In this document: positions 1-64,000 of the stretch, in pieces
Layout: each line of letters begins with the position of its first letter
Numbering within the stretch: the stretch's first letter is position 1
DNA from: Escherichia typing phage 1
Reading direction: 5' to 3' (one strand)
Length of the DNA stretch: 64,000 nucleotides
Sequence record: KP869100
Notes under the pieces: model-generated
Seen by the model: only the letters and a program-made list of their open reading frames with translations
What the model was told of the DNA's origin: nothing
Databases searched by the model: none
Translations under genes and position numbers: made by a program

Positions 1-12
1 ACTAAAGATGAG

Positions 13-420
13 ATGTACACAGAAATTTGTGATAAGTTGAACTGCTCAAGACATGCTGCTAAGGTTCTTGTACATTGTTTTATTTGGGAATGCTCAGAAG
101 CCTATATGAAACACGTAGCTTTTGAGAGTTCTCATTTACTCGGTGATGTAAAAATAGGTGTAGCACTAAAAGAGCCTGAGATGAAAACAGTACCTAAGGT
201 CGGTAATGTGTATAAACTAAAAAATTTTATTACAGGCGAGATTGTTGCAGAAGGTGAAGTGCAACAGGTTTATCATGATGGTAAATATCTGTTTAAGATA
301 TTCGAGTATGATAGTCGTTACAGACACTTATGTGGTATTACATTTTTAGTTTCAGAGGATGACCTCATCAAGAACAATAGTAATAAATTCGCAGTACCAG
401 AATATCAAGTTTTACGATAA
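13..420 (+). CDS. hypothetical protein
   Basis: 135-aa ORF from the track; no recognisable motif; overlaps next ORF by 62 nt in another frame. Confidence 0.4.
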   Translation: MYTEICDKLNCSRHAAKVLVHCFIWECSEAYMKHVAFESSHLLGDVKIGVALKEPEMKTVPKVGNVYKLKNFITGEIVAEGEVQQVYHDGKYLFKIFEYDSRYRHLCGITFLVSEDDLIKNNSNKFAVPEYQVLR

Positions 421-982
421 TGGTGTGATAGATATGGAAAAAGATAACTTAAAAGATGTTGAAGGTAACTATCTAGTCCTTGACTGGAAGGATGTTCGGG
501 AAGCACTCTCCGAAGAAAATCTTGACTGGTTCGAACAAATTATCTTTGCAGTACGGCATAACCGAGAAGTTGAAAATGGTAAAGAGCCACTTGAAGGAAT
601 CTTTGTAGATAGGTCTTATCCATTCTATGAAGACACTTTGCAGAAAGTTAAGATGTACTTTAGACAGAAGAACCGTAAAGTGGTCACTATGGTATCTCTT
701 GGTGGACAGAATATGTCTGTGATGGAAGATATTAATCCTAAGAGACCGAGTAAAGGTATCTGTATAAAAATCACAGGACATGAAGAGTATATCTCAGTGG
801 ATGACTTTAGTGCATTCTGTAATGGCTCTTGTGTCTTTAATGGTTTTCACTATGATATCCGAGTGTACCCAATCAAGGGAGATGATATCATGATGCAGGT
901 ATTCGATAATAACAACGGCTTTACTCATTTTTATCAGACAACCAAGTCATCACTAAAAACAGTTCTGGAAACACTGATTTAA
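359..982 (+). CDS. hypothetical protein (alternative start at 434 would remove the overlap)
   Basis: 207-aa ORF; followed by a hairpin + T-run terminator; no recognisable domain. Confidence 0.45.
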   Translation: MTSSRTIVINSQYQNIKFYDNGVIDMEKDNLKDVEGNYLVLDWKDVREALSEENLDWFEQIIFAVRHNREVENGKEPLEGIFVDRSYPFYEDTLQKVKMYFRQKNRKVVTMVSLGGQNMSVMEDINPKRPSKGICIKITGHEEYISVDDFSAFCNGSCVFNGFHYDIRVYPIKGDDIMMQVFDNNNGFTHFYQTTKSSLKTVLETLI

Positions 983-992
983 AATATCTTAA

Positions 993-1019
993 GAGCCTCC
1001 TTAATTGGGGGCTTTTTTT
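993..1019 (+). terminator. intrinsic terminator
   Basis: GAGCCTCC-TTAATT-GGGGGCT hairpin followed by TTTTTTT, just after stop at 980-982. Confidence 0.6.
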
Positions 1020-1021
1020 AA

Positions 1022-2560
1022 TTTTTATAAAAATTTTATCGGTTGTTCCAACCTCTGGGTCACCATCATATGTGAATAAAATATCTATCCTTCTTAACAA
1101 CCTTCTTAATCTTACTCTCTATATATAGTTATATAGTACTATATAGTGTCTTAGTAACTATCTAGTGGTCTTAATAGCCCCTCTGTATAACCCTTCTAAA
1201 TAGCCCTCTAAACACTCTTCTAACAAGCCTTCTTAACAACCTATACAATCACCTTAACCATCTCTCTATACGCTCTTAGAAGCCTCTATACACCCCTTAA
1301 TCTCTATGTCAGCTATGATACTCTCTATAGGTGTTCACTAGGCACTACTAAGCCTCTATATAGACTGTTTTAACAAACTTAACAGGAATATCTTTACAGA
1401 CCTTATCTCACAAGGTCTAACACGGTACTAACAAGGTATCTTATAAGCCTGTTTCTACCTGTATTTTTAAAAGACTGTATAAGTAATTATTCAGAATTTT
1501 AAAATTTTTATAAAATAAGACTGTCAAGTCATTTTTTAGGGTCTTTGAAGGAACTCAAAAATATCTGTAGAAGATGTATATCTGCTTGGTAGCCCTTAAC
1601 AGCTCCCTTACAAGTACTTTGCAAAATTTTAAAATATCCTTAACAACATCTTAACAACTCTCTCAAGCTCTTAACATCTCTTCAAAGGTCTTAACAGTTT
1701 CTTAACAGAACTAACAAGAACTTAACAGTTTTCTAACAAGCTTTGGTAGGGCTTTACAGAATCTTAACAGATAACTAACAAGAGCTAACAAGTTAATTTT
1801 AAAGAGTTATTTTGTTAAGATAATTAACAAGTTCCTAACAAGTGTTTAATCTTTTTAACAAGCTATTAACATGGTCACTATCTCTTTTCTTATCGTTCCC
1901 TTTCTCTCTTAGTGATTCTCTAAACATACCTTTTAAAAGCTCTCTATAGCTCCTTGTAAGCTCTTTTAAGCCTCTTCCTAGTATCTACCCCTCAACTGTA
2001 TGGATAGCTCTTTATAGGGCTTTACAGGAGCTTTTAAGGCTATGTCAAAGGTTCTTACAAGGCTTTTACGTGGTCTTAACAGAGATTTAACAAGGGGCTA
2101 ACAAGTTGCTAACAAGTGCCTTAAAAGCATAACTATGTAGGGATTGTTAAGAAATTGTTAAGGGGGCTAGCATTTACGTAACTTTTAAGCTACTTCAAAG
2201 TAACTTTATAGCCCCTATAACATACTTTTAAGACACTAACAAGCCCTTTTTAGTAGTTCACAAGATAGCTAACGAGATGATAAAGCTCACACCCTTATAA
2301 GATTCTTTTAAGGCTCTAGAAAGCTCTATAAAGGGCTTTTTAGAGTGGGTTAATATGATTGCTTAAGTTAGGTTGATAAGGCTGTTATAGGGCTTTATAG
2401 AGCGTTTAAATGGTTGCCCTTCCCTTTCGGGTTATGGGCTTATATTTAAGTTGATTTGATAAGGGGTTATAGAGTAAGCTATAGAGTTATTGCTTTTAAG
2501 GTACGGGATAGATTCTAGGAAGGAAAGGAAAGGGATTGTATAGAGTCTCTTTATAGACGT
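1022..2560. repeat. non-coding repeat-dense region (oriented yTAACAr and CTATAG-type short repeats)
   Basis: No credible ORF; more than 25 same-orientation copies of CTTAACA/CTAACAAG-type cores, 15 of them within 1640-1880, plus many CTCTATAG/TTATAGGG copies; bounded by terminators. Confidence 0.7.
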
Positions 2561-2613
2561 AAAAAAGCCCCTATGAGAAGGAGCTTTTCAGGTATCTGGG
2601 GCTATTTAGCCCC
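2561..2613 (-). terminator. terminator region ending the long minus-strand transcription block
   Basis: AAAAAAGCCCC..GGAGCTTTT and GGGGCTATTTAGCCCC hairpins flanked by A/T runs, just downstream of the stop at 2624. Confidence 0.45.
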
Positions 2614-2623
2614 GCTGCGTCGA

Positions 2624-2872
2624 TTAGTTGTAACCTTGTTTGCTGTAGTACAGAGAGACAATCAAGTCACCCCAATAATGGTAGTGAGATTCCTCGTTTA
2701 TGGCTTCTTTTACGGCATCTTTCCAGAAGTCATCAGTAGGGTTATAATCTGGTATCACCTGCTGAATCAGCATTTTGATAAGGTCAAAGGTGTTATCTGT
2801 TCCACCGATATCGAATTTTGCATCAAGTTGGTGGCAGCCATAAGCATTAACAGTTACGCGGATAGTTGACAT
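2624..2872 (-). CDS. hypothetical small protein
   Basis: 82-aa ORF; start directly downstream of a type-A cassette SD. Confidence 0.5.
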   Translation of the reverse strand: MSTIRVTVNAYGCHQLDAKFDIGGTDNTFDLIKMLIQQVIPDYNPTDDFWKDAVKEAINEESHYHYWGDLIVSLYYSKQGYN

Positions 2873-2966
2873 AATTTAGAATCTCCAGTTTAGGACTTTA
2901 TTTAGTGGGGAAGGTCATTCCCTCCCCGTTGTTTAGTAATTTACTGCATATTGGCGTAGGTTGCAA
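2873..2966 (-). promoter_or_regulatory. type-A cassette A1 (promoter TTGCAA-N17-TAAATT + G/C hairpin + SD)
   Basis: -35 at 2961-2966 and -10 at 2938-2943 (minus strand), then CAACGGGGAGGGAATGACCTTCCCC leader and GGAGAT SD before the ATG at 2872. Confidence 0.55.
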
Positions 2967-3204
2967 GCCTTTTTTCGTTGTATTTTGTCAGAATTTCACA
3001 AGATAGAACATCGTACATTGTAACCGCTTTGCTTTTGTCGAGGTCAAAAAAGCCAAATGCTTTACCATCTTTGAATCCGACAACTTCGTAAGATTCTTTA
3101 ATGATTTCACCATTGAACAAATCACTTTCGATACGGTGAAACAACGCTACGTCTTCTTTGTCAGTTGCAATCTGCAATAGTGTGGTTAATTCTACGTGTT
3201 CCAT
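2941..3204 (-). CDS. hypothetical small protein
   Basis: Track ORF 2941..3309 trimmed to the ATG at 3202-3204 because the upstream part is occupied by cassette A2. Confidence 0.45.
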   Translation of the reverse strand: MEHVELTTLLQIATDKEDVALFHRIESDLFNGEIIKESYEVVGFKDGKAFGFFDLDKSKAVTMYDVLSCEILTKYNEKRLATYANMQ

Positions 3205-3297
3205 TTTTGAATCTCCTAGTTTAAGGACTTTACTTAGTGGGAAGGTTAATCCCTCCCCGTTGATTGACAATTTACAGACTTTTGATTGTCTCGTCAA
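3205..3297 (-). promoter_or_regulatory. type-A cassette A2 (TTGACG-N17-TAAATT + hairpin + SD)
   Basis: -35 at 3292-3297, -10 at 3269-3274 (minus strand), conserved leader and TAGGAGATTC SD. Confidence 0.55.
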
Positions 3298-3802
3298 TAT
3301 CTTTTTCAATATCTTTTAAAGTTTTTTCTAAGTTCTTGATATTGAAGGATAAGCCTTCACCGAGAGTCTTAGAATAACCGCTAGGACGTAAATCATAAAG
3401 GCCAATTTGTTCTACATTGGAGAGGTTGACCATTTCACCGCTTACATCATAAGCTATTGATACGGTGTTTTCAGGGGCTTTATAGAACTTGTTAAGATTC
3501 TTGATAGAACGTTCATAAGCCATTTTATAACCATTTAAAAGGTCTTTAACGTGGTTGCGAACGTTTTTACACTCATCTAAGTAAATACCTAAGAATAGCG
3601 GTAACAGTTCTGCTACAGCTTGCATAAAGTGAGATACTACAACAGTAGAAACATTACGACGATGTATATAATAAGCCCCGTTTTCTGATTTAGTGATAGT
3701 TGCAAAGTGTACACCGTTGCAACGAAATTCGAAGGTATCTTTAACGGGTTTAGTCATAACGTTAGATGAGCGAATGTAGTTGATAGCTTGAAACTTGTTC
3801 AT
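3272..3802 (-). CDS. hypothetical protein
   Basis: 176-aa ORF preceded by cassette A3; no recognised domain. Confidence 0.55.
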   Translation of the reverse strand: MNKFQAINYIRSSNVMTKPVKDTFEFRCNGVHFATITKSENGAYYIHRRNVSTVVVSHFMQAVAELLPLFLGIYLDECKNVRNHVKDLLNGYKMAYERSIKNLNKFYKAPENTVSIAYDVSGEMVNLSNVEQIGLYDLRPSGYSKTLGEGLSFNIKNLEKTLKDIEKDIDETIKSL

Positions 3803-3895
3803 TTTGAATCTCCTAGTTTAAGGACTTTACTTAGTGGGGAAGGTCATTCCCTCCCCGTTGTTTAGTACTATACTTGTTTTGATTTGCCTTTGCAA
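3803..3895 (-). promoter_or_regulatory. type-A cassette A3 (TTGCAA-N17-TATAGT + hairpin + SD)
   Basis: -35 at 3890-3895, -10 at 3867-3872 (minus strand), conserved GGGGAAGGTCATTCCCTCCCC hairpin and SD. Confidence 0.55.
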
Positions 3896-4023
3896 GCAAT
3901 TTTTTAAGTTTATCTATAAAGAATCTATTAAGTGAATCCCTTTTAGATAACCCCCTCGAACAAAGTTACCAATGTCAATGGGTATTGTCAACACTTTTTT
4001 AAAAGTTTTTTGTAAGTTATTGA

Positions 4024-4365
4024 TTAACTTATGAAGATTTTTTCAGGCTTTACATAGCTGATACGCTGACTTTTTAGCAGGTCATCCCAGATTAAAGCGG
4101 CAATATGTGCATAACCGGATTCACGTAAAAGCTTCATTGTTTTACTTCTCGTTTCAAAACGGCTTGCGTAGTATTCACTGTTCAAGGTCGTTTTATTCCC
4201 TTCGTTATCTGTATGGATGATTTGCATCACTTGAAAGGGGCTTACACCCTCGCCTTTGTTCCACTGTTCAAAGTATTTTAGGCACTGCATAGGTGACATC
4301 TTATCACTTACTTGAGTTGACCAAGATGAGCCAGCTTTATCGGTAATTACGGTTACATAAGCCAT
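4024..4365 (-). CDS. hypothetical protein
   Basis: 113-aa ORF; preceded by type-B cassette B1. Confidence 0.55.
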   Translation of the reverse strand: MAYVTVITDKAGSSWSTQVSDKMSPMQCLKYFEQWNKGEGVSPFQVMQIIHTDNEGNKTTLNSEYYASRFETRSKTMKLLRESGYAHIAALIWDDLLKSQRISYVKPEKIFIS

Positions 4366-4450
4366 TTTAGAATCTCCAGTTTAGGATTGAGTGGTAAAGC
4401 TCTTTATCTGGGGCTTACTATACAGACTAATAAGCCCCATGTAAAGTACT
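4366..4450 (-). promoter_or_regulatory. type-B cassette B1 (AAAGTACTTT palindrome + GGGGCTTA/TAAGCCCC hairpin + conserved leader + SD)
   Basis: Perfect 8-bp inverted repeat GGGGCTTA..TAAGCCCC at 4410-4438; leader AGATAAAGAGCTTTACCACTCAATCCTAAACTGGAGATTC precedes the ATG. Confidence 0.55.
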
Positions 4451-4699
4451 TTAAGCGTCTTTATATTCTATCTCTGTGCACTCACCTTTTACTAGCTCAA
4501 AGGTCCAAATAATTCGTTTATACTCAATCACTACTACAGTAACAAGGTCAGTCCTCTTCTCATTGGTTTTAAAGTCTATTGTGTGGGTATACTCATAACT
4601 AGTCTTATCCTTAATTTCCCCGTAGCGTCTACACTCTTTATAGACTTCATCCATTAAGCCATTGCTAACCATGTTTTTTAGTTGAGTTTTAGTATACAT
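4451..4699 (-). CDS. hypothetical small protein
   Basis: 82-aa ORF; preceded by cassette A4. Confidence 0.5.
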   Translation of the reverse strand: MYTKTQLKNMVSNGLMDEVYKECRRYGEIKDKTSYEYTHTIDFKTNEKRTDLVTVVVIEYKRIIWTFELVKGECTEIEYKDA

Positions 4700-4795
4700 T
4701 TTTTGGAATCTCCTAGTTTAAGGACTTTACTTAGTGGGGAAGGTCATTCCCTCCCCGTTGATTGATAATTTACAGACTTTTATCAGGCTTGTCTA
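4700..4795 (-). promoter_or_regulatory. type-A cassette A4 (TAGACA-N17-TAAATT + hairpin + SD)
   Basis: -35 at 4790-4795, -10 at 4767-4772 (minus strand), conserved hairpin and SD. Confidence 0.55.
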
Positions 4796-5026
4796 GTCTT
4801 TTTCAATGATAATTTCATATTGACCATCGACACTGTCGAAATAGATTCCTTCGTCATCTTCTGTCTTAAAGTAACATTGTATATCATCACTGGCGGGGTA
4901 GTCTTGTCTTGCTATCTGGCAAACTTGAATAGCATTTTCTTTACTTCCTGTAAACTCTTCAAGCCCTTTAAAGTCACATGAATGGCCGTTACAAATGGAA
5001 AGGATGAGATAAATGGTTGTAAGCAT
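4793..5026 (-). CDS. small protein with hydrophobic N-terminus (possibly secreted)
   Basis: 77-aa ORF; N-terminus MLTTIYLILSICNG is signal-peptide-like. Confidence 0.45.
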   Translation of the reverse strand: MLTTIYLILSICNGHSCDFKGLEEFTGSKENAIQVCQIARQDYPASDDIQCYFKTEDDEGIYFDSVDGQYEIIIEKD

Positions 5027-5036
5027 GATTTAAGCC

Positions 5037-5058
5037 CTCTAAAAGCCCCTGTAAGGGG
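5037..5058 (-). terminator. putative intrinsic terminator
   Basis: CCCCT-GTA-AGGGG hairpin followed on the minus strand by CTTTT, immediately after the stop at 5093. Confidence 0.4.
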
Positions 5059-5092
5059 TTAATCAGTGTTTATAAGGTGAATGTATAGGTTT

Positions 5093-5635
5093 TTAGAAAA
5101 AGACCTTTAAATCACTCTCTACAATGTTTTCTGTCAGTGTATCCATGATGTCACAAAAAACCTGAATACTGTCGGATTGTTGGATACTTTTAGCAAGTAG
5201 CTCCAATGTTTCATCAAGATAATTTAAATTTGGGTTATCCAGTGAAGGGAGACAAAAAGGTGAATACATAGCGTTGAACTCTGTTGTATAGACCTTTTTA
5301 ATCCAATTTACATCAAAGTACTCTGTAAAGCTTGCTATATTTGACATGTTATCACAAGAATAATCATCATTTAGCTCATCCTCTGGAATGTCAAGTTCTA
5401 AGATAACAATATTTTGAGTTTTCATCTGAAAAGCTGCCGTGATAGTGGCATTTCCTAGAGCTTGCTGGATACCTTCCGATGCTATCTCTTCCTCATCATC
5501 ACCATAGAGTTTATTTTCTGGGTACACGTAAAAATTGCCGTCCATATCCGAACAATTCCATACACCTGATGGTTTATCACCGTTATTAATCAGGTTAATA
5601 AAGTTTTCTTGAGTAGTACCGTGAAAGCATTTCAT
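5093..5635 (-). CDS. highly acidic protein (DNA-mimic-like composition)
   Basis: 180-aa ORF, very rich in D/E with few K/R (runs such as GDDEEEIASEG, DIPEDELNDD); preceded by cassette B2. Confidence 0.55.
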   Translation of the reverse strand: MKCFHGTTQENFINLINNGDKPSGVWNCSDMDGNFYVYPENKLYGDDEEEIASEGIQQALGNATITAAFQMKTQNIVILELDIPEDELNDDYSCDNMSNIASFTEYFDVNWIKKVYTTEFNAMYSPFCLPSLDNPNLNYLDETLELLAKSIQQSDSIQVFCDIMDTLTENIVESDLKVFF

Positions 5636-5742
5636 TTTGAATCTCCTAGTTTAAGGATTTAGTGGTAAAGCTCTTTATCTGGGGCTTACTTTATCGAACT
5701 ATAAGCCCCTTGTAAAGTACTTTATCAGTTAATTTTTGACAA
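5636..5742 (-). promoter_or_regulatory. type-B cassette B2 (TTGTCA-N17-TACTTT + hairpin + SD)
   Basis: -35 at 5737-5742, -10 at 5714-5719 (minus strand); GGGGCTTA..TAAGCCCC hairpin; conserved leader and SD. Confidence 0.55.
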
Positions 5743-5926
5743 CTTTTAAAACTGCAAGATAACCTAAGCAATAAGAATCACCGAAGAGAGTTCTACCCAT
5801 GAAAGAATCATCTTTGATATCCTTTGCAGTGACTGTTTTTTCTACGCCGTGGGAAAGAACTACATCACCAACTTTAATGTCTTTGATGTGCGTGGTTTCA
5901 ATGGTTAAACCGTTGATAATAGCCAT
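5729..5926 (-). CDS. hypothetical small protein
   Basis: 65-aa ORF; preceded by cassette A5. Confidence 0.45.
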   Translation of the reverse strand: MAIINGLTIETTHIKDIKVGDVVLSHGVEKTVTAKDIKDDSFMGRTLFGDSYCLGYLAVLKVVKN

Positions 5927-6020
5927 TTTGAATCTCCTAGTTTAAGGACTTTACTTAGTGGGGAAGGTCATTCCCTCCCCGTTGATGTGTAATTTAATCT
6001 ATCTAAAAATCAGTGTCAAT
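5927..6020 (-). promoter_or_regulatory. type-A cassette A5 (TTGACA-N17-TAAATT + hairpin + SD)
   Basis: -35 at 6015-6020, -10 at 5992-5997 (minus strand); promoter part identical to cassette A6. Confidence 0.6.
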
Positions 6021-6027
6021 AAAATTT

Positions 6028-6432
6028 TTAGAGTTCTGCATAAATTGCGTCGCAGATGTCACGAAAGTCATGATTTGCCAAATTACGTTGTAACCAAGTG
6101 GCAAAGAAATCAGCGATTGCAAAATTAGCATCATACTCAACAGATAGCCACACTTTCACGGCAAATCTAAACATTTTCAAGTCTAACTCTTTATTCATTA
6201 CCTTAGATTTGCCTAACATGTCGACCATTTCATATTGTGCACCGTCTAGCGTGATACCTGCTGCAACGTCAGCCAATGAGTTTTTTACGTTTTCAACGTC
6301 TAAGATAACGCTTTGAATCTTTCCGATAATGTTGTGCAATGTTTCATCCGGTGCTGATGATGTAATAACATTGATTCGATTAACGGTTAAACGTGCTTTT
6401 AAGATTGACAACTCACGATTATTAATAGCCAT
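6028..6432 (-). CDS. hypothetical protein
   Basis: 134-aa ORF; preceded by cassette B3. Confidence 0.55.
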   Translation of the reverse strand: MAINNRELSILKARLTVNRINVITSSAPDETLHNIIGKIQSVILDVENVKNSLADVAAGITLDGAQYEMVDMLGKSKVMNKELDLKMFRFAVKVWLSVEYDANFAIADFFATWLQRNLANHDFRDICDAIYAEL

Positions 6433-6517
6433 TTTAGAATCTCCAATTTAGGATTGAGTGGTAAAGCTCTTTATCTGGGGCTTACTGTACAGACTAATAA
6501 GCCCCCTGTAAAGTACT
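6433..6517 (-). promoter_or_regulatory. type-B cassette B3
   Basis: GGGGCTTA..TAAGCCCC hairpin, AAAGTACTTT palindrome, conserved leader and SD. Confidence 0.5.
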
Positions 6518-6790
6518 TTATACTAAATGCAGTTTTTTACCTTTTACTATGATGTAACTTGATGTGCTATTGCTACATACATCCTGATAAATTCTGCGCA
6601 AACGTCCTTCATAGTATACTTTCCAGCTAGTTGGAATCTTTTTGCCGTATCCGGTAGCAGTTTTTTGGAGTCCTGCGACTTGCCAATCTAAGATATGTTG
6701 CTCAGCCTGTAAATCCTCAAAGTGCATCACACCGTCTACATAGTGACGTAGAGTGACATTTAAAGTGCGACCGTTGTTAGTAGTATACAT
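6518..6790 (-). CDS. hypothetical small protein
   Basis: 90-aa ORF; preceded by cassette A6. Confidence 0.5.
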   Translation of the reverse strand: MYTTNNGRTLNVTLRHYVDGVMHFEDLQAEQHILDWQVAGLQKTATGYGKKIPTSWKVYYEGRLRRIYQDVCSNSTSSYIIVKGKKLHLV

Positions 6791-6883
6791 TTTAGAATCT
6801 CCTAGTTTAAGGACTTTATTTAGTGGGGTGTTTATTGCCTCCCCGTTGATGTGTAATTTAATCTATCTAAAAATCAGTGTCAA
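6791..6883 (-). promoter_or_regulatory. type-A cassette A6 (TTGACA-N17-TAAATT + variant hairpin + SD)
   Basis: -35 at 6878-6883, -10 at 6855-6860 (minus strand); hairpin interior differs from other A copies but the GGGG/CCCC stem is kept. Confidence 0.55.
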
Positions 6884-7212
6884 CAGTTTTGTTTTCGTTT
6901 GCTCAACTCTTGAACAATTACAGTATGATAGTCTTTTAAGTCACTAATATTTAAAGCATTTATCAGAGAATTATAATCATCGACTAATTGAAAATCATCT
7001 TTGAAAATGTCGCTGATTTGATAAGTTCTCGCCCTGAATCTGAAGCTCATTTCTAACCGCTTTAATTGTTCATCGCTCAACCGCTCTAGAAAGCTCATTA
7101 CAAGGCTATTGCTAACCTGTTGTGTGATTGCCTTATTTGCTAGATTATAGGCTTTATATGCCTTATAGAGCGCGAAAATGGCAATGATTGCAGTGATACC
7201 AGTCATTAACAT
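6880..7212 (-). CDS. small membrane-anchored protein
   Basis: 110-aa ORF; N-terminal hydrophobic segment GITAIIAIFALY. Confidence 0.45.
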   Translation of the reverse strand: MLMTGITAIIAIFALYKAYKAYNLANKAITQQVSNSLVMSFLERLSDEQLKRLEMSFRFRARTYQISDIFKDDFQLVDDYNSLINALNISDLKDYHTVIVQELSKRKQNC

Positions 7213-7502
7213 GGTGCTTCCTCTTTACGTGATACTTTGCCATTTACAGTTATCTCATAAGAATCTAGTAAATCGCTTTTAGATTTGACAGGACTTTTAA
7301 GAGTATCATCATAGATATTAACTTGCAATACAGGTTTTTTATACTCCCTGCAACTATTCCATAAGCAAATCACTACACGACGACCTTTTATTTTGCCGTG
7401 TAACCATTCCATAACATCATGGCTATTTCTTGATGTTTCAATGAAATCAATTTTGTTGAGTAATTTGCTTAGATTTTCACGAACTTTATTTGATAATTTC
7501 AT
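7206..7502 (-). CDS. hypothetical small protein
   Basis: 98-aa ORF; preceded by cassette B4; 7-nt overlap with the downstream gene. Confidence 0.5.
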   Translation of the reverse strand: MKLSNKVRENLSKLLNKIDFIETSRNSHDVMEWLHGKIKGRRVVICLWNSCREYKKPVLQVNIYDDTLKSPVKSKSDLLDSYEITVNGKVSRKEEAPC

Positions 7503-7590
7503 TTTTGAATCTCCAGTTTAGGATTGAGTGGTAAAGCTCTTTATCTGGGGCTTAAGATACCAACTTTTAAGCCCCTTGTAAAGTACTTTA
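7503..7590 (-). promoter_or_regulatory. type-B cassette B4
   Basis: 9-bp inverted repeat GGGGCTTAA..TTAAGCCCC; palindrome and conserved leader/SD. Confidence 0.5.
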
Positions 7591-7881
7591 TCAGTTAATT
7601 TTCAGCTTTGCATAACCTCTCATTGTACGAATTGGAGATGTTAAGGCTACGCGTCTAATATATGCCTTTTTCGTGTATACATTTGTCTTTCCGATAGTGT
7701 TTACACATGTAAAAAGATTTATTGGTGAATTTTTTAACTTCAACTGTTTATCAGCCTTCACACCCCATCTTACAGCAGATTGTTTTCCGTTGTCAACCAC
7801 TTTCCCGCCTAACTTTTTCGCCATGATGCGAGCGTCATCACGAGTTTTTACAGGAATTACAACGTTTTTGATAGTAGCCAT
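7591..7881 (-). CDS. hypothetical small basic protein
   Basis: 96-aa ORF, Lys/Arg-rich; preceded by cassette B5. Confidence 0.5.
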   Translation of the reverse strand: MATIKNVVIPVKTRDDARIMAKKLGGKVVDNGKQSAVRWGVKADKQLKLKNSPINLFTCVNTIGKTNVYTKKAYIRRVALTSPIRTMRGYAKLKIN

Positions 7882-7969
7882 TTTTGAATCTCCAATTTAG
7901 GATTTAGTGGTAAAGCTCTTTATCTGGGGCTTACTTTATCGAACTATAAGCCCCTTGTAAAGTACTTTA
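7882..7969 (-). promoter_or_regulatory. type-B cassette B5
   Basis: Near-identical to B2 (same hairpin GGGGCTTACTTTATCGAACTATAAGCCCC). Confidence 0.5.
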
Positions 7970-8350
7970 TCAGTTAATTTTGAAGATTGTTACATAACCA
8001 TCACTACCGATTATTTGAGACACTCCAGCTTTTTCTACTTGATAGCCCATATTTTCAAGATGATAAACAGCATCATCGTAACCATATGCGCCACCCTGAT
8101 AACGTCTCTTATCGCATCTTATCAGGTTTTTACCACGTCCAGCAAGTGCATGTAAAATGGCTTTTTCACTTGAAAGAGTACCATCTAGCATTGTCGCCGT
8201 GTAATGGTTAATTTTATTCCCATTGATATCATACTTAAAATTAAACGAGTGAACAACAATAACGTTACCTTTAAAATTCTCATCAAGTGACTTCTCCAGT
8301 GCGTTGCGAAAGTTGTCTTTGTTGATGAATTTAGGTGCACGATATGCCAT
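7970..8350 (-). CDS. hypothetical protein
   Basis: 126-aa ORF; preceded by cassette B6; no recognised domain. Confidence 0.5.
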   Translation of the reverse strand: MAYRAPKFINKDNFRNALEKSLDENFKGNVIVVHSFNFKYDINGNKINHYTATMLDGTLSSEKAILHALAGRGKNLIRCDKRRYQGGAYGYDDAVYHLENMGYQVEKAGVSQIIGSDGYVTIFKIN

Positions 8351-8441
8351 TTTTGAATCTCCTAGTTTAAGGGTTGATTTGGTAAAGCTCTTTATCTGGG
8401 GCTTAAGATATCAGCTTTTAAGCCCCTTGTAAAGTACTTTA
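8351..8441 (-). promoter_or_regulatory. type-B cassette B6
   Basis: GGGGCTTAA..TTAAGCCCC hairpin; palindrome; conserved leader/SD. Confidence 0.5.
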
Positions 8442-8648
8442 TTAGGCATCGTAGTAATAAACTGCTGTCTGTCTTATGTACTTTCTTGTATTTCTTGTAA
8501 GGTAGCAATTAGAGTTTATAGCTGTTTCTACATAGTTGCAATAGTCAGCCTCTGATATTCTAGACCATGCGCCACATACTTGCATGTAAAAACGTTTTAC
8601 CTTTGTGTTAACGTTAGTTGTAACCATCAATTCACGACTATAAAGCAT
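8442..8648 (-). CDS. hypothetical small protein
   Basis: 68-aa ORF downstream of the promoter at 8698-8726. Confidence 0.4.
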   Translation of the reverse strand: MLYSRELMVTTNVNTKVKRFYMQVCGAWSRISEADYCNYVETAINSNCYLTRNTRKYIRQTAVYYYDA

Positions 8649-8697
8649 TTTCGATTCTCCAGTTTAGGAAGTGGGCTTGCTTGCCCGTCTGATGCAA

Positions 8698-8726
8698 ATA
8701 GTACGTAAACTTGTTTGGCGTGTCAA
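8698..8726 (-). promoter_or_regulatory. sigma70-like promoter TTGACA-N17-TACTAT
   Basis: -35 (rc TGTCAA) at 8721-8726, -10 (rc ATAGTA) at 8698-8703, 17-nt spacer; followed by a short hairpin and GGAGAA SD. Confidence 0.5.
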
Positions 8727-8894
8727 CGGTTTTTATTAAATATTTTTTGTAAGGTTGGGAAATGAACGGGCGCGCACGACTACCACAAAACAGAACACAA
8801 ATCAAGAATTATTTTTCAACCCGCTACAAATTTTTCTCTTGACTTTTGGGGAGAGGTGGAGTAAGAGGGGGAGAGGGGTTGGTCTGGCTCTCTA

Positions 8895-9090
8895 TAAAAA
8901 CCTACCTGCACGATTCTAAAATGATTTTTCTTGCCCGACCTGAGCGGGGTCTGCACGTTTTGAAAATGAAAAAGCTCTTTGGAGATTACCTGCACAGTTT
9001 GAAAATGAATTTTCTCTTTGGAGTTCAAAATTCTCTCTACAGATTTCTCTACAGAACTCTACCTGCACAATCCTGAAATGAAAAAGCCCT
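8895..9090. repeat. four direct repeats (CCTGCAC-N-TGAAAATGA) in a GC-richer non-coding island
   Basis: acctgcacgattctaaaatga, tctgcacgttttgaaaatga, acctgcacagtttgaaaatga, acctgcacaatcctgaaatga; surrounding G-rich tract ggggagaggtggagtaagagggggagagggg. Confidence 0.6.
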
Positions 9091-9154
9091 CCTTACCTGA
9101 AAAATTTACCAGATAAAGAAGGCTTAGTCTATTGTGAATATTATACAGAGTTTC

Positions 9155-9940
9155 TTAGTTCTTTGCGTCTAAGAAGGTAACTTCTGGTGAAGAGAAGACC
9201 GTCTCGATATCCTCATCAGTTCTTGCATAAATATATGTATCTGCATCACTGCCAAATGTTACGGCTATCCTGTGATTGCTCTTCGACAGGTGGGTAACTA
9301 GAGCGTTACTTAGAGACATCTTCTCAACCGGAGGGTTACTTTGATGTATCTTACCTTTTCTTCGTCTGAAGAGGGTAACTGTATCATCTTTGAACGTTAC
9401 TACACCTGCAAAGTATTCTGGTTCACAGTAGTTATTCCAACCTGAGCGTAACTTGTGGTACATCTCTCCTTCGTAGACATACAGATAAACATCTACACTC
9501 TTCATCACCTGATTAATGATAACTGTGACGGCTTGAGGGTCAAGTCCACCGATACCTGCACCAATCATAGGTAAACCAACCTTCTTCAACTGATTAACTT
9601 CACAGTATCTGTTAAGCTGTTTCAAAGATGACTCTAAAGCACTGTATCGGGCATCTTTACCAGTCTTAAGCTGAGTGTAAAGGTTAGCTATACGACCTTG
9701 TTTTAAACGTGCTACAGAGAAATTACCCAGTAAATTTTCACAGGGTTTGTGTCCTATACCACCTGCATACAGATAAACTTCTGTATCGGTCTCATATGCT
9801 TTTGGGTAAAGTTTAGAAATCTTGTCAGCGATACCTGCACCCATTAAATTCATACAGTTGCAACCGTGACCGATGATGTCAAACTTACCTTTATCAAATG
9901 CGGCAAAGATATCACCATTAATTATTTTTACAATACCCAT
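9155..9940 (-). CDS. macro-domain protein (ADP-ribose binding/processing) with about 90-aa C-terminal extension
   Basis: 261 aa; GDIFAAF..FDIIGHGCNCMNLMGAGIA and GLPMIGAGIGGL resemble the two macro-domain signature blocks. Confidence 0.55.
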   Translation of the reverse strand: MGIVKIINGDIFAAFDKGKFDIIGHGCNCMNLMGAGIADKISKLYPKAYETDTEVYLYAGGIGHKPCENLLGNFSVARLKQGRIANLYTQLKTGKDARYSALESSLKQLNRYCEVNQLKKVGLPMIGAGIGGLDPQAVTVIINQVMKSVDVYLYVYEGEMYHKLRSGWNNYCEPEYFAGVVTFKDDTVTLFRRRKGKIHQSNPPVEKMSLSNALVTHLSKSNHRIAVTFGSDADTYIYARTDEDIETVFSSPEVTFLDAKN

Positions 9941-10141
9941 TTAACATCTCTCCCAAGATTCTTTGTCTTCTGAAGGTTTTACACGTTGTCCTTCGTGGTC
10001 TACCCAGATGCACCCACAACCTTCACAGATTACTGGCATTGCATAACCAGCTTTAAAGTCATCTTCAGTGATAAGACCTTTTAAGTCACCTGTATCACGT
10101 CCGAACATTTCGATAGAACAGTCTTTGCAGAAGTCAGCCAT
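9941..10141 (-). CDS. small Cys-rich protein (putative zinc-binding)
   Basis: Track ORF trimmed to the ATG at 10139-10141; CKDC ... CEGCGC motifs; translationally coupled to the macro gene. Confidence 0.4.
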   Translation of the reverse strand: MADFCKDCSIEMFGRDTGDLKGLITEDDFKAGYAMPVICEGCGCIWVDHEGQRVKPSEDKESWERC

Positions 10142-10361
10142 TGATAATTGCCTCTTGAATGATGATACCTTTACCACAACGGCTTTTAAAATCTTCCAAC
10201 GGTTGGGAGATGAAGCCACGCAAGCAATCACTAAACACTAAGTTTTTCCTGTAGGCTATCACATCGTTTGCTGTAAACGGGATGACTTCATTTCTTCCAA
10301 TGAATACTGCTGACCGGATGAGTTTCCGTGTCTTTTTATCTCTGGCTAGAATTACTCTCAT
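10134..10361 (-). CDS. hypothetical small protein
   Basis: 75-aa ORF; overlaps neighbours by a few nt. Confidence 0.4.
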   Translation of the reverse strand: MRVILARDKKTRKLIRSAVFIGRNEVIPFTANDVIAYRKNLVFSDCLRGFISQPLEDFKSRCGKGIIIQEAIING

Positions 10362-10701
10362 AGTTTACCTTCTCAGTTAGCTCATATAAATCAACATGCT
10401 CAATACTATCAATGTTGATATCAATCTTTTTGAAGCGTTCTATCACTTCGTTGTCAGTCATCCATATCAGACACCAATGATTCTGAATGGATTCTTCAAG
10501 AAGGTCAACACAATCTTTAAAAGTTTTTGTATCACTTCTCGTTCCAACTACTGCGATTGTTCCATATAGCCACCCACCATTGCCATAAGATACTTGCGCT
10601 ACGCCAACTTCTTTACCTTTCTCGTAGTAAACGGCTACAAAGTCTCTTCCATTAATCTGCATTTGTAAGTTCCTCTGTTGGTAATTCACCATTTTCAGCA
10701 A
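10336..10701 (-). CDS. hypothetical protein
   Basis: 121-aa ORF; start uncertain (internal Met at 10662 possible). Confidence 0.45.
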   Translation of the reverse strand: MLKMVNYQQRNLQMQINGRDFVAVYYEKGKEVGVAQVSYGNGGWLYGTIAVVGTRSDTKTFKDCVDLLEESIQNHWCLIWMTDNEVIERFKKIDINIDSIEHVDLYELTEKVNYESNSSQR

Positions 10702-10966
10702 AGTATTGAAGGTACGGCAACAACTCTTTTACCTGTTCTTGATTGAGCTTCATTCTTTGATTACCTATAAAATCTTTACCAACTAATGCTGGGATATCAA
10801 GTGTTTTCCAGCCATTATCTAGGTACTGAACAGAGACCTCTTTAGCACCTAACCAGATACATGGTTCGTATGATGAACTCTCTTGTAAAGTACAAATTTC
10901 CCCTTTAGCATCTTTAAATTCTGCATAAGAAAATCCACGATTTGTTGGCTGGAATTGCATAATCAT
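10652..10966 (-). CDS. hypothetical protein
   Basis: 104-aa ORF. Confidence 0.45.
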   Translation of the reverse strand: MIMQFQPTNRGFSYAEFKDAKGEICTLQESSSYEPCIWLGAKEVSVQYLDNGWKTLDIPALVGKDFIGNQRMKLNQEQVKELLPYLQYFAENGELPTEELTNAD

Positions 10967-11235
10967 TTCCTCGTTTTAAGAACTGCTAAGATTTCTTTAG
11001 AGTCTGGTAGGAACCATGTGTAGTGATTCTCTTTGATTTCTGGATGAGTGTCAACCTTTATTTTGCACTCTTTACCAACATGCTTAAGCTGTGCTGTGAT
11101 ACCTTGCATAAAGATGTGACACATTACATTATCCATAATCGTAGGTAAGAAATCAATCCTCATGTAAGTATCTTTCGGTCTCGGTAGAAGTAAGTAACCT
11201 TCTGTGTAGAAAGTTTCATCATTACTTTGTGTCAT
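10963..11235 (-). CDS. hypothetical protein
   Basis: 90-aa ORF; ATGA-type overlap with the upstream gene. Confidence 0.45.
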   Translation of the reverse strand: MTQSNDETFYTEGYLLLPRPKDTYMRIDFLPTIMDNVMCHIFMQGITAQLKHVGKECKIKVDTHPEIKENHYTWFLPDSKEILAVLKTRK

Positions 11236-11501
11236 TACTGCTTATTCCCTAATAAAATCATATCAATCAAGTTGTTAGCTTTCATAGTACACTGATAGTA
11301 CCCGTCACGATAAAACTCAAGGGCTTCTGATAAGTCTGCACCAGTGTTACCTTTGACAGCATATCTTACATCTTCCTGAGTGTACTTATCACTTTCACTT
11401 ACTTGGGAGTTTTTGAATGTATTGCTCACTTTGTTCGTTGAACACCCTGACATAGTTATCAGTAACACAAACATTATAAAACTCTGGCTTAGTCTTTTCA
11501 T
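11235..11501 (-). CDS. lipoprotein (outer-membrane spanin candidate)
   Basis: 88 aa; signal MKRLSQSFIMFVLLITMSGC with a lipobox-like Cys; overlaps the 3' end of the upstream membrane protein in another frame, as in Rz/Rz1. Confidence 0.4.
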   Translation of the reverse strand: MKRLSQSFIMFVLLITMSGCSTNKVSNTFKNSQVSESDKYTQEDVRYAVKGNTGADLSEALEFYRDGYYQCTMKANNLIDMILLGNKQ

Positions 11502-11742
11502 ATGTCAGTACCTCTTTTGTGTGCTTATTCTTAGCAAGCACGTCTTTCAAATCATTTTTGTAATTGGTGCTCAGTGTAGCTAATCCTTCCTGATAAGCAT
11601 CTTTAGCAACACTTATTAGCTTCTGGTTGTTTAGCTCAGTTTCAGCAACTTGGTAGTCTCTGTAAGAGTATCCTCCCCAGACACCTGCCCCAACTAAGAA
11701 AACAATTATGAAAGTAGCTTGACAGAACTCTTTAAATGTCAT
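11395..11742 (-). CDS. N-terminally membrane-anchored protein (inner-membrane spanin candidate)
   Basis: 115 aa; TM segment FIIVFLVGAGVWGGY then a helical periplasmic part; overlapping lipoprotein gene. Confidence 0.4.
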   Translation of the reverse strand: MTFKEFCQATFIIVFLVGAGVWGGYSYRDYQVAETELNNQKLISVAKDAYQEGLATLSTNYKNDLKDVLAKNKHTKEVLTYEKTKPEFYNVCVTDNYVRVFNEQSEQYIQKLPSK

Positions 11743-11756
11743 TTAACAATCTCCTG

Positions 11757-11782
11757 AAATGAAAAAGGCTCCCGAAGGAGCC
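11757..11782 (-). terminator. intrinsic terminator (GGCTCC-CGAA-GGAGCC)
   Basis: Perfect 6-bp stem with CGAA loop at 11767-11782, T-run on the minus strand. Confidence 0.6.
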
Positions 11783-11794
11783 TGTATCTTAACC

Positions 11795-12274
11795 TTAACC
11801 GAGGACTTTAGCAAGGATATTTGCAGCCATCGAAGAAGCTTTTGCAGCAGCAACTACGCCAGCTTTGACAGTGCTATCCTTAATAGCAGATACCGTTGCA
11901 GCATCAGTAAAGAGATAAGTGATTGTTTTGGAACCACTTGTAAAGGAAAGCATAAGAGTAGTTTCCAGATTGAAAGAGCGATACGGAGCACCTTCTTTAA
12001 CGATACCTTCAGCACCTAACTCTGAAGCCTTACCCATATCATAGATAGTCATCAGGTTTTCTTTGTGTGCAGTCGTTGAACCAACACCTTTTACGTGCTT
12101 CTTAACGTTCAACAATGCACGATATTCACGAATGCTACCATCAGCTTTTACATTAACAGCACGGAAAATTTTACCTTCAAAGTTACCTTGAATCATTTTA
12201 CGAACTACTTCAGATTTGTTTGCCGTATCGTCCAGTGCTACCGTAATAATATTGTTCATAAGTTCTTCTCTCAA
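11795..12274 (-). CDS. hypothetical protein
   Basis: 159-aa ORF; Ala-rich C-terminus. Confidence 0.5.
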   Translation of the reverse strand: MREELMNNIITVALDDTANKSEVVRKMIQGNFEGKIFRAVNVKADGSIREYRALLNVKKHVKGVGSTTAHKENLMTIYDMGKASELGAEGIVKEGAPYRSFNLETTLMLSFTSGSKTITYLFTDAATVSAIKDSTVKAGVVAAAKASSMAANILAKVLG

Positions 12275-12966
12275 TGTTTAACTAACATAGTTTTAATGTG
12301 TGGAAGGATTCTGTTTACCTTCTGAACATTATTCTCTGTATCTTCTATAAAGCATACTATATTAAAGTAAGGAAGAATGCAAGACTGAATCATCCTCACT
12401 TTCAAACTTTCTGCACTTATAGAGTTAGTTCCAAAACCACGCATAAAAAGCAAGTAATCATGCTCTATATTGTGCCTTAAAAACATCTCAGTAGGTATTC
12501 TCTGAGATTCACCTCTTGCTGTCAAGAGTCCAACTGCTGCATGATTTGCAATTGCATCAATAATGTTGAAAACATATGTTGGCTTTGCTCTTACAGAATC
12601 AAGAAGATTAGTGTACTGTGAGAATGAACCATCAGTCAATTCCGTTGAGCAATCTTCGTGATTAAAATTTGTAAGAACACCATCAATATCTGCTAAGATG
12701 AGGTTACCTTTTTCTACAAGGTCTTTATTGACTATGACTAAACTATCGCGCCTTACACCTATAGTTTGTCCAGTCTCTTTGTCCACAACGTTCACAATTG
12801 GTTCTGATGTGTGGAACTCTTCCAGTGAACATACAACTTCTCTTGCAGTGTCTTCAAAATCCCTACACTGTTCTGGAGTCCATACACAGGAATCAAGACC
12901 TAACTCATGAGGATGTAAGTCATAAGCGTGGCACAGGACTTCATCAGACTTTTTTAATTTTTTCAT
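12271..12966 (-). CDS. HAD-superfamily phosphatase-like protein
   Basis: 231 aa; LILADIDGVLTNF matches HAD motif I (DxDGVL). Confidence 0.45.
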   Translation of the reverse strand: MKKLKKSDEVLCHAYDLHPHELGLDSCVWTPEQCRDFEDTAREVVCSLEEFHTSEPIVNVVDKETGQTIGVRRDSLVIVNKDLVEKGNLILADIDGVLTNFNHEDCSTELTDGSFSQYTNLLDSVRAKPTYVFNIIDAIANHAAVGLLTARGESQRIPTEMFLRHNIEHDYLLFMRGFGTNSISAESLKVRMIQSCILPYFNIVCFIEDTENNVQKVNRILPHIKTMLVKH

Positions 12967-13492
12967 GGTTTACCTTAGAAATGTTTGTTGCAAATTCACA
13001 TTGAGCAATAACTTTCATGTTGTTATAGACATCTTGAGAATATTTCTTAGCTTTAGGGATTCTGTACGAATACCCAGCATTATATGATGCTAAAACTTTT
13101 TGTAAAGTCTTCTTTGACTTTGGGTGACCATGCACCTTCGTCCAAAACTCAAGCTCTTTATGTGTTTCTTTTGCGGCATAGTCAAAATCTTTTAAGAGTT
13201 TCTTTTTAGCAACATTAGGACTAATTTTGTTACGCTTTACAACAGTCTTCAAGTGATTCTGGAAGATACCATAGTCATGGGTCTTTTTATTTTCTACCTT
13301 CAGACCTAACTCTGACTCTTGTAAGGCTATAGCTGCTAGAGTGATACCCCAACCTTTACCCATGTTATTCTCACCATACTGGTAAGCTTTTAACATGTTC
13401 ACTTTTTGGCTAATTGATAGTTCTGGGCAGTCAACTGCATAAGATAAGTGTGCTGTAAACATTAAGCACAAACCTAGAATCAATTTCTTCAT
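12944..13492 (-). CDS. secreted lytic transglycosylase (SLT domain; candidate endolysin)
   Basis: 182 aa; N-terminal signal peptide; SLT motifs ALQESELG, GIFQ and AYNAGYSY. Confidence 0.65.
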   Translation of the reverse strand: MKKLILGLCLMFTAHLSYAVDCPELSISQKVNMLKAYQYGENNMGKGWGITLAAIALQESELGLKVENKKTHDYGIFQNHLKTVVKRNKISPNVAKKKLLKDFDYAAKETHKELEFWTKVHGHPKSKKTLQKVLASYNAGYSYRIPKAKKYSQDVYNNMKVIAQCEFATNISKVNHEKIKKV

Positions 13493-13592
13493 TGGTTCTC
13501 CTGTTTAGTTTATCGTGACATCAATTATACAGCACTCTGCACAAAATACAAATAAAAAAGGCCGCCGAAGCAGCCTTTTAAGAAATTACTTA

Positions 13593-14702
13593 TTAGATTT
13601 CACGTTTACGTTGAGAGATGAGTTCACCAGCAGTGCCAACGATGACATGCAAAGCTTCAGTCTTACCGTCCCATGCTTCCAGCACTTTACGTTGATTATC
13701 AACGATTGCTGCAACTTCATAACGAGAGGAACGCATCTTCATATCATTGTAATCAGTTGGAACAGATACAACATCTCGTGGATGTACGCGAACCTTCAGG
13801 ATTGTATCACCTGAGAAGCAACGAACATAATCCCAAGCACCAACATGAAGACCTTGAGAGCAAGTTACGTTACGGTTATTATCAACCATCCAACGTGGCA
13901 TTTCTACAATGTTACCCAAATCATTAGGCACTTTGTAGGTGTGAGAGTCAACCAGCTTGCCTTCACGAGTAGAGACTTTCTTCCAACCAATGATGTAGCC
14001 TTCTTCATCAATTTCAACATCAAGGTGAGATACAAATCCCCAAAGTTGTTCTACAGAATCTTTAGATGGGTTTTCCATCAGTTTTTCGAAGAACATTACA
14101 AGTCGTTCAAAACCTTTATCGCCAGTTTTCATCATGTGAAGAATACGGTCAACCAGAGTAGAACGCATCTCAACAGCACCGTAGAATAGCTTGTCGCCTT
14201 TGATTGTGATAGCACCCTGAGTGAAGTTTTCGATAGACTTACGAATGTTCATCAGTTCAAATGCTTTCTTGAACTGACCTTTCACAACATGAACTACAAT
14301 CTCTTGATAGTTCGGATGAGTAGACTCAACAATTTCAGATTCTGAACCATAAGTCATAATTACAGAATCACCAGTAATCATGTACTCAATCTTGTCATCT
14401 TTCTGCATAGCTTCGTGCAGTTTATTTACTGGAGCTTTCTGTACAGTGTCTTTAACGACCTTTTCAACTGGTTTGCCAGCTTTCTTTTTAAAAGTCTTAG
14501 CAAATTGTTTCAAAGTCTTCGTAGCTGGTGTAGAAGTTGCCTTCTTCTTGCCTTTTAAGGTTGCTTCATGACGCTCTACAGCACGACCAACTGAACGGGT
14601 TGAAGTATTGAACTTCTGTGCAATAGCTGTTTTAGTCAGCTTACCTTCTTTAACCAGTTTGTAAATTTCTGCGTCAATCTGTGCTTTAGTTTTAGTAGTC
14701 AT
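13593..14702 (-). CDS. putative rIIB-like protein with N-terminal HTH
   Basis: 369 aa; immediately downstream of the rIIA-like gene as in T4; HTH-like LTKTAIAQKFNTSTRSVGRAVERH; assigned by synteny only. Confidence 0.4.
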   Translation of the reverse strand: MTTKTKAQIDAEIYKLVKEGKLTKTAIAQKFNTSTRSVGRAVERHEATLKGKKKATSTPATKTLKQFAKTFKKKAGKPVEKVVKDTVQKAPVNKLHEAMQKDDKIEYMITGDSVIMTYGSESEIVESTHPNYQEIVVHVVKGQFKKAFELMNIRKSIENFTQGAITIKGDKLFYGAVEMRSTLVDRILHMMKTGDKGFERLVMFFEKLMENPSKDSVEQLWGFVSHLDVEIDEEGYIIGWKKVSTREGKLVDSHTYKVPNDLGNIVEMPRWMVDNNRNVTCSQGLHVGAWDYVRCFSGDTILKVRVHPRDVVSVPTDYNDMKMRSSRYEVAAIVDNQRKVLEAWDGKTEALHVIVGTAGELISQRKREI

Positions 14703-14781
14703 CTTATTACTCTCTCTTGTTAGTTAATCAATCAATTTGTGAGGCTATTCTAAGGGGCTTCAAAGCCCCTTGTCAAACACT

Positions 14782-17148
14782 TTAATCGTAAATTGTTGTA
14801 CCTTCTGGAACACATTTCACATTAAAGCCTAAAAACTTACTCACTTCGATAGGTGATACTTTATTCCAATCTAAGTGTGAAAGCAAGAAGTTTTCTTGTT
14901 TTCTTTTTGAAAGATAGTTTGTCAGCTTGATAACCATGCGGTCACCTGCTTTTTTAATCTTTTTGTACAGTTTTGTGTCATTATCAAGGCATGACTTCAA
15001 ATCCTGAAGAACACTGATAGTGTAAGTGTATGCAAACGGTGCAGCCACATACTGAATCTTACCGAACATTGCCTCAACAGCATCTTCATTCCCTTCTAAG
15101 AAGATTGTCTTAATAGTATCCCTTGAATAACAATACCCGCGAGAAATCTTCCTGTTATTGAACGTAAAGTTTCTGGCAATAATCCAACTGCTTGTAAGGT
15201 CGAGGACACCATCCATGTAGATGCGTGTCATATACCTGTTATGGTTAATCCAATGAACATCAGTTAAGCTGTCGTTCAAGAGCTTCTCATCTACTTCAAT
15301 CCAGTCTTCTGGTATCTTTTTCCAATTTGCTTTTCGGAAAACATAGACTGTCTTGCCTGTAACATTAGCAACTGACTTAGCTACATCCTCTGGAGATGAG
15401 CAAAAACATCTACCATCAACTGTGTCACCTACTGCCTTAATATAAAGCTGAGGCTCTTCAATTGTGTCTAAGTCTTCTGACACCTCTTTGTATGAAGCTT
15501 TAGTTTCTGCTGGAACAGCTTTCCAGAGTTTTACAACACCCCTTACAGCTTCTTTACGCTGATAGTGGTGTTCCTTATCAGACATCTTCACAATCTTTAA
15601 CAAGCTTTTATCAAGTTTGTGTAGATTGATTAAATCATCTAACTCTTTTTCAGTCGAGAATACAAAGACAATACCATTGTATCTGTGAAACAGATTTGAC
15701 TCACTGGCGTAGTCTCGACATGCACCACGCAAAATTTGATTGCGTCCTACAGTCTTCTCAGTACCGTTTTTATTGCGACGGTCATTAATCACGAACAAAA
15801 ACTGTTCAATTTGGCTTTTACGCATTGCACCAAAGATATTGAACATGCTTGCCTCTTGAGTGTAGGAAAGTGCTGTTGCACGAATCTTACTCTCTAAAGA
15901 GTTGAACTTGACATAAGCAACTGGGTCATAAAGATAATCTACTTTAGGGATATTGTTCCCGTTCCTATCAACCTTAATATTGCCTTTACCGTCACGTTCA
16001 TAAATGACTGAGCCGTCTTCTGCGTAGATAATTCCACGACGAATGTTTAACAATTCTTCTTCCAGAGAATCAAGCTTAATGCCTCCCCACTCTAGCTTTG
16101 GACACACAGCATTAAACATCTCTCGTGAGTTCAAACGTAGCTCTGCATAAGCCTGTGCAGCATCCATGAGTGTAGGTTGGCTATTAACTTTCTTGATAAC
16201 ATCCTTTGTAATTGCTTCAGTTATCTTTTTGGTAGCCTCGATGATAACATTTTTTGTCGTATCATTCATCTGCAATGCTTCACGAGAAGCTGCTATAGCA
16301 ACTGAACCAATAGGCATGTAGATGTTTACAAGGTCTACGCTCCTACGGAAAAACTCTGGCAAGACTTTGAAGAAATCATCACCAAGTAATGCTTCCATGT
16401 TCACTGGATAGGCAATATTACCCATCACCACATTAAACTCTGTCCTGTTACCACTAGAACGCCAGCTTTGCTTATGAATCATGGCATCATAAACACCTTC
16501 TTCACGGGCAATGACGTTCATATCTGCTAATACATCGTCGTACTCAATATTACTTTCTGGTTTTACAGTGAAGTATGAGTACACATTTCCAGCTTCTTCA
16601 AAGAACTTTGAGATACGGTGGTCAGCAACTGCCACACGTACAGCTAAACCATTAGGTTCTTTTGTTGGGTTAGTGGTCAGCTTAGTTACTTGAGGGATAC
16701 CATTCTCAAGATAAACAGAGTACTTATTAACAACACCATCAACATAGCTAGATACTGTGAATGACTGAGCAATTGCAAATGGGGATTTTGAGCCGATACC
16801 CATTGCACCAATGTAGTCATTAGAGTCATTCTTCGTAGAAGCCCCGTAGTTTAGGTACAAACTCATAACTTTATCATGAGTCAATCCAGTTCCAAAATCA
16901 CGAACTTCAAAGTAAGGCTCAAAACGAGTAGGTAAATGCACATGGAACGGAATGTTCTCTTTTCCAGCTTCTTTCTGAGCATCTACTGCGTTACATGACA
17001 GTTCACGAATCACTGCCCTTTCTTTAAAGGTATATACACCAGAACTCAAAAGGCTGAACATCTCAGGTGTCATTGTAATCTGTGCTTGAGACGTCTCTAA
17101 AGAAGTTGAACTCTTAATCACTTCTGCGTGGTCATTTACCATGCGCAT
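14782..17148 (-). CDS. rIIA: rIIA-like protein (GHKL ATPase fold)
   Basis: 788 aa; GHKL motifs IRELSCNAVDA, DFGTGLT, GAMGIGSKS. Confidence 0.65.
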   Translation of the reverse strand: MRMVNDHAEVIKSSTSLETSQAQITMTPEMFSLLSSGVYTFKERAVIRELSCNAVDAQKEAGKENIPFHVHLPTRFEPYFEVRDFGTGLTHDKVMSLYLNYGASTKNDSNDYIGAMGIGSKSPFAIAQSFTVSSYVDGVVNKYSVYLENGIPQVTKLTTNPTKEPNGLAVRVAVADHRISKFFEEAGNVYSYFTVKPESNIEYDDVLADMNVIAREEGVYDAMIHKQSWRSSGNRTEFNVVMGNIAYPVNMEALLGDDFFKVLPEFFRRSVDLVNIYMPIGSVAIAASREALQMNDTTKNVIIEATKKITEAITKDVIKKVNSQPTLMDAAQAYAELRLNSREMFNAVCPKLEWGGIKLDSLEEELLNIRRGIIYAEDGSVIYERDGKGNIKVDRNGNNIPKVDYLYDPVAYVKFNSLESKIRATALSYTQEASMFNIFGAMRKSQIEQFLFVINDRRNKNGTEKTVGRNQILRGACRDYASESNLFHRYNGIVFVFSTEKELDDLINLHKLDKSLLKIVKMSDKEHHYQRKEAVRGVVKLWKAVPAETKASYKEVSEDLDTIEEPQLYIKAVGDTVDGRCFCSSPEDVAKSVANVTGKTVYVFRKANWKKIPEDWIEVDEKLLNDSLTDVHWINHNRYMTRIYMDGVLDLTSSWIIARNFTFNNRKISRGYCYSRDTIKTIFLEGNEDAVEAMFGKIQYVAAPFAYTYTISVLQDLKSCLDNDTKLYKKIKKAGDRMVIKLTNYLSKRKQENFLLSHLDWNKVSPIEVSKFLGFNVKCVPEGTTIYD

Positions 17149-17176
17149 AATACTTTCCTCTTAGTTTACTGTTAAA

Positions 17177-17353
17177 TTACTTATTAAACATTTTACCAGA
17201 ACCACCACACATAGGGCAACAACCTGCTCTTGTATACCCTTCTCCGTTACAGTAGTCACACTTCTTGTGTTCTGCAAAGTACTTACAAAGAAGATAAACA
17301 AGGACTGCTACACTACCAAGTGACAGTAAAATTTCTACCCAATATGCTTGCAT
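17177..17353 (-). CDS. unlisted 58-aa membrane-anchored zinc-ribbon peptide
   Basis: Hand-translated MQAYWVEILLSLGSVAVLVYLLCKYFAEHKKCDYCNGEGYTRAGCCPMCGGSGKMFNK; TM segment + CxxC..CxxC; below the track length cutoff. Confidence 0.35.
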   Translation of the reverse strand: MQAYWVEILLSLGSVAVLVYLLCKYFAEHKKCDYCNGEGYTRAGCCPMCGGSGKMFNK

Positions 17354-17682
17354 GACTCACCCCTCATGTTTTTGTAAAGGATAAAGCTTCTGTCATGGAC
17401 GATACTTGTAGATACTGCAAAGTTACTTTCAAGCATCTGTTTGTTTGGATTGTAGAAGCTTTTTTTAAACTCGTCAAGTGCAAATTGGTGATGGTCTGGA
17501 AGACCTTTTACACAAACTTTTATTGTGATTGCTGCTGCAATCTTGCCAGTCAGTTCTTCTTTAGCTGCTACTAAAATTTTGTTAAGGAACTTTTTACCAT
17601 CTTCAGGTTTCTTAATGTTCTCCCAACGTTCTTCTAAGATAATGTTGATGTTCATCTCTTTGATTTTCATAGTTTTCACCAA
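17335..17682 (-). CDS. hypothetical protein
   Basis: 115-aa ORF. Confidence 0.45.
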   Translation of the reverse strand: MVKTMKIKEMNINIILEERWENIKKPEDGKKFLNKILVAAKEELTGKIAAAITIKVCVKGLPDHHQFALDEFKKSFYNPNKQMLESNFAVSTSIVHDRSFILYKNMRGESCKHIG

Positions 17683-18020
17683 GTCCAGTTAATGAGTATG
17701 CCATCGAAACCTTTTGCTAAAGGTACACCCTCATGTTCATAAAATTCAGGATTAACTTCGAATCCACGATTTTCAATATACTCTATCATGTATTTCATTA
17801 CAAAGCTAATCTCTTCGTAGTCATCTGGGTCTCTGCCAAAGAACTGTTCTATGACAAACATACCTTCTTTTGTAGCAAATTGGCAGTGGTGATTGTAGAT
17901 ACCTTCACAAAACTTTTCAAACTTTTCTTTACCGAGAACTTTAAGGATGTCTGTATAGGCAACTTGTAAGTATTTCGGTTGTACAGGTTTATTGTTAAAC
18001 CATATGGAAAGGTTGTCCAT
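17676..18020 (-). CDS. hypothetical protein
   Basis: 114-aa ORF; preceded by terminator and SD. Confidence 0.45.
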   Translation of the reverse strand: MDNLSIWFNNKPVQPKYLQVAYTDILKVLGKEKFEKFCEGIYNHHCQFATKEGMFVIEQFFGRDPDDYEEISFVMKYMIEYIENRGFEVNPEFYEHEGVPLAKGFDGILINWTW

Positions 18021-18032
18021 AGCATTCTCCAG

Positions 18033-18058
18033 AAATTAAAAAGGCTCCCGTAGGAGCC
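18033..18058 (-). terminator. intrinsic terminator (GGCTCC-CGTA-GGAGCC)
   Basis: Perfect 6-bp stem at 18043-18058 followed on the minus strand by TTTTTAATTT. Confidence 0.6.
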
Positions 18059-18073
18059 TCTTATCATATACTT

Positions 18074-19855
18074 TTAAAGCTGCTTGTCAATATTATTTCG
18101 AATATCACCAAGAGTTGTGTAACCGTACTGCTCAGAGTCGCTAAAGACTAAACGTAAAGCACAAGCTGGATGTTCAAGTGCATCTGCAAAGCTCTGGAAT
18201 CCATAGCCATCTACAGCTTTCAAATTCTCACCATCCCACATAGGTGCTACACCACCAAAGGCAGATTTCTTAACACCACTATCTGTTTTAGGGTCTTTTG
18301 CAAGCATAATCTCTTTGCCACCAATGCTTGCAAGAGTTGCTTTGACAGCAAATGCAAAGGTGTCACGAGTCATGTACTGGTAAGTGTAAGAGCCTACACC
18401 AAACACCACGTTAGAGCTTGCAAACCCCATTTCATACAGACGCTTCAGGATTTCGTTTGCACGTTCCAACGTGATAGAGTCGCCATAGATAAGTCCAATG
18501 TGCTCATCCAGTACCTTAAAACCTTTAGAGTTGATAGTTCCTCCAAAGATGTTATACAAGGTCTTAATAGCTCCATCAATCTCTGCTACAGGGCGTGTTA
18601 CAACGTTTGCAGAACCAACCATATAAGCGTTCTTCAACATCACTGTATCAGCAACTTCAAAGTCTTCTCTGTCAACAACCATTTCGTAGCCTTCTGACAG
18701 TAGCCATCCAGCAATACCATAGTTGATGTTTTCAAGCTTCATGTTAAGAACAGCATTCAACATTGTGTCACTGACTTCCAGCTTGCTTAGGTGCTCGTAA
18801 TAAGCCTTCTTAGCACATTCTAAGTGGATTGCTTTATAACCTGTGACAATATGTACAGGGTCTCCAGAGTCAGGGCGAATTACCAGTTTGCCATCACGTT
18901 CCATAATTTCTTTACGAAGTGCTGGTAAGATTTCTGACACAGTTCTCCAGAAGTTATAAGTATCTGAAACAATACTTGCAATACCTGTTGGGTAAGTTTC
19001 TGTTAAGAAACGACGGAAGGTTTGTAACTCACCTTTAAAGCGTCTTTCTTCTTCAATCAACTCATTACCACCTTCCCAAGCAATGTTTGCACACATTACA
19101 GAGTGCTCAGTGGCTGGTACAGAGCTACCAATATCAGAGATTGGGTAGGACTGTCCATAGATTCGTTTAGCCGTGTATACAGCAGGGAAGCTATCAGTCC
19201 CTTTAAAGCTGGTTAAGTGACCTACAGCGTTAAATGCGTCATCAGTAAAGCCGGACATACCACGCATAGCAAAATCATGGCACTGATAAGGTAAATGTAA
19301 GTCATTGTCACAAGTAAGGTCAGCCCACTTCTTACAGATGCGTTTGTAATGCAATGCAATAGTTGCAATGGTGCAAGCCTTCCAAATTTCAGCAGAGAAA
19401 GCATCTTCCAGATAACCTGCTACCCAATGAAAACCTGAAACAGTGTTCTGAAAGACAATCATCGGGACACGCATTGGAACAACTGTGCCTTCTTCTACAG
19501 CGTATACTTCAACTGGTAGATAACCTAAGTCGTGAAGTGCTTCCCAATGCTCTCGACCGATAGCATCTTTACCCAGAACACCATTCATGACTTCTAAGAT
19601 TTCATCAATGGCTTCTTTTTTATCACGTTCAAAGAAAGTGGCATTCCAGTGGTCTATCAAGTAATCTTTAACAAAACGTTGAATACCAAAAGCCACTACA
19701 CCGTCAATTGCTAAAGGGCTGTTAAACCATTTATCACTACGTGGTGTCAGGTTGAACATCAAGTATTCTGTTGCACTAGGATACTGGTAAACATGACCAG
19801 ATTTGTAAGCATCTGCATTTAAACCTGCTGGTACTGCATAAAGTGATTTAGTCAT
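18074..19855 (-). CDS. nicotinamide phosphoribosyltransferase-like enzyme (NAMPT/NadV family; possibly Namat)
   Basis: 593 aa; N-terminus AVPAGLNADAYKSGHVYQYP typical of the NAMPT family; adjacent to a Prs-like gene. Confidence 0.75.
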   Translation of the reverse strand: MTKSLYAVPAGLNADAYKSGHVYQYPSATEYLMFNLTPRSDKWFNSPLAIDGVVAFGIQRFVKDYLIDHWNATFFERDKKEAIDEILEVMNGVLGKDAIGREHWEALHDLGYLPVEVYAVEEGTVVPMRVPMIVFQNTVSGFHWVAGYLEDAFSAEIWKACTIATIALHYKRICKKWADLTCDNDLHLPYQCHDFAMRGMSGFTDDAFNAVGHLTSFKGTDSFPAVYTAKRIYGQSYPISDIGSSVPATEHSVMCANIAWEGGNELIEEERRFKGELQTFRRFLTETYPTGIASIVSDTYNFWRTVSEILPALRKEIMERDGKLVIRPDSGDPVHIVTGYKAIHLECAKKAYYEHLSKLEVSDTMLNAVLNMKLENINYGIAGWLLSEGYEMVVDREDFEVADTVMLKNAYMVGSANVVTRPVAEIDGAIKTLYNIFGGTINSKGFKVLDEHIGLIYGDSITLERANEILKRLYEMGFASSNVVFGVGSYTYQYMTRDTFAFAVKATLASIGGKEIMLAKDPKTDSGVKKSAFGGVAPMWDGENLKAVDGYGFQSFADALEHPACALRLVFSDSEQYGYTTLGDIRNNIDKQL

Positions 19856-19867
19856 CTTTTAATCTCT

Positions 19868-19891
19868 CTCAAAATGGGGCTTTTAAGCCCC
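19868..19891 (-). terminator. hairpin between the Prs-like and NAMPT-like genes (possible attenuating terminator)
   Basis: GGGGCT-TTTA-AGCCCC at 19876-19891 with a short T-run on the minus strand. Confidence 0.35.
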
Positions 19892-19900
19892 TATAAAGTT

Positions 19901-20797
19901 TCAATCAAGGTTTGCTACAGTAACTTGACCATAATGTGTTAAGCCACGGTCTTTAGCTTCCCCTAAAGAGTTTGTAGTGTAGATATGGTCAATACCATTG
20001 TCAAGAAGGTTTTCAACATCTTTAGAGAAGATACCATGTGTTACATAGAGTTCCACACGTTTTGTACCTGCTTCACGGAGATGCTTAGCTGCTTCTATGA
20101 AGGTTCGACCACCATCACAGATATCATCCAGAATCATGACGGTTTTATCTGTCAAATCAACATCATCAAGGATTCGCATACCAGTAATTTCACCAGTCTT
20201 AAGGTTACGCACCTTAGACATTGTGATATATGGTTTATCCACCTCTTTAGCGGTCTCTGCAACCTTCTTAGCAGCACCTGCATCTGGGGCTACTAAGTAA
20301 TCAACCAGTGGGTCATTTGCATAGTGGACTGCAATCTCCTTTTGAGGAATACTCTGGAAGCAGTTAAACAGGTTATCTGGTACATAGCTGTGAGGGTCAA
20401 CTGCACAGACTGCGCCAAATCCCATTGCATTAATCTGTTTAGCAAAAACCTTTAAAGCTGCTGCGTCACCTTTAAACATGTGACGGTCATATCGTGCATT
20501 TGGTAAGTAGTAAAAGATGACAGTCTTTAAAGCATAATCATGAGGAATTAAATCATCAATTGCTTCTTTAGCAAGTGCCACAGCAAACAATGTGTCCTTG
20601 TCATAACCTTTTACAATCATAATCACATTGTTGATGGATGATGCTGCATAAGCAGTAAAATCAACAAACTCTGGCGAAAAGTGTCCACCAATCTCACCAG
20701 AAGGGAATTGGACGATGTTAAACTCTTCTTCATGAGTCCCTTTAGTTGGTGAATGAACTGTAACACGGATAGATGTTTTCATAGTTTTCTCTCTCAA
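19901..20797 (-). CDS. ribose-phosphate pyrophosphokinase-like enzyme (Prs family; possibly Adps)
   Basis: 298 aa; VMILDDICDGGRTF matches the Prs ribose-phosphate binding loop; N-terminal half diverges from canonical Prs. Confidence 0.75.
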   Translation of the reverse strand: MREKTMKTSIRVTVHSPTKGTHEEEFNIVQFPSGEIGGHFSPEFVDFTAYAASSINNVIMIVKGYDKDTLFAVALAKEAIDDLIPHDYALKTVIFYYLPNARYDRHMFKGDAAALKVFAKQINAMGFGAVCAVDPHSYVPDNLFNCFQSIPQKEIAVHYANDPLVDYLVAPDAGAAKKVAETAKEVDKPYITMSKVRNLKTGEITGMRILDDVDLTDKTVMILDDICDGGRTFIEAAKHLREAGTKRVELYVTHGIFSKDVENLLDNGIDHIYTTNSLGEAKDRGLTHYGQVTVANLD

Positions 20798-21072
20798 TCA
20801 AAAGTTACGTTTGTTACTGCCATTGCAGATTTGCATTTTGCAGGGTCTACAACGTGATAAAGTACACTACAGTTACCTGTGCTGTCTGGTACAGGTTTAA
20901 CCCATTGTTGCTTGACAGTTGGTTCGCCTAAGTCTTTGTAAGAACCATCTGTAAAGTTGTTTACCATCTCAAGTGCAATTGGCTCTGGAACATGACCACG
21001 TATCATGTACATTTCACAACCATTACCTCCTTCACTGACTAATGGTAAAATCTCCCACTTTTCTTTAGTCAT
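20794..21072 (-). CDS. hypothetical protein
   Basis: 92-aa ORF coupled to neighbours. Confidence 0.45.
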   Translation of the reverse strand: MTKEKWEILPLVSEGGNGCEMYMIRGHVPEPIALEMVNNFTDGSYKDLGEPTVKQQWVKPVPDSTGNCSVLYHVVDPAKCKSAMAVTNVTFD

Positions 21073-21580
21073 TATAAGTTGCCCTATAAACTGTCTCGAA
21101 CTTCAACAGGAGAGATATTGCCAAATCTGTATAGTTGTTGTCAAGCACATCTGGCATATTATTTTTGATATATTTCTCTTGCTCTTCATAGGTCATCTTA
21201 GGGATACTTAGGAGGCTATCTCCTTGCTTCTGGTTATCAGCTTTAGTTTGGATAAACCAGTTTGCACAGTGATGTTCACCACCTTTTGTAACAGGTTTGT
21301 GATGACCTAATGTAAATATTTGCTTACCCGTATACCTGCAAAGATTGTTCAGTGTTGCAATGGTGTTCTTCACAACACACCATTCATACAGGTTATCTAT
21401 TGTGTAGTGTGGGTAATAACGGACAAGTGCTCTTTCACGTAAGTTACCACGATTCCAAAGAACCATGTGATTAGAATTTGAAGGGTCATATTTGTGGGAG
21501 TCTATAAACTCTTGACGCTCATCAAAGCTGAGTCTTAGAACTGACATTGCAACCGAACGTTTCAGGTTTGACAGATACAT
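21065..21580 (-). mobile_element. HNH endonuclease (homing-endonuclease-like)
   Basis: 171 aa; LGHHKPVTKGGEHHCANWFIQTKADNQKQG resembles the HNH motif. Confidence 0.55.
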
Positions 21581-21631
21581 TTTACCTCCAAAATAAAAAG
21601 GGAACCTTTACAGTCCCCTTATAGTATCTGT

Positions 21632-21952
21632 TTACTGAGCTACTTTCAAGATTCTTGTGAATGGAATTTCACTTTCTTCCATTAACTCTTTAGTTTCTTT
21701 GGTAACTTTCACAAAGTTATCTAGGCAGATAATCTTCTTATCTTTCTTACTATAGGTTAATTTAACCTTTTCAATATCTTTCTCAGAGCTTTTCTCTTCA
21801 TTGAAGAGTTTTACAGCCTCTTTGAATGGGAGATATGAGCCATCATTATCACTAATGAATCCTGTACCACAATAGTAGGAGTTATGTTCTCTAGCCATAA
21901 ACTGGCACAGTAAGAAAATCTGTAATTTACGAGTGTTATAAACTTTGCTCAT
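21632..21952 (-). CDS. hypothetical protein
   Basis: 106-aa ORF. Confidence 0.45.
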   Translation of the reverse strand: MSKVYNTRKLQIFLLCQFMAREHNSYYCGTGFISDNDGSYLPFKEAVKLFNEEKSSEKDIEKVKLTYSKKDKKIICLDNFVKVTKETKELMEESEIPFTRILKVAQ

Positions 21953-21954
21953 GA

Positions 21955-22218
21955 TTATTTAGCCTTCTTATTACGTTTACGGTTACGGTTACGAGCTTTC
22001 TTAGCTGCGCGTTTAATTGCTGCTGCACCAGTCGGACGATGGGCTTGCTTCTTACCACCTTTGCCACGGCCTACATAGATGCTTTTCATAATCTCATTAG
22101 CCAGTTTCTCATCCATCTTGAAGTTCTGCATAAGATGAGTCACATCAACACCAGTGAGCATACCTAATGAAGCTAGTGCTGCTTTCACTTTTGATTTAAA
22201 ACTATTCCAGAGTCCCAT
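21955..22218 (-). CDS. small protein with highly basic C-terminus
   Basis: 87 aa; C-terminal KRAAKKARNRNRKRNKKAK. Confidence 0.45.
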   Translation of the reverse strand: MGLWNSFKSKVKAALASLGMLTGVDVTHLMQNFKMDEKLANEIMKSIYVGRGKGGKKQAHRPTGAAAIKRAAKKARNRNRKRNKKAK

Positions 22219-22342
22219 TTCATATCTCTCTCAATCTTTTCACAAAATGTTTTAAGTTCTTCTTCAGTGATACCAACGGTTAAGTTTGTTCTGTAGAACA
22301 TTGTAAAGTGGCTTTTACCGATAACCTACTTTATAACGAGAT

Positions 22343-22828
22343 TTACTCTGCTCTCCACTGACAATCACCTTGCCATCCGTACTCTTTTCTCCAGAGGTTT
22401 TGGTTATCTGAACCACGATACGGTTTAACTGTTGGTTTAGATGAATCATACTTACCATCAATCACCACGTCAACATATTTCATCACATCAAGGTGAATTT
22501 TTTCATGTAACTGAAAACCTGTCCAGAGCCAGATAGATTTTTCTGGGTAAACGGTTTTAATACGTTTGCATATGTTGGTAACCTCTTGAATATTTCTATC
22601 ATCTAGAGGTTCTCCACCAAGTATTGACAGCCCACTGATGGCATTATCATCCATTAACTTAATGATGCCATAAAGGTTTGCATAAGTGAACTCTTTACCA
22701 GCATTAAACTTCCAAGATTCCTTATTAAAGCAACCTTCACAGTGATGCTTACAACCAGCTACGAAGAGGCTTACACGAACCCCTTCACCATTAGCTGTGT
22801 CAAATGGTCGAATCTCCATGTAATTCAT
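22343..22828 (-). CDS. nrdG: anaerobic ribonucleotide reductase activating protein (radical SAM)
   Basis: 161 aa; CKHHCEGC is a CxxxCxxC radical-SAM cluster motif; near nrdD. Confidence 0.8.
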   Translation of the reverse strand: MNYMEIRPFDTANGEGVRVSLFVAGCKHHCEGCFNKESWKFNAGKEFTYANLYGIIKLMDDNAISGLSILGGEPLDDRNIQEVTNICKRIKTVYPEKSIWLWTGFQLHEKIHLDVMKYVDVVIDGKYDSSKPTVKPYRGSDNQNLWRKEYGWQGDCQWRAE

Positions 22829-22837
22829 CTAGTTACC

Positions 22838-23137
22838 TCACCAATACATATAAGTGTTCTTAGCGGCTTTCTTTGGAGACTTGCTATCAATATCAAAATC
22901 TTCATCTAAGAAGGATGTCTTAGAAAGCTGCCTTATTTGTGTTCTTGTAAGACGTTTAGTGGCCTTCTTAATCTCTCTACAAGGCTGGCTTGTGAAGTCG
23001 TAAGAGCCACCTTTTCTGGACATCATATCAGAATGGAAGTAGACATCTGAAGCATTTTCTCTGTTACGTACCTCATTTCTCCACTCATAGAGTCCATGAA
23101 CGTTCTTTAAACCTTTTCTTCGAATTGTTTTACTCAT
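22838..23137 (-). CDS. hypothetical protein
   Basis: 99-aa ORF. Confidence 0.45.
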   Translation of the reverse strand: MSKTIRRKGLKNVHGLYEWRNEVRNRENASDVYFHSDMMSRKGGSYDFTSQPCREIKKATKRLTRTQIRQLSKTSFLDEDFDIDSKSPKKAAKNTYMYW

Positions 23138-23529
23138 TCAAACACCACCTGACAAGGAACCTGTTTAGTAATAAATTCTTCGCAGTGTTCTTTAATGAAG
23201 TTTTGTAATGGCACACAATCTTGTGCACAAGTCATTAGTATAATGTACTCTGGATTCATAATGTTTTCAAGAGTGTAGAAGACAACATCGTTAGATAATT
23301 CATGACCGTCTTCTTCAGACCAAGTTCCAGAGACTACAGCTAATTTGTCAAGCAATTCATTAGGTAACGCTACGCCATCTTCTACGGAATCACTTAGAAC
23401 GTTGTCGCTGATGTACAATGTGAAGGTCGTATGGAATGTTGAATATCTTACGTGATTCTTTTCGCAAGAGCCACACTCTGAGGCATAATCTTTAATCCAC
23501 TCTAACTGTTTTTTGTTCAACTTAATCAT
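23134..23529 (-). CDS. hypothetical protein
   Basis: 131-aa ORF; ATGA overlap. Confidence 0.45.
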   Translation of the reverse strand: MIKLNKKQLEWIKDYASECGSCEKNHVRYSTFHTTFTLYISDNVLSDSVEDGVALPNELLDKLAVVSGTWSEEDGHELSNDVVFYTLENIMNPEYIILMTCAQDCVPLQNFIKEHCEEFITKQVPCQVVFE

Positions 23530-23726
23530 AATTTCACCTTAGTTGGCAATGCACTGAATGCTATGACTAACCCTAAAAATGGTTTGAAGCATGACCATAA
23601 ATCCATCTGACCCTGATATGCGAAACTCCATTGTGGGTCTGAAAAACCCCATACCATAACACTAACCCCAAAGAAGAAGATTAGAATGTGGAGAATGTAT
23701 ATCAACGCTTTTGATATTTTAAACAT
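23526..23726 (-). CDS. small membrane protein
   Basis: 66 aa; hydrophobic segments ILHILIFFFGVSVMVWGF and FLGLVIAFSAL. Confidence 0.4.
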   Translation of the reverse strand: MFKISKALIYILHILIFFFGVSVMVWGFSDPQWSFAYQGQMDLWSCFKPFLGLVIAFSALPTKVKL

Positions 23727-23880
23727 TTTAACTTGCCTCTTAATTCACAATAAGAGAGTCCTAAAAAGAACCCTAGTAAGACAGAACCTATGAACAACCC
23801 AATAATACTCTCTGCCATATCTAACATCCAATAAAAAAGGTGATGTAAGCCTATCAAGACTCACACCACCATGTCAAGTT

Positions 23881-26025
23881 TTACATAGAAACTCTGTCAC
23901 GAATCTCAGCGATTTTTGCATCGTTCATTCGGGATTCACCTTTAATCTTAGTCCATCCAAGATACCCACACACCCTGTTAATCACAGAGATATCATGTGA
24001 GTGACAAACTTCACATTCTTCAACATCAGCCTTTGGCCTGTTACCACAATGTTCACAGATTGCTAAGTCAAAGTTAAGTCCCTGATAGAAACCTTTCAAC
24101 ATCCCTCTTGTAATACAGCTCTTAAGTGCTGATAAGTTTTCTGGGTTAGCTACTCTTACATACTGGATTCTACCGCCTCTACAGATATGGAAGAATGGCT
24201 CTTCTAAGTCCTGCTTCTCAAATGGTGAGATGTCTGCTGCAACATTCATATGGAAACTGTTTGTAAAGTATTCCTTATCGGAAACACCTTTGATAACCCC
24301 AAACATATCTCTGAACTGTTTTAGCTGAGTCCCACATAGTGATTCTGCTGGAGTACCATAGACGGCATATAAGAAGCCATCTTCATTTTTAAACTCTTCG
24401 GTTTTCATGTTAATGTATGCCAGAACATCATATGCAAAACTATAGCTTCCAACTTCATGAAGTCGTTTACCTTCAGCAAGAACAGACAACTCATCAAGCG
24501 CAGTAACACCAAAAGAAGCTGTGAAGGACTTCACAATATCCCAACCAACCTTGTCAGTAGGTTTCTTAGTTCCTTTGTACAGACCACCTTGTGTGAACGC
24601 AAGAGGGTTAGAACTTGCTGGCATATTAGCAATCATTTCGTAGCGTTTCTTGTGGAAGTTGCGAATCATCTCTAGGTACTTATCAAGCTCTTTCCAGAAA
24701 TCTAAACCATTCTCTTTAGAGTACTGGTAAATCATTGGCAAGTTCAAAGATACAGCACCAATGTTAGCACGACCAACGTAAAACTCTTCCCCATCCTCAT
24801 TAAAATATGGAGATAAGAAGGCTCTGCAACCCATCGGTGAAATTACCTTACCAGAACGCTCAAAAGCCTCTGCTACAGCACCATGACCAGACACACTTAA
24901 GAAATCTGGGTACATTGCTTTAGAGCAACACTCAATAGCTTTACTGTACAGGTGACCTTGACAGATATTCTCATCATGTCTCTTCTGGTCATAAATATAA
25001 ACCAGTTTAGGGAATACAACAGGTTTTTTACTCTTGCCTTGTCCATTCATACGAACATCTAGGAGAGTACTTGCAATCATGTATTGTAGTCGATTATCCT
25101 CATTAGACATATCTGAGTCAAGTAAACCAAATGTTAAAGTTGTGAATGCAAAATCACCACGGCTACAAGGTACGGTATTTAGTTTCATCTCAAGTGACTG
25201 AAAACCTTGAGTCAGTTCAATTTGTAACTGCTCCATTACATAATTGTGGTAATGCTCTTTAGGAATACCATAAGATGATGCTTTCTCAGCATGATAGCGT
25301 AGAGACTTCTTAGCATACGGTACAAGTACCTTATCAATCTCTGCTAAAGTAAAACCACCAAATTGCTGTGCAGTTGCTGAAAGTACTACGTCACCAATAA
25401 CCTGCAACGCTGACAGTACAGATTTAGGTTCACAGTACTCAATGCCGGACATTTCAAAGCCACCTTTTAGTACTTTACCAATGTCAAACAGGCAACAGTT
25501 AATACCACCAAAAATCAGGTCTCTCAAATCGTGGATATAGATAAAGCCTTTCTCAATGGCTTCAAGTTCCTCTGGTGTTAGATGATACTGTTTAAAGATT
25601 TCTTTAGTCAGGTAACCACGGATAATTGAACCTTTCGTAGAAATTAAACTGCTGTCAAAGTTAGCATTTTCACGGTCACCTAAGAAGAGTGTATCTTTAG
25701 TCTTCTGGTAGAGTTCGTCCCAATTTTGAGCAACCTCTTTACGGTAATTTCTGTATGTTGAGTAAGACTCATAAATCTCGTGATTGACCTCTGCCAAAGC
25801 ACCTTCAACAATACTGTGAATATCATTTACCGAGATAAGCAAATTATTCTGCTTAGTGGACTTTACCAAAATCCTCATAAATGCTGACTCAAGAGCTTGG
25901 GTAACATCTGGTGGAAGTTCTTTATATCCAACCCTGTTAGCTGACTTAGCTACTGCTGCTAAAACTTTTTTGATATCGGGTTCTTCAAGTGAGCCGTTCT
26001 TTTTAATAATCTGTACTTTGTTCAT
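23881..26025 (-). CDS. nrdD: anaerobic ribonucleoside-triphosphate reductase
   Basis: 714 aa; C-terminal glycyl-radical motif RVCGYLG and Cys cluster CEHCG...CEVCH. Confidence 0.9.
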   Translation of the reverse strand: MNKVQIIKKNGSLEEPDIKKVLAAVAKSANRVGYKELPPDVTQALESAFMRILVKSTKQNNLLISVNDIHSIVEGALAEVNHEIYESYSTYRNYRKEVAQNWDELYQKTKDTLFLGDRENANFDSSLISTKGSIIRGYLTKEIFKQYHLTPEELEAIEKGFIYIHDLRDLIFGGINCCLFDIGKVLKGGFEMSGIEYCEPKSVLSALQVIGDVVLSATAQQFGGFTLAEIDKVLVPYAKKSLRYHAEKASSYGIPKEHYHNYVMEQLQIELTQGFQSLEMKLNTVPCSRGDFAFTTLTFGLLDSDMSNEDNRLQYMIASTLLDVRMNGQGKSKKPVVFPKLVYIYDQKRHDENICQGHLYSKAIECCSKAMYPDFLSVSGHGAVAEAFERSGKVISPMGCRAFLSPYFNEDGEEFYVGRANIGAVSLNLPMIYQYSKENGLDFWKELDKYLEMIRNFHKKRYEMIANMPASSNPLAFTQGGLYKGTKKPTDKVGWDIVKSFTASFGVTALDELSVLAEGKRLHEVGSYSFAYDVLAYINMKTEEFKNEDGFLYAVYGTPAESLCGTQLKQFRDMFGVIKGVSDKEYFTNSFHMNVAADISPFEKQDLEEPFFHICRGGRIQYVRVANPENLSALKSCITRGMLKGFYQGLNFDLAICEHCGNRPKADVEECEVCHSHDISVINRVCGYLGWTKIKGESRMNDAKIAEIRDRVSM

Positions 26026-26040
26026 TATTGCCCCTTTACA

Positions 26041-26065
26041 TGCTAAAAAGGTCTCCGAAGAGACC
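26041..26065 (-). terminator. intrinsic terminator (GGTCTC-CGAA-GAGACC)
   Basis: Perfect 6-bp stem at 26050-26065 followed on the minus strand by TTTTTAGC. Confidence 0.55.
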
Positions 26066-26073
26066 CTTTCATT

Positions 26074-26280
26074 TTAAATCTTTTTAGAAAACTTAGAAAC
26101 GAGTTTTCTAAGTTTTTCAGTGATGCCTAACTGTATCTCTAATATTTCAAAGATAACCCATAGTAACATGGCCCCAAACAATGAACCTTGTTCAAAATCA
26201 GTAAATAGGTTAACAATCAGCATACCAATCACAATAGCTGGTGCATCAACAACCAAACCTTCCCAAATGCGTTTAAGCAT
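26074..26280 (-). CDS. small membrane protein
   Basis: 68 aa; hydrophobic core VVDAPAIVIGMLIVNLF. Confidence 0.4.
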   Translation of the reverse strand: MLKRIWEGLVVDAPAIVIGMLIVNLFTDFEQGSLFGAMLLWVIFEILEIQLGITEKLRKLVSKFSKKI

Positions 26281-26515
26281 TATTCACCTCTGCCATAAAA
26301 TTCTGTAGCGTCCCAACAGGCTTTAGGTTTTGTCCATCAGTTTTCATGATGAATGGCATCTGACGAACTGGCATCTGTGCAATATCCATCAGGTCTGACA
26401 GTTCATAATCCTGCCCTAACATTCTCACAACATGGTCAATACCACGAGTTTTTGCAAAATTCTTTGCAGTCTCACACTGAGGGCATCCAGTTTTGGAGTA
26501 AATCACATAAGTCAT
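26273..26515 (-). CDS. glutaredoxin/NrdH-like redoxin
   Basis: 80 aa; CPQC active-site motif near the N-terminus; adjacent to RNR genes. Confidence 0.7.
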   Translation of the reverse strand: MTYVIYSKTGCPQCETAKNFAKTRGIDHVVRMLGQDYELSDLMDIAQMPVRQMPFIMKTDGQNLKPVGTLQNFMAEVNNA

Positions 26516-27588
26516 TAAGGAACCTCTAAAAATCCACTATTCAAATCATCTACAACAGTATTCAACAGGTACGCACCGTTCTGTTGCTCCTGATTAGCAT
26601 TCTGCTCTTTATCAATTTCCATCTTCTTAATCATATACTTCAAAGGTGGTTCTTTAGGAGCTACAAAATCTCTGGGAATACCAAACATATCATACAGTGG
26701 GGCAGCATTATAGTAAACCCACTCATGAAGAAGTTTTGTATTTAACCCAACTACAGCACGTCCTTCAGAGAAGATATAATACGACCATTTCTCTTCACTT
26801 TCAACTACTTCATCTAAGATTACTTTAATCTCTGGAAGAATTTGTTGAAAAGCTTTCTGCCACTCATCATCTCTTAAAGTTTCTTTTAAAACTTCAATAT
26901 CAATTTTAGTGTGAAGGATTTCGTCAAGCATAATTTTCTGGACAGCTTGAGCAATACCCTGAAATTTATCTTGAGCATCAAGTGCAAAAGTACATGCAAA
27001 GGATGCCATAAAAGATATACCTTCAAGTGCAGTCACTGCAAACAGCCCTTTCAGAATCACTTTATGGAAGTGTAAAGGGTCTTTGTCAAGAAGTGAATCA
27101 CGGACATAACTCAGGCGATAGTTTATACCTTCATCCAGTAATTCTTCAAGAACACGATTCACAGTTTTTAATCGGTCTTGTACAGCAACATTCTGGTTAA
27201 TCTCATCTAAGATTGTTTCAGGGTTTTTAATACATTGCCTTACAATCTCTGAGTAAGTAAGAGCATGTAGGTTTTCAATCTCAGACTGCTTCATAATTGC
27301 AGTTGCATAGATGTCATCAGAGATGAATGGTGCAAAGGCGAATGCCAAGCTCTTAGCAACTTGGGTATCTGCTTCCCACTGCCACTTAAGAATCTCAAGC
27401 ATTACACCTGACATTGATGCTGGCACACTCTCAAAATCAAGACGTGATTGTTCAAAAGGAAACTCATCTTCTGACCAGTCTTGCGCTTTTTGTTGTTTAT
27501 ATAGCTCAAAGATTTTTGGGTAGTGCTTATTAAGTGAGTCAAATGTCTTTCTCTCACCACCTAAAAAGATTGGGTGTTGGTTAATCAT
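26515..27588 (-). CDS. nrdB: ribonucleotide reductase small subunit
   Basis: Start trimmed to the ATG at 27586-27588 (ATGA overlap with the upstream gene); R2-like ferritin-type helices; adjacent to nrdA. Confidence 0.8.
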   Translation of the reverse strand: MINQHPIFLGGERKTFDSLNKHYPKIFELYKQQKAQDWSEDEFPFEQSRLDFESVPASMSGVMLEILKWQWEADTQVAKSLAFAFAPFISDDIYATAIMKQSEIENLHALTYSEIVRQCIKNPETILDEINQNVAVQDRLKTVNRVLEELLDEGINYRLSYVRDSLLDKDPLHFHKVILKGLFAVTALEGISFMASFACTFALDAQDKFQGIAQAVQKIMLDEILHTKIDIEVLKETLRDDEWQKAFQQILPEIKVILDEVVESEEKWSYYIFSEGRAVVGLNTKLLHEWVYYNAAPLYDMFGIPRDFVAPKEPPLKYMIKKMEIDKEQNANQEQQNGAYLLNTVVDDLNSGFLEVP

Positions 27589-27926
27589 AGTGTGATTTCT
27601 CCTTTCTTTATCATTTCTAAGGCTTGTTTTCGGTCTAGAACTTCCCAATTTTCTTCATTGAACATTTCATATGGTCTTGCATAGATTTTACCATCTGCTG
27701 TAGAGATGTATGACACACCATCAACCCATGAGTCATCATTTTGTTTTATCATCATATCTGTGCTACTTACATAGTACAACGTTTTCCGAGGTTTGTAGAG
27801 CAGATAAATTGGCCACTCATGATTTGCTATTAAGTCCTTCATACTCTCTCCAAAGTTATTTTTAGAGGGTCTTTTACGACCCTCATAGTTGTTAAAACTA
27901 AACACCGCAGCCCTCGCAATAAGCAT
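27585..27926 (-). CDS. hypothetical protein
   Basis: 113-aa ORF inserted between nrdA and nrdB. Confidence 0.45.
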   Translation of the reverse strand: MLIARAAVFSFNNYEGRKRPSKNNFGESMKDLIANHEWPIYLLYKPRKTLYYVSSTDMMIKQNDDSWVDGVSYISTADGKIYARPYEMFNEENWEVLDRKQALEMIKKGEITL

Positions 27927-30132
27927 CTTGCAGTGCAGATTTACCTACACCAATGCGACTGTTAAGGTAGTACATGGTTTTCATACCTACCGAGTTGGCA
28001 TAAATCATGTACTTCAGAGCTTGAGCCAATGATACCTTCTTAGACTTTGCATAGTCAACATAGAAGTCTGAAGAGATAGCTTGACCAGTGAACTTTTGAA
28101 CAATTGCATAACAATCAATCATATCAAAGGTGTCAATATCCCAAGCAATTTCATAGACATACTTCAACTCTTCATAATCTGGAACAATAAACAGTACGTT
28201 ACCAGTTGCAGACTTTTTAGTTAAAATAAAGTCACGAATTGGGTACAAGCCATTTGTCGTATTAGTTGCTAGTGAAGAACTCTCATTAGGCATGTAAGCT
28301 TCTAATACAGAGTTTCGGATTCCACCATTCTCTTTGATACGTTGTGCTAAGTCATCCCAATCATATCGTAGTTTCGCATCATGCTTTTCATCAATCTTCT
28401 TGTTAGCTGTCTTTGGAGGAACCCACCCTTCAGGATACTTAGTGAACTTCATATACTCAGGTACACCACGTTCTTTAGCAAGTCTCAAAGAAGCTTCGTG
28501 TAAGTAGTAAGAGTGCATTTCAGCAAGCTCATGAAGCTTCGTCTTACCTGCTCTTGAAGAATAGTTCACGTAGTTCTTCGCAAGGTAATGAGCCACATTT
28601 GTAAGGCCAATCCCAACAGAACGACGCTTCTGAACATGGTTACGCATCGACGGATACGGATAATCCATAAGGTCAATAACGGAGTCAACCATTGCAAGAG
28701 CATAATAAGCAACGTCAGCGTATTCATCTTCTGAAATTCTCCCTGCAACCAAACTAGCTAGGAAGCAAAGAGCTACCTCACCATCCTCTTTCACAGCATC
28801 GTCTCTGTAAAGGTCTGTCTCTTTCTCAAAACCATACACTGGCAATACAATTTCCATACAAAGATTTGACATCTTCAATGGTTCTTTAAATGGTGTATGT
28901 GTGTTTGCATTGTTAGTGAAGAATGGATACACACGACCTGTAGCATAACGCTGTTGAATAAACAGCTTAGCAATTTCACGAGCCTTGACTCGTCTGTGTT
29001 TAACACCTGAATGTACTGCATGACCAACTGCCATAGCAAACTCATCAGCAGATGCTGTGTAGAACATGTCATAGAGTTTTGGTGCATCTTTGTAAGAGAA
29101 TAGCAACCAATCTGTATCATACTGAACACACTGCCAGAAATAATCGTTTGTACCGAATGAGTAGTCCATCTCATTAATACGTTTAGAAGGAACCGTTGTA
29201 GGGTGCTTCAAACGCAGTAAATCTTCAATCTGCGGGTCTAGAGCAGTGTAGAAGTTATTAGCTGAACCACCACGACTCTTCTGTTTGTTTGCCTCTACAG
29301 ATGAACGTACAAGCTTGTAATAAGGTAGCTTACCCATGTGCTCAATCGTATTTTGACGGATACCATCACCAATAGTGCGAGTCTCCATCAGCATACCAAT
29401 ACCAGCTTGCTTTGTAGTCATATCATAAGCAACCTTTGCAGCAATACCAAGTGATTCAGCAGTATCATTTGCCTTAATCAAACAGCATGACGCATAGCCT
29501 GATTTAGTTGCTCTTAAACCGTTTAAATAAGGCGTAGGAGCGTTAATCTTCAGGTCAGATAGGTAAGTGTACAGCTTGATAACATCTTGTAGTCTACGGT
29601 GCTTTGGTTGCTTCTCAAAGGCTTTCATAGCCATGCCCATAAACATAAATTGTGGTGACTCAAAAAGTCTTCCAGTTTTAATATCACGGATACCATACTT
29701 GTCTCTGAACTGTTTCAATACTGCATAGCCGTAAGAGATATCTTTTGAGTGTACGATGTAACCTTGCAGATATTCAAGCTCTTCCTGTGAATAATCCATC
29801 TTCTCCCAAAGTCCTGCTCTCTCCATATTTTTAACGAAGGTAATCAGCGTAGGAACCTTAGTAAAGCCTCCAAAGGCTTCTTTGTAGATAATACCCAGAA
29901 GTAGCCGTCCAGCCATATCTGAGTACTCTTGAGTTTGTTTATCAACACAAACATCAATCATGGCTTGGTGCATCTCTTTTGTGGTGCAACCTTCATAGAC
30001 ACGTTTCATAGCTTCCATAGTGACTTCTGACCAGATAATTCCACGCTTGTCTGCCCATGATGCCCACTTATTCAGTCTTTCTGGGTCAAAGCTTACTACT
30101 GTGCCGTTTGATTTTTTAATTGTCTTAATCAT
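27898..30132 (-). CDS. nrdA: ribonucleotide reductase large subunit
   Basis: 744 aa; N-terminal ATP-cone-like segment; C-terminal CEGCGV tail; adjacent nrdB. Confidence 0.9.
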   Translation of the reverse strand: MIKTIKKSNGTVVSFDPERLNKWASWADKRGIIWSEVTMEAMKRVYEGCTTKEMHQAMIDVCVDKQTQEYSDMAGRLLLGIIYKEAFGGFTKVPTLITFVKNMERAGLWEKMDYSQEELEYLQGYIVHSKDISYGYAVLKQFRDKYGIRDIKTGRLFESPQFMFMGMAMKAFEKQPKHRRLQDVIKLYTYLSDLKINAPTPYLNGLRATKSGYASCCLIKANDTAESLGIAAKVAYDMTTKQAGIGMLMETRTIGDGIRQNTIEHMGKLPYYKLVRSSVEANKQKSRGGSANNFYTALDPQIEDLLRLKHPTTVPSKRINEMDYSFGTNDYFWQCVQYDTDWLLFSYKDAPKLYDMFYTASADEFAMAVGHAVHSGVKHRRVKAREIAKLFIQQRYATGRVYPFFTNNANTHTPFKEPLKMSNLCMEIVLPVYGFEKETDLYRDDAVKEDGEVALCFLASLVAGRISEDEYADVAYYALAMVDSVIDLMDYPYPSMRNHVQKRRSVGIGLTNVAHYLAKNYVNYSSRAGKTKLHELAEMHSYYLHEASLRLAKERGVPEYMKFTKYPEGWVPPKTANKKIDEKHDAKLRYDWDDLAQRIKENGGIRNSVLEAYMPNESSSLATNTTNGLYPIRDFILTKKSATGNVLFIVPDYEELKYVYEIAWDIDTFDMIDCYAIVQKFTGQAISSDFYVDYAKSKKVSLAQALKYMIYANSVGMKTMYYLNSRIGVGKSALQDAYCEGCGV

Positions 30133-30146
30133 TTTTAAATCCTACA

Positions 30147-30172
30147 GATGAAAAGAGCCTCCGAAGAGGCTC
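30147..30172 (-). terminator. intrinsic terminator (GAGCCTC-CGAA-GAGGCTC)
   Basis: Perfect 7-bp stem at 30155-30172 followed on the minus strand by TTTTCATCT. Confidence 0.55.
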
Positions 30173-30178
30173 CCTAGT

Positions 30179-30514
30179 TTAAATCTTGAAAATTTGCTCA
30201 TTCTGCCACATATCGTAAAACTTATCACTTACCTTTGTGACTGAAGAGGTGTGCATACAATTCAGGAACCATGATGGTGTACTATCATCCATAATTGTTT
30301 CAAGTTTTTGTGTGACATTCACATCCATGTCTGCAACAACGTAATTGCCTCGCATTTTGCAAACAATTCTTCCAAACAAGATTGCGCTTCTGCCTCTTCG
30401 GTCGTCACAGTACATAACTGTGTCACCGTGCTTAACATCTTGTCCGATACTATCAACACCTAATTTAGCACCTGAGATAATGTCATCATAAGATAGCTTT
30501 TTTGCTTTAGACAC
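30179..30514 (-). CDS. hypothetical protein
   Basis: 111-aa ORF. Confidence 0.45.
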   Translation of the reverse strand: MSKAKKLSYDDIISGAKLGVDSIGQDVKHGDTVMYCDDRRGRSAILFGRIVCKMRGNYVVADMDVNVTQKLETIMDDSTPSWFLNCMHTSSVTKVSDKFYDMWQNEQIFKI

Positions 30515-30839
30515 GGTATTTCTCCAAGTTTCTTTTTAGATATAACCAACCATAGTCAGTTCTTTCTACACCCATGAATAGTGGAGCCATTACAACTTTA
30601 CCAAAAGTATTCCTGTGTTGGCAGATTTCAAAAGAATATTCTTTCTCAATATCAATCCCGTATTTGTACAGGACTGCTTTTAAAACTTGTTCATTGTCCA
30701 GAAGTGTATCTGGAGTCTCACCATATTTTTCTAGTAACGGGTCATTCATAAACACCGTCATAGAAATATTGTAGTTTGAGAAGTGGCTCTTCTGAGCCAC
30801 ACCTTCTTTATTAATGTTCTGTGAATCCATTATAACCAA
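30507..30839 (-). CDS. hypothetical protein
   Basis: 110-aa ORF. Confidence 0.45.
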   Translation of the reverse strand: MVIMDSQNINKEGVAQKSHFSNYNISMTVFMNDPLLEKYGETPDTLLDNEQVLKAVLYKYGIDIEKEYSFEICQHRNTFGKVVMAPLFMGVERTDYGWLYLKRNLEKYRV

Positions 30840-31566
30840 CCCCTTTTAACCAGCACTTCAGGTTATTAGCATCATAATTCAGTTTCGGGTATGAGGTTAC
30901 ATGGAACTGCTCACCATCATAGTAGACAATATCTGCAATCCATAGTCCGTTCTCTTTACAGAAATCTTTATCTGCTTTAGAGGTAATTGGATTAACTTCT
31001 ACAAAACCATCTACACCCAAATCCTTTAAGCTACCTACAATACCTTTGCAGATAACGCATGTCTCAGATACTACCACAAAAAGTTCTTGGCTTTCAAGTT
31101 CTACAATGTATTCACCAAGCTGTACTTTTGGGAGATTCGATTGCTTCATAATCTTCCCATCGGCTACACGAACAATTGCGTACCACTCTTTACCATCAAC
31201 TACTGACATTCTGACAATACAATCTTGACCAGTACGCTTCTCAATATCTGCAAGACGTTTTAAAGCTTCTTCATAATCGTCTGTGTATTTCAGGTCATTA
31301 TTATGGCAAACAGCTTTCATAGCACCGTTATGGTCATGTTGTGACAGGTAAATCAAACCGTCAAGAACATATTGCAAATCTGCCTGAGCATCCAGTGTCT
31401 CAATGGGGTCTTTCTCTTCAATCGCTTTTACAAGCTCTTTTGCTTCTTCAAGCATACACAGAGATTGAGATTTCAAAGACTCCCAATACTCATTACTGTA
31501 TGGTTGTTTTTGAGTTTTTCCGCAACGAAGATTCCAGTTTTTTACTGATTCTCTTGAGTTAAACAT
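30811..31566 (-). CDS. hypothetical protein
   Basis: 251-aa ORF; weak MazG-like helical N-terminus, not confirmed. Confidence 0.4.
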   Translation of the reverse strand: MFNSRESVKNWNLRCGKTQKQPYSNEYWESLKSQSLCMLEEAKELVKAIEEKDPIETLDAQADLQYVLDGLIYLSQHDHNGAMKAVCHNNDLKYTDDYEEALKRLADIEKRTGQDCIVRMSVVDGKEWYAIVRVADGKIMKQSNLPKVQLGEYIVELESQELFVVVSETCVICKGIVGSLKDLGVDGFVEVNPITSKADKDFCKENGLWIADIVYYDGEQFHVTSYPKLNYDANNLKCWLKGVGYNGFTEH

Positions 31567-31805
31567 TTGGACTCCTTAAAATATCTGTTAACCTTTAGCT
31601 CTCGTGTTTCAATATATTCCAGATGTTCACGTAGCTCTTGGCGTTTAAGCATTAGGTGCTGCATTTGAGATTCAACAGCTTCAACTTCTTTAATTATCGA
31701 CTCTCTAGCATTTGCAAGAATGCGCTCAAGTTCTTCAATCTTACTGTCAACTTTTGCTACATGACTCACAGCTTTGCTTTTATTAAACATTTTATTCTCT
31801 CTCAA
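31542..31805 (-). CDS. small coiled-coil protein
   Basis: 87 aa; heptad-like charged repeats. Confidence 0.4.
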   Translation of the reverse strand: MRENKMFNKSKAVSHVAKVDSKIEELERILANARESIIKEVEAVESQMQHLMLKRQELREHLEYIETRELKVNRYFKESKCLTQENQ

Positions 31806-31811
31806 TAGTTA

Positions 31812-32309
31812 TCAAGCACAGTTTGCTTTCATTACCTTATGGATTCTTTTTTCAGCATCTTCATAAGTTTCTTTAGTAATAAACTTAATTGCTGCAATAT
31901 TGGCATTGTAGAAGAGTCTGAGCTTAGAGTCAATCCTTTTTGTCATTACATCGAATTTATGTTGAAGATTTGCTTCACCATAGACTAGGCCACCTTTTGT
32001 GTAGTAGGTCTGAATAATGTAAAAGTCAAAAAATTCTTTTCCAAAGCTCTCAATATCTTTTTTAATATACTCAGAAGAAGTTTCATAAGTCATCCAATCA
32101 CTCTCCTTAGTGACTACCTTCTTCCGAGTCTTGCCAGCAACTTTTCTTTTAGTCACACTATTAAGCTGTTTCTTTCCGATATAATATTGTCCGGTTTTCT
32201 TACAGTGTACTAAATAGACAAAACCAAAATGTTTAGTGGGGTCAACTTCCCCACATAAAGACACCCAATGACCATAGGTGGGGCAATTGCCAAATCCTTT
32301 AATCTTCAT
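31812..32309 (-). CDS. GIY-YIG nuclease
   Basis: 165 aa; GFVYLVHCKKTGQYYIGKK matches the GIY-YIG signature. Confidence 0.55.
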   Translation of the reverse strand: MKIKGFGNCPTYGHWVSLCGEVDPTKHFGFVYLVHCKKTGQYYIGKKQLNSVTKRKVAGKTRKKVVTKESDWMTYETSSEYIKKDIESFGKEFFDFYIIQTYYTKGGLVYGEANLQHKFDVMTKRIDSKLRLFYNANIAAIKFITKETYEDAEKRIHKVMKANCA

Positions 32310-33339
32310 TCATACACGGCTCCCAATTATATTTCTTAAAAGAGAAATTATCTTTTGGATTTCTTTCTTGATAAGCTATCCAGAAATGCTGTTCCATTAG
32401 CTCTAACGGTGTCTTTGTAACTGTCTGTCCATCCCATGATACATAGGTGTAAGAGTCTTTTTTAGCATAGAGTTCATAGATAGCATCAAGACACTCTTTG
32501 TAGGTCTCTTTACCATCTAAAGCATTCATCACAGCCACTTTACCAGCACCTTTAAGTCCGAAGTAGTTGTCTGCATTATCTCCAGCAACAGCCTGATAGC
32601 ACAAGAATTTAAAACCTACACCAACTGTTTTTGCAGCTTTTGGTTTTGATTTGATAGGACAATCCCAGATATCACCAACATTATTATCAGCAATAAAGAT
32701 TAGTGGTGATTTTTCATAAGTCATATCAATACAATAAGTTCCTTCAGCTTGTCGAAGGTCTTTGTCAATACTCATAAGAGCAGCCTTCTTACCCATCTTT
32801 TCAGCTTTAGCAATTACGATTGAATCGGCTTCGAAGCCCCCCTTTAAGAGCTTGAACTCTGGTCTGGATAAAAGGTATTCACGACAAGCGACTAAGTGTG
32901 TTGGTGTGACAGCATCTTTACGATTACCTTGATATTGGTGCTCAAGACCTTTAATGTCTTTATGTTTATGCACACCCTTCTCTGTTAAATAACCTACCCA
33001 AGTTCTTTCTTTACCAACAATCTTAAGCCATTCCTGAAGCACCTGTTGAGTAGCCATGATAGCTTCTTTTTCACTCTTAGCTTCTTTCCAAGTTTGTCTT
33101 TCCCATTCATCTTCCTCAAATGTCAGGCCAAGCTCTTCCACAAGGATTCTCTGGTCTGCTAACCATCTTGCAGCATCTTTCGCATTATCAAATGGTTCAG
33201 ACTCTTCTGCTGTGAGTTTATTAACGTATTTATACTTTGCTTTCTCAACTACACAAGCACCTTTATAGGCAATACTGTCAGAGTCAATAAAGACATGTGT
33301 AACTGAATCGGGAAGCTTTGTTAATGTGTACTTCTCCAT
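32299..33339 (-). CDS. 5'-3' exonuclease / flap endonuclease (RNase H-like)
   Basis: 346 aa; N-terminal VFIDSDSIAYKGA and later SIDKDLRQ resemble FEN-family acidic motifs. Confidence 0.65.
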   Translation of the reverse strand: MEKYTLTKLPDSVTHVFIDSDSIAYKGACVVEKAKYKYVNKLTAEESEPFDNAKDAARWLADQRILVEELGLTFEEDEWERQTWKEAKSEKEAIMATQQVLQEWLKIVGKERTWVGYLTEKGVHKHKDIKGLEHQYQGNRKDAVTPTHLVACREYLLSRPEFKLLKGGFEADSIVIAKAEKMGKKAALMSIDKDLRQAEGTYCIDMTYEKSPLIFIADNNVGDIWDCPIKSKPKAAKTVGVGFKFLCYQAVAGDNADNYFGLKGAGKVAVMNALDGKETYKECLDAIYELYAKKDSYTYVSWDGQTVTKTPLELMEQHFWIAYQERNPKDNFSFKKYNWEPCMNED

Positions 33340-33351
33340 TATGGCTCTCCA

Positions 33352-33381
33352 TATGAAAAAGCCCCATACTAAGTACAGGGC
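33352..33381 (-). terminator. putative intrinsic terminator
   Basis: GCCC..GGGC hairpin followed on the minus strand by TTTTTCAT. Confidence 0.4.
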
Positions 33382-33401
33382 TTTAAAGTAACTTTTAGAG
33401 A

Positions 33402-34259
33402 TTAGTCTTCTGTATCGAAGTCTTCATCTTCTTCGTCATCTGGGTCTGGCAAATCTTCGTCATCGCCATCATCAGAATCATTCGAAGATTTATGGTCTGT
33501 TGCGTCTTCTTCAGTGATTTCACCGTTATCTTCGACACCATCAAGACCAAGCATAGCCAGTTCGTCTTCATCCAGTTCAGGTTCACCGTTAGCACCGTTA
33601 CCACCAGTGTAAGGTACAAGAGTATCAATGATAAACTGTTCCTGAATAGGTTTTGTCAGAACATTGTTCTCAAAAGTGTAGAAGTGAGTAGAAAGAATCA
33701 CGCTACCAAAAGAACCGTTACCAACTGCAATATCTGGATGAATTACATCATAGTTCTTATCATCTTCATGTTTGTCAGATGCTTGAGCTTTGATTTTCTT
33801 CATCGGCTGCTTAACAGCTACACGCTTACCATTTACTTCTTCAATCAGCATTACAGGGAATGACTGTTTAGCTGTCCATACAGCACCATCTTTATAAGCT
33901 GCTGCACGACTTACTTTCAAGATGTAGTAAGTGTCTGCTTCAAATGGTGGTTTGCAACCAAACTTCTCTTCGAAGTCATCTGCATCAACTGCTTCAGTAG
34001 TAACTTTATCCCAACCTTCTGGGTTTTTCTTAGACTTAGTAAACTCTTTAAACAGCTTGTTACCATCTTCTGCCAGAATTGAAACGCTGTAGTTACAGTC
34101 TTTGCCTGGGAATTTCTTATCAATAGACTTACCTTTTCCCGGACGTGGTGAAGTATTCAGGTAATAAAACCATACATCTTTCAGCAGGTAACGCAGAGTT
34201 TGACGTTCAGTACCGTTGTACTTCTCTACCGGAGCTTTCATTTTAACAACTTTAGACAT
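33402..34259 (-). CDS. putative single-stranded DNA-binding protein (acidic C-terminal tail)
   Basis: 285 aa; extremely acidic tail DDEDLPDPDDEEDEDFDTED as in phage SSBs; sits in the replication module. Confidence 0.5.
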   Translation of the reverse strand: MSKVVKMKAPVEKYNGTERQTLRYLLKDVWFYYLNTSPRPGKGKSIDKKFPGKDCNYSVSILAEDGNKLFKEFTKSKKNPEGWDKVTTEAVDADDFEEKFGCKPPFEADTYYILKVSRAAAYKDGAVWTAKQSFPVMLIEEVNGKRVAVKQPMKKIKAQASDKHEDDKNYDVIHPDIAVGNGSFGSVILSTHFYTFENNVLTKPIQEQFIIDTLVPYTGGNGANGEPELDEDELAMLGLDGVEDNGEITEEDATDHKSSNDSDDGDDEDLPDPDDEEDEDFDTED

Positions 34260-34295
34260 TATTTAAACCTCTATCTCAATTTATGAAGAGTACCA

Positions 34296-34324
34296 ATTCT
34301 AGTTTGTTGATACTCTATTGTCAA
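34296..34324 (-). promoter_or_regulatory. sigma70-like promoter TTGACA-N17-TAGAAT
   Basis: -35 (rc) at 34319-34324, -10 (rc) at 34296-34301, 17-nt spacer; upstream of the SSB candidate. Confidence 0.5.
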
Positions 34325-34331
34325 ACACTAA

Positions 34332-34481
34332 TTACTGGAAGTTGTGCTTATCTTTAGAAGCTGCTTTACGTGCAGTTTTTCCAGTTCTTACACGTTTTTC
34401 TTCATAGTATTTTGCTGGTTTTCCAGCAGTGGCTTTTAAGGAATCCCCAAAAACTTTTTCAAATGCTTTAGAGTGTTTCAT
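34332..34481 (-). CDS. unlisted 49-aa basic peptide
   Basis: Hand-translated MKHSKAFEKVFGDSLKATAGKPAKYYEEKRVRTGKTARKAASKDKHNFQ; GGAGAA SD; ATGA overlap with the upstream ORF. Confidence 0.3.
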   Translation of the reverse strand: MKHSKAFEKVFGDSLKATAGKPAKYYEEKRVRTGKTARKAASKDKHNFQ

Positions 34482-34759
34482 GATATTCTCCGATATACTT
34501 GATATTCAAACACATTTTCTTTCATTATAAACAGCCAACCAATATTATGCTGAGGTATAGTAATAGTGACTGTGATAATACTGTGATGGAACTTTTCTTC
34601 TACCTCAACACCTCCATCACATTTCATGTAGAGCATTCTATAGAACCTATCAACCTTTGTCAAACACTCTTCCTGAAATTTATTTAAACTTTTTTCTTCA
34701 AAGAAGGGTGTGAACCCCTCTCTTTTATAACTATCACTCAGTTTCGAATGGGCAGTCAT
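34478..34759 (-). CDS. hypothetical protein (start trimmed; overlaps helicase 3' end)
   Basis: GAGG SD 6 nt before the ATG at 34757-34759; coupled to the downstream small ORF; could be spurious. Confidence 0.3.
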   Translation of the reverse strand: MTAHSKLSDSYKREGFTPFFEEKSLNKFQEECLTKVDRFYRMLYMKCDGGVEVEEKFHHSIITVTITIPQHNIGWLFIMKENVFEYQVYRRIS

Positions 34760-36725
34760 CTGCATCCTCACTTAATACAGGTGGAATCGTTGAGCTTTGA
34801 CGCTGCTCTTCAGTATAGACTTCACCAGTCTCACGGTCAAACACTTCATCCTCATAATGTGGCAAAGAGTCATCGTAATGGTCTTCAGCTTCACCAATAC
34901 CAAACTGTTGGCGAATATTTTCTGCTGCACCATCAATGTCAACTCCGCAACCAGATGCTTTGATGAGGCGTCCTGTATCTGGATTGTACCAAGTATGACC
35001 AGCAATACCCGTTGACTTACCATGACGACGACATTTAGTTAGCTTGATTTTTGTCAAGTTTTTCTTAACAGGGTCTGGGTCAACCTTGTTACGCATTAAC
35101 AGAATGTTGTTCATAGAAATCTGGAAATACGCACCAGAGCCTTTAATATCCTCTTCAGAGATATCCCCACCTTCAGAGTTAGCCTTCTGACCACCTGCAC
35201 TCTTACGAACGTGACAGACGTTCACTTGTGCATACTGGTAGCGTTTGCAACGACGCAATAGCTCAGATAAAACTTCCTCTTCATCCGTATCTGAACGTGA
35301 CAGAGCCAACGTAATAGGGTCAAGAATAATAATCTTGCAGTCTAAACTGTTAACCAGATAATCAACAAATTCCAGCAAGTTATCTTGGTCAATTGCCCCT
35401 TGATGGTCAACGATGTGGATACGACGACCTTTAGACAGTTCTGCGTGTGCCTCCTTCAATTCATCCCAATCACGTTCGTCATAAGGAATCTCAGAAATCT
35501 GCTTGCTCAGGTGGATTGCACAGAGCATCTCCATCAACTCTTCATAGGTATCTTCAACCGGAATTACACCAATATTGTAATCAGTATCTTTCCAAGCTGA
35601 ATAAATCATCTCACGAGTGTAAGCTGACTTACCTACTGAAGATGGTGCTGCAATAGTTGTAATCTCACCCAAACCATAACCACCGTAAGTCAGTCTGTTC
35701 AAATCCCCGAAAGATTCTGGGAAAGGAATCAATGGAATCTGACCACGATTCTTCATTGCCTCAAAACCATCTGCAAAGTTCTTGATACCAGCAGGACAGT
35801 AACGAGGTGCGTTGTAGATACGCTGCTTAAATCCTTCCAGAACTGTGTCTTTCTCTTTATAGAACTTTGTCCACCATTCGTTAAGGTCTTTTACACCCTC
35901 TGGATACTGGAATAAACGAACCTTCTCAATAGGTAAGATACCAGCAGCCTCTTTGGTAGCTTTAGCACCTGCTTCATCGTTATCAAAGCACAAGTAAATT
36001 TCATCAAATGATGTGATGTACTGATAGTTATCTTTGATAGACTTGATGTTTGCACCTGACGGAACAGATACATGACAGTAATTCTTACGACGAGACTTGT
36101 CTTTAATCGCAAGAGAGGTCATATAGATTGCTGTCGCACATTCCATCTCACCTTCCCAGATGAATAGACGGTTACCACCTTCTGGAGCAATCCATGAACC
36201 GAACATTGCCAGTTCACCTTTAATGTCTCCAACACCACCAGAAAAGTCTTTTAGCTTACCACGTAGGTGCTCTTTTGGATGGTCTTCTGGGTAACGGTGA
36301 CGAACACGGTAGCCAACATGTTCTAGCTTACCATCTTCATTACGTTTGTAAGTTGGATAGAAGTGCGCATCAATTTCACCGTCACTGTCAATGTCAACCT
36401 TGATACCTAAGCGTTCAAGGACTTTTGCAGGAATCTTCCTATCTTTCAAGTCCATTGCTTCTAGGTTTTCTTTTACATCGTCTAAATCCATTCCACGGAA
36501 AGTACGGTTTTTATTGTCTGAACCAGTAGAATAAGTGCTCACGATTTGTCCTTTATCAAAATCCCACTCTGGGAAACCTTTGTTACAACTAAAGCAAGTC
36601 ATTGAATAAGAATCATCGTCATGATGATAGATTGAACCAGCATCTGATGAACCACAACGTGGACATGCGCAATGACCAACAAACTGACCAGCCTCTTTCA
36701 ATTTACGACCTTTAGACATTAGCAC
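34734..36725 (-). CDS. bifunctional primase-helicase (zinc-ribbon/TOPRIM primase + DnaB-like helicase)
   Basis: 663 aa; N-terminal CPRCGSSD..CFSCNKG; TOPRIM-like LCFDNDEAG; Walker A APSSVGKSAYT. Confidence 0.85.
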   Translation of the reverse strand: MLMSKGRKLKEAGQFVGHCACPRCGSSDAGSIYHHDDDSYSMTCFSCNKGFPEWDFDKGQIVSTYSTGSDNKNRTFRGMDLDDVKENLEAMDLKDRKIPAKVLERLGIKVDIDSDGEIDAHFYPTYKRNEDGKLEHVGYRVRHRYPEDHPKEHLRGKLKDFSGGVGDIKGELAMFGSWIAPEGGNRLFIWEGEMECATAIYMTSLAIKDKSRRKNYCHVSVPSGANIKSIKDNYQYITSFDEIYLCFDNDEAGAKATKEAAGILPIEKVRLFQYPEGVKDLNEWWTKFYKEKDTVLEGFKQRIYNAPRYCPAGIKNFADGFEAMKNRGQIPLIPFPESFGDLNRLTYGGYGLGEITTIAAPSSVGKSAYTREMIYSAWKDTDYNIGVIPVEDTYEELMEMLCAIHLSKQISEIPYDERDWDELKEAHAELSKGRRIHIVDHQGAIDQDNLLEFVDYLVNSLDCKIIILDPITLALSRSDTDEEEVLSELLRRCKRYQYAQVNVCHVRKSAGGQKANSEGGDISEEDIKGSGAYFQISMNNILLMRNKVDPDPVKKNLTKIKLTKCRRHGKSTGIAGHTWYNPDTGRLIKASGCGVDIDGAAENIRQQFGIGEAEDHYDDSLPHYEDEVFDRETGEVYTEEQRQSSTIPPVLSEDADDCPFETE

Positions 36726-36912
36726 CTCTTCGTTGTAGTTCTGCCTTCAATCCATTTTCAATCTTGTCCAGTTCATGAATTTCATCTGCAATCTCTTTCC
36801 TTCGTGATTCAACTCTCTTAAGACGTTCAATCATTACCTCATTGGAAAGAGATGAGAGTTCCACTAAACGGTGGTCAATAACTTTAAAATTGTCTTTTAC
36901 TCTCATCTTCAT
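36712..36912 (-). CDS. hypothetical small protein
   Basis: 66 aa; coiled-coil-like. Confidence 0.4.
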   Translation of the reverse strand: MKMRVKDNFKVIDHRLVELSSLSNEVMIERLKRVESRRKEIADEIHELDKIENGLKAELQRRGANV

Positions 36913-36920
36913 TATCTCTT

Positions 36921-37664
36921 TTAAACTTTAATGATGGCTCTTAGCTTGTTCTCAAGGTCTGCAAGAGTACCATTATTATGAATAATGTCACGCTCATATT
37001 TTGTAGAAATCCCATTTTCTGAAACATGTGATGAAACCTTGTCCACATTGTCTCTTTTTACTTCAATAGTTTGGTGTGCAAATCTACTCAGCCATTCAGC
37101 TTCAGAGTCAAATCTTAAATCACTGATTAAGACAAAACCATATTGATTTCTAAGTGAGCACATTTCATGGAATCTAACCATTCTTTTTTCAAGGTCTTTA
37201 GACCAGAACTTGTCGCCCATTACTTTACGGACAACTTCAGTACCCCAAATCTGTTGAATTTGTCTTGATGAGAATTTATACTTTTTACTAAATCCCAGAC
37301 GTGTTAATAGGGTAGGTTTAGCAACCTTCTTAAGCTCCATGATTAATCGTCCGGTTAACTCTGACATAAGCTTGAAGTCCATATGGTAACGTTCATCTCT
37401 GAAGGTGAACTCCATAGCTTCCGTAACTTTAAACATCAGTTCAGGATATGATAAGTCAAATACTTGTGGAGTCTCTTTAGTTTCACCATACAGGTCATTC
37501 CAAGTCAGGTCAAATATCTTTGATGCAGACAGTTTAAGGTTGTCTGCAAAGGCCATTACAGCAACATTGTAGCCGTACTCATCCTCTAAGATGTTCTTCA
37601 CAATAGAACATGAGGTGTCTTTTCCAGAACGTGCCTTTCCAGTAAATGCGATAATATTACTCAT
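36921..37664 (-). CDS. deoxynucleoside monophosphate kinase
   Basis: 247 aa; N-terminal IIAFTGKARSGKDT P-loop resembling T4 gp1. Confidence 0.65.
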   Translation of the reverse strand: MSNIIAFTGKARSGKDTSCSIVKNILEDEYGYNVAVMAFADNLKLSASKIFDLTWNDLYGETKETPQVFDLSYPELMFKVTEAMEFTFRDERYHMDFKLMSELTGRLIMELKKVAKPTLLTRLGFSKKYKFSSRQIQQIWGTEVVRKVMGDKFWSKDLEKRMVRFHEMCSLRNQYGFVLISDLRFDSEAEWLSRFAHQTIEVKRDNVDKVSSHVSENGISTKYERDIIHNNGTLADLENKLRAIIKV

Positions 37665-37725
37665 TTTATCTCCCTTAATTACTAAAAAGCCCCCAACTAA
37701 GGAGGCTTGTAAGATTTATAAAGAC

Positions 37726-38526
37726 TTAGTGCAGTTGCTCAGCAGACTCTTTTTCAGCCATAGCTGAGATTTGCTTCACAAAATCATCACCGAAGTTAAT
37801 GCGTAGTTTCTCTTCAATGATTGAAGCACCGATGTTCACCAAAACATCATTGATTGCTTGCATACTAACGCCACCAGTCATCTCTTCAATGAACTCAATA
37901 CTTACACCCATCATCTGTGAAAGTTGGATTAGTGCAACGATATTCATCATCGTAGAGATAGCTGGAATCATCAGTGCAACTTTCACCTGAAGAGGTTCTA
38001 TATCAGCTACAGAGTCATCTTCAACAGCTTCTTCCAAAGACTCTTTAGTTTGCTGGATAATTTCTTTGATTCGTGGGCTTAACTCTTCTACGCCCCAATC
38101 AAGTTTTTCATATCGTGAAAGTTTCTCTTCCATGCGCTTCTCAAGAACTGCCATAACAGCACTTGTTGATGAGATTAGTGTGTCAATAAGGAAATCAGTA
38201 TCCTTAGTCAGCAATAGTTCCTTTTCTTCATCTGACATCCTGATATAGTCATTCTTTTGCATTTCATAAAAAATGAACTCTGCAAGCGCATCAACACCGA
38301 CTGCAATAGATGCAAGGGCAAGTGTAGTATCTGACAACATCATATTAACCTGCTCTGCAAAAGCACCGTTATCAGTTTTATCTTCAGGCAAGTTATAGCT
38401 TTTTGGCATAAACTGTTCTGTATAGTTATTTCCACGAAGAATCATAGCCATGCTTTCTACATCATTGATTAAAAATGCTTCATCAATACCTTTTTCTTTA
38501 AGCATTTGGTCTACAGTAGTATTCAT
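37726..38526 (-). CDS. hypothetical acidic protein
   Basis: 266-aa ORF. Confidence 0.5.
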   Translation of the reverse strand: MNTTVDQMLKEKGIDEAFLINDVESMAMILRGNNYTEQFMPKSYNLPEDKTDNGAFAEQVNMMLSDTTLALASIAVGVDALAEFIFYEMQKNDYIRMSDEEKELLLTKDTDFLIDTLISSTSAVMAVLEKRMEEKLSRYEKLDWGVEELSPRIKEIIQQTKESLEEAVEDDSVADIEPLQVKVALMIPAISTMMNIVALIQLSQMMGVSIEFIEEMTGGVSMQAINDVLVNIGASIIEEKLRINFGDDFVKQISAMAEKESAEQLH

Positions 38527-38527
38527 A

Positions 38528-38950
38528 TTATTTCTCTCTCAGTTGGTTAAGTTTCTTTCTAGAGCATTTTAAGTTTTCAGATGAAGAAAAGTCAAGTGTC
38601 TTTTCAGAACGTGGATAGTAATGCCTGTCCCAAGAAGTTTCAACATCGTTAATCAGTGATGCTAGATTACACAGGTCTGTACCACTTTGCAACCTCTTTT
38701 TAAGAGAATCTAGTAAAGCAACTGTATCTTTAGCTTTACGTCTAGCTATAGCAACGTCTTTCATATGCTCGAACACAGAGCATTTTAAGTCATCTTCATA
38801 GTCTTCTGATAACTCTATTTCATGTTGTATATCAACCATTCTCCTGTGATGGTGAGCATATTCCCGTTGAGCAGCAATGTCAAGTTCTTCCAACTTCTGC
38901 AAAGCTCTAACAAAGTCAGCTATGTCTGGGTGAACAAACATTTTCTGCAT
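38528..38950 (-). CDS. hypothetical protein
   Basis: 140 aa; first gene of the minus block after the divergent region. Confidence 0.5.
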   Translation of the reverse strand: MQKMFVHPDIADFVRALQKLEELDIAAQREYAHHHRRMVDIQHEIELSEDYEDDLKCSVFEHMKDVAIARRKAKDTVALLDSLKKRLQSGTDLCNLASLINDVETSWDRHYYPRSEKTLDFSSSENLKCSRKKLNQLREK

Positions 38951-39207
38951 GTAAGCCTCTTTTAAGTAACTATTAAGTTTTAATCTTTTATCTTAACGTA
39001 TTCTATACGTTATACTTTAAAGCTTTTTAAAAGCTATTAAATAATCTTTTAAGAGTTTTAAAGTATCTGTATAGTTAAACTGTTAAGTAACCTTTTAAGT
39101 AAAAACCCACTTCGCAAAGATTAACACCTTGTCAAGTACATTGTCAACTTGCTTTTTATAATTTTTTGCAGTAATGTATGAGGTTAATGATTTTAGAGGG
39201 AGTAAAA
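38951..39207. promoter_or_regulatory. AT-rich divergent intergenic region
   Basis: 257-bp AT-rich spacer between divergent blocks; TTGTCA and TATAAT-like hexamers present but spacing non-canonical. Confidence 0.4.
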
Positions 39208-41907
39208 ATGGAAAACGTAGATTTTAAAAACTTACATTTAGTTGGTGATACAGAAACTGATGGTTTACTCCTTGAGTTCACTAAAGTTCACGTAATGGCT
39301 TTCGCAGACTACAAATCTGACGACGAAGAACCACCAGTATGGGTCTTTACTGATGAGCCTATTCTCGGTCACAAGTACACTAAGTACATCAAGGGTGGAT
39401 TACGTGAAGGTATTGAGTTTGCGTTGAAGGCAAAACGACTTTGTATCCATAATGGTCTCGGTTATGACTGGTGGGTTTTCAATCACATTGCACCGGATTT
39501 ATGGAACTTTGATAATCCAAAGTGTAAGCCATGGAGTAATTTCTTTCAGGATTCTCTTATCCAGTCTCGTGTTCAGTGGATGGATAGACCAACTCCAAAG
39601 GGTTATAAAGGCGCTCATGGCTTGGCTGCATGGGGTGCTCGTGTTGGTGTTCGTAAACCAGAGATTGAACATTGGGGTGTGTGGAATGCAGAAATCTTCA
39701 CTCGTGTTGTAGAAGATATCCGTATTAACGCCAAAACTAAACGGGCACTTGATAACGAGTATCTCAAGCTTAAGAAGTGTGGTATAGACACTTATGAAAC
39801 TTACATGCGAGCTAAAGAGACATCTTTCTGGATGAGCCAACAAGCTATCAATGGTTGGAAAGCTGATAAGGAGCTTATGGAGTTCCATGTAAAGGAGCTT
39901 GACAAATTGACTAATGAACTTGCTTCAGAGGTTGAACCACATCTACCTCCAACTATTAAGACCAAAGGTAAAGTCACTGGAGAAGAGTTTGCAAAAGCTT
40001 GGAATGAGTATGTTGAAACATTCGGTCATGCAGATGGACTGAAGAGAATTACCAAGTACCCTAAAACAAAGTATCGTCAGCAGGTACGTAACGGTGAGAT
40101 GCAGACATACGAAATCAAGCCATTTGGTAAGCCAACTACAAAGATTTTTAACATTGAAAAGAGAAATTGCTATACACCAACCAACTCTGTAACTGGTGAA
40201 GAGTACAAGGAAGGCTTTGTAGCAATGAAGGATGCTCGTGCAATTTGCAACGAGTTGAATGCAAAGATTGGTAAGAAATGCAAAGACTGGAAGCCAGTAA
40301 AAACTGTTAAAACTGTGAAGTACTATAACAGCCATGTTGTTAACCACTTTGAACTGGAGTCAAGTCGCTACACAGGATTGATTGATGCACCATATACACC
40401 AATTGAGTTTGAAGTTTCTCGTATGACTCAGGTAGCAGTTGTTAAAGACTACTTGAAATCAGTTGGTTGGATTCCAGATGACTGGAATTACAAGAAAGAC
40501 TCAGATGGTCGCCCTGTCAAAGTTTGTCGTTTCAAAGACAATAAAAAGATGATTACAAAGCATCCTAAGTGGCAGGAAATGGTTGAGCGGTGTGGTTTGA
40601 GTTATGTTGAACATGAAGGTGTACAGTACATCGAGCATAACTGGTCTGTGAAGAAATACACAGATTTGCTTGAGCCTTGCTTAATCCGTACTTCACCAAA
40701 ACTTACTGAATCATCTTATGATACGATTGAAGGTGAGCTTGGACAGAAGATTGCGAAGTACTATACTTTGATGCACCGACGCAGAACTATTGAGAACTCA
40801 AAGGATGACGAGAAAGGTTGGCTGAACCAGATTCGTCCAGATGGTCGCCTTAGTGCTGGTGCAATGGTATTTGGTACTTCAACTGGACGTATGACACAAT
40901 ATGGTATTGTAAACGTACCGTCTGGTGCTGCTGTCTATGGGGAGCCAATGAGGGCAGTGTGGATTTGTGAAGAAGGTACTAATGTTGTCTCTGTAGACAT
41001 GAACTCAGCCCAGCTAGTTCTCCTTTGTAACTTTATGGGTGACAAAGACTTCACCAAAGCGGTAACGCAAGGTAAAGAAGAGATTGAGTTTATTCGTCAA
41101 GAAGATGGACGCTATTACTGCAAACATTTTGATGAGTACCTCAACCCAGAGATTGATAAGTACCTTCGCTATGACTCTGAGAATGACCTTTACGTTGTCT
41201 ATTCAGGGACTGATGCACACACACTGAACAGTATTTACTTTAGCTTGAATGATGAGCAGGATATCTTGACTTGTCGAGCTACTCAGGATGAGAATCTTCT
41301 TCATGAGATTAGCAAGGGTCGTAAGAAAGCTAAGAATGGTATCTATGCACTGCTGTTCGGTGCAGGTGATGAGAAGTTTGCTAAGACAATTAAAGCTGCA
41401 ACTACTCAGGAAGGTGCACTGACTAAACAGACTTACTTTATCCGTTTGCCTAAAATTAAGAAGCTGCTAGATGACTTGGAAGCTGACTACAAAGCGACTA
41501 AAAAGGCACTTGAAGAGGTGTTTGGTAAGACTGCTGCAATCTCTAAAGGGGGTTTTGTAAAGGTTGCTGGAGCTTGGTTGTGGTGTAAATCTCCACACAA
41601 ACTGTTGAACTATCTTTTGATGGGTTCAGAGGCCCAGATTCAAAATGAGGCAATTAACCTTGCTTGTCGTCGTATGATTGACGAAGGTTTGATGAAGTTG
41701 AATGGGCGTCAACCAGCTATTGGTGCTCGTTTACTCTGCGCATATCACGATGAAACAAGTTGGGAATGTCCAGAAAGTATGACGGCAGAAGTGAAAGCAG
41801 TTACTGACTGGTATTATGGACAAGCTTCTAAGAACTTAGGTCTTAAGAAAGAAACACTTGTAACAGGTACTGGTAAGGTTGGTAAAAGCTGGCTTGAAGT
41901 ACACTAA
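39208..41907 (+). CDS. DNA polymerase, family A, with 3'-5' exonuclease domain
   Basis: Start moved to the ATG at 39208 behind a GAGGGAG SD; exo motif LVGDTETDG; Pol A-like motifs VDMNSAQLVLL, KNGIYALLFGAG, LLCAYHDE. Confidence 0.9.
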   Translation: MENVDFKNLHLVGDTETDGLLLEFTKVHVMAFADYKSDDEEPPVWVFTDEPILGHKYTKYIKGGLREGIEFALKAKRLCIHNGLGYDWWVFNHIAPDLWNFDNPKCKPWSNFFQDSLIQSRVQWMDRPTPKGYKGAHGLAAWGARVGVRKPEIEHWGVWNAEIFTRVVEDIRINAKTKRALDNEYLKLKKCGIDTYETYMRAKETSFWMSQQAINGWKADKELMEFHVKELDKLTNELASEVEPHLPPTIKTKGKVTGEEFAKAWNEYVETFGHADGLKRITKYPKTKYRQQVRNGEMQTYEIKPFGKPTTKIFNIEKRNCYTPTNSVTGEEYKEGFVAMKDARAICNELNAKIGKKCKDWKPVKTVKTVKYYNSHVVNHFELESSRYTGLIDAPYTPIEFEVSRMTQVAVVKDYLKSVGWIPDDWNYKKDSDGRPVKVCRFKDNKKMITKHPKWQEMVERCGLSYVEHEGVQYIEHNWSVKKYTDLLEPCLIRTSPKLTESSYDTIEGELGQKIAKYYTLMHRRRTIENSKDDEKGWLNQIRPDGRLSAGAMVFGTSTGRMTQYGIVNVPSGAAVYGEPMRAVWICEEGTNVVSVDMNSAQLVLLCNFMGDKDFTKAVTQGKEEIEFIRQEDGRYYCKHFDEYLNPEIDKYLRYDSENDLYVVYSGTDAHTLNSIYFSLNDEQDILTCRATQDENLLHEISKGRKKAKNGIYALLFGAGDEKFAKTIKAATTQEGALTKQTYFIRLPKIKKLLDDLEADYKATKKALEEVFGKTAAISKGGFVKVAGAWLWCKSPHKLLNYLLMGSEAQIQNEAINLACRRMIDEGLMKLNGRQPAIGARLLCAYHDETSWECPESMTAEVKAVTDWYYGQASKNLGLKKETLVTGTGKVGKSWLEVH

Positions 41908-41968
41908 TTAGTATTGACAAGGTGCTCATGGAAGAGTACCTTATACTGTATCTTGTATAGGAGGTCTC

Positions 41969-42187
41969 ATGACACTTTCAGACGTTATTCAGCAACTTCA
42001 CGACAACTGCTATACTCCAGAGTTGATTCAGGAGATGCTTATTGTGGTGATGCCTAGTAAGTTCGTAAAAGGTTTTAATAGTGAATCTTTAAGGTCTGCA
42101 CATATCCTTATTGTTGACGGTAAGATTGCAAGAGACCGTACAGGTGTTCTTAAGGGTGAACGCATTGATATCTTGGAATTGTTATGA
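41969..42187 (+). CDS. hypothetical small protein
   Basis: 72 aa; AGGAGG SD upstream. Confidence 0.45.
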   Translation: MTLSDVIQQLHDNCYTPELIQEMLIVVMPSKFVKGFNSESLRSAHILIVDGKIARDRTGVLKGERIDILELL

Positions 42188-42344
42188 ATAGGTTATATAG
42201 TCTCTGGGGAAGGATGGGTAAAGACTCTGATTGGAACCTACTAAAAACAAACGTAAAAAGTAATGAGATAGCGTACTACAAAATTCATTACTACAAAACT
42301 TTCAGAGAGCTTGAGTATCGTGAACAACAGACAGGAGAAGTATT

Positions 42345-42581
42345 ATGTGGAAATCAGTAATTGTGCTTGGTGTTATTTTTCTAGCTGGCTGCAATCCTTC
42401 TTATGAAGATAAAAATGCTTCTTATAGCCTCCCACCAGAGATGCAAGATTGCAAAGTCTATAAGTTGCATGGTGATGCCATAAGTAGAGACATTGTTGTT
42501 GTCAGATGTCCAAACTCTCAAACGACAACATCTTATAGTTATGGAAAAAATGGTCAATCACACACTACGGTTATTGAGTGA
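42345..42581 (+). CDS. small lipoprotein
   Basis: 78 aa; signal with lipobox VIFLAGC. Confidence 0.45.
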   Translation: MWKSVIVLGVIFLAGCNPSYEDKNASYSLPPEMQDCKVYKLHGDAISRDIVVVRCPNSQTTTSYSYGKNGQSHTTVIE

Positions 42582-42591
42582 GGTTTTCACG

Positions 42592-42798
42592 ATGGAAGTC
42601 CTAGTAAACTATATCTATTGTTATGATGTTGTTCACTCCACTACAACCGTAGCTCAACGTAACCCAATCGTCCCACGAGAAGGTGAATTGGTTCGCATTG
42701 AGGGTTGGACTTACACTGTGGAAAGTATCATTCATAAGTTTGATGTTGCTGGTGATGTTCAAGTTATCGACGTAGAGATTGGTGGTAAGAGAAAATGA
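42592..42798 (+). CDS. hypothetical small protein
   Basis: Track ORF trimmed to the ATG at 42592. Confidence 0.4.
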   Translation: MEVLVNYIYCYDVVHSTTTVAQRNPIVPREGELVRIEGWTYTVESIIHKFDVAGDVQVIDVEIGGKRK

Positions 42799-42953
42799 AA
42801 CCTAAGCAAACAATGACAGATGCAACCTTCACAGTGCGCAGTTTCGAAAGGTTGCACATCAAAGATGCAAAAGATACACCAAAATGCGTTGTGCATTTCA
42901 TTAAAAGGCGTAGTAACATGTCATATATGAAATCTGACAAAGGCAAGAGATAA
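42795..42953 (+). CDS. unlisted 52-aa ORF
   Basis: ATGA overlap with the previous gene; hand-translated MKPKQTMTDATFTVRSFERLHIKDAKDTPKCVVHFIKRRSNMSYMKSDKGKR. Confidence 0.3.
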   Translation: MKPKQTMTDATFTVRSFERLHIKDAKDTPKCVVHFIKRRSNMSYMKSDKGKR

Positions 42954-43145
42954 ATGAACAAAGAAGATAAGCATAAAAATGCTGTACGAACTCCTGATGG
43001 AAAGGTTCAATCCTTCATCCTGACAGTTGGTGGAAAGCCGTTTCGTTGCCACTGCGGAGCGAACTGTTTTCATAAACCAGATAAAAACGACTTAGAGCTT
43101 TACGCATGTAATGCTTGCAATACTTGGTATCACTCAGAGGAATAA
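42954..43145 (+). CDS. small zinc-binding protein
   Basis: 63 aa; CHC-x3-C ... C-x2-C arrangement. Confidence 0.45.
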   Translation: MNKEDKHKNAVRTPDGKVQSFILTVGGKPFRCHCGANCFHKPDKNDLELYACNACNTWYHSEE

Positions 43146-43146
43146 A

Positions 43147-44247
43147 ATGACAATACTGTACAAACAAAATAAAGATGGCTCTTTTAACATCTGGTCATGT
43201 GTTGCTGTAGGTGACAAAGTTATTACAACCTACGGTAAAGAAAATGGCAAGATGATGTTTGAAGAGTATACAGCAGAACCTAAAAACATCGGTAAAAAGA
43301 ATGAGCGTAACGCTGAACAGCAAGCTCTCTTTGAAGTTGCTGCAAAGTATAAAAAGCAAGTTGACCGTAAAGGTTATGCTTACACAAAAGAGTCTGCACA
43401 GAATACTGAGAAGGTAGGTGTACAGCTTGCTCATGATGCTGCAAAGGTTAGTCATGCAAAGTATCTGAAGTTCCCTGCTGATGCTCAACCTAAACTTGAT
43501 GGTGTCCGTTGTAGGATTTCAAGAGATGCTGATTCAGTTAGCTTCACGGCTTACTCTCGTGAGAATACTGTTTACAACGTCCCAGCAGAACTAATCCCAG
43601 ATTTGCTTTTGTTGCTTAAATTGCATCCACAAGTCGAAGACTTTGATGGTGAGATTTATGCTCATGGTTGGGACTTAGAAGATATTGTATCTATGATTAA
43701 GAATGCTGACAACCCAGACCGTCACCTTCTTAAATTCTACTGGTATGATATCTGTGACAATTCAAAAACTTGGCCTGAGCGTCGTGAAGTTATTGATAAC
43801 TCACCAATTATTGAGCTTGGTGATACCTGTAGAGTTGTTCCTGTACAGACTATCCGTGTAAATTCTTGGGAAGAGTTTGATGAAGCTCATGATAAGTGGG
43901 TTGAAGCTAAGTTTGAAGGTGCAATGTACCGTTCAATCTCTGAAGACTCCTTCTATGAGTGTTGTCACCGTTCATACTTCTTGATTAAGCATAAGAAGAT
44001 GCACACTGAAGAGTTTAAAGTGACTGGTGTAAAGACCGATAAACGTGGTCATGGCAAGTTCGTTGTAGAGACTCTTCCTAACGTCTTTGTAGATGTCTCA
44101 TGGAAGACTACTCATGAGAAGAAACAGTATCTTGCTGAGCATCCTGAAGAGTTTATCGGGAAGCCTTTAACGGTTCAGTTCCAGAAGATGACTCGTAAGG
44201 GGTCTTTACAGTTCCCTGTTGGTCTCGTTATTAGGGATTATGAATAG
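43147..44247 (+). CDS. ATP-dependent DNA ligase
   Basis: Start trimmed to the ATG at 43147; adenylation motif I KLDGVRCRI. Confidence 0.8.
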   Translation: MTILYKQNKDGSFNIWSCVAVGDKVITTYGKENGKMMFEEYTAEPKNIGKKNERNAEQQALFEVAAKYKKQVDRKGYAYTKESAQNTEKVGVQLAHDAAKVSHAKYLKFPADAQPKLDGVRCRISRDADSVSFTAYSRENTVYNVPAELIPDLLLLLKLHPQVEDFDGEIYAHGWDLEDIVSMIKNADNPDRHLLKFYWYDICDNSKTWPERREVIDNSPIIELGDTCRVVPVQTIRVNSWEEFDEAHDKWVEAKFEGAMYRSISEDSFYECCHRSYFLIKHKKMHTEEFKVTGVKTDKRGHGKFVVETLPNVFVDVSWKTTHEKKQYLAEHPEEFIGKPLTVQFQKMTRKGSLQFPVGLVIRDYE

Positions 44248-44431
44248 TGAAAAGAGAGATTATCAAGTTTGTAAACCCGGGGAGTTGTTGTCCGGTTCAT
44301 GATAAGTACCCTAGCAACACTTACAAGAATAGGCGCTCTATCAAGAAGAGGTCACTCTTTATTAAGAAAGAGCATAGGCATGTTAGGCGGGTCGTTAAGC
44401 AAAATCTTCATAAAACTTTATTAGAAAGTTG

Positions 44432-44459
44432 TTGACATAGAAAATTTGGTGAGTATACT
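44432..44459 (+). promoter_or_regulatory. sigma70-like promoter TTGACA-N16-TATACT
   Basis: TTGACA at 44432-44437, TATACT at 44454-44459. Confidence 0.5.
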
Positions 44460-44490
44460 GAGCAGCATAAACCAACGGGTACTCACCAGC

Positions 44491-44794
44491 ATCACTTAAG
44501 AGTCTTCTAAGAGGGTTTTTAAGTGATGTGTAGCTTGGTCAGGTATGGTGCGGTGGTGTAAGGTGGTGTCAGGTGTAGTATGGTGCGGTGATGTGAGGTA
44601 TGGGTAGTTAGTCTCAGCTACATTAAAATGAGACTTACCTTTTTAAAAGGTCTTTAAACAGGGTCTTTTAATAAGGTGGGGTGGGGTGGTGTATGGTCTG
44701 GTAAGGTGGGGTGTGGCGCGGTATGGGTGGATGGTAGTAGCCACATTAAAAATCTACCAAGTTTCTAAAGAGTCTTCTGTTGAGGGTTCTTTAC
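44491..44794 (+). repeat. GT-rich repeat units 1 and 2 with conserved large-loop hairpins
   Basis: Units share ACTTAAGAGTCTTCTAAGAGGGTTTTTAAG, a GGTG-rich tract and a terminal hairpin (AGTCTC..GAGACT at 44610-44635; GGTAG..CTACC at 44733-44758). Confidence 0.6.
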
Positions 44795-44816
44795 AAACAA
44801 CTTAACAATCAACTAA

Positions 44817-45422
<606 letters not shown>

Positions 45423-45424
45423 TT

Positions 45425-45865
45425 ATGAATACAAAAGCATTAGCAGCAAAGTTCAGTTACGGTGACACTGTATCACATTCTGAGATGGACACCTTCTTAG
45501 GTATTGTGAAGCCAACTTATCAAGGTGACATTGTTAAGTACGAAGATGAAATGAAGGCTTATGCACTTACACGACTAAACCGACTTGAGAAGTTTATTGA
45601 GAAGCTTCTTAAAGAAGAGAAGATTTATCTTGTTGCTTCAATGGGTGTTGGTTATCGTGTGGTTGAGCCTAAGCATCAAGCGACTATTGCAAAACGTAAA
45701 ATGTCTGGTAAGATTGGTCGTGCTTTAAAGCAAGCCACTCAAGCAATTGAGAATGTGAACACTATGGCACTGAGTCATCAAGAACGTTCACGGCTGATTG
45801 AACAGCAAAACCACTTAGCTGCTATGAAAGCTAACATTAACAAGCAACGTAGAAAACCTTTCTAA
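45425..45865 (+). CDS. hypothetical protein
   Basis: 146 aa; followed by a terminator. Confidence 0.5.
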   Translation: MNTKALAAKFSYGDTVSHSEMDTFLGIVKPTYQGDIVKYEDEMKAYALTRLNRLEKFIEKLLKEEKIYLVASMGVGYRVVEPKHQATIAKRKMSGKIGRALKQATQAIENVNTMALSHQERSRLIEQQNHLAAMKANINKQRRKPF

Positions 45866-45876
45866 GTTGACTATGT

Positions 45877-45899
45877 AGCCTCTTCGGAGGCTCCTTTTT
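45877..45899 (+). terminator. intrinsic terminator (AGCCTC-TTCG-GAGGCT)
   Basis: Perfect 6-bp stem, TTCG loop, then CCTTTTT. Confidence 0.6.
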
Positions 45900-46160
45900 A
45901 AAAGGTCTTTAAGAGGGTCTTTTAATAAGGCTCGGCAATGTTCGGCATGGTCTGGTATAGTCCGGTGCTGTTCGGCGTGGTAAGGTGAGGTATGGGTAGT
46001 TAATCGGAGCTACATAAAAATTCGATTACATCACTTAAGAGTCTTTGAAAAGGGTTTTTAAGTGAGGTTTGGCTCAGTATGGTTATGTGTGGTGATGTGT
46101 GGTTCTGTAAGGTCATGTTTGGTATGGAAGGATGGCAGTAGCCTTATAAAAAATCTGCCA
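45897..46160 (+). repeat. GT-rich repeat units 3 and 4 with conserved large-loop hairpins
   Basis: Homologous to units 1-2; hairpins TAATCG..CGATTA (about 46000-46027) and GGCAG..CTGCC (46132-46157). Confidence 0.6.
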
Positions 46161-46178
46161 AATAAGCTATAAAATCTG

Positions 46179-46213
46179 TTGACAAGTCAGGTGTTATAGC
46201 TTATTTTTATACT
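46179..46213 (+). promoter_or_regulatory. putative promoter (TTGACA-N17-TATTTT, or TATACT further downstream)
   Basis: TTGACA at 46179-46184; -10 candidates at 46202-46207 and 46208-46213. Confidence 0.4.
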
Positions 46214-46251
46214 CAACGTAATACAAAATTTAATATAACTTTGAGGTCATT

Positions 46252-46635
46252 ATGAAAAAGATTTTATTAGCTGCTGCAATGATTATGGCAATGAATTTAC
46301 CAGTCAATGCAACAGAACTGCCAAATGTGAACTTATCAGGTGTCCCAGAGGATACTTGTCAGATTGTAAAAGGTGTTGCTCTAGCTAATGGTGAGCTACT
46401 AAAACCAATTTCTGAAGAGTCTTTGACAGAGATGACTGATAAGGTGACTGACTATCAATATCGCGTTCTTGCAGAGTATTTCCTGCAATCTGCAAATATT
46501 AAAGAGAAGCACCATGATGATATTGATGTACAGGCGATGCTCAACCACCGTATCCAGTTTAAAGAAGATTTGATGCAAAAAGCTATGTATGGTGTTGAGT
46601 ATTTCTTAGAAAACAGAAGCTGCACAGGTATTTGA
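46252..46635 (+). CDS. secreted/periplasmic protein
   Basis: 127 aa; signal peptide MKKILLAAAMIMAMNLPVNA. Confidence 0.5.
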   Translation: MKKILLAAAMIMAMNLPVNATELPNVNLSGVPEDTCQIVKGVALANGELLKPISEESLTEMTDKVTDYQYRVLAEYFLQSANIKEKHHDDIDVQAMLNHRIQFKEDLMQKAMYGVEYFLENRSCTGI

Positions 46636-46636
46636 T

Positions 46637-46849
46637 ATGGCTCTTAAAAAGTTACATCCCAGAAGCGGTTATGGTAAGATAATTGACGATACAGACGGCT
46701 TTACAGTCTTTACAGTCATCTGTCAAGATGATTCACAGATTGAAAAGGCTCTTGATGATTATCTTAATGATGAACGTGAAAAGGTCAGAGCTACAAACAT
46801 AGACTCATTAATTGATACTTCACGTAAACGGAAGAAGAAAGATGAATGA
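46637..46849 (+). CDS. hypothetical small protein
   Basis: 70-aa ORF. Confidence 0.45.
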   Translation: MALKKLHPRSGYGKIIDDTDGFTVFTVICQDDSQIEKALDDYLNDEREKVRATNIDSLIDTSRKRKKKDE

Positions 46850-47141
46850 GGTTTTTGACCCTTATGCTCCACAAGATGATTGGGAGGCTGATAGAGAGGC
46901 TGAAATGGAGAGTTATATTTGTCCAATGGATGTAGACGAAATGAGAGACTTCGTTGCACATCGTTTTAAGAGAGAGATTAAATCCAGAGGTCTTTCTCAA
47001 GAACAAGTCGCTAAAATTTGTGGTATCTCTCAAGCTCGTGTATCCAACATAATCCACCTCACTGGGAATGTCTCTCTTGAGTATATGTTGGAAGTGTGTG
47101 AAAAATTTGGTGTTAATTTCAATTTAAGGTTGGCAGATTAA
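46842..47141 (+). CDS. HTH DNA-binding protein (XRE-like)
   Basis: Start trimmed to 46842; LSQEQVAKICGISQARVSNI is helix-turn-helix-like. Confidence 0.5.
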   Translation: MNEVFDPYAPQDDWEADREAEMESYICPMDVDEMRDFVAHRFKREIKSRGLSQEQVAKICGISQARVSNIIHLTGNVSLEYMLEVCEKFGVNFNLRLAD

Positions 47142-47142
47142 T

Positions 47143-47502
47143 ATGAAACGTGAAAACATTATCCACTCTGAAAACTTCGCATTAGGCTTTTATGGTGCAC
47201 CTACTCACCTTGAAAAGTACTACGGTGTAAAAATTCTTTCCAATCTCATTATGGCTTACAAAGATGGTAAGATTAAGCACACTGAGAAGAAACGTGTCAT
47301 GGGCTACATGGCTGTAGGTTCAGCAATCTCGAACATTAAGCTGGAAACCACTAGCAGTCAGATTGTAAAAGACCACTTCATCAAAGAGCTTTACCATAAT
47401 CTTGACGGTGTAGATGTTCAGGCTGTTTGGTTGGATGTTGATGGTCACAACTACACGAGTTTTGTTTTCAAAAACGATGACATTAAGTGCTTGTTCCCAT
47501 AA
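47143..47502 (+). CDS. hypothetical protein
   Basis: 119-aa ORF. Confidence 0.5.
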   Translation: MKRENIIHSENFALGFYGAPTHLEKYYGVKILSNLIMAYKDGKIKHTEKKRVMGYMAVGSAISNIKLETTSSQIVKDHFIKELYHNLDGVDVQAVWLDVDGHNYTSFVFKNDDIKCLFP

Positions 47503-47515
47503 TAGGTGATTAACT

Positions 47516-48031
47516 ATGATTGATGTCTACTTACAAGATGCTCATGCAGATTTCCTTAAAGAAATGCTTAAAAAGTTTATGGCTTCACAGTATGAGAATG
47601 AAGCATCTTTTAAAATAGTTACATGTGGCGATGAAGCTGGTTTTGTTGAGATTGAACATGAAGGTACTGGAAAGATTGTTTGTAAACTACCTGACAGTAT
47701 GTTCTCTAGTGCATTCTTAACAAAGACTAGCATAAATGTTAAGCTTGTCCCTCAGATTGAAACATACTCTGGTACAGATTACCCTAAAGGTTTCAAGTCA
47801 CTGATGAAGTACTTCTTAGATGACTTTGTGAGTAATCTTCTGAGGGAGGTAAAAGAAAGTCGTACAGTGTTAACTGTAGAGAACATGGGAGGAACTATAA
47901 AGGTTACTTCTGACTGTTTTGTGATGAGCCTCTTCGACTTCGTTCCTAAGAACTTTGATGGTATTCTGGATGAAGAAGATGACTGTGTAGACTTTATATT
48001 GGTTCTTGAACCAGTTTTTGAGGTTAAATAG
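47516..48031 (+). CDS. hypothetical protein
   Basis: 171-aa ORF. Confidence 0.5.
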   Translation: MIDVYLQDAHADFLKEMLKKFMASQYENEASFKIVTCGDEAGFVEIEHEGTGKIVCKLPDSMFSSAFLTKTSINVKLVPQIETYSGTDYPKGFKSLMKYFLDDFVSNLLREVKESRTVLTVENMGGTIKVTSDCFVMSLFDFVPKNFDGILDEEDDCVDFILVLEPVFEVK

Positions 48032-48292
48032 ATGAAAATTGAACACTGCTATGAGTCTGATGGAACACCTATCCGATGTCCACATTGTGGGTGTACAGAC
48101 TTGCAAGGCGAGGTAAGTGAAATAGTCAACGGTCATATCGCTGAAGAGAGTACAAGGTGTACAGAGTGTAATGAAATCATTGCTTTCTGGGCTTATGGTT
48201 CATACCAACCTACACCACACTTAATATACCATAGCAATAAAGCTGTGAAGAATGTTATCAACTGGTTCATTAAGAAAGGATTTACAAAATGA
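48032..48292 (+). CDS. small zinc-ribbon protein
   Basis: 86 aa; CPHCGC ... CTEC. Confidence 0.5.
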   Translation: MKIEHCYESDGTPIRCPHCGCTDLQGEVSEIVNGHIAEESTRCTECNEIIAFWAYGSYQPTPHLIYHSNKAVKNVINWFIKKGFTK

Positions 48293-48834
48293 TTAAATTA
48301 ATCTTTGCAAGTGGTGAACATGGGGAGTTCGGTACTCCAACTGGTATGCCGTGGCCTCGACATAAACAGGATATGCAAGAGTTTAAGAGACTCACTAAAG
48401 GCAACTTGGTAGTCATGGGTAATGAAACTTTTAAGACTCTGGGTAGTAAACCATTACCAGAACGTACAAACCTCGTCTTAACGAACTCTGTTCCATATTT
48501 GGGTATAGACTTTGACAAAGATGATGTAATGTATGCTAAGGCTAGTAAAGAATCCTTTGGAGCATTTTTGAAGTATCTTGATAGCTCTATTGATGAAGAT
48601 GTCTTTGTAATTGGTGGTGCAGGTGTTCTTGTCGATGCTTTGCCGTATGCTGGTGTAGTTTTCCATACAGTTTTCCATAAAGTTACTGAAGAGGCCACTG
48701 TGTATTTACCTTTTGAAAACTTCTTCGATAAACTGTATGATAGCCGTGTGTTTGCAAAGGTGCAGTCAAGACCCTCAGATGATGGTAAAGCAACCTTTGA
48801 GATTTATGTTCCACAAGTAAAAGGACACTTTTGA
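48289..48834 (+). CDS. folA: dihydrofolate reductase
   Basis: 181 aa; MIKLIFA..GMPW..VVMGNETF..PLPERTNLVLT matches the DHFR pattern. Confidence 0.8.
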   Translation: MIKLIFASGEHGEFGTPTGMPWPRHKQDMQEFKRLTKGNLVVMGNETFKTLGSKPLPERTNLVLTNSVPYLGIDFDKDDVMYAKASKESFGAFLKYLDSSIDEDVFVIGGAGVLVDALPYAGVVFHTVFHKVTEEATVYLPFENFFDKLYDSRVFAKVQSRPSDDGKATFEIYVPQVKGHF

Positions 48835-48835
48835 T

Positions 48836-49735
48836 ATGTCACAAGCAGATTCAAGTTATAAAAATATCCTGAACCATGTTTTATCAGTCGGTGAACTGCG
48901 TACTACACGAACTGGAGATGTTATCTCTGCATTTGCTCCACCTAAGTTTCGTTTTGATATGCGAACTGGTTTCCCGCTTTTAACATCTAAACAGGTGTTT
49001 ACACGGCAAGTTATTGGGGAAGCTCTATGGTTCCTGAACGGTGAGAATAAACTTGGTGAACTCCGTTATCGCACTTGGGGTGAAAATGATGGGGAACGCT
49101 GGACTATCTGGTCAGATGATTTTAAACGCTGGTTAAGTTCTAATTATTCTTCTGAACAAGATTGGTTAGAAGATGCAGGTGGGAGAATCTATGGGGTTCA
49201 GTGGAGAAACTTTGAAGGTCATAATGGTTGTGTTGTAGACCAGCTAGAGGCCTTAGTAACGAAGATGAAGGGTGATATCACAGACCGTTACATGCTTGTT
49301 AATGCTTGGAATGCAGCAGATATTGCAGCAAACTCAATGGCTTTAGCACCTTGTCATGTTCTGTTTCAGATTTATATCACTAATGAGGGTGAAGTTGACT
49401 TACAGTGGTATCAACGTTCAGTAGACACCTTTTTAGGACTTCCGTTTAATATTGCGTCTTATGGTTTCATCTTAGAAGTTCTTTGTAAGATGACTGGATA
49501 CACTCCACGGTACTTGATAGGTGTCTTTGGAGATACTCAGATTTATCAGAACCATATGAAACAGGTTTATGAACTGATGAACAATGAAGAGTTCCATGCA
49601 CCTACTTTTGAGATTGGTGTACAGCTTAACACCCTGAGTGACCTGAAACATCTTACTGCAAGTGATTTTATTGGTGGTATTAACAACTACCAACATGCAG
49701 GGAAGATTGAAGCACCTCTGTCAGTAGGTAAGTAA
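48836..49735 (+). CDS. thyA: thymidylate synthase
   Basis: 299 aa; catalytic block ALAPCHVLFQIY...LQWYQRSVDTFLGLPFNIASY. Confidence 0.9.
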   Translation: MSQADSSYKNILNHVLSVGELRTTRTGDVISAFAPPKFRFDMRTGFPLLTSKQVFTRQVIGEALWFLNGENKLGELRYRTWGENDGERWTIWSDDFKRWLSSNYSSEQDWLEDAGGRIYGVQWRNFEGHNGCVVDQLEALVTKMKGDITDRYMLVNAWNAADIAANSMALAPCHVLFQIYITNEGEVDLQWYQRSVDTFLGLPFNIASYGFILEVLCKMTGYTPRYLIGVFGDTQIYQNHMKQVYELMNNEEFHAPTFEIGVQLNTLSDLKHLTASDFIGGINNYQHAGKIEAPLSVGK

Positions 49736-49740
49736 AAACA

Positions 49741-49775
49741 AAAAAGGCTCCTTTTTACGGGAGCCTTAAATTTTA
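49741..49775. terminator. bidirectional intrinsic terminator between convergent blocks
   Basis: GGCTCC..GGGAGCC hairpin flanked by AAAAA and TTAAATTTTATTTTT. Confidence 0.55.
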
Positions 49776-50144
49776 TTTTTCAGTATTCTTTGTGTTCTTT
49801 TCAGTAATAGCTTGCAAGGCTGATACTGATTGAGCCAGATTGTTCACACTGTCAGAGAATTTATCAAGGGTTTTGGTAAGTTTTGCGTTTTCACCCTTAA
49901 CATTCTCTAACTGAACTTTCTGGTTCTCCATCCCTAGCTGAATCAATCTCATGTCAGACTGTAAATCACGAATAGCTGAATAGTTACTTTTGGAATAATT
50001 ATCTAGCTGCTGTAACTTTGTTGTGACAGACACTTCCTGCTTACCACTTGAGACTTGCATAGTGGTATACATCCCAATAACACTAAAAATACCAACTACA
50101 ATTGCACCAATATTATTTTTAAAAGCTTCCTCTAGCCACTTCAT
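49773..50144 (-). CDS. membrane-anchored coiled-coil protein (holin/antiholin- or spanin-like candidate)
   Basis: 123 aa; TM IGAIVVGIFSVIGMY then helical region. Confidence 0.45.
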   Translation of the reverse strand: MKWLEEAFKNNIGAIVVGIFSVIGMYTTMQVSSGKQEVSVTTKLQQLDNYSKSNYSAIRDLQSDMRLIQLGMENQKVQLENVKGENAKLTKTLDKFSDSVNNLAQSVSALQAITEKNTKNTEK

Positions 50145-50339
50145 TTATTTCTCCCCCTTAAAAGCTTTTTCTAAGTTATCTACGAACTCATCATCAATAG
50201 GTGTATCTGTTTTACTCGCAAGGTATCTTGCAAGCTTAAAGAACACTTTCTCAATCATGTATTCACTTAGAAGGGATAAAATGAGTTTCCAGAAGAAGCT
50301 ACCTAGATTTTTTAGAAGAATTGCTAGGATTGTAGGCAT
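50145..50339 (-). CDS. small membrane protein (holin candidate)
   Basis: 64 aa; hydrophobic ILAILLKNLGSFFWKLILSLL then charged tail. Confidence 0.4.
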   Translation of the reverse strand: MPTILAILLKNLGSFFWKLILSLLSEYMIEKVFFKLARYLASKTDTPIDDEFVDNLEKAFKGEK

Positions 50340-50418
50340 TTAATCACCTCATCAGCCAAGATGGTGAGAATACCCATAAAGAATATTAACACCATCTTAA
50401 CAATCAGTCAACAAGGGA

Positions 50419-52965
50419 TTAAGCAGTTCTTACCCAAGCCATTAACTTATAGAACTGGTTAGTAACACTAAATGCTGAACCAGAACCAGTACCACCTGTG
50501 TTACCGCTAACTGTGTGGCTGTGAGCACCAATACCAACAGTGTGGCTGTGGTTACCTGTTGTATTCGTTACACCAGACCAGTTTCTTGATGCGTTGAAGT
50601 TGACAGGGATACCATTAGTAAAGTTGTTACCAGTATACCCTTTAGAACCTGCCTGACTACCGAGGTAGAATGCACCACTTGCTGTGTAGAAGCTACTAGC
50701 GTCACTTCTGAAGTAACCAAATGAACCAGTAATCTCCATAGTACCTCTGTTGTGGTTGTGGTTACCAGTTGTGCTAGAAGTCTTAGTACCATAGTCAAAT
50801 GATGAAGTAGTAGCAGAGAATCTGTGCGTGTGTGAAGGTAAGTTACCAACAGACAACGTTACAGAGTCTGAACCACCAGTTGTAGCAACATCTGAACCGT
50901 TTGCTGCTGCAATTCTAATAGTTCTACCAACACCATTATTCAGGTACGTCCAAGTTAACCCAGGAAGTGCTGTGTTTGGGTTGACATTACTGTTAAACCA
51001 CGTCACAATACCTACTGGATAGATTTTATTCAGGTCTGTAGAGTCACTAATTGCTTCTGCAATCTTCTGGTCAGTCTCTGCTTTAGTGTATGCACCAATA
51101 TCTGAAGGGGTTGGTTTTTGCAAACTTGTGTAGTATTTTGCAATTGTACCCTTCACAATACCTTGTGGAGCATCATCAAATGTCTGTGGGACTTCAAACA
51201 ACTGTACACTTGCATTACTAGAAGACTGAACCCTTGTCGTTGTGCTGTTTTGATACGTACCAGCAAGATAGTAAATATCATAGGTGTCTCCAGAAGTATT
51301 CACATAACCAATATCCCTGACAATGGTGTTCTCTGATGTTCTCCAAGCAACAACATTTAAGCCCTTTGGATTGTTATTTGAAGTTCGCAGAACAATTTCA
51401 CATTTACCTGCTTGGTTTGGTGTATTAATATTAAAACCTGACCCACCAAATACCTCAATAACAGCAGTGGATGCTGATTGTGGCATCACAACAGTGGCAA
51501 TTTTAGCCCACTTATCAGTGTTTCCCACATTGAAGCTAGTGCTTCTGATTCTTAGGTATCTACTATCACTAGCACTTTGCGTAAAGTATCTAGCATCTAA
51601 GTTAGAGAAATCTGAAGGTTGAACTTGTCCAGCAATAGTCAATGTTTTGTTAATGTATGATGTTGTATTCCCGAGAACCAATTGGGTTCCAGAATAACTG
51701 TTATTTAGGGTAACATCATTCGTGTCAGCACCACCAACACCAATCCACCATCTTGATACATTAGTAGTGTCCACACCACGAATATATAATGGTCTATTCT
51801 GAGTAGAGTTTTTAACAATCAGACCTTCATTATCCGTAACAACTGTCTGTACACCATTAAAAGTATTCCTTGCATTAGTTCTTGCAATCGTACTTAATGT
51901 TGCTACCGGAATATATCTAGAGTCAATGTTAGCCCAATCTGAAGGTTGGACTTGTCCAGTGATTTGCACAGTTTTATTGATACCAATAGTAGTACCTAGT
52001 GAAACCTGTGAACCTGTAAGGTAGTTATAAATGTTTAGACGTGTCTCGTCAGAATCTGTACCAACATACCATTTATTTGTTCCATCAGACTTCTTACCGA
52101 GAATGTAAAGTGCTGTATTTGCATCAGTATTCTGCAAAGTAATGGCATTAGCATTCTTCTTAGCAACAAGGTTAGTGAAAGTGTTAGCACCTGTAAAAGT
52201 ATTATTGCCAGCTAACTGTGCAAATCTCTGATTAGCTGCCGTCTGAGTAAAGTATCTAGCATCTAAGTTAGAGAAATCAGAAGGCTGAACTTGACCAGTG
52301 ATTGCTAAAGACTTATTAACAGAGATATTACTTGCAACAGTCAAGACTGAGTTGTATTTGCTATTGTACAGCTTTACTTCGTCAGAGCCATTACTACCAA
52401 TACCAACCCACCATCTAGCCGAACCATCTAGGTTTACACCTTCAATATATTGTGCATTATTTGCATTTTGGTTTCTAAGGCGAAGTAAGTTAGCATCACC
52501 TTGAATGTTCTGAGTCCCAGAGAATGTGTTTGTGATAGCAAGTCTTGCATATCTTGCGTCATTCTCTTCATTAGTTCTCATACCAAGCTCATTAGGACTT
52601 GGCTTATTCAGAGTATGATAAACAGTTGCTGACCTTGAAGCATCTGCAATAGTTAGTTTAAGACCACTTGCGTTAAGTTTAAAAGTCTTTAAAACATCCC
52701 CAATAGTAATCTCAGAAGAACCTGTAGGGTCAAATACTGCCTTACCACCGTAAAGTAACTTGACAATACCTAAATCCCCCGTCATAGTGCTTCCAGCAAT
52801 CTGAACAAACCTTTCTAGTTTGAAGGAAGCTAAGAAGTCTTGATAGGTCATTCTACGGTCTTCGTCACCCAACATTTCAGGTCTTTTCTTAACTCTGATG
52901 TGCAATAGGTCTTCTGAACGAATTGTGTCGATTGAGTTTAACTGACTCAATTTGTAATCTGCCAT
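50419..52965 (-). CDS. tail fibre protein (long, His-rich C-terminal tip)
   Basis: Start trimmed to the ATG at 52965 behind an AGAGGA SD; Gly/Ser/Thr/Asn-rich repeats; C-terminal HTH/HNH/HSH triplets; C-terminus homologous to the upstream fibre. Confidence 0.75.
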   Translation of the reverse strand: MADYKLSQLNSIDTIRSEDLLHIRVKKRPEMLGDEDRRMTYQDFLASFKLERFVQIAGSTMTGDLGIVKLLYGGKAVFDPTGSSEITIGDVLKTFKLNASGLKLTIADASRSATVYHTLNKPSPNELGMRTNEENDARYARLAITNTFSGTQNIQGDANLLRLRNQNANNAQYIEGVNLDGSARWWVGIGSNGSDEVKLYNSKYNSVLTVASNISVNKSLAITGQVQPSDFSNLDARYFTQTAANQRFAQLAGNNTFTGANTFTNLVAKKNANAITLQNTDANTALYILGKKSDGTNKWYVGTDSDETRLNIYNYLTGSQVSLGTTIGINKTVQITGQVQPSDWANIDSRYIPVATLSTIARTNARNTFNGVQTVVTDNEGLIVKNSTQNRPLYIRGVDTTNVSRWWIGVGGADTNDVTLNNSYSGTQLVLGNTTSYINKTLTIAGQVQPSDFSNLDARYFTQSASDSRYLRIRSTSFNVGNTDKWAKIATVVMPQSASTAVIEVFGGSGFNINTPNQAGKCEIVLRTSNNNPKGLNVVAWRTSENTIVRDIGYVNTSGDTYDIYYLAGTYQNSTTTRVQSSSNASVQLFEVPQTFDDAPQGIVKGTIAKYYTSLQKPTPSDIGAYTKAETDQKIAEAISDSTDLNKIYPVGIVTWFNSNVNPNTALPGLTWTYLNNGVGRTIRIAAANGSDVATTGGSDSVTLSVGNLPSHTHRFSATTSSFDYGTKTSSTTGNHNHNRGTMEITGSFGYFRSDASSFYTASGAFYLGSQAGSKGYTGNNFTNGIPVNFNASRNWSGVTNTTGNHSHTVGIGAHSHTVSGNTGGTGSGSAFSVTNQFYKLMAWVRTA

Positions 52966-53011
52966 TATGAATTTTCCTCTTAAAAGGGGCTTTATAGCCC
53001 CTGTAAAGAAA

Positions 53012-54187
53012 TTAAGCTGTTCTCTGCCACACATACACTACAAAAGATGGCTGCTCAACACTGAAAGCTTGACCACCACCAACAGAACCAGATGTCCCTG
53101 AGTGTGTATGCTCAGAGCTAGAAACAGTAACAGTGCCTGTATGACTGTGCGAACCAATATTAACAGTGTGGCTGTGAGCACCAATTGCGACAGTATGGCT
53201 ATGAGCACCAGATGATGCAGTTGTACCTGAGAAGCTATGGGTGTGAGCACCAGCTAAATCAGTATACATAGCATTACCAACACCAGCATCAGCAGATGCA
53301 GTAATAGCGTTTGTGCCACCCCTATCATTACCCCTCATAGGGACTCTATGGTTGTGGTTACCAGCATTACTTGTTGTGCCACTAAACGTGTGAGTGTGAG
53401 CACCAGCACTATTAGTCGTTTTTGTACCGTAATCAAAAGTTGATGTACTTTTTGAACCATAATCAAAACTAGAGATAGATACACTTGCAGAGTGTGTATG
53501 ACCACCACCTGTTAGATAGATAGAGTGAGTATGTGCTGGTAAATTATTATTTGTTAATGCTACAGTCTGAGAACCAAACGTTGAACCAACAGGTCTAGAA
53601 TCTGTATCATAACCAACTAGTGCTCTACCTTTAGAAACTAACTCCCAAGTACCTCCACAAAGCAAGTAAGTGGATGGGTTAGCAGAGTTAACAGATAGAT
53701 GAATAGTCCCTACTGGATATGACGCTTGGATAGCTTTGTATAAATTATTAACTGCTTTCGCGGTAGCATACTTATCAGCATCTTCATTGTACAGATTAGA
53801 TGTTGTCCAGTTCTGAACATTACTTAAACCAACCTGTGCTTTCGTTGTATTGTGTGGGTTACTTTTGTCGTCAATATGTTGCTGAATTAAGTTATTCACT
53901 TCCTCTGACGACATAATTTGTAGATTTGCTCTTGCCTCAGCAACACTTACAATATCTGACAAGTTATTAGCTGCAACTAATTGAAGAGAGTTAATAACAT
54001 TATCAAGACCTACTTGTGATTTAGTTACACCATGAGGGTTATTCCTCAAAGATGCGTGAGGTGCTAACAACTGCTCAAGCGTACATCTTTTATCCTCAAC
54101 ACCTTGCTTAAGGTGGAAGATATCACTCAAATCAACTGGTAAGGCCGCTTGTGGCAAGGCACTAATTTGAATTTCACCTACTGCCAT
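53012..54187 (-). CDS. tail fibre protein (short paralogue)
   Basis: 391 aa; His-rich C-terminal repeats (AHTHSFSGTT, GAHSHTVAIGAHSHTV) and a C-terminus matching the other fibre. Confidence 0.7.
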   Translation of the reverse strand: MAVGEIQISALPQAALPVDLSDIFHLKQGVEDKRCTLEQLLAPHASLRNNPHGVTKSQVGLDNVINSLQLVAANNLSDIVSVAEARANLQIMSSEEVNNLIQQHIDDKSNPHNTTKAQVGLSNVQNWTTSNLYNEDADKYATAKAVNNLYKAIQASYPVGTIHLSVNSANPSTYLLCGGTWELVSKGRALVGYDTDSRPVGSTFGSQTVALTNNNLPAHTHSIYLTGGGHTHSASVSISSFDYGSKSTSTFDYGTKTTNSAGAHTHTFSGTTSNAGNHNHRVPMRGNDRGGTNAITASADAGVGNAMYTDLAGAHTHSFSGTTASSGAHSHTVAIGAHSHTVNIGSHSHTGTVTVSSSEHTHSGTSGSVGGGQAFSVEQPSFVVYVWQRTA

Positions 54188-54189
54188 TA

Positions 54190-54492
54190 TTAAGCTCCTA
54201 CATATTCATATGTGTAAAGGTTTCTTGTACTTGTTGATGCAGTCCCTGTCTCAGACTTAATGAGATTCCAGCCATTAGCCACTAAATCTGGTTGCTCAGT
54301 TGCATATGAACGAACTTCACCAACAGTGCCATTTACTTTATTCAGCAGGTAGTTGATAATATAGTTGAACCACTGTCTACCCATAGGCTCACCCTTTAAA
54401 AGACCTGTCTCTTGAACTTCCGGTGGTGGTAAAACTTTTAACTGATTACCATCAGTATCTACTTCGTTTGTAGACCAATTTAGAACTGCCAT
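54190..54492 (-). CDS. tail fibre/baseplate-associated small protein
   Basis: 100 aa; coupled to neighbours in the fibre-baseplate module. Confidence 0.4.
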
Positions 54493-55346
54493 TAAGAATT
54501 TCCTTCTTGTTGTGATTTATCTTTTCTGCCTTTGACAATTTGTGCAACCTCAGCCATGATTCCATATGCACCACCTGCAATAGCTTCTTTACCAGCAATG
54601 AAATAGCCACTATTATTAGACCTATCTACAGTCATATAATCATCGCTCTGTGGGTTTGCTGTTCTGTCAACCTTAAAGTAACCATCAATAACACCAGCAT
54701 CTGCAAGACTCCCTACTAGGTTGGACTCCAGAGAGCCACCAGTGTTATTTGTTACCAGACCCCTGTTAGCATCAGTTACAAACCAGTTCTCTTTATCATC
54801 AACAATAGCAAGTGATGAATCAGCAACCTCTACAGGTGTCCAAGCAGTCCCATTTAAAGTAACATCTCTTAAGATAACAGCGGAACCAGTGGTTGTTGCA
54901 GAAATCTTTGACAGTGTATATGCAGCATCAAGAACGCTTTTTCTAGTATTAATACGGATAACGATACCACCAGTCTTAGGAGTAATATGCTCAAAAATCT
55001 GAGAGAAAGTTGCACCATACAATGTCATAATTGCTTTTTGCAAGAATGTTGGAGTAGTATCAGAACGTCTTAGGAAGATTTGGATATAAAGCATAGCTCT
55101 GTATGTTTCATCATCAGCACCTAAAGGTCTAGGAACTTTAATCAGTGAGCCAATATTATCAAGTTGTTGACCTACTGACGTCCTGATATTTCTCTCTGTG
55201 TGCATCTGCCAGCAAACATCCTCTAGTGTTTGTAGCTCATCAGTGATTGCTTTCAAGATACTTGTATAGATAAATTTATCTTTAAACTGTGTTACAGTCC
55301 TTTCATCAAGTGTTTTATAATAAACACTATCAATCTTTTCAAACAT
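54492..55346 (-). CDS. baseplate/tail structural protein
   Basis: 284 aa; position between baseplate and fibre genes. Confidence 0.45.
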
Positions 55347-55348
55347 TA

Positions 55349-56817
55349 TTACTCCTTAGTGATGGTATACTGGCTACTTTCCCAAACAGTATATTGGTCA
55401 CCGTCAACAGTAATTCTTGCTGTAGTATATTGTCCGTCACTAGGTGGAACTGATTGGCTGTTTGATAATGCTACTTTCACCTCATTAATCTCAATACCTT
55501 TGATTACGTCATAGATGTACCCATAAATTCTGTTAGGGATAACATCATTACCAACCTTAAGAGTTCTTCCGTAGGCGTTAATACCTTGCACAATACTATC
55601 TCTGATATCTTCTTCAGGGATTGTCAAACTTTCTTCGTCATATAATGAGTAAGACACCTTAACAAATGCGTATTTTGGTGTTGGTCTGCTAAAATAGATA
55701 TTATGTGCCAGACCACCTAAATCATAGGCTGTACCAAAAATTGAGCCATAAGCCCTGATACCAGCAGGTTTTGTATCCCAGATTGCTTGAGCAACATTAT
55801 CATTTTGACCACCAACTACAACAATCTTAAAAGATTTTGGTGGAAGACCTTCTGAGTTTGTCTCTTCAGTATCATTTTCAACACCTGAAGCATCTGAGAC
55901 ACCTTGAACTCTTTTAACAGCAGCTACAATTGCATCCAAAGTCCCTACACCAGTAACTGCTAAGGATTCTAAATATCTCTGTCTAAGTTCTGTGTCAGTT
56001 TCTTCGTTTCTACCAGTCGTTAAGTCATACCTGTTATAGATGCTGTCAAGACCATCAACAGTTGTCTCAATCTCAATAAGAGTTCCAGCTAAAGCAGGAA
56101 TAGCACCAACCTCTTCAGCTACTACATCTGAGATAGTTGTAATCTTTGTAAAGGTCAGAAACGTTGTCGCAGTGACAACCATAGGATTTGTTCTTGCAAT
56201 GATATCACCCTCATCTTTATAGACTCTTAATGCGGCTCCATCATTGATAACTTCTGCTTTTGCTACAATACCACCATTAATAGCCTCTGCTAATTTAGTT
56301 AGGAGTGTGGTAATTGTGTCTGATGAGGTTGGTTTATATGAGAAAATAACGTTATCAATAATAATAACATAATCTGCATCAGTTCGTAAAGAGTTAACTT
56401 CAAGAACAGCTTCAACACAATATGATGGGGTAAGGGTAATATTGTTAACTGGATAAAAGATATTTCCAGCAGTACTTCTCAATCTTGTTGTTGAAGAGAT
56501 GGTAGCACCAGTTGTTCCAGTGAACTCAACCTGACCCCTTGTTGCCTGAGCAACATATCTGTATACAGCATTCAAAGCTGTAATATCATCAAGGTTAAAT
56601 CCTTCAGCCTTGTCAATTGTCCCGCCGTCATAGATTTCTGATAGAATCTCGTGTGTATCTGCTAAAGACCTTGCAATTGAAGCTAGGAAGAGACCTAATT
56701 GGCTATCTTCAGAGACGTCAAGGTTTGGTGAAATATCTCTAAGAAGTCTTGATTTGATATTATCAAAAATTTCCTGATATCTTAGAGTTTGTAATCCTGT
56801 TGTAGTTAATCCTGCCA

Positions 56818-56818
<1 letters not shown>
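55349..56818 (-). CDS. baseplate protein (J-like, by position)
   Basis: 489 aa; largest baseplate-module protein; no motif confirmed. Confidence 0.45.
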
Positions 56819-62202
<5,384 letters not shown>

Positions 62203-62203
<1 letters not shown>

Positions 62204-62442
62204 TACATTTTTCCTGCTCTTCTAAGTTCGTTGTAAGCAATTTCCTCTTTATACGACCTCTGAATCTCAAGAAATTGTCTCAATGATAATAAATCAGAGA
62301 ATGTCATAGCAAAGAGTTGGTCAAGTGTTTCTTTACACCCTTCCATACCATAAATAGCAAGCACAAATTTCATCTCGTCTGCTTCTTCATAGGTTGCCTC
62401 TACAGCAGCATCAGTTAGTGGTGTCTGTAGAGTGTTACCCAT
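62203..62442 (-). CDS. tail assembly chaperone (distal part)
   Basis: 79 aa; abuts the upstream 132-aa ORF in the usual G/GT position. Confidence 0.4.
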
Positions 62443-62444
62443 GT

Positions 62445-62843
62445 TTACTGAGAAGTTAGGCTTTTGAAAATGCTTGCTTCGAAAAAACTTCCGAAGTTTG
62501 CCTCCAGCGCAAATGCTAAGTAATCAATAAACTCACCGTAGTTTGCTTGGAAGTACGTATCAATATTAAGTGGGAAGTCATCGACAGTTGCCCCTTGAAA
62601 TAGTAATGTAGCCATTTCTTCAAGGTTAATTTCTTCAATTCTGTCAAAACAAGCTTCAACAAGTTCTTTAAATGGAACCATTGGAGCTTCTTTCTTGTCT
62701 TTATCAGTCAGACTTGACAGCATCTGTGCAAAGGTTGGAACAACAATTTTACCCAACTTCATAGACATCTTAATACCATCTCTCGCCCCAAGCAGAACGA
62801 TATTTACTTTCTTACCATTAATTACTCTAGATTCTGTTTTCAT
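62445..62843 (-). CDS. tail assembly chaperone
   Basis: 132 aa; between tube and tape measure genes. Confidence 0.45.
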   Translation of the reverse strand: MKTESRVINGKKVNIVLLGARDGIKMSMKLGKIVVPTFAQMLSSLTDKDKKEAPMVPFKELVEACFDRIEEINLEEMATLLFQGATVDDFPLNIDTYFQANYGEFIDYLAFALEANFGSFFEASIFKSLTSQ

Positions 62844-62916
62844 TGTGATTCCTTAATACTTTTAAAAGAAACAAAAAAGGGGAAGACCTTTTAAAGTCTC
62901 CCCCTTATAGGATTTA

Positions 62917-63363
62917 TTAAACACTTGACGCTGGAATTGTAGAAGTGTAGTCTAGCTTCTCACAACCAAAAATCCAAGTTTTAGAGTTCTGGTCACGACC
63001 AAGTTCAATCTGTGGTAATTCCTGCAACCAAGCATTAATACCAGTTGCCAGAACAGAGCCTGATGGGTCGTAGATTACGAAGTTAGAAGAGATATCTTCT
63101 TCAAGTTCCATATTGTCTTGTTTAGCTTGAATTGCAGAAAGCATCTGGTTAGAGAGAGAAGTCTGCATTAGCTCAATCTCAATAGTACCTGTCTTGTCTG
63201 CATTTCTTGTCAGAGCAACTTGACCACCTGCACCTACAACTGGTGTCACAAGTGGTGATGTTCTCTGTAGACGTAAGAATGAGTCTGGGGCAAAGCCTTC
63301 AATGGCAATACCATTCCAGCTACACACAACGTCTTTAGGGGAATATTGCTGATACATAGCCAT
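62917..63363 (-). CDS. tail tube protein
   Basis: 148 aa; between sheath and chaperones. Confidence 0.5.
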   Translation of the reverse strand: MAMYQQYSPKDVVCSWNGIAIEGFAPDSFLRLQRTSPLVTPVVGAGGQVALTRNADKTGTIEIELMQTSLSNQMLSAIQAKQDNMELEEDISSNFVIYDPSGSVLATGINAWLQELPQIELGRDQNSKTWIFGCEKLDYTSTIPASSV

Positions 63364-63378
63364 TCCAATTTACCTCTA

Positions 63379-64000
63379 TTATTCGTAAGCCACTGTACCT
63401 TTCAAGTCAACATCCAAGATAGCCCCTGCTAAGATACCTGAGAAGGTAACGTCTTTCAGGATACGAGCTTTCTTGTCTGCCAAAGCAACTTGAGAGGCTT
63501 TAGGAACATTAACTGTGTAAGATGACAGGAAGTTTCTGTTGACTGCTCTTTGCAGAGAGGTTTCAATGACTTGACGAATACGGGTAATACCAGTATCATC
63601 ATAAGTAATCTTACCACCCTTCTGGTTAATTAGCAAGTCTCTCAGAGAAGTTTTCAGGTCTGATTCTAACCAGTCAACACCACGGACGATATCAATCCAT
63701 TCCCCACCAGAAGTAATCCCTCTACGAACCACTGGAACACCACCATCAAGGTCAATAAAGTTACAGTGACGTGCATCTAAAGCTGACTTCTGAATACTTG
63801 TCAGAGGTCTCTGATTAGATGGCTGTAGAGAAGCAGCTACGCCAGTTAACTGTGCGTTACCCCAAGCAATTGAACCTGCATCATACGGAGCGCCATAAGC
63901 AATGTATGCCATTTCTGGATAGTCTTCTGCTGCTGTGTGATGCCACAAGCAAACGGTACGAGTGTACTGACTCTTAGCAAGCTGTGCTGGAACATCATTT
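63379..64000 (-). CDS. tail sheath protein (C-terminal part; 5' end beyond the window)
   Basis: Open minus-strand frame running to the window edge, upstream of the tube gene. Confidence 0.5.
   Translation of the reverse strand, partial: NDVPAQLAKSQYTRTVCLWHHTAAEDYPEMAYIAYGAPYDAGSIAWGNAQLTGVAASLQPSNQRPLTSIQKSALDARHCNFIDLDGGVPVVRRGITSGGEWIDIVRGVDWLESDLKTSLRDLLINQKGGKITYDDTGITRIRQVIETSLQRAVNRNFLSSYTVNVPKASQVALADKKARILKDVTFSGILAGAILDVDLKGTVAYE

Follow-up and report, generated by a model that had tools for sequence, protein, structure and literature searches.

The window, i.e. the whole stretch of 64,000 nucleotides analysed here (Escherichia typing phage 1, KP869100), represents a Felixounavirus genome that is 99.2% identical to E. 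coli O157 typing phage 15, with wV8, fjerdesal and other relatives at 95–97% identity. The genes of interest (Table 1) would lie in the rII-proximal early/middle arm of this Felix O1-like myovirus. All four open reading frames that the initial annotation had combined into one lysis cluster, encoding an SLT protein, a HAD protein and an overlapping spanin-like pair, were confirmed on the minus strand, as were the motifs ALQESELG and GIFQ of the SLT protein and ADIDGVL of the HAD protein, whereas the third SLT motif reads SYNAGYSY and not AYNAGYSY.

Table 1. Genes and sequence features at the locus and candidate lysis genes elsewhere in the window
Feature	Position	Strand	Evidence or remark
Intrinsic terminator at the end of the unit with the spanin genes (Felix O1 t13)	9084..9125	-	After macro-domain gene
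Macro-domain gene	9155-9940		Upstream of t13 terminator
o-spanin, 88 aa	11235..11501	-	phrog_4180, E = 2e-47; phrog_456 Rz-like spanin, E = 1e-4
i-spanin, 115 aa	11395..11742	-	phrog_1152 Rz-like spanin, E = 9e-42
Intrinsic terminator between 154-aa gene and i-spanin gene (Felix O1 t5)	11766..11783	-	7-bp stem, 5 GC pairs, T-run
Conserved gene, 154 aa from ATG	11795..12259	-	phrog_2267, E = 4e-50
HAD-superfamily phosphatase, Pnkp-type, 231 aa	12271..12966	-	phrog_3970, E = 2e-134
Vs.1-family GH23/SLT-fold enzyme, 182 aa, predicted to be exported	12944..13492	-	phrog_600, E = 1e-57; homology to T4 Vs.1
Predicted signal peptide of SLT protein, about aa 1-19	13436-13492	-	Rule-based
TATAAT perfect hexamer, possible sigma-70-type promoter of SLT unit	13524..13529	-	Read from sequence
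Intrinsic terminator after rIIB (Felix O1 t2)	13556..13579	-	10-bp stem, 5 GC pairs, T-run
rIIB homologue, upstream transcription unit with rIIA	13593..14702	-	PHROG RIIB, E = 2e-89; rIIB in relatives
rIIA	14782-17148		Same unit as rIIB
Candidate holin, 123 aa, one N-terminal TMD	49773..50144	-	Kyte-Doolittle maximum 1.62, residues 11-31; phrog_4038
Small protein with hydrophobic N-terminus, 64 aa	50145..50339	-	phrog_402; Kyte-Doolittle maximum 1.56

The N-terminus of the SLT protein consists of MKK, LILGLCLMFTAHL and SYA/VD (the slash marks the predicted cleavage site), and by rule it has the features of a type I signal peptide, namely a positive n-region, a short h-region within the range of 7–15 residues and small residues at −3 and −1; signal peptide and lipobox (see below) were both called by such sequence criteria and not by SignalP or LipoP. 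Signal-peptide-like N-termini were also found in 123 of 144 family representatives, and in the structural model residues 1–19 lie outside the fold with pLDDT <50. As n- and h-region, −3/−1 residues and the family-wide N-termini agree, the cleavable-looking signal peptide noted initially was retained as a prediction. For the protein itself, the model shows a lysozyme-like GH23 fold. Profile searches against solved structures led to EtgA (E = 7e-4) and goose lysozyme (E = 7e-3), and by profile and fold EtgA from the type III secretion of EPEC and the goose-type lysozymes (GH23) are the best relatives of solved structure, with similar size but just about 15–19% identity; a PDB search with the single sequence gave no match. 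Unlike EtgA, the SLT protein stands in a phage context and has no secretion-system partner. The Pfam SLT model (PF01464) was hit with 19.2 bits (E = 9e-4) and did not reach its gathering cut-off of 21.3 bits, and a precomputed PF01464 match is present in several more distant relatives. E59, Y137, G140 and Y151 are invariant (160 of 160 family sequences each), S60 and G75 are conserved in 154 and 151 of the 160, and N138 is part of the motif Y137-N138-x-G140. The putative catalytic Glu59, located in an E-S motif, aligns in the profile alignment with the catalytic Glu of EtgA and GEWL, as does the following Ser with that of EtgA and goose lysozymes. At the positions checked no second acidic residue is conserved, a hint that the protein probably cleaves glycan strands as a lytic transglycosylase. 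Conserved motifs together with profile and fold matches support the initial assignment as a GH23/SLT-fold enzyme, for which export is predicted.

A tblastn match (E = 4e-9, 31.6% identity over aa 1–155) to a T4 CDS annotated as Vs.1 placed the protein in a family with this 20.7-kDa conserved hypothetical protein from the vs-regB region, and a GenBank note for Felix O1 also links the homologue of the SLT protein to T4 Vs.1. Both proteins are nearly equal in length (181 aa in T4, 182 aa here), start with a signal-like N-terminus and have the motifs E-S, G-x-F-Q and S-Y-N-x-G in common, and both phages encode a separate endolysin. They differ in their gene neighbours, regB and vs in T4 and rIIB and a Pnkp-like gene here, and in a cysteine pair (C22/C165) of the Felix-type proteins that T4 Vs.1 does not have.

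The HAD gene and the SLT gene share 23 nt. The presence of ADIDGVL and PHROG matches to a phosphatase half agree with the HAD-motif protein described between the SLT gene and the spanins: the match to phrog_505 is confined to profile positions 158–281 of 295, and phrog_415 was found with E = 3e-6. DIDGV at residues 93–97 aligns with DVDGT of T4 and a C-terminal ED with DD, so that HAD motifs I (DxDGT/V) and IV line up with T4 PseT, although pairwise BLASTP is weak (E = 0.085). In contrast to PseT, a motif search revealed no kinase P-loop (G....GK[ST]), a kinase domain is missing, and no relationship exists over the first 85 residues. The protein resembles the 3'-phosphatase domain of T4 Pnkp in kinase-less form, and its common annotation as 'polynucleotide kinase' is therefore misleading. 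A link to lysis is not evident. A further gene that had been missed initially lies downstream of the HAD gene and ahead of the spanins; its ORF extends to 12274 (159 aa) when read from an upstream TTG, it is annotated in relatives (a 465-nt CDS in fjerdesal, ORF5 in Felix O1), and in a metagenomic locus (L008) its homologue has the rIIB/SLT genes on one side and the HAD gene on the other.

Intrinsic terminators divide these genes. Table 2 published for Felix O1 lists t2 with a sequence identical to the rIIB terminator found here, and t5 and t13 are listed as well. The two strong terminators at 13579–13556 and 11783–11766 had been overlooked in the initial annotation. Downstream of t2, the TATAAT hexamer follows TTTGTA (13552–13547) at a distance of 17 nt and might be part of a sigma-70-type promoter for the SLT unit; a promoter scan remained silent on this site because the −35 element matches at 3 of 6 positions only. 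From t2 to t5, a first unit would encode the Vs.1-family enzyme, the Pnkp-type HAD 3'-phosphatase without kinase domain and the 154-aa protein, and an overlapped spanin of the two-component type would come first in a second unit.

The genes of i-spanin and o-spanin have 107 nt in common, read in different frames, with the o-spanin start inside the i-spanin gene, and the same arrangement is seen in Felix O1, EP335, Pistou and PM-CJR. A single N-terminal TMD (Kyte-Doolittle 19-mer maximum 1.75, residues 6–24), kept in homologues, is the only hydrophobic segment of the i-spanin, in which the periplasmic C92 and the motif EK..P.f.N.C..D.Y..FNE are invariant; its AF2 model is almost entirely helical (39–57, 65–79, 85–111) at a low-confidence pLDDT of 52.6. 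The o-spanin starts with MKR and a hydrophobic stretch followed by MSGC/S, which by rule is a lipobox with Ser at +2 as expected for outer-membrane sorting, in line with the lipobox check suggested for this protein. Cys20-Ser21 (five homologues, four phage groups) and Cys71 are invariant. With C92 of the i-spanin and C71 of the o-spanin, both partners agree with the published rule that spanins have one or more periplasmic cysteines for disulfides between molecules (Kongari et al., 2018). In the Proteus phage PM-CJR, the homologues are found inside a holin-X-endolysin-i/o-spanin cassette, i- and o-spanin annotations exist in GenBank relatives, and the pairs of Felix01, FO1a and UAB_phi87 are catalogued as overlapped in the spanin survey (Kongari et al., 2018). 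From PHROG match, conserved lipobox and cysteines, the PM-CJR homologues and the catalogue entry, the pair is, by its sequence, a genuine and previously catalogued two-component spanin, as had been proposed from the overlap. The i-spanin would be anchored in the inner membrane and the o-spanin sorted as a lipoprotein to the outer membrane; binding to each other across the periplasm, they would complete lysis by disrupting the outer membrane after wall degradation.

Wall degradation at lysis would fall to a cytoplasmic endolysin of the Phage_lysozyme type, whose gene would lie just beyond the left end of the window. In the closest relative a canonical lysozyme gene lies ~2.8 kb past the left end of the window, and separate Phage_lysozyme endolysins are encoded by Felix O1 (gp35), typing phage 15 (rrrD) and fjerdesal. 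A search within the window revealed no endolysin gene; located beyond its end, the gene was therefore invisible to the initial annotation. This had also stated correctly that no holin-like gene is adjacent, as no membrane protein flanks the spanin pair, and had pointed to two small membrane proteins at 49773–50339. Both ORFs exist, with one TMD in the 123-aa product and a hydrophobic N-terminus in the 64-aa product. The endolysin would presumably be released by a holin encoded elsewhere, for which the 123-aa ORF, located after the tail-fibre gene and about 38 kb from the spanins, is the best candidate. It is labelled 'holin' in the fjerdesal annotation and, judged by gene order, would correspond to gp79 of Felix O1, which comes second after the tail fibre gp77 and has been named as a holin candidate; experimental support for it was not found in the literature searched.

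Based on the structure of the genes, the fold, the conserved residues for catalysis and sorting, the homologies found, the terminators and the lack of an endolysin gene in the window, we are fairly confident that the locus comprises parts of two adjacent transcription units with a spanin pair and an accessory Vs.1-like enzyme, and not a lysis cassette, the endolysin being encoded separately. The proposal that all these genes form a single lysis cluster, in which the SLT protein serves as lysin, was not supported: a terminator cuts off the SLT-HAD-154-aa unit from the spanins, and the genus has its own Phage_lysozyme endolysin. Dispersal of lysis genes over the genome is a published trait of Felix O1-like phages. 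The predicted signal peptide would carry the Vs.1-family enzyme via Sec to the periplasm, where after predicted signal cleavage its GH23 (SLT/goose-lysozyme) domain, whose single catalytic Glu is invariant, would cut the glycan strands of peptidoglycan. We conjecture an accessory, non-virion, periplasmic enzyme made in mid-infection, whose most likely task is to loosen or remodel the sacculus before lysis and not to execute lysis itself; the activity must then be low or controlled, because a soluble periplasmic muramidase at this stage might lyse cells early. This physiological role, like the enzymatic activity and the function of the spanins in this phage, is predicted, and the literature searched gave no experiments on these proteins in any Felixounavirus.

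A role outside lysis execution, in phage–phage competition or in the control of lysis timing, seems unlikely to us, and the same holds for its possible forms, a wall change directed against superinfecting phages, resistance to lysis from without or cell enlargement in lysis inhibition. It would suit an enzyme predicted to be periplasmic and produced before lysis, the occurrence of the family in large virulent myoviruses among the loci examined, and the position of the SLT gene next to rIIA/rIIB in genomes of the Ounavirinae type, among them the distant metagenomic locus L008. T4 encodes other periplasmic exclusion factors. The co-occurrence with rII, however, may just reflect a common gene pool.

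Less probable still is a lysis cluster that works without a holin, the SLT protein being exported by Sec and serving as phage lysin in direct cooperation with the neighbouring spanins. The enzyme is predicted to be exported and has an intact putative catalytic Glu, its gene is 1.2 kb from the spanins, and some relatives carry the annotation 'putative lysin'. Moreover, ORFs 3, 4, 6 and 35 of Felix O1 all peak at 25 min in RT-PCR, which puts ORF3 into one expression class with the endolysin and the i-spanin and is also compatible with a lysis role. Yet an endolysin is the muralytic enzyme essential for lysis, as a rule encoded next to holin or spanins, and here a canonical one is encoded in the genus just beyond the window. 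The SLT gene is set apart from the spanins by the terminator and by two unrelated genes. Its homologues do not neighbour lysis genes in T4, Ackermannviridae and jumbo phages, and T4 carries both Vs.1 and the endolysin E. According to the classical literature T4 e mutants fail to lyse, so that Vs.1 would not substitute for E.

A function of the SLT protein as a virion-associated enzyme that pierces the wall during infection, considered initially as the observation that would speak against an endolysin, is hardly credible: phage SLT domains are often tail- or core-associated, and T7 gp16, PRD1 P7 and tape-measure fusions are among the fold matches, but a cleavable-type signal peptide would export the protein from the cytoplasm, where virions assemble, the gene lies in the rII arm distant from the structural module, the Felix O1 homologue gp3 is missing from the listed virion proteome, and the virion proteins modelled for Bas63 are reported to derive from the structural module and one capsid-decoration gene >10 kb outside it. 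Least credible of all is a chance open frame instead of an o-spanin gene, as the 88-codon ORF is left out or shortened in some annotations but follows a good Shine-Dalgarno sequence (AAAGAGG) before its ATG, has its entry in the spanin catalogue, and is kept with lipobox Cys-Ser, second Cys and C-terminal motif at 30–35% protein identity in three other phage groups (Erwinia, Proteus and Nieuwekanaalvirus phages).

As a discovery the locus has limited weight, since the finding is ordinary and already known: the spanin pair was present in a published catalogue and in GenBank annotations, and the SLT-like ORF was tied to T4 vs.1 and an SLT domain about two decades earlier. Its practical value lies in correcting two tempting misreadings, the SLT protein as endolysin and the HAD protein as polynucleotide kinase, and in drawing attention to the Vs.1 family. 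An exported peptidoglycan-cleaving enzyme, as predicted, that is conserved and apparently active occurs in >2,100 sequenced phages including T4, and the literature searched contains neither a paper on the function of Vs.1 nor an assigned function for the family. Tentatively, and with considerable doubt, the family may be seen as a widespread, hitherto unstudied class of muralytic phage enzymes that are exported by Sec, do not depend on a holin and pre-condition the sacculus in mid-infection. If true, these enzymes could set the speed of lysis, let spanins act, or aid wall expansion or exclusion in lysis inhibition, and would be an additional unrecognised component of the lysis programme in large virulent myoviruses (T4-like, Vi1-like, Felix O1-like and some jumbo phages).

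Among known spanins, lambda Rz/Rz1 are similar in combining an inner-membrane protein with an outer-membrane lipoprotein in another frame, each with periplasmic cysteines. Unlike the lambda genes, the pair described here is overlapped and not embedded, is not located beside holin and endolysin, and has an o-spanin without proline-rich region (0 Pro); the similarity to Rz-like PHROGs is weak. T4 PseT.3/PseT.2 are likewise found in a region of early/middle genes, near a Pnkp(-like) gene and apart from holin and endolysin, but these are separated genes upstream of pseT, whereas the overlapped pair lies downstream of the Pnkp-like gene, and no sequence similarity was detectable between the two i-spanins. 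The closest counterparts are ORF6/ORF7 of Felix O1 (i-spanin 99%, o-spanin 85% identical), which together with the pair of phiEa21-4/phiEa104 (SpaninDB; Kongari et al., 2018) show the same overlap, TMD, lipobox and cysteines. There is no substantial difference to these pairs; the periplasmic part of the o-spanin (about 85%) has diverged more than its neighbours.

The 2.8 kb around the finding are 99.2% identical to Escherichia coli O157 typing phage 15 and 95-97% identical to wV8, fjerdesal, JLBYU32 and about 250 further Felixounavirus (Ounavirinae) genomes, and all genes of interest lie on the minus strand immediately downstream of rIIA and rIIB. All ORFs named in the initial annotation were found at their coordinates, and the motifs quoted there are present, except that the third SLT motif reads SYNAGYSY and not AYNAGYSY. 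Overlooked there were the conserved gene of a 154-aa protein (phrog_2267; Felix O1 ORF5) and, on the coding strand, a pair of strong intrinsic terminators, one after rIIB and one in front of the i-spanin gene. Due to these terminators the stretch represents parts of two transcription units and not one cassette, with the order SLT - HAD - 154 aa in the first and i-spanin - o-spanin - six small genes - macro-domain protein in the second. A single lysis cluster of SLT gene, HAD gene and overlapping pair, as had been proposed, can thus not be maintained, as the second terminator splits it. Downstream of the first terminator, a perfect TATAAT located 17 nt past TTTGTA is a possible promoter. A single copy of the T4 late promoter sequence TATAAATA is present in the window, against about four expected by chance, which is uninformative on timing. 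An NCBIfam scan of all seven proteins gave noise-level matches only, and Pfam gave no meaningful match for the HAD, 154-aa and spanin proteins.

Table. Features of the two transcription units and related elements in the window
Feature	Coordinates	Strand	Remark
rIIA	14782-17148	minus	
rIIB	13593-14702	minus	
Intrinsic terminator after rIIB	13579-13556	minus	sequence same as Felix O1 t2
TATAAT (possible promoter)	13529-13524		
SLT protein	12944-13492	minus	182 aa
HAD protein	12271-12966	minus	231 aa
154-aa protein	11795-12259	minus	
Intrinsic terminator between 154-aa gene and i-spanin	11783-11766	minus	sequence same as Felix O1 t5
Membrane protein (i-spanin)	11395-11742	minus	115 aa
Lipoprotein (o-spanin)	11235-11501	minus	88 aa
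Macro-domain protein	9155-9940		
Third terminator	9125-9084	minus	sequence same as Felix O1 t13
123-aa protein	49773-50144	minus	

The SLT protein is predicted to be a GH23 enzyme that is exported and belongs to the T4 Vs.1 family, in agreement with the initial annotation, which had called it exported and SLT-type: it combines a signal-like N-terminus, a GH23 fold model and a conserved catalytic Glu. Its Pfam SLT match of 19.2 bits (E=9e-4) is just under the threshold of 21.3. The AF2 model based on 15 homologues was confident (pLDDT 84.6) with residues 1-19 disordered, and a Foldseek search with this model agreed with the GH23 assignment. Single-sequence searches of the PDB with the SLT and HAD proteins gave no matches; EtgA (E=7e-4) and goose lysozyme (E=7e-3) were reached by the SLT family profile only, with the catalytic Glu aligned. 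In an exhaustive profile search, 1,266 clusters at 50% identity were retrieved, mostly with proteins of 160-190 aa. Among 160 aligned members, residues E59, Y137, G140 and Y151 never vary and S60, G63 and G75 hardly do, a pattern that points to an active enzyme. As no second acidic residue, expected from the goose-type hydrolase signature, is conserved at positions 61-81 of the family, the mechanism would tentatively lean towards a transglycosylase rather than a hydrolase. The N-terminus is basic and then hydrophobic in 123 of 144 family representatives. A SAR (signal-anchor-release) domain was rejected, the hydrophobic run comprising only about 13 residues and leading into a well-formed -3/-1 cleavage motif.

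An old GenBank note on Felix O1 ORF3, the homologue of the SLT protein, reads 'hypothetical 20.7 KD protein in vs-regB intergenic region', and tblastn confirmed this link to T4 Vs.1 (E=4e-9, 31.6% identity across 155 residues). T4 Vs.1 has 181 aa, a similar N-terminus (MRKALLAGLLAISMMAHS/SE...) and the motifs WQESSGG, GMFQ and SYNSG. Homologues were detected by tblastn in 2,126 phage records, including Straboviridae, Ackermannviridae, Ounavirinae and large Aeromonas and Vibrio phages; a further homologue is encoded by a chimallin-encoding jumbo phage. The latter homologue (6001-6582 of locus L009, from a 214-kb contig of Campylobacter coli assembly GCA_053226485.1) is encoded 1.4 kb from the chimallin (PF25677) gene, and the contig, filed as a bacterial assembly, looks like the genome of a nucleus-forming jumbo phage. 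A literature search for a functional study of Vs.1 turned up only a comparative-genomics remark, in which a marginal SLT match of vs.1 was noted and 'some role in cell lysis' suggested (Nolan et al., 2006). Lysis genes do not adjoin the homologues in T4 (between regB and vs/tk.4), Salmonella phage Mooltan and the jumbo phage. The distant metagenomic locus L008 shows the order rIIA-rIIB-x-SLT...154aa-like...HAD_PNKP...Macro, from which the rII and Pnkp-like genes, and not the spanins, emerge as stable partners of the SLT gene; two small membrane proteins following the HAD gene in L008 have no lipobox, so that the spanin position is not conserved there. The Felix O1 record marks the macro-domain ('A1pp phosphatase') protein, whose gene is the last of the spanin-containing unit, as counterpart of T4 Tk.4, encoded two genes away from Vs.1 in T4. 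rIIA, rIIB, Vs.1, Pnkp-like protein, spanins and Tk.4 thus make up a common T4-like set of accessory genes, arranged in another order.

Contrary to what the initial annotation had implied, the SLT protein is probably not the endolysin of the phage, since the genus has a separate Phage_lysozyme endolysin: gp35 in Felix O1, the 'lysin' fjerdesal_21 and rrrD (38014-38478) in typing phage 15. A copy of this gene was absent from the window by tblastn. The start of the window corresponds to fjerdesal position 24168, which lies a few kb past the endolysin gene; this gene was therefore invisible to the initial annotation. T4 likewise has the endolysin E in addition to Vs.1. Nothing points to a virion-associated SLT protein either: gp3 is missing from the 17 proteins listed for the Felix O1 virion, and a signal peptide is hard to reconcile with packaging into virions. 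The virion proteins modelled in the Bas63 paper are products of the structural module and of a single capsid-decoration gene located outside this module at a distance of more than 10 kb. By RT-PCR in Felix O1, ORFs 1, 3, 4, 6 and 35 fall into the 25-min class, and the enzyme is thus made mid-infection along with endolysin and i-spanin; an accessory lysis role of the Vs.1-like enzyme is compatible with this class.

The HAD protein between SLT gene and spanin pair has the HAD-type phosphatase motifs reported initially (DIDGV, residues 93-97) and lacks a P-loop. PHROGs named 'polynucleotide kinase' are among its matches; when the full-length Pnkp profile was compared, only the phosphatase half aligned (positions 158-281 of 295). 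HAD motifs I and IV align with D165/D167 and D277/D278 of T4 PseT, with a weak pairwise score. From these alignments, it is predicted to be a kinase-less Pnkp-type phosphatase, with no visible tie to lysis. The name 'polynucleotide kinase' is found in RefSeq and many GenBank relatives and appears to be a propagated mis-annotation, because of the lacking P-loop and the match to the phosphatase half of Pnkp profiles only. In T4 the spanin genes pseT.3/pseT.2 are directly upstream of pseT; common to both phages is a Pnkp(-like) gene close to the spanins, with the holin and endolysin genes at a distance.

The overlapping pair is a predicted two-component spanin, and here the initial annotation holds. 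The i-spanin has a single N-terminal TMD and matches the PHROG 'Rz-like spanin' (E=9e-42), and the o-spanin starts with MKR, a hydrophobic stretch and MSGC/S, a lipobox whose Ser at +2 would fit outer-membrane sorting. The two ORFs share 107 nt, read in different frames; they are overlapped, whereas lambda Rz/Rz1 are embedded, and the o-spanin has no prolines, unlike lambda Rz1. By tblastn, o-spanin homologues were found in 363 phage records, with copies of 30-36% identity in Erwinia Kolesnikvirus phages, Escherichia phage EP335 and Proteus/Klebsiella siphoviruses, and at every locus examined the homologue starts within an i-spanin-like gene in another frame. Proteus phage PM-CJR shows a classical lysis cassette (holin - small protein - peptidoglycan hydrolase - spanin pair). 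Cys20-Ser21, with Cys20 predicted to be lipoylated, and a second Cys71 are invariant in the o-spanin alignment, as are Cys92 and the motif EK..P.f.N.C..D.Y..FNE in that of the i-spanin; one periplasmic cysteine per partner would fit the disulfide rule of Kongari et al. (2018), who already catalogued Felix01/FO1a/UAB_phi87 and phiEa104/phiEa21-4 as overlapped two-component spanins. The helical AF2 model of the i-spanin (database homologues; pLDDT 52.6) is a weak hint of helicity only. No sequence similarity to T4 PseT.3 was found; homology between the two is therefore not demonstrable, and they count as analogous. Identity to the Felix O1 copy is 99% for the i-spanin; for the SLT protein it amounts to 95-99% in about 170 records and to 99% or more in another 44. 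The o-spanin shares only 83-86% with most Felixounavirus copies; its periplasmic part is therefore a local divergence hot spot (11235-11394, the part of the gene outside the overlap).

As noted initially, no holin is adjacent: a membrane protein flanking the spanin pair was not seen. The 123-aa protein has one TMD and no PHROG function, its fjerdesal homologue is annotated 'holin', and by gene order it appears to be the counterpart of Felix O1 gp79, which was among five holin candidates put forward in 2010. Dispersal of the lysis genes has already been described for Felix O1-like phages, and the Felix O1 paper states it for lysin and holin. ORF79 expression was reported to be maximal at 5 min, with its neighbour ORF78 and the endolysin ORF35 peaking at 25 min (Table 3 of PMC3185647), which is odd for a holin and therefore a ground for doubting this assignment.

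From the gene anatomy, folds, conserved catalytic and sorting residues, homologies, terminators and endolysin location, we consider the following overall picture likely. A holin would permeabilise the inner membrane, the cytoplasmic lysozyme would then degrade the wall, and the i-/o-spanin complex would finally disrupt the outer membrane. The Vs.1-like enzyme would be exported earlier via Sec, lose its signal peptide and nick or remodel peptidoglycan as an accessory factor; wall pre-conditioning as its specific role is a tentative and rather doubtful suggestion. All structural elements here are already annotated or published.

Window 1-4389 corresponds to fjerdesal 24168-28571, and 63567-64000 to fjerdesal 1-434; as the arbitrary start of the fjerdesal record thus falls inside the window, the gene order is rearranged or permuted relative to fjerdesal. 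Past about 39 kb of the sequence compared, collinearity with typing phage 15 is lost as well. Between small minus-strand genes at 2873-6500 there are intergenic repeats of two families, one with five copies of about 102 nt (at 2873, 3205, 3802, 4702 and 5926) and one with three 74-nt copies (at 4360, 5631 and 6427; 72-97% identical). On the minus strand their sequence comprises a stem-like segment and, after it, a ribosome-binding site with ATG, so that they could represent repeated modules of terminator, promoter and RBS; 'repeat_region' features are annotated in the same arm of fjerdesal.

Follow-up and report, generated by a model that had tools for sequence, protein, structure and literature searches.

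The 58-codon ORF located directly upstream of rIIA in Escherichia typing phage 1 is a real and strongly conserved gene of Felix O1-like phages. Its product combines a predicted N-terminal transmembrane helix with two CxxCxGxG knuckles, and we consider it probable, on balance, that this accessory Ounavirinae gene, itself probably early, encodes a membrane-tethered protein-binding zinc module having its N-terminus outside and its C-terminus inside. Neither the ORF nor the DnaJ-like reading of its motif is new, since both are already public in GenBank, in the Bas63, phage Mushroom and Erwinia phage labels and in PHROG 3931. The features discussed below were located in the analyzed window, a stretch of 64,000 nucleotides from sequence record KP869100:

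17177..17353, minus strand: coding sequence of the 58-aa ORF (58 residues plus stop), supported by its translation, a full-length match to PHROG 3931, an annotated CDS in KP869113 and pN/pS
17356..17365, minus strand: Shine-Dalgarno-like GAGGGGTGAG, read from the sequence and lying inside the 3' end of the upstream gene
17335..17353, minus strand: 19-nt overlap between the first six codons of the 58-aa ORF and the last codons plus stop of the 111-aa gene
17285..17338, minus strand: predicted transmembrane helix, codons 6-23 (VEILLSLGSVAVLVYLLC), based on Kyte-Doolittle hydropathy, an AlphaFold2 model and pN/pS of 0.18
17195..17260, minus strand: two CxxCxGxG knuckles (CDYCNGEG ... CPMCGGSG), codons 32-53, predicted to form a single Zn(Cys)4 ribbon; pN/pS of 0.06
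17335..17670, minus strand: upstream 111-aa gene, PHROG 4262, no assigned function
14782..17148, minus strand: rIIA, 788 aa, directly downstream of the 58-aa ORF; assigned by annotation of relatives, tblastn and synteny
13593..14702, minus strand: rIIB, 369 aa, next downstream of rIIA; assigned by annotation in relatives
18039..18062, minus strand: terminator-like hairpin after the NAMPT gene

A sequence-only reading of the window had described the ORF as unlisted. This is true of the ORF track used in that reading, in which a protein of 58 residues falls below the 60-aa cutoff, but not of most public records, among them AKE47291.1, NP_945023, the phage Mushroom annotation and PHROG 3931. The hand translation and the coordinates were exact: the computed minus-strand translation of 17177-17353 is MQAYWVEILLSLGSVAVLVYLLCKYFAEHKKCDYCNGEGYTRAGCCPMCGGSGKMFNK*, and the ORF listing gives the identical 58-aa ORF. 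The window is Felixounavirus DNA: over this region, identity reaches 99.9% with E. coli O157 typing phage 15 (KP869113, Felixounavirus) and 94-97% with many Felix O1-like phages. The identical protein is annotated in KP869113 as CDS AKE47291.1, and the sequence in phage HY02 is identical as well. According to the Tribble record and a published gene table, the Felix O1 ortholog is the 'hypothetical membrane protein' Felix01p243 (NP_945023). The Bas63 ortholog is the 'putative membrane protein' bas63_0083, phage Mushroom has the label 'heat shock protein; DnaJ-like, contains cysteine-rich domain', and several Erwinia phages label the family 'dnaJ: chaperone protein'. Public annotation of the family, as 'hypothetical membrane protein' or 'DnaJ-like', is about twenty years old. 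As a sequence feature, the gene adds nothing to what GenBank, PHROGs and a published gene table already record. A search of the literature returned no Felixounavirus transcriptome and, except for one gene table, no paper on the 58-aa protein.

The translation signals of the ORF are well defined. It reads from an ATG at 17353-17351 to a TAA at 17179-17177, and the core of GAGGGGTGAG, about 6 nt ahead of the ATG, represents a strong Shine-Dalgarno match at normal spacing. The element is kept as GAGAGGTGAG in relatives, and a ribosome-binding site is annotated for the counterpart in phage Mushroom. The overlap with the stop of the upstream gene, noticed earlier by eye, amounts to 19 nt. The same 19-nt overlap is present in Suspvirus and in metagenomic relatives, codons 1-6 of the 58-aa ORF, which form it, show zero synonymous changes, and the arrangement suggests translational coupling with the upstream 111-aa gene. 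On the other side, 28 nt separate the stop of the 58-aa ORF from the rIIA start at 17148, so that the ORF indeed sits between rIIA and its neighbour. A six-frame listing of the window contains 542 ORFs of 30 aa or longer; CxxCxGxG occurs in none of the others, and the 58-aa ORF carries two copies. The ORF is thus far beyond chance.

The pattern of substitutions is that of a protein under strong constraint. Among 22 distinct Felixounavirus alleles, variable sites number 7, 5 and 30 at codon positions 1, 2 and 3, respectively, and pN/pS is 0.09. In a second run, on 19 alleles, pN/pS was 0.094 for the 58-aa ORF, 0.105 for its upstream neighbour and 0.041 for rIIA; within the ORF, the helix scores 0.18 and the zinc domain 0.06. 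Of the five alternative frames at the locus, four give pN/pS of 1-3.8, and the fifth, an antisense frame that has third codon positions in common with the ORF, gives 0.12. The frame is intact at all 25 Felixounavirus loci examined. The ORF is frameshifted in three GenBank records and in three protein clusters, in each case by one 1-nt indel that falls in a poly-A run, a T-run or GGAGAAGGG; the downstream sequence is otherwise intact, and one of the GenBank records is flagged 'UNVERIFIED'. Therefore, these frameshifts are most likely sequencing errors, and pseudogenization was rejected. The sequence-only reading had stated beforehand that it would fall if the frame or the cysteines were not conserved in related phages and no translation signal was seen; the frame and the four zinc cysteines are kept, and orthologs at 28-54% identity retain the architecture of a helix followed by two CxxCxGxG repeats.

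Orthologs at 28-58% identity come from Suspvirus, Mooglevirus, the EcSzw-2 lineage, metagenomic relatives, Kolesnikvirus phiEa21-4 (gp117), Pectobacterium phage Arno18 and Yersinia phage P778. The protein matches PHROG 3931, a family with no assigned function, over its full length (E=4e-33, 114 bits, residues 1-58 on profile positions 1-59 of 59). PHROG 3931 includes proteins of Felix O1, typing phage 15, Bas63, phiEa21-4 (gp117) and RB49/Phi1 (ORF046), with labels that span 'membrane protein' to 'chaperone protein'; it is also matched by the Kolesnikvirus, Krischvirus and metagenomic relatives. The Krischvirus protein, RB49/Phi1 ORF046, represents a more distant branch (PHROG 3931 E=4e-10). 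Full-length relatives were few in an exhaustive HMMER search of 1.84 billion representative proteins. When 5.8 billion proteins were searched with a profile, 18 clusters came back, and every cluster whose source is named or whose contig was traced belongs to a phage. The family is phage-only, and it occurs in about 250 phage records, compared with 2,923 for rIIA. Weak tblastn matches in cyanophage S-RIM2 (inside a 285-aa protein) and Vibrio phage K242 (on the unannotated strand) differ in architecture and were rejected.

The single hydrophobic helix seen by eye is N-terminal and covers residues ~6-23, with a Kyte-Doolittle 18-residue mean of 2.31. The AlphaFold2 model based on a 7-sequence alignment (pLDDT 74) has a helix at residues 3-28 followed by short β-hairpins, with pLDDT of 76-87 over residues 1-20; a single-sequence model (pLDDT 65) had spurious helices in the Cys region and was rejected. 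By the positive-inside rule, the positively charged side of a membrane protein is the cytoplasmic one. In 12 of 12 family members there is no Lys or Arg before the helix, whereas the C-terminal part has 2-6, and the C-terminus is therefore predicted to be cytoplasmic, that is, the topology would be N-out/C-in. In Suspvirus-like members, the linker after the helix is negative in net charge (as distinct from the Lys+Arg count), and so the predicted topology is not beyond doubt. Neither a signal-peptide n-region nor a lipobox was found in the 58-aa protein. A lipoprotein or a signal peptide was accordingly dismissed: the n-region has no positive charge, 'LLC' is no lipobox, and its cysteine is missing in some lineages. 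Between genera, conservation of the helix equals or exceeds that of the non-ligand surface of the zinc domain, a hint that the helix may do more than anchor the protein.

The C-terminal domain is defined by its cysteines. The predicted zinc ligands, C32, C35, C46 and C49, are invariant in all aligned lineages, down to 28% identity, and together with G37, G51 and G53 they make up the residues invariant across the family. The extra Cys45, which forms a CC pair at 45-46, is common but not invariant, being replaced by Pro, Ile, Leu or Val in P0028, Arno18, P778 and Kolesnikvirus. The rest of the domain surface varies a lot between genera. The earlier proposal of a DnaJ-like CxxCxGxG pattern is well borne out, both motifs being perfect. 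The best sequence-profile match of the family is the cysteine-rich domain of E. coli DnaJ (1EXK), with E=3e-8 and 1e-7, while positions 30-53 of the family profile align without gaps to Anti-TRAP residues 10-33. Anti-TRAP structures (3LD0, 3LCZ and 2BX9) are also the best PDB matches found by Foldseek, with rmsd of 1.5-1.7 over 27-28 residues, 30-36% identity and probability of 0.89-0.97; the corresponding E-values are weak (0.16-0.4) because the domain is tiny. A further lead, a weak PDB match to EMB2737 (chain 8xku_R), fell to E=0.7 with a broader profile and was discarded. The model shows one Cys4 zinc ribbon, comparable to Anti-TRAP or to one half of the cysteine-rich domain in DnaJ. We infer that the protein binds one Zn(II) through C32/C35/C46/C49, and one zinc rather than two, because only two CxxCxGxG repeats are present and DnaJ needs four for two centres.

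Similarity to these proteins does not amount to membership in their families. The protein has no Pfam DnaJ match to a J domain even at E<=10, and the sequence that precedes the Cys motifs is the hydrophobic helix. The score against PF00684 (DnaJ cysteine-rich), with repeats starting at residues 32 and 46, is 17.1 bits against a threshold of 32.7 bits. NCBIfam DnaJ_bact scores 17.3 against 377, and the Anti-TRAP/RtpA families score 9.3 against 32 bits (Pfam PF15777) and 11 against 65 (NCBIfam NF058604). Judged by these profiles, the protein is a putative zinc knuckle of the DnaJ/Anti-TRAP type that belongs to neither family. To call the protein a 'heat shock protein' or 'dnaJ: chaperone protein', as some GenBank records do, over-reaches, since there is no J domain and the scores lie below all the curated thresholds; these labels are over-annotations and should not be propagated. 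In the BFVD viral structure library, this knuckle recurs in many other small phage proteins, all of them uncharacterized.

The genomic neighbours of the 58-aa ORF are NAMPT, two ORFs without assigned function (114 aa and 111 aa, between NAMPT and the 58-aa ORF) and rIIA/rIIB. The nearer of the two ORFs, annotated at 17335-17670, would encode 115 aa if it started at 17682. The 788-aa rIIA product is 30-36% identical to T4-like rIIA by tblastn (E 1e-30 to 1e-46), and Pfam Phage_T4_rIIB is matched by the rIIB orthologs in two metagenomic relatives, L033 and L042. In the segment upstream of the 58-aa ORF, a terminator was found only after NAMPT, and a terminator is annotated at the equivalent place in phages Tribble and phiEa21-4. 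The hairpin at 18039..18062 is likely to be the upstream boundary of the transcription unit that includes the 58-aa ORF, which appears, from the sequence, to be co-transcribed with rIIA.

In every Ounavirinae lineage that we sampled (Felixounavirus, Suspvirus, Mooglevirus, the EcSzw-2 lineage, Kolesnikvirus, Arno18 and P778), and in metagenomic relatives too, the 58-aa gene is the last gene before rIIA. What precedes it is less stable. Between NAMPT and the homolog, Suspvirus has DUF7279 and a 111-aa protein, Kolesnikvirus has two proteins of other PHROG families, and Arno18 and P778 have none. The PHROG 4262 gene is coupled to the 58-aa ORF in Felixounavirus, Suspvirus and Mooglevirus only. 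An obligate pairing with the 111-aa protein was thus rejected, since in Kolesnikvirus it is replaced by a member of another PHROG family (weak similarity, E=0.035) and in Arno18 and Yersinia phage P778 the gene is absent. A general association with rII fares no better. At the equivalent position upstream of T4 rIIA lies rIIA.1, whose 67-aa product is soluble, free of cysteines and unrelated. No ORF combining a transmembrane segment with CxxCxGxG was found in the 1.2 kb preceding rIIA in seven other rIIA-bearing lineages (Slopekvirus, Tulanevirus, Vapseptimavirus, Kuttervirus, an N4-like phage, Vequintavirus and Krischvirus). On the grounds of T4 and these seven lineages, such an association was rejected. 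The Krischvirus homolog itself is located far from rIIA, after nrdH, whose stop it overlaps by 11 nt, whereas in Ounavirinae the 58-aa gene is about 5 kb from the nrd genes.

What is known about this part of the genome comes from Felixounavirus Bas63. According to the PhageMaP study, the 46-66 kb segment of the Bas63 knockout map is uniformly non-essential on four laboratory hosts (PMC11482910), and bas63_0083 (g83), the ortholog of the 58-aa gene, lies at 56.2 kb, within that segment. The same source describes g79/g80 (Prs, NAMPT) as validated counters of Sir2-HerA, the Ec86 retron and hhe, and g84/g85 (rIIA/B) as validated counters of QatABCD that form a co-essential pair; in its text, g83 is not named as a counter or a trigger (PMC11482910). 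By analogy with Bas63, the 58-aa gene would be placed in a conditionally dispensable region rich in counter-defence genes. PADLOC gave no match at E<=1 for the 58-aa ORF or the two upstream ORFs. The sequence-only reading had gone further, calling small tethered zinc ribbons typical of phage host-interference peptides. We found no experimental basis for that statement, and the relatives in phage databases are all uncharacterized; nevertheless, judging from the neighbouring counter-defence genes of Bas63, host interference by the 58-aa protein is possible.

The membrane-tethered binding module that we favor could work as follows. The very short acidic or neutral N-terminus would reach the periplasm, a single helix (residues ~6-23) would span the inner membrane, and the C-terminal domain of about 27 residues would lie in the cytoplasm, its two knuckles chelating a single Zn(II). 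The zinc knuckle, and probably the conserved helix too, would dock on a partner at the cytoplasmic face of the inner membrane, and the docked partner would be modulated or sequestered. The protein would be made from a polycistronic message shared with rIIA and rIIB, we infer early expression of its gene, and the gene would be part of the conditionally dispensable host-interaction and counter-defence portion of the genome. Action by binding is suggested because the protein lacks a J domain and leaves no space for a catalytic site, and a tethered module is proposed because the characterized J-domain-less relatives work by protein-protein contact. A single conserved target fits poorly, given that the non-ligand surface of the zinc domain is variable between genera. 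In a bolder form of the idea, the protein is a new counter-defence or host-takeover factor that sequesters or remodels an inner-membrane-proximal protein, either alone or as a third RII component in Ounavirinae. We regard this as possible but doubtful; its targets might include a pore-forming or depolarizing abortive-infection effector, FtsH or DnaK.

Several other explanations have to be weighed against the tethered binding module. One candidate role for the protein is that of a dedicated small subunit or cofactor of RIIA/RIIB, anchoring or regulating RII at the inner membrane and helping to protect against abortive-infection systems (RexAB and QatABCD, for example) that depolarize the membrane. 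Such a role would account for its position directly upstream of rIIA in seven Ounavirinae lineages despite swapped or lost preceding genes, and it would agree with the apparent co-transcription and with the Bas63 rIIA/B genes being validated QatABCD counters. We nonetheless find it rather unlikely: the Krischvirus homolog resides next to nrdH, such a gene is missing from the 1.2 kb ahead of rIIA in T4 and in seven other rIIA-bearing lineages, rIIA is present in 2,923 phage records against about 250 for the family, the co-essential pair in the PhageMaP study consists of g84 and g85 but not g83, and adjacency may be mere inherited gene order. The tethered knuckle could instead be directed at the host, as an inhibitor or adaptor that binds host machinery near the membrane, for instance the FtsH protease or DnaK/DnaJ, in parallel to the plant protein FIP, whose architecture and predicted topology it matches (PMC5915565). 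The similarity to the DnaJ cysteine-rich domain of the host and the location in a host-interaction region point the same way. However, genera with similar hosts differ in the surface of the zinc domain, and FIP is reported from land plants only (PMC5915565), which leaves this option with a small chance. Were the topology inverted, with a disulfide-bonded Cys-rich domain in the periplasm serving, for example, the envelope or superinfection exclusion, the net negative linker of Suspvirus-like members and the odd number of cysteines in the tail would find an explanation. The distribution of Lys and Arg around the helix in all 12 members, the missing signal-peptide n-region and the match of the motif to cytoplasmic zinc modules make such an orientation highly improbable.

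The CxxC pairs also raise the question of a thiol-disulfide redox function, maybe tied to glutaredoxin/NrdH and ribonucleotide reduction. The DnaJ zinc finger exchanges disulfides in vitro, as does LQY1, and such exchange has been reported for plant CYO1. In the phage family, an extra cysteine beside CxxC is common (CC at 45-46), the second knuckle is often CPYC or CPHC, sequences that resemble oxidoreductase active sites, and the Krischvirus homolog overlaps the nrdH stop. Yet CPxCG is also a standard zinc-knuckle motif, the extra cysteine is not invariant, the Ounavirinae gene is distant from the nrd genes, and there is neither a thioredoxin fold nor room for one, so we consider a redox role very unlikely. 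We give even less credence to a function in lysis, whether as the missing holin of Felix O1-like phages, as an antiholin or as a regulator of lysis timing. In its favor, the protein has a small size, a single transmembrane helix and a charged C-terminus, its gene adjoins genes labelled 'lysis inhibitor', and Felix O1-like phages are reported to lack a holin beside the endolysin (PMC4837284). But it matches no holin family in Pfam, NCBIfam or PHROGs, a conserved zinc ribbon is foreign to holins, the gene belongs to the nucleotide-metabolism/rII cluster rather than standing by the endolysin, and both the Bas63 annotation and the PhageMaP paper put holins elsewhere in the genome.

The value of the gene lies in what it offers as an experimental target. 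It encodes only 58 residues, is under strong purifying selection and keeps a constant position before rIIA in the lineages sampled. Its Bas63 ortholog lies between two validated counter-defence modules, NAD+ reconstitution on one side and RIIA/B, active against QatABCD, on the other. The mechanism of RII has been a puzzle for decades, which makes a small membrane protein constantly encoded next to it an inexpensive lead to follow.

Among the systems already known, Anti-TRAP (RtpA) of Bacillus, a protein of 53 aa, is the closest in fold, having the same two-knuckle, one-zinc module with identical spacing. Anti-TRAP is soluble, whereas the phage protein has an N-terminal transmembrane helix instead. 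In Anti-TRAP, a C-terminal helix drives the assembly of trimers and dodecamers; the phage protein has only 4-5 residues after the second knuckle and, in the model, no such helix. The PDB names Anti-TRAP an antagonist of TRAP-RNA interactions, and TRAP is not known from enterobacterial hosts. The cysteine-rich domain of DnaJ/Hsp40 has the CxxCxGxG repeat in common with the phage protein. DnaJ, however, possesses four repeats, a J domain and a G/F region, as opposed to two repeats and no J domain here, and in 1EXK the four repeats form two zinc centres within a V-shaped domain. Anti-TRAP, the DnaJ cysteine-rich domain and BSD2 all act by protein-protein contact. BSD2 and LQY1 are, like CYO1, OR and HCF222, DnaJ-like zinc-finger proteins that lack a J domain. 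In overall architecture and predicted orientation, the counterpart of the 58-aa protein, going by the published description, is Arabidopsis FIP (At5g02160), a plant thylakoid protein with a lumenal N-terminus, a transmembrane helix and a stromal C4 zinc finger made of two CxxCxGxG motifs (PMC5915565). The stroma corresponds here to the bacterial cytoplasm. FIP interacts with FtsH5 in yeast two-hybrid and pull-down experiments and is reported to be restricted to land plants (PMC5915565). Any resemblance between the two would hence be convergent, and we take FIP as a functional analogy only, of a small zinc finger held at a membrane by one helix and engaging a protein partner.

The zinc-ribbon ORF (58 aa, window 17177-17353, minus strand) lies in a neighborhood whose gene content differs across the Ounavirinae in the slot separating it from the nicotinamide phosphoribosyltransferase (NAMPT) gene. 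The genes identified upstream by Pfam, and the occupants of this slot in the window, in Suspvirus (locus L003) and in Kolesnikvirus (locus L036), are as follows.

19901-20797, minus strand: ribose-phosphate pyrophosphokinase (prs) gene
18074-19855, minus strand: NAMPT gene
17676-18020, minus strand: slot occupant, 114-aa ORF of PHROG 20372
L003:2972-3187: Suspvirus occupant, 71-aa DUF7279 protein
L036:3038-3499: Kolesnikvirus occupant, 153-aa protein

The slot is empty in Arno18 and Yersinia phage P778 (L048, L050), and in some relatives an HNH endonuclease is inserted between prs and NAMPT. The window prs and NAMPT genes are orthologous to g79 and g80 of the related phage Bas63, respectively, for which countering of Sir2-HerA (NAD+-depleting), the Ec86 retron and hhe has been validated by experiment (PMC11482910).

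Two adjoining elements lie at the end of the NAMPT gene.

18090-18063, minus strand: near-consensus promoter-like site, TTGACA-16-TATGAT
18062-18039, minus strand: terminator-like hairpin, directly 3' of NAMPT

A transcript initiated at the promoter-like site would have its 5' end within the hairpin, and 18039-18090 may represent a stop-and-restart boundary for the unit holding the zinc-ribbon ORF and rIIA/B.

In three GenBank Felixounavirus records, phiWec174 (L039), NJ12 (L040) and GE_vB_B3 (L041), the zinc-ribbon ORF carries single-nucleotide indels, which lead to mis-annotated products of 41-63 aa. The indels fall within a run of A, a run of T and GGAGAAGGG, and are probably sequencing errors. 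The record of the Krischvirus Shigella phage Sf20 has no annotation for the homolog (L038:1435-1600), which follows a gene for an nrdH-like glutaredoxin; Phi1 and other Krischvirus genomes annotate theirs.

Elsewhere in the window, two further ORFs deserve mention.

12944-13492, minus strand: 182-aa ORF with a signal-peptide-like N-terminus
48032-48292, plus strand: 86-aa ORF with CxxC ... CxxC spacing (RCPHCGC ... RCTECNE)

The former matches the SLT lytic transglycosylase domain below threshold (19.2 vs 21.3 bits), and the latter may be a further small zinc-ribbon protein. ARAGORN found no tRNA genes within the 64-kb window. A published abstract gives about 20 tRNAs per Felix O1-like genome, which places the tRNA cluster outside the window.

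Downstream of the zinc-ribbon ORF are the two rII genes.

14782-17148, minus strand: rIIA, ortholog of Bas63 g84
13593-14702, minus strand: rIIB, ortholog of Bas63 g85

Neither window protein has a Pfam match at E<=0.001. Bas63 was shown to need both of its genes to plate on a host carrying QatABCD (PMC11482910). The gene directly 5' of rIIA in the T4-like Slopekvirus Klebsiella phage KP5 (L051:954-1190) encodes a membrane protein of 78 aa that spans the membrane once and lacks a zinc motif. Non-homologous small membrane proteins may recur beside rIIA.

Follow-up and report, generated by a model that had tools for sequence, protein, structure and literature searches.

A probable Felixounavirus NARP1 gene pair in Escherichia typing phage 1

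Two adjoining minus-strand genes of Escherichia typing phage 1 very probably constitute the NARP1 system of a Felixounavirus. NARP1 was discovered in Escherichia phage JohannRWettstein (Bas63, MZ501086, Felixounavirus), where it comprises genes 79-80 (Osterman et al., bioRxiv 10.1101/2024.02.11.579819). The analysis covered a 64,000-nucleotide stretch of record KP869100 (the window), which contains adjoining open reading frames (ORFs) at 18074..19855 (593 amino acids (aa), ATG start) and 19901..20797 (298 aa when begun at a TTG). The Prs-family gene lies upstream of the NAMPT-family gene, in the same orientation and 45 nt away. The pair is already known, in that the system has been published and both proteins have been catalogued by accession. 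The features of the locus and of one unlinked gene are as follows.

9155..9940, minus strand: unlinked macro-domain protein, 261 aa, with a macro domain at about aa 1-158 and a C-terminal extension of ~100 aa without a family match
18039..18062, minus strand: terminator-like hairpin and T run, 12 nt past the namat stop codon
18074..19855, minus strand: namat, predicted nicotinamide ADP-ribose transferase of the NAMPT family, second gene of the predicted NARP1, 593 aa
18594..18826, minus strand: extra segment within namat, ~78 aa (about aa 344-421), following the RPDSGD motif
19863..19870, minus strand: Shine-Dalgarno-like GAGAGAGA before the namat ATG, kept across Ounavirinae spacers
19876..19891, minus strand: intergenic hairpin GGGGCU-UAAA-AGCCCC followed by AUUUU, in the 45-nt adps-namat spacer
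19901..20782, minus strand: adps, predicted ADP-ribose pyrophosphokinase of the Prs family, first gene of the predicted NARP1, 293 aa from the ATG at 20782
20788..20795, minus strand: Shine-Dalgarno-like GAGAGAGA before adps, 5 nt 5' of the ATG; Bas63 differs by one base
20794..21580, minus strand: two co-oriented ORFs upstream of adps, 171 aa (weakly HNH-like) and 92 aa

According to the NARP1 model, the NAD+ of an infected cell would be split into ADP-ribose and nicotinamide by host NADase effectors with SIR2, TIR or SEFIR domains. Adps (19901-20782) would then pyrophosphorylate ADP-ribose at its 1'' position, with ATP as the donor, yielding ADPR-PP, and Namat (18074-19855) would swap the pyrophosphate for nicotinamide, yielding NAD+ directly. 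Rebuilding NAD+ in this way would cancel abortive-infection defences based on NAD+ depletion. The chemistry has been shown with the enzymes of phage SPbetaL1, and activities have also been shown for the P. foliorum and DyoEdafos enzymes. Genetic evidence came from Bas63: deleting genes 79-80 together lowered plating on SIR2-HerA ~20-fold and worsened the loss of NAD+, and ADPR-PP was seen only when wild-type phage met the defence system (10.1101/2024.02.11.579819). This counter-defence phenotype is independent of host PncC and NadR. The window enzymes, including the divergent N-terminal allele of Adps, are predicted to catalyse the same reactions.

The gene pair and its counterpart in Bas63

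Evidence for the NARP1 assignment came from comparison with Bas63. Positions 17000-22000 of the window are 100% identical to KP869113 (E. coli O157 typing phage 15), a Felixounavirus like Bas63. Namat is identical to Bas63 gp80 at 583 of 593 residues (98%), and Adps is identical to gp79 at 227 of 293 (77%), without gaps. The two loci share gene order, gene lengths (882 and 1782 nt), the 45-nt spacer with its hairpin stem, the SCL and SCH motifs of Namat, and their neighbours, which run NrdD...NrdG...79-80...rIIA-rIIB. They differ in Adps residues 1-178, which are only 66% identical, and in a small upstream block near nrdG. The published catalogue points the same way. The exact window Adps sequence appears as KP869113_00113 in Supplementary Table 1, with the entry “Namat within 10 genes: Yes”, and the window Namat appears as KP869113_00112 in Supplementary Table 2, where its label “Adps-associated” means that Prs/Adps or Nmnat homologues occur within the same phage genome (10.1101/2024.02.11.579819). 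An earlier, sequence-only reading of this DNA had proposed a NARP1-type Adps/Namat pair, and the proposal is borne out by orthology and synteny with Bas63 79-80, by the clamp motif in Namat and by the listing of both proteins by accession. That reading had also considered the choice between NARP1 and NMN salvage to be beyond what sequence could decide; orthology, the clamp motif and the published listing settle it for NARP1.

The two genes had been described as encoding 593 and 298 aa, back to back on one strand. Both ORFs exist, but adps almost certainly starts at the ATG at 20782, giving a protein of 293 aa, because the TTG of the longer form has no Shine-Dalgarno sequence and overlaps the stop codon of the preceding ORF, GAGAGAGA precedes the ATG, and the protein begins with MKTSIRV in GenBank, in Bas63 and in the published table. 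The corresponding site before namat is still present in phiSUSP1 after insertion of an endonuclease gene. The 171-aa and 92-aa ORFs, whose orthologues are bas63_0077 and bas63_0078, are not among the known NARP1 components; lying between a terminator-like site at 21598-21620 and adps, they are possibly co-transcribed with it. At the downstream end of the pair, the annotation of phage Mordin marks a terminator at the position equivalent to 18039..18062.

Family membership of the two enzymes

Both proteins match their families at levels well outside chance. The 593-aa protein matches Pfam NAPRTase (7.5e-35) and NAMPT_N, as well as phrog_448 “nicotinamide phosphoribosyl transferase” (1.7e-202). 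Within this family, the published adenine-clamp motif marks Namat, and it is present in the window protein: the SCH reads GSYTYQYMTRD from G488 to D498, with Y490 and Y494. At this position SPbetaL1 Namat has GSFTYQYNTRD, while the true Nampt of Xcc has GGALLQKVDRD. The SCL (R39-S-D-K42-W43) is identical to that of Bas63, the published example of the Lys type; the stacking residue is either an Arg at position 3 or follows a Lys or Tyr (PMC12774641). Core residues D15, Y17, F195, R198, D221, A248, H251, R327, D329, G458 and D459 are conserved, and eight of them (D15, Y17, F195, R198, D221, H251, R327, D329) are identical to SPbetaL1 D13, Y15, F189, R192, D215, H245, R306 and D308. Both genes are under purifying selection, with an omega of 0.04 for namat.

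The Prs-like protein, searched in its 298-aa form, matches Pfam Pribosyltran (4.3e-11), Pribosyl_synth (2.3e-09) and phrog_619 “ribose-phosphate pyrophosphokinase” (2.4e-96). It retains the ribose-phosphate binding loop, found as ILDDICDGGRTF, as the sequence-only reading had noted. The further suggestion that its N-terminal half is unlike housekeeping Prs holds in part: alignments to bacterial and eukaryotic Prs, whether by profile or by structure, begin only at about residue 87, but the RxDR and DPHS motifs of this half are conserved. K190 aligns with SPbetaL1 catalytic K162, the equivalent of B. subtilis Prs K197, and is invariant in an alignment of seven Adps sequences, which has 32 invariant columns. 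Among NCBIfam models, the protein falls below every housekeeping-Prs equivalog cut-off (at best 103 bits, where 296 are required), and the broad subfamily model TIGR01251 is the only one that it passes; bacterial-type models match it from about residue 87, and NF002095, the equivalog with the best score, from residue 53. The class of housekeeping PRPP synthases was therefore rejected, all equivalogs being far under their cut-offs and the matches not full-length. There is no published sequence signature that distinguishes Adps from Prs, and membership thus rests on orthology and the published phylogeny. Given 77% identity to the Bas63 protein, which is both a query and a member of the published Adps clade, window Adps belongs by orthology to this phage-specific clade, apart from cellular Prs. 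No solved Adps structure was found in the PDB copy searched, where the top match was S. solfataricus Prs (1e-17).

An alternative explanation is canonical NMN salvage, in which the Prs-like enzyme would make PRPP from ribose-5-phosphate, the NAMPT-like enzyme would convert PRPP and nicotinamide to NMN, and completion of NAD+ would fall to host NadR or PncC. The names given by Pfam, PHROG, NCBIfam and GenBank point to this route, and a 2022 survey from the Aravind lab treated phage NadV as NMN salvage only, with no link to Prs. Some NMN synthesis is also conceivable, since SPbetaL1 Namat still converts PRPP to NMN in vitro, at about half the rate of human Nampt. However, the window Namat bears the adenine clamp missing from true Nampt, its homologue is labelled “Adps-associated” in the published table, and the Prs-like protein lies under all Prs equivalog cut-offs. 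NMN salvage is therefore very improbable, and the canonical Nampt/NadV class, whether of NARP2 or of NMN salvage, was rejected on the Namat-type SCH and the published class. One of the generic names does clear its threshold: window Namat scores 469 bits against a cut-off of 405 for NCBIfam NF006629 “nicotinate phosphoribosyltransferase”. This is a naming artefact. Neither Adps nor Namat has a model of its own in NCBIfam, where both proteins match only the generic Prs and NAPRTase models. The sequence-only reading had proposed a profile comparison against housekeeping Prs/NAMPT and characterised Adps/Namat, and its outcome, failure of the Prs equivalogs and presence of a Namat-type SCH, favours NARP1.

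NARP1 of the Bacillus phage SPbetaL1 (crystal structures 9w5w and 9w5x, PMC12774641) shares the Adps-then-Namat order and the Adps catalytic Lys, but identity to the window proteins is low, at 36% for Adps (over 191 aa) and ~50% for Namat, the window SCL uses Lys-Trp rather than the Arg40 of SPbetaL1, and window Namat has two additional segments, one of ~78 aa after RPDSGD and one of 15 aa after the catalytic His region. NARP2, the KVP40 NadV-NatV salvage route (Nampt plus an NMN adenylyltransferase-Nudix protein), likewise answers NAD+ depletion with a NAMPT-family enzyme; it differs in using PRPP and needing an NMN adenylyltransferase, whereas the window protein is “Adps-associated” and has the Namat clamp instead of a Nampt-type loop. 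Housekeeping Prs and Nampt/NadV share with NARP1 their folds and the logic of pyrophosphoryl transfer to ribose C1 followed by displacement by nicotinamide. They differ in that the NARP1 substrates ADP-ribose and ADPR-PP carry an extra AMP moiety, and bacterial and eukaryotic Prs models leave the N-terminal ~85 residues of Adps unmatched.

Variable regions of the locus

The N-terminal domain of Adps appears, as a side observation, to be a recombinant, anciently diverged allele. DNA identity to Bas63 falls to 61-79% over 20250-20800, against a background of 91-98%, and the recombination of such an allele into the gene would account for the low protein identity over residues 1-178; the C-terminal half of Adps is 95% identical. 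Omega is 0.16 in the N-terminal half, where dS is saturated, and 0.07 in the other half. The former value, with its saturated dS, indicates that the allele is old and functional. The window allele outnumbers the other in Ounavirinae (149 records at >=90% identity versus 97 at 60-80%) and always adjoins an intact Namat, and FelixO1 Adps is a chimera of the two allele types. The drop in DNA and protein identity could be taken to mean that the recombinant domain altered the substrate, regulation or activity of this phage's Adps, so that the pair behaves unlike that of Bas63, but this is even less probable than NMN salvage given the omega value, the frequency of the allele, its constant association with intact Namat, the FelixO1 chimera, and retention of the RxDR, DPHS and catalytic-Lys motifs.

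A second variable region is the extra segment of Namat, which is absent from both the crystallised SPbetaL1 Namat and true Nampt. HMMER alignment to 9w5x breaks in two here: query residues ~344-426 are skipped, and the chain has only ~6 residues opposite them. A tblastn search recovered the segment from 252 phage records only, virtually all belonging to Ounavirinae. Identity between genera is 43-49% in the segment, versus 80-82% for the remaining protein; in Ounavirinae this part of Namat, ~85 aa long, evolves fast. The structural paper on Namat does not mention the segment (PMC12774641). Both this segment and the dimorphic N-terminal domain of Adps may serve as surfaces in an arms race, for instance by letting the phage escape host proteins that sense or inhibit NARP1.

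The hairpin that the sequence-only reading had seen between the genes was found at 19876-19891, within the spacer. Folding of the 61-nt context gave -14 kcal/mol (z = -2.65). Across the Felixouna-, Moogle- and Suspvirus relatives compared (five Ounavirinae), the stem does not change, while the loop and flanks vary; in phiSUSP1, a homing-endonuclease gene stands in place of the hairpin. Since the stem is invariant, no covariation could be obtained from the Ounavirinae spacers compared. A terminator scan did not call the hairpin, its T run having only 4 T. The hairpin may act as a partial terminator or an mRNA-stability element.

An unlinked macro-domain gene and the meaning of the locus

NARP1-AP of Vibrio phage Gary (10.64898/2026.01.28.702374) adds Adpp to the Adps and Namat core, in the order Adps-Adpp-Namat. 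An Adpp inside the window operon was considered and rejected, as the flanking ORFs have no Pfam match. The window does encode an Adpp homologue, its sole macro gene (9155-9940), but this lies ~8.1 kb downstream of the pair, outside the operon, and carries the extra C-terminal ~100 aa. The protein is homologous to Adpp (local hmmsearch, E = 1e-19) and to T4 Tk.4/AdfM, with 32.3 bits against a cut-off of 22 for Pfam Macro and 4e-113 for phrog_335. Pairwise identity to published Adpp is 27-35%, with all motifs conserved, and in an alignment-based distance matrix the protein is equidistant from Adpp and AdfM. Tk.4/AdfM, an anti-DarTG2 factor of T4, is at least as close to it as Adpp. The Bas63 orthologue is gp95, which by the gene numbers of Bas63 is the 15th past namat, and the family comprises 2,792 phage records, including T4-like phages (the Tk.4 family).

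The published NARP1-AP screen considered macro genes within plus or minus 2 genes of NARP1 and would therefore have missed this one. KP869113, MZ501086 and FelixO1 were not found in the supplements of that paper (10.64898/2026.01.28.702374). Felixounaviruses might run NARP1-AP in trans, with the macro protein dephosphorylating ADPR-1''-phosphate from aRES-type defences and so feeding NARP1, but this is an unlikely, speculative proposal. In a related reading, the phage macro family to which Adpp and T4 AdfM belong might combine two activities, those of an ADPR-1''P phosphatase and a DNA de-ADP-ribosylase. For the RyDEP-extended form of NARP1, a search of all six reading frames of the window gave no hit to the RyR-domain glycosidase (best E = 0.34 by tblastn and 0.52 by hmmsearch).

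The public names of the pair, “ribose-phosphate pyrophosphokinase” and “nicotinate phosphoribosyltransferase” in GenBank, are misleading, and NF006629 would still misname the second protein. NARP1 proved recognizable to a reading of sequence only, which here amounts to the rediscovery of a published system; potentially new leads are only peripheral, namely the Adpp/AdfM-like macro protein, the lineage-specific Namat segment and the recombining N-terminal domain of Adps. For the biology of these phages, the pair would explain why the O157 typing phage and ~250 sequenced relatives should resist NAD+-depletion defences based on SIR2, TIR or SEFIR domains. Such expected resistance bears on phage host range and on the choice of phages for therapy.

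Gene pair and its identity with NARP1

Both open reading frames (ORFs) of the sequence-only reading are present at the positions given and lie on the minus strand, 18074..19855 encoding 593 aa and 19901..20797 encoding 298 aa when read from a TTG. The 298-aa form of the Prs-like gene did not stand. Its TTG lacks a ribosome-binding site and shares sequence with the stop codon of the preceding ORF, while GAGAGAGA lies 5 nt ahead of an ATG at 20782 and an identical motif precedes the ATG of the NAMPT-like gene. Because the GenBank record, Bas63 and the published table of Osterman et al. all start the protein at MKTSIRV, we assign the Prs-like protein 293 aa, starting from the ATG at 20782. The 593-aa protein matches Pfam NAPRTase (7.5e-35) and NAMPT_N, and PHROG 448, “nicotinamide phosphoribosyl transferase” (1.7e-202). 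The Prs-like protein matches Pfam Pribosyltran and Pribosyl_synth, and PHROG 619, “ribose-phosphate pyrophosphokinase” (2.4e-96). The observation of the gene pair is confirmed. A further family, PHROG 12872 (547 positions), matches both proteins.

The NAD+ reconstitution pathway NARP1 was discovered in genes 79-80 of BASEL phage Bas63 (JohannRWettstein, MZ501086; Osterman et al., bioRxiv 10.1101/2024.02.11.579819), which we confirmed to be a Felixounavirus, like the window phage. A Bas63 deletion that took out both genes together reduced plating on SIR2-HerA ~20-fold and deepened NAD+ loss; ADPR-PP was seen only when wild-type phage met the defence system, and the effect was independent of host PncC and NadR (bioRxiv 10.1101/2024.02.11.579819). 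The enzymology comes from homologues in the Bacillus phage SPbetaL1, where Adps converts ADP-ribose (ADPR) and ATP to ADPR-PP, and Namat converts ADPR-PP and nicotinamide to NAD+ (bioRxiv 10.1101/2024.02.11.579819).

Window Namat is identical to Bas63 gp80 at 583 of 593 residues and window Adps to gp79 at 227 of 293, ungapped; the gene lengths, 45-nt spacer and hairpin stem are also shared. The assayed SPbetaL1 enzymes are more distant, with only 36% identity for Adps and ~50% for Namat. The supplementary tables of Osterman et al. include the two proteins of the window itself, KP869113_00113 under Prs/Adps (“Namat within 10 genes: Yes”) and KP869113_00112 under Namat (“Adps-associated”). Supplementary Table 1 of the same study includes Shigella phage Ag3 and phages of the Klebsiella phage 0507-KN2-1 type, in which Adps and Namat appear to be fused in one polypeptide.

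A 2026 study of the SPbetaL1 Namat structure (PMC12774641) defined the features that distinguish Namat from Nampt. Residues 488-498 of window Namat read GSYTYQYMTRD, where SPbetaL1 Namat has GSFTYQYNTRD and, in contrast, a true Nampt from Xanthomonas has GGALLQKVDRD. The SCL clamp loop carries K42-W43, the Lys-type arrangement described for Bas63 (PMC12774641). Catalytic-core contacts D15, Y17, F195, R198, D221, H251, R327 and D329 are identical, and other contacts show only conservative changes (Ala for S190 and Ser for A362).

The corresponding test for Adps is indirect, there being no published Adps sequence signature. In the alignment, K190 of window Adps pairs with K162, the catalytic lysine in SPbetaL1 Adps, and is among 32 columns invariant in seven Adps sequences. 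The protein falls below every NCBIfam Prs equivalog cut-off (best 103 bits versus 296), exceeding only that of TIGR01251, a broad subfamily model. Prs structures from bacteria and eukaryotes align with window Adps only from ~residue 87, which is what lies behind the suggestion that its N-terminal half is unlike housekeeping Prs.

Comparison of both proteins with Prs and Nampt versus Adps and Namat, which had been proposed as a check, thus came out on the NARP1 side. Plain NMN salvage by the window pair is very unlikely, even though SPbetaL1 Namat retains some PRPP-dependent NMN synthesis in vitro. Orthology to Bas63 genes 79-80, the Namat motif and the accession listing all support assignment of the pair to NARP1, and the earlier statement that the choice could not be decided from sequence was over-cautious. 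GenBank records name the pair NAPRTase/NAMPT and Prs, and Namat exceeds the NCBIfam equivalog cut-off for NF006629, “nicotinate phosphoribosyltransferase” (469 bits versus 405). Since NCBIfam 20.0 contains no Adps or Namat models, misnaming of the pair will propagate.

Variable regions of Adps and Namat

DNA identity to Bas63 is 61-79% over 20250-20800, ungapped, against 91-98% on both flanks. This block corresponds to adps codons 1-178, with 66% amino acid identity, a saturated dS of ~1.55 and an omega of 0.16; the C-terminal half of Adps is 95% identical, and Namat is 98% identical with an omega of 0.04. The N-terminal allele is bimodal among phage records (149 at ≥90%, 97 at 60-80%), giving two allele classes in Ounavirinae, and FelixO1 adps is a chimera with another breakpoint. 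The N-terminal divergence reflects recombination between old functional alleles rather than decay, and the pattern points to repeated recombination events within adps, close to the boundary between the Prs domains. Two other regions are also strongly diverged from Bas63: ~22050-22400, between nrdG and an 87-aa lysine-rich ORF (15-57% identity, gapped), and ~13554-14050, within an rIIB-like gene (60-80% identity).

Namat is 593-608 aa long in Ounavirinae versus 491 aa in SPbetaL1, mainly due to a ~78-aa segment past the catalytic RPDSGD motif (~aa 344-421), with a further small extra stretch at ~aa 259-273:

18594-18826, minus strand: Namat extra segment, Ounavirinae-specific, not in crystallised SPbetaL1 Namat or Nampt

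Just 252 phage records contain the segment, nearly all of them from Ounavirinae, and it is not discussed in the structural paper (PMC12774641). At 43-49% identity between genera versus 80-82% for the remaining protein, it evolves much faster than the rest of Namat.

Possible transcription unit and spacer hairpin

Window stretch 17000-22000 is 100% identical to E. coli O157 typing phage 15 (KP869113), a Felixounavirus, and 199 phage records span ≥80% of it. The neighbourhood is typical for the genus, with nrdA, nrdB, glutaredoxin, nrdD and nrdG upstream of the pair, and rIIA, rIIB and polynucleotide kinase downstream. Four co-oriented genes, namely two small ORFs, adps and namat, lie between terminator-like hairpins:

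21620-21598, minus strand: terminator-like hairpin, upstream end of the block
21065-21580, minus strand: 171-aa ORF, weak HNH-like motif (phrog_2214, 7.5e-06); Bas63 gp77
20794-21072, minus strand: 92-aa ORF directly upstream of adps; Bas63 gp78
19876-19891, minus strand: hairpin GGGGCU-UAAA-AGCCCC inside the adps-namat spacer
18062-18039, minus strand: terminator-like hairpin, downstream end of the block

The two small ORFs may be co-transcribed with NARP1. The hairpin previously noted between the genes is present, its 61-nt context folding at -14 kcal/mol (z = -2.65). Relatives in Felixounavirus, Mooglevirus and Suspvirus keep its stem unchanged but differ in loop and flanks. In phiSUSP1, a putative homing-endonuclease gene (L007:740-1231) sits exactly in the spacer in place of the hairpin, and only the namat ribosome-binding site remains; the hairpin, although conserved, is therefore dispensable. 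It may contribute to partial termination or to mRNA stability. GC skew in the window reverses at ~38000 and ~50000, coinciding with the gene-strand switch, and no tRNA genes were found across the 64 kb.

Accessory genes

Of two published NARP1 accessories sought in the window, RyDEP is absent. The other, the macro-domain phosphatase Adpp, belongs to NARP1-AP, acts on ADPR-1''-phosphate and was described in a 2026 preprint (bioRxiv 10.64898/2026.01.28.702374); it has a homologue:

9155-9940, minus strand: macro-domain Adpp homologue, 261 aa, 8.1 kb downstream of namat; Bas63 gp95

This protein matches Adpp (hmmsearch E = 1e-19) with every macro motif kept, scores above the cut-off for Pfam Macro PF01661, matches phrog_335, “phosphatase” (4e-113), and has a unique ~100-aa C-terminal extension. 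Because the NARP1-AP screen covered only two genes on each side of NARP1, the gene lies outside the published count; KP869113, MZ501086 and FelixO1 were not found in the supplements of that paper (bioRxiv 10.64898/2026.01.28.702374).

The macro family of this protein is found in 2,792 phage records, with T4-like phages (the Tk.4 family) among them. A 2025 preprint describes T4 Tk.4 as a factor against DarTG2 and names it AdfM. The window protein is ~35% identical to both Adpp and T4 Tk.4/AdfM, and pairwise scores place it slightly nearer Tk.4 (82 bits) than Adpp (52-67 bits). Adpp and Tk.4, compared with RB27 tk.4 (L005:298-765) included, are themselves ~35% identical (64-77 bits), as close as Adpps of different host genera. 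Adpp and AdfM/Tk.4 belong to one phage macro family, and their assigned functions may overlap. Since sequence does not discriminate between the two functions for the window protein, NARP1-AP acting in trans through it has a low probability. NARP1 is an already known system, and the window record is already catalogued; the Adps allele, the Namat segment and the macro protein are modest, peripheral leads, each a candidate only.

What the first reader, a model, noticed from the sequence alone, without database searches (positions are those of the whole stretch)
49773..50339. Two small membrane proteins at the 3' end of the tail-fibre operon
A 64-aa protein with one hydrophobic helix and a charged tail, and a 123-aa protein with an N-terminal TM helix followed by a long helical region, lie after the tail fibres and before a bidirectional terminator. 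They could be the holin/antiholin missing from the lysis cluster, or a superinfection-exclusion or fibre-assembly pair.
Basis: inference. Interest (0 to 1): 0.4.

Follow-up and report, generated by a model that had tools for sequence, protein, structure and literature searches.

The report
PM2-type lysis gene pair in Felix-O1-like phage
The two small genes after the tail fibre of this Felix-O1-like phage are real and strongly conserved, and they most likely form a host-lysis pair like the P17/P18 pair of phage PM2, which gives a testable candidate for the Felix O1 holin that has never been pinned down.

Summary
The window is a Felixounavirus, 100% identical to phage wV8 across the 721 bases compared. 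Both ORFs exist on the minus strand. gp84 is 50339..50145 (64 aa) and gp85 is 50144..49773 (123 aa). They abut (TAA then ATG), lie under strong purifying selection (dN/dS 0.02-0.05), and end at a bidirectional terminator.

gp85 has one TM helix followed by an 83-residue single helix. Some GenBank records already call it "putative holin", from topology only.

gp84 is "hypothetical" in every record listed. It belongs to phrog_402 / Pfam PF26925 "Phage_PM2_Gpl", the family of corticovirus PM2 protein P18 (hhalign 95.9%). P18 is reported to help disintegrate the outer membrane during lysis. In PM2 it sits next to the holin P17, which has the same TM-plus-coil architecture as gp85 but no detectable sequence homology.

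In other phages gp84 relatives lie directly after endolysins, next to the T4-type holin t, or next to other TM-plus-coil proteins.

Best reading: a PM2-like two-gene lysis module, with gp85 as holin and gp84 as accessory lysis factor, coexisting with a canonical spanin pair. No experiment on either protein was found. The fibre-assembly and superinfection-exclusion readings are poorly supported.

The parts
50145..50339 (-). gp84 (wV8 gene 84), 64 aa. Member of phrog_402 / Pfam PF26925 Phage_PM2_Gpl, the PM2 P18 family. Three predicted helices and an invariant T44...D49-D50 motif.
   Evidence: ORF. phrog_402 at E 1.4e-22. PF26925 precomputed on proteins 81-98% identical, with the family name given. 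hhalign to PM2 gp l: prob 95.9%, E 6.5e-9. PM2 gp l itself hits phrog_402 at E 8e-14. AlphaFold2 pLDDT 85.6. dN/dS 0.04.
49773..50144 (-). gp85 (wV8 gene 85), 123 aa. N-terminal TM helix plus an 83-residue single helix (coiled-coil type). Candidate holin with PM2-P17-like architecture.
   Evidence: ORF. phrog_4038 at E 1.7e-71, no Pfam family above cutoff. AlphaFold2 helix 3-32 and helix 40-122. The only PDB sequence matches are coiled coils. Annotated "putative holin" in Moogle and Sf14. dN/dS 0.02.
49744..49767 (.). Bidirectional rho-independent terminator between gp85 and the convergent thymidylate synthase gene.
   Evidence: Predicted on both strands. Annotated in wV8 and in Felix O1 as t79/t80.
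50340..50418 (-). 79-nt spacer between the tail-fibre stop and the gp84 start. It holds a sigma-70-like motif, TTGACT-17-TGtTAATAT (50411..50383), a 9-bp inverted repeat (AAGATGGTG / CACCATCTT), and the gp84 Shine-Dalgarno.
   Evidence: The motif is conserved in Felixounavirus and Mooglevirus. phiEa21-4 and Zyzzx have terminator hairpins here instead. Function not shown.
50419..53034 (-). Upstream neighbour: long tail fibre with gp37-type trimerisation repeats and His-x-His tip motifs. Context only.
   Evidence: phrog_4277 at E 0; Pfam gp37_trimer at E 2e-75.
11395..11742 (-). i-spanin of the same genome. Context: the phage already has canonical outer-membrane disruption genes.
   Evidence: phrog_1152 Rz-like spanin at E 9e-42. 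Annotated as i-spanin in Bas63.
11235..11501 (-). o-spanin, overlapping the i-spanin gene, with lipobox ITMSG|C.
   Evidence: Bas63 annotation. Kongari 2018 lists Felix O1 spanins as overlapped.

Best explanation
gp84 and gp85 form a two-gene host-lysis module of the kind described for the membrane-containing phage PM2 (P17 plus P18).

**gp85.** It is a single-pass inner-membrane protein with a long coiled-coil domain. It is the candidate holin. It would accumulate in the membrane and at a set time permeabilise it. That would let the soluble lysozyme, encoded elsewhere in the genome, reach the wall.

**gp84.** It is a small three-helix, strongly amphipathic protein homologous to PM2 P18. It would act with or after the holin to complete envelope breakdown. 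In PM2 this is the outer-membrane step.

**Expression.** The two genes are translationally coupled. They are expressed from the end of the late region.

**Shown here:**
- Both genes are real.
- gp84 is homologous to PM2 P18.
- gp85 has the stated architecture.
- P18-family genes recur next to endolysins, holins and TM-plus-coil proteins.

**Inferred:**
- gp85 is the holin.
- gp84 acts in lysis in this phage.
- The step at which gp84 acts.
For: 1. gp84 belongs to the PM2 P18 family.
   - phrog_402 at E 1.4e-22.
   - PM2 gp l hits the same PHROG at E 8e-14.
   - PF26925 'Phage_PM2_Gpl' is precomputed on near-identical proteins.
   - hhalign gives 95.9%, E 6.5e-9, 36% identity over 44 columns.
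2. PM2 P17 is reported to puncture the cytoplasmic membrane. P18 is reported to help disintegrate the outer membrane (review PMC6356626 citing Krupovic et al. 2007).
3. In PM2 and three relatives, gene k (TMD plus short coil) directly precedes gene l. gp85 has the same architecture.
4. The pairing of a P18-like gene with a TMD-plus-coil protein recurs elsewhere.
   - It recurs in four Ounavirinae lineages (Felixounavirus, Mooglevirus, Kolesnikvirus and the unclassified Hafnia phage Zyzzx).
   - It recurs in IMG/VR contigs L023/L024, which lie at the T7 holin position before TerS.
   - It recurs in L032 and in Vibrio phage VA-RY-3.
5. P18-like genes lie directly after endolysins of three types.
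   - Endolysin family phrog_465 (T5-type L-Ala-D-Glu peptidase by my reading of the sequence) in five IMG/VR contigs.
   - Endolysin family phrog_315 (GH108-like N-terminus by my reading of the sequence) in two IMG/VR contigs.
   - Phage_lysozyme and GH108 in Vibrio phages.
6. In Krischvirus Phi1 the homologue sits between gp37 and the T holin gene (Phage_holin_T at E 4.5e-61).
7. Center for Phage Technology annotators called the gp85 orthologue a putative holin (PMC4319497). They described a class-III-type holin in Mushroom (PMC4392139). The Felix O1 genome paper listed gp79 among holin candidates.
8. There is strong purifying selection on both genes.
9. The genes abut, stop then start.
Against: - No experiment on gp84 or gp85 was found. 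A 2019 announcement from the same annotation centre states that no holin was identified in a Felix-O1-like phage (PMC6486253).
- gp85 shows no sequence homology to PM2 P17, to the other TM-plus-coil partners, or to T4 T.
- The phage already encodes a spanin pair. An outer-membrane role for gp84 would therefore be redundant or different.
- Unlike PM2 P18, gp84 and most tailed-phage members carry a 21-26-residue hydrophobic N-terminal helix. They could be integral membrane proteins with a different job.
- In phiEco32-like phages the P18-like gene has no lysis neighbour.
- Other small membrane proteins in the genome are rival holin candidates.
- The Sf14 orthologue of gp85 was detected by mass spectrometry in virion preparations (PMC11821841).
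- A sigma-70-like motif upstream and RT-PCR in Felix O1 (ORF 79 maximal at 5 min) hint at non-late expression. That RT-PCR table also puts the capsid gene at 5 min, so it is weak evidence.
Confidence: 0.55

Rival explanations
1. The roles are reversed or regulatory. gp84 is itself the holin, or an antiholin or other regulator that binds a holin. It would have an N-out/C-in single TM helix plus a charged cytoplasmic tail. gp85 would be the accessory partner.
For: - 22 of 30 family members have an N-terminal helix with Kyte-Doolittle >= 1.6 and a positively charged C-flank.
- In seven IMG/VR contigs the P18-like gene is the only membrane-type gene next to the endolysin on that strand.
- It pairs with unrelated holin types. 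These are T in Krischvirus, two-TMD proteins in L027/L028, and a one-TMD protein in Cronobacter phage Ss1. That pattern is what a portable regulator or second holin would show.
- It is small with a charged C-terminus, which fits generic holin criteria.
Against: - The only characterised member, PM2 P18, is reported to act on the outer membrane, while P17 permeabilises the inner membrane.
- From my memory of Krupovic 2007, which I could not read in the library, P18 is described as having no TMD.
- The N-terminal helix carries 1-2 conserved Lys/Arg and is amphipathic.
- There is no homology to any Pfam holin family or to the T7/SP6 holin.
Confidence: 0.2
2. gp85, possibly with gp84, is a virion or tail-fibre-associated protein. 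It would be a trimeric coiled-coil accessory or assembly factor for the adjacent long tail fibre, not a lysis protein.
For: - It lies immediately after the two tail-fibre genes throughout Ounavirinae.
- The Sf14 orthologue gp55 was detected by mass spectrometry of particles (PMC11821841 Table 1).
- The whole 83-residue helix is unusually well conserved although synonymous sites are saturated. That suggests an extended protein-protein interface.
- A PDB profile search picks the reovirus sigma-1 fibre coiled coil at E 0.011.
- P18-like genes in phiEco32-like and several podophages lie among tail genes.
Against: - Stringent virion proteomics of Felix O1 did not find gp78 or gp79.
- A term search of the Bas63 cryo-EM paper found no mention of gp28 or gp29. 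The Sf14 paper models both fibres as single proteins.
- The Sf14 sample was a TCA-precipitated lysate preparation in which an assembly chaperone was also detected. Contamination by an abundant membrane protein is therefore plausible.
- gp85 has a TM-like N-terminus.
- The P18 family occurs in tailless PM2, and next to endolysins far from any fibre gene.
- There is no match to Tfa/gp38-type chaperone families.
Confidence: 0.12
3. The pair is an early or middle expressed membrane module for superinfection exclusion or membrane protection, carried next to the receptor-binding genes as T5 llp or cor are.
For: - A conserved sigma-70-like promoter motif with an extended -10 lies in the spacer.
- Felix O1 RT-PCR gives ORF 79 maximal at 5 min and ORF 78 at 25 min.
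- The pair lies next to receptor-binding proteins.
Against: - The number of promoter-like hits in the region equals the chance expectation (10 found against a mean of 10.0).
- The RT-PCR table also places capsid and tail genes at 5 min.
- Exclusion proteins usually co-vary with receptor specificity. gp84 relatives are conserved across phages of Escherichia, Erwinia, Vibrio, Aeromonas and Pseudoalteromonas with unrelated receptor-binding proteins.
- The family's one characterised member is a lysis protein.
- There are no PADLOC or exclusion-family matches.
Confidence: 0.06

Closest known systems
Pseudoalteromonas phage PM2 (Corticoviridae) lysis proteins P17 (gp k) and P18 (gp l). Krupovic, Daugelavicius & Bamford 2007, as summarised in PMC6356626.
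   Same: - gp84 is a sequence homologue of P18. Both match the same PHROG and Pfam family, and hhalign gives 95.9%.
- Both share the helix-2 / T-x-T/N-x-x-D-D/N / helix-3 core.
- In both phages the P18-type gene abuts a gene for a small protein with an N-terminal TM helix followed by a coiled coil. Both pairs lie at the very end of the late structural operon.
   Different: - Gene order is reversed: k then l in PM2, P18-like then TM-coil here.
- gp85 (123 aa) is much longer than P17 (53 aa) and shows no detectable sequence homology to it.
- gp84 has about 10 extra hydrophobic N-terminal residues that make a TM-length helix. PM2 P18 lacks them, and its ORF cannot be extended.
- PM2 is listed as spanin-less. 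From my memory of Krupovic 2007, it uses host autolysins.
- This phage has spanins. Felix O1 has a lysozyme-type lysin, gp35.
T4-type lysis gene placement: gp37 - gp38 - t (class III holin T). In Krischvirus (RB49/Phi1): gp37 - ORF252 - t.
   Same: - A holin-type gene lies at the end of the tail-fibre gene block, far from the endolysin.
- It encodes a single TM helix with a large non-cytoplasmic-type domain.
- In Phi1 the gp84 homologue ORF252 sits exactly between gp37 and t.
- rIIA and rIIB are also present in this genome.
   Different: - gp85 does not match Pfam Phage_holin_T, whereas Phi1 t does at E 4.5e-61.
- The gp85 ectodomain is predicted to be a single long helix. By my recollection the T periplasmic domain is globular.
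Two-component spanins (lambda Rz/Rz1 type).
   Same: - gp85 has the i-spanin-like build: an N-terminal TM helix and a long helical, coiled-coil domain.
- It gives weak PHROG hits to Rz-like spanins at E 0.009-0.04.
- PM2 P18 is reported to help disintegrate the outer membrane. By my recollection its loss gives the spanin-like phenotype of blocked lysis when the outer membrane is stabilised by divalent cations.
   Different: - There is no lipoprotein partner. The lipobox-like embedded ORF (50095..50003) is interrupted by stop codons in Moogle and Sf14, so it is chance.
- A bona fide overlapped spanin pair exists elsewhere in the genome.
Phage phiKT gp28 "disruptin", a cationic amphipathic peptide replacing spanins (from my own knowledge; not read here).
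   Same: It is a small helical amphipathic protein proposed to act on the outer membrane at the last step of lysis without a lipoprotein partner.
   Different: - gp84-family proteins are not cationic. Net charge runs from -3 to +3, and is 0 for gp84.
- They have a conserved acidic motif.
- No sequence relation was tested.

Membership tests
PM2 P18 family (Pfam PF26925 Phage_PM2_Gpl / phrog_402), for gp84 | Significant match to the family models, and to PM2 gp l itself. | tested here: met
   phrog_402 at E 1.4e-22 for gp84 and E 8.2e-14 for PM2 gp l. PF26925 is precomputed on proteins 81-98% identical to gp84, with the name given. hhalign of PM2 gp l against the family alignment gives prob 95.9%, E 6.5e-9. 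PF26925 is not in the local Pfam copy, so hmmscan gave nothing.
PM2 P18 family, for gp84 | Conserved core: amphipathic helix 2, then T-x-T/N-x-x-D-D/N, then acidic helix 3. | tested here: met
   T44, D49 and D50 are invariant, and E26 and F34 near-invariant, in 25 diverse members. PM2 has S-E-N-T-L-D-N at the aligned site. Three helices are predicted.
PM2 P18 family, for gp84 | No transmembrane domain (as PM2 gp l was described, from memory of Krupovic 2007). | tested here: not met
   gp84 has a 25-residue hydrophobic N-terminal helix with Kyte-Doolittle 1.56. 22 of 30 members reach 1.6 or more. PM2 gp l has only 15 residues there (Kyte-Doolittle 1.10) and cannot be extended upstream. This is a difference in anatomy, not in homology.
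PM2 P18 family, for gp84 | Required for completion of lysis (outer-membrane disruption). | not testable with these tools
   Only genomic context could be examined: adjacency to endolysins, holins and TM-coil proteins in many lineages.
PM2 P17 (gp k) holin, for gp85 | Sequence homology to P17. | tested here: not met
   hhalign gives prob 0.5% (single sequence) and 2.3% (profile against profile). The PHROGs differ: phrog_32586 against phrog_4038.
PM2 P17 (gp k) holin, for gp85 | Architecture: short N-terminus, one TM helix, C-terminal coiled coil, gene abutting the P18-type gene. | tested here: met
Holins in general, for gp85 | Small size, at least one TMD, a hydrophilic charged C-terminus, and late expression. 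| tested here: inconclusive
   Size, TMD and a charged C-terminal end (EKNTKNTEK) are present. Expression timing is unresolved. Topology by the positive-inside rule is ambiguous, from my inspection of the sequence. Membrane permeabilisation is not testable here.
T4 T holin (Pfam PF11031 Phage_holin_T, class III), for gp85 | Match to the family model. | tested here: not met
   There is no hit at E <= 1. The positive control, Phi1 t, scores E 4.5e-61.
Two-component spanin (i-spanin), for gp85 | A cognate outer-membrane lipoprotein gene that is embedded, overlapping or adjacent. | tested here: not met
   The only lipobox-like ORF inside gene 85 is not conserved in Moogle, Sf14, phiEa21-4 or Zyzzx. 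The true spanin pair is at 11235..11742.
T7-type holin (Pfam PF10746), for gp84 | Match to the family model or to SP6/T7 holin. | tested here: not met
   There is no Pfam hit. hhalign of the SP6 holin against the family gives prob 0.2%. The SP6 control hits PF10746 at E 1e-32.
Tail-fibre assembly chaperones (Tfa / gp38 type), for either protein | Match to a known chaperone family. | tested here: not met
   There is no Pfam or NCBIfam match. The only PHROG hit is a noise-level one, "tail assembly chaperone" at E 0.18.

The most novel reading that the evidence does not exclude
P18-family proteins (phrog_402 / PF26925) are a widespread, so far unrecognised component of Gram-negative phage lysis. 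They would be shared between tailless corticoviruses and many tailed phages: Ounavirinae, RB49-like T-evens, phiEco32-like and T7-like marine phages. They would work together with single-pass coiled-coil holins or other holins. Their presence in phages that also carry spanins would mean they are not just spanin substitutes. They would perform a distinct step, for example a second route of outer-membrane or envelope disruption, or control of holin lesions.
Probability: 0.3. Interest if true: 0.65.

Novelty: new member of a known kind. Interest (0 to 1): 0.45.

Why it matters
**Felix O1 holin.** Felix O1 and its relatives are classic diagnostic and biocontrol phages. Their holin has never been identified. 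The 2010 genome paper lists five candidates. Later annotations disagree between "putative holin", "holin", "hypothetical" and "not identified".

**What the PM2 link adds.** Linking the pair to the PM2 P17/P18 system gives a concrete two-gene hypothesis that can be tested with standard lambda or PM2 complementation and knockouts.

**P18 itself.** PM2 P18 has stood, by my recollection, as a lysis factor "without precedent". Finding its family in hundreds of tailed-phage genomes could clarify how phages finish lysis. The genes often lie in the slot where spanins normally sit, and sometimes occur alongside spanins. The finding could also correct hundreds of "hypothetical protein" annotations.

Tried and rejected
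**Homology and structure tests that came back negative**
- **Embedded o-spanin in gene 85.** A 30-aa +1-frame ORF (50095..50003) begins MVFLVLLGC, which is lipobox-like. The frame is broken by stops in Moogle and Sf14 and absent in phiEa21-4 and Zyzzx. Rejected as chance.
- **gp85 as a T4 T homologue.** No Pfam hit.
- **gp85 as a PM2 P17 homologue.** No signal in hhalign. The same holds for the other TM-coil partners from L023 and L032.
- **gp84 as a T7/SP6-type holin.** None.
- **Weak DivIC, SMC and Rz hits for gp85.** All are below cutoffs and typical coiled-coil noise.
- **Fold searches with the gp84 model.** BFVD returned only uncharacterised family members. PDB returned nothing significant; the best hit was saposin C at E 3.3.
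- **PDB sequence searches.** Nothing for gp84. Only coiled coils for gp85.
- **PADLOC.** Noise only.

**Searches limited by the tools**
- The word-indexed homologue search found only near-identical proteins.
- The exhaustive search gave 17 representatives.
- Cluster names were uninformative.
- Locus searches failed with the full family alignment and with one subgroup.

**Literature**
- No experimental work on these genes was found.
- The PhageMaP per-gene fitness tables for Bas63 are not held.
- The cap on papers was reached before the PRR1 paper (PMC11054506), which mentions PM2, could be read.

**Other**
- I did not find the endolysin among the ten window ORFs tested. It probably lies outside the window.
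Full report
**Identity of the window**

A 721-base stretch across the finding (49700-50420) is 100% identical to Escherichia phage wV8 and several O157 typing phages. It is 97-99% identical to many other Felixounavirus genomes. The finding corresponds to wV8 genes 84 and 85, which match Felix O1 NP_944925 and NP_944927.

**The observation**

Both ORFs are on the minus strand. gp84 is 50339..50145 (64 aa) and gp85 is 50144..49773 (123 aa).
- gp84 has a GAGGTG ribosome-binding site.
- The gp85 ATG follows the gp84 TAA stop without a gap, and its ribosome-binding site lies in the last codons of gp84. This arrangement suggests translational coupling.

The genes are clearly real.
- PHROG profile matches are E 1.4e-22 (phrog_402) and E 1.7e-71 (phrog_4038), both families of "unknown function".
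- tblastn finds intact copies in 396 and 259 phage records.
- Against the Mooglevirus orthologues dN/dS is 0.04 and 0.02, while synonymous sites are saturated (dS 1.3-3.0).

- Upstream lies a gp37-like long tail fibre, 53034..50419.
- Downstream lies a hairpin at 49744-49767 that scores as a terminator on both strands. It is annotated as a terminator in wV8 and in Felix O1.
- Beyond it are the convergent thymidylate synthase and dihydrofolate reductase genes.

**Anatomy of the two proteins**

gp85:
- It has an uncharged segment at residues 11-29, with Kyte-Doolittle 1.62.
- AlphaFold2 predicts helix 3-32, a low-confidence linker (29-37), and one uninterrupted helix 40-122. Block mean pLDDT is 85-97 over residues 41-120.
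- At 1.5 Å per residue, the 83-residue helix would be about 12 nm long.
- Its only PDB sequence matches are designed or natural coiled coils.

gp84:
- It is predicted as three helices, 2-23, 26-43 and 47-61, with pLDDT 85.6.
- Helix 1 is hydrophobic (Kyte-Doolittle 1.56) but amphipathic. T3, K10, N11, S14, K18 and S22 lie on one narrow face (and my inspection).
- The rest of the protein is amphipathic and acidic.

**What gp84 is**

An exhaustive profile-free search found 17 cluster representatives. tblastn found relatives at under 60% identity in 140 phage records outside the close Felix-O1 group. These include Erwinia phiEa21-4, RB49-like T-evens, phiEco32-like podophages, and Vibrio, Aeromonas, Cronobacter and Proteus phages.

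An alignment of 25 diverse members shows these conserved features:
- T44, D49 and D50 are invariant.
- E26 and F34 are nearly invariant.
- The consensus is LxKxLxxFGxKLLxxLxxE-MIxWxFFKxAxxLAxxTxTxxDDEF.

The precomputed Pfam label on these proteins is PF26925. Its name, shown in a later output, is Phage_PM2_Gpl. This family is not in the local Pfam copy, which is why hmmscan returned nothing.

I fetched the PM2 genome and tested the link directly.
- PM2 gp l (51 aa) aligns to the family profile with hhalign probability 95.9%, E 6.5e-9, and 36% identity over 44 columns.
- PM2 gp l itself hits phrog_402 at E 8.2e-14.

So gp84 is a homologue of PM2 gp l, also called protein P18.

According to the review PMC6356626, citing Krupovic, Daugelavicius and Bamford 2007:
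- PM2 lysis starts when P17 punctures the cytoplasmic membrane.
- Host factors probably degrade the wall.

From my own memory of the 2007 paper, which I could not read in the library:
- gp k (P17) is a 53-aa, one-TMD holin.
- gp l (P18) was described as having no TMD and no precedent.

Kongari et al. 2018 list PM2 among spanin-less phages.

**The partner**

In PM2, gene k directly precedes and overlaps gene l. Its product is an N-terminal TM helix followed by a short coiled coil. Three PM2 relatives in IMG/VR keep the same pair.

This is the architecture of gp85, only shorter. Sequence homology is not detectable: hhalign gives 0.5-2.3%.

The same pairing, a P18-like gene next to an unrelated TM-plus-coil protein, recurs in several places.
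- It is present in the Ounavirinae sampled: wV8, Moogle, Sf14, phiEa21-4 and Hafnia phage Zyzzx.
- It occurs in two marine-type contigs whose order is [307 aa]-[91-aa TM+coil]-[P18-like]-TerS-TerL. That is the slot where T7 keeps its holin.
- It occurs in a 45-kb contig, L032, where an 80-aa TM+coil protein follows the P18-like gene.
- It occurs in Vibrio phage VA-RY-3, as [93-aa TM+coil]-[DUF5675 protein]-[P18-like].

**Other contexts of the family**

- In seven IMG/VR contigs the P18-like gene lies immediately after an endolysin, with no other membrane-type gene nearby on that strand. Five contigs carry a phrog_465 endolysin, which I read as T5-type L-Ala-D-Glu peptidase. Two carry a phrog_315 endolysin, which I read as GH108-like.
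- In Vibrio phages 2.095.A and 1.090.B it follows a Phage_lysozyme and a GH108 endolysin respectively.
- In Krischvirus Phi1 it lies between gp37 and the T holin gene. This is where T4 has gene 38 (Phage_holin_T at E 4.5e-61).
- In L027/L028 it follows a two-TMD, holin-like protein before TerS.
- In Cronobacter phage Ss1 it precedes a 68-aa one-TMD protein.
- In phiEco32-like phages (7-11, 3H10_20, LAh_6, PKM.Lu.22.1), and in L025, L026 and L033, no lysis neighbour is evident.

Association with lysis genes is therefore frequent across unrelated lineages but not universal. I did not run a statistical census.

**State of knowledge on gp85**

- The Felix O1 genome paper (2010) listed gp79 among five possible holins.
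- The Center for Phage Technology annotated the Moogle orthologue as "putative holin" (PMC4319497).
- The same centre described a class-III-type holin with one TMD, N-in/C-out, in Mushroom (PMC4392139). The Mushroom record nonetheless calls the gene hypothetical.
- "Holin" has since spread by transfer to many GenBank and UniRef entries.
- Yet the 2019 Meda announcement says a holin was not identified, and BASEL left both genes hypothetical.
- I found no experiment.

One relevant datum: virion mass spectrometry of Shigella phage Sf14 detected gp55, labelled "Holin or lysozyme". I confirmed that gp55 is the gp85 orthologue. Stringent Felix O1 virion proteomics did not detect it.

**Why the pair is not the spanin, and what else is in the genome**

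- The window contains an overlapped spanin pair. The i-spanin is 11742..11395 (phrog_1152, E 9e-42). The o-spanin is 11501..11235, with lipobox ITMSG|C.
- A lipobox-like ORF embedded in gene 85 is not conserved and is chance.
- Other small membrane proteins are rival holin candidates. One is a 66-aa two-TMD protein and another is an overlapping 51-aa one-TMD protein, both downstream of nrdD. A third is a 58-aa TM plus zinc-ribbon-like protein upstream of rIIA.
- None of these matches a holin family.

**Regulation**

The 79-nt spacer before gp84 contains TTGACT-17-TGtTAATAT and a 9-bp inverted repeat. Both are conserved in Felixounavirus and Mooglevirus. phiEa21-4 and Zyzzx have genuine terminator hairpins there instead.

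The number of promoter-like hits in the region is no higher than chance.

Felix O1 RT-PCR shows both ORFs are transcribed. ORF 78 is maximal at 25 min and ORF 79 at 5 min. The same table places capsid genes at 5 min, so I do not trust its timing.

The pair may be expressed by attenuated read-through from the fibre genes, or from its own promoter. This is unresolved.

**Most likely mechanism**

I read the pair as a PM2-type lysis module.
- gp85 is the holin. It would be a single-pass protein that oligomerises through its long helix and permeabilises the inner membrane.
- gp84 is a P18-type accessory factor. It would act with or after the holin to complete envelope disruption.

Unlike PM2 P18, gp84 and 22 of 30 members examined have a TM-length N-terminal helix with one or two conserved basic residues. 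Net charge is near zero. So gp84 is probably membrane-anchored or membrane-inserting, and it is not a cationic peptide of the disruptin type.

Because spanins are present, gp84 is either a parallel route to outer-membrane failure or has a different role with the holin. Its conserved acidic T-x-T-x-x-D-D-E loop is unexplained. A cation-binding role is only a speculation of mine.

I estimate confidence as follows:
- about 0.55 that both genes act in lysis;
- about 0.45 that gp85 is the holin;
- about 0.4 that gp84 acts at a post-holin step.

**Rivals**

The rival readings are reversed or regulatory roles (gp84 as holin or antiholin), a virion or fibre accessory role for gp85, and superinfection exclusion. 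They are set out in the rival section, each with the experiments that would decide it.

**Novelty and score**

Homology of gp84 to PM2 gp l is already encoded in Pfam and PHROGs. gp85 is already called "putative holin" in some records. So this is a new member of a known kind, not a new kind.

What I did not find in the papers I could search:
- recognition of the pair as a PM2-like module in Felix-O1-like phages;
- the recurrent pairing of P18-like genes with TM-coil proteins;
- the placement of P18-like genes after endolysins or beside T;
- their coexistence with spanins.

I score interest at 0.45.

Noticed in passing
window 23526..23726 (-) and 23702..23857 (-): Two overlapping small membrane-protein genes lie directly downstream of nrdD. 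One is 66 aa with two hydrophobic segments (phrog_11929) and one is 51 aa with one TM helix and a basic tail (phrog_20082). They are unannotated rival holin/antiholin candidates and are labelled only "membrane protein".
   Followed up: partly
window 17177..17353 (-): A 58-aa protein lies just upstream of rIIA. It has an N-terminal TM helix followed by two CxxC pairs (CDYCNGEG...CCPMCGGSG), resembling a DnaJ-type zinc ribbon. It matches phrog_3931, of unknown function.
   Followed up: no
window 50340..50418 (-): There is a 9-bp inverted repeat (AAGATGGTG ... CACCATCTT, 22-nt loop) with no T-run. It overlaps a sigma-70-like motif with an extended -10. phiEa21-4 (L008 about 3940-3975) and Zyzzx (L010 about 1285-1310) have true terminator hairpins at the equivalent place.
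   Followed up: partly
L003 / L009 (Mushroom) 1594-1695 and L002 (bumzen) 3446-3559: Gene 84 is annotated as a truncated 33-37-aa protein starting at internal Met28 in Mushroom and bumzen. The full 64-codon ORF is intact in Mushroom, where tblastn gives 98% identity over residues 1-64. Most of the hydrophobic N-terminal helix is lost from those annotations.
   Followed up: partly
L043 (Vibrio phage VA-RY-3) 1828-2683: A compact cassette reads [93-aa TM + coiled coil] - [129-aa DUF5675 protein] - [P18-like 67 aa]. To my eye the DUF5675 protein carries a YkuD-like H..GN....GCI motif. It may be an unrecognised peptidoglycan hydrolase or endolysin.
   Followed up: partly
L017-L022, L029 (IMG/VR contigs, about 40 kb, GC 0.55-0.58): The same P18-like gene is found after two unrelated endolysin families (phrog_465 and phrog_315) in otherwise similar contigs. 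This indicates modular swapping of the endolysin while the P18-like gene is kept.
   Followed up: partly
PMC11821841 Table 1 (Sf14 gp55 = L030 1695-2069): The orthologue of gp85 was detected by mass spectrometry in Sf14 particle preparations and labelled "Holin or lysozyme". The paper does not discuss this further. It is unexplained if gp85 is purely an inner-membrane lysis protein.
   Followed up: partly
window 49773..50144 compared with L011 and L030: The coiled-coil part of gp85 (residues about 70-115) is identical in amino-acid sequence between Felixounavirus and Mooglevirus, although synonymous sites are saturated. This is unusual for a holin-type protein and suggests an extended specific interface.
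   Followed up: partly
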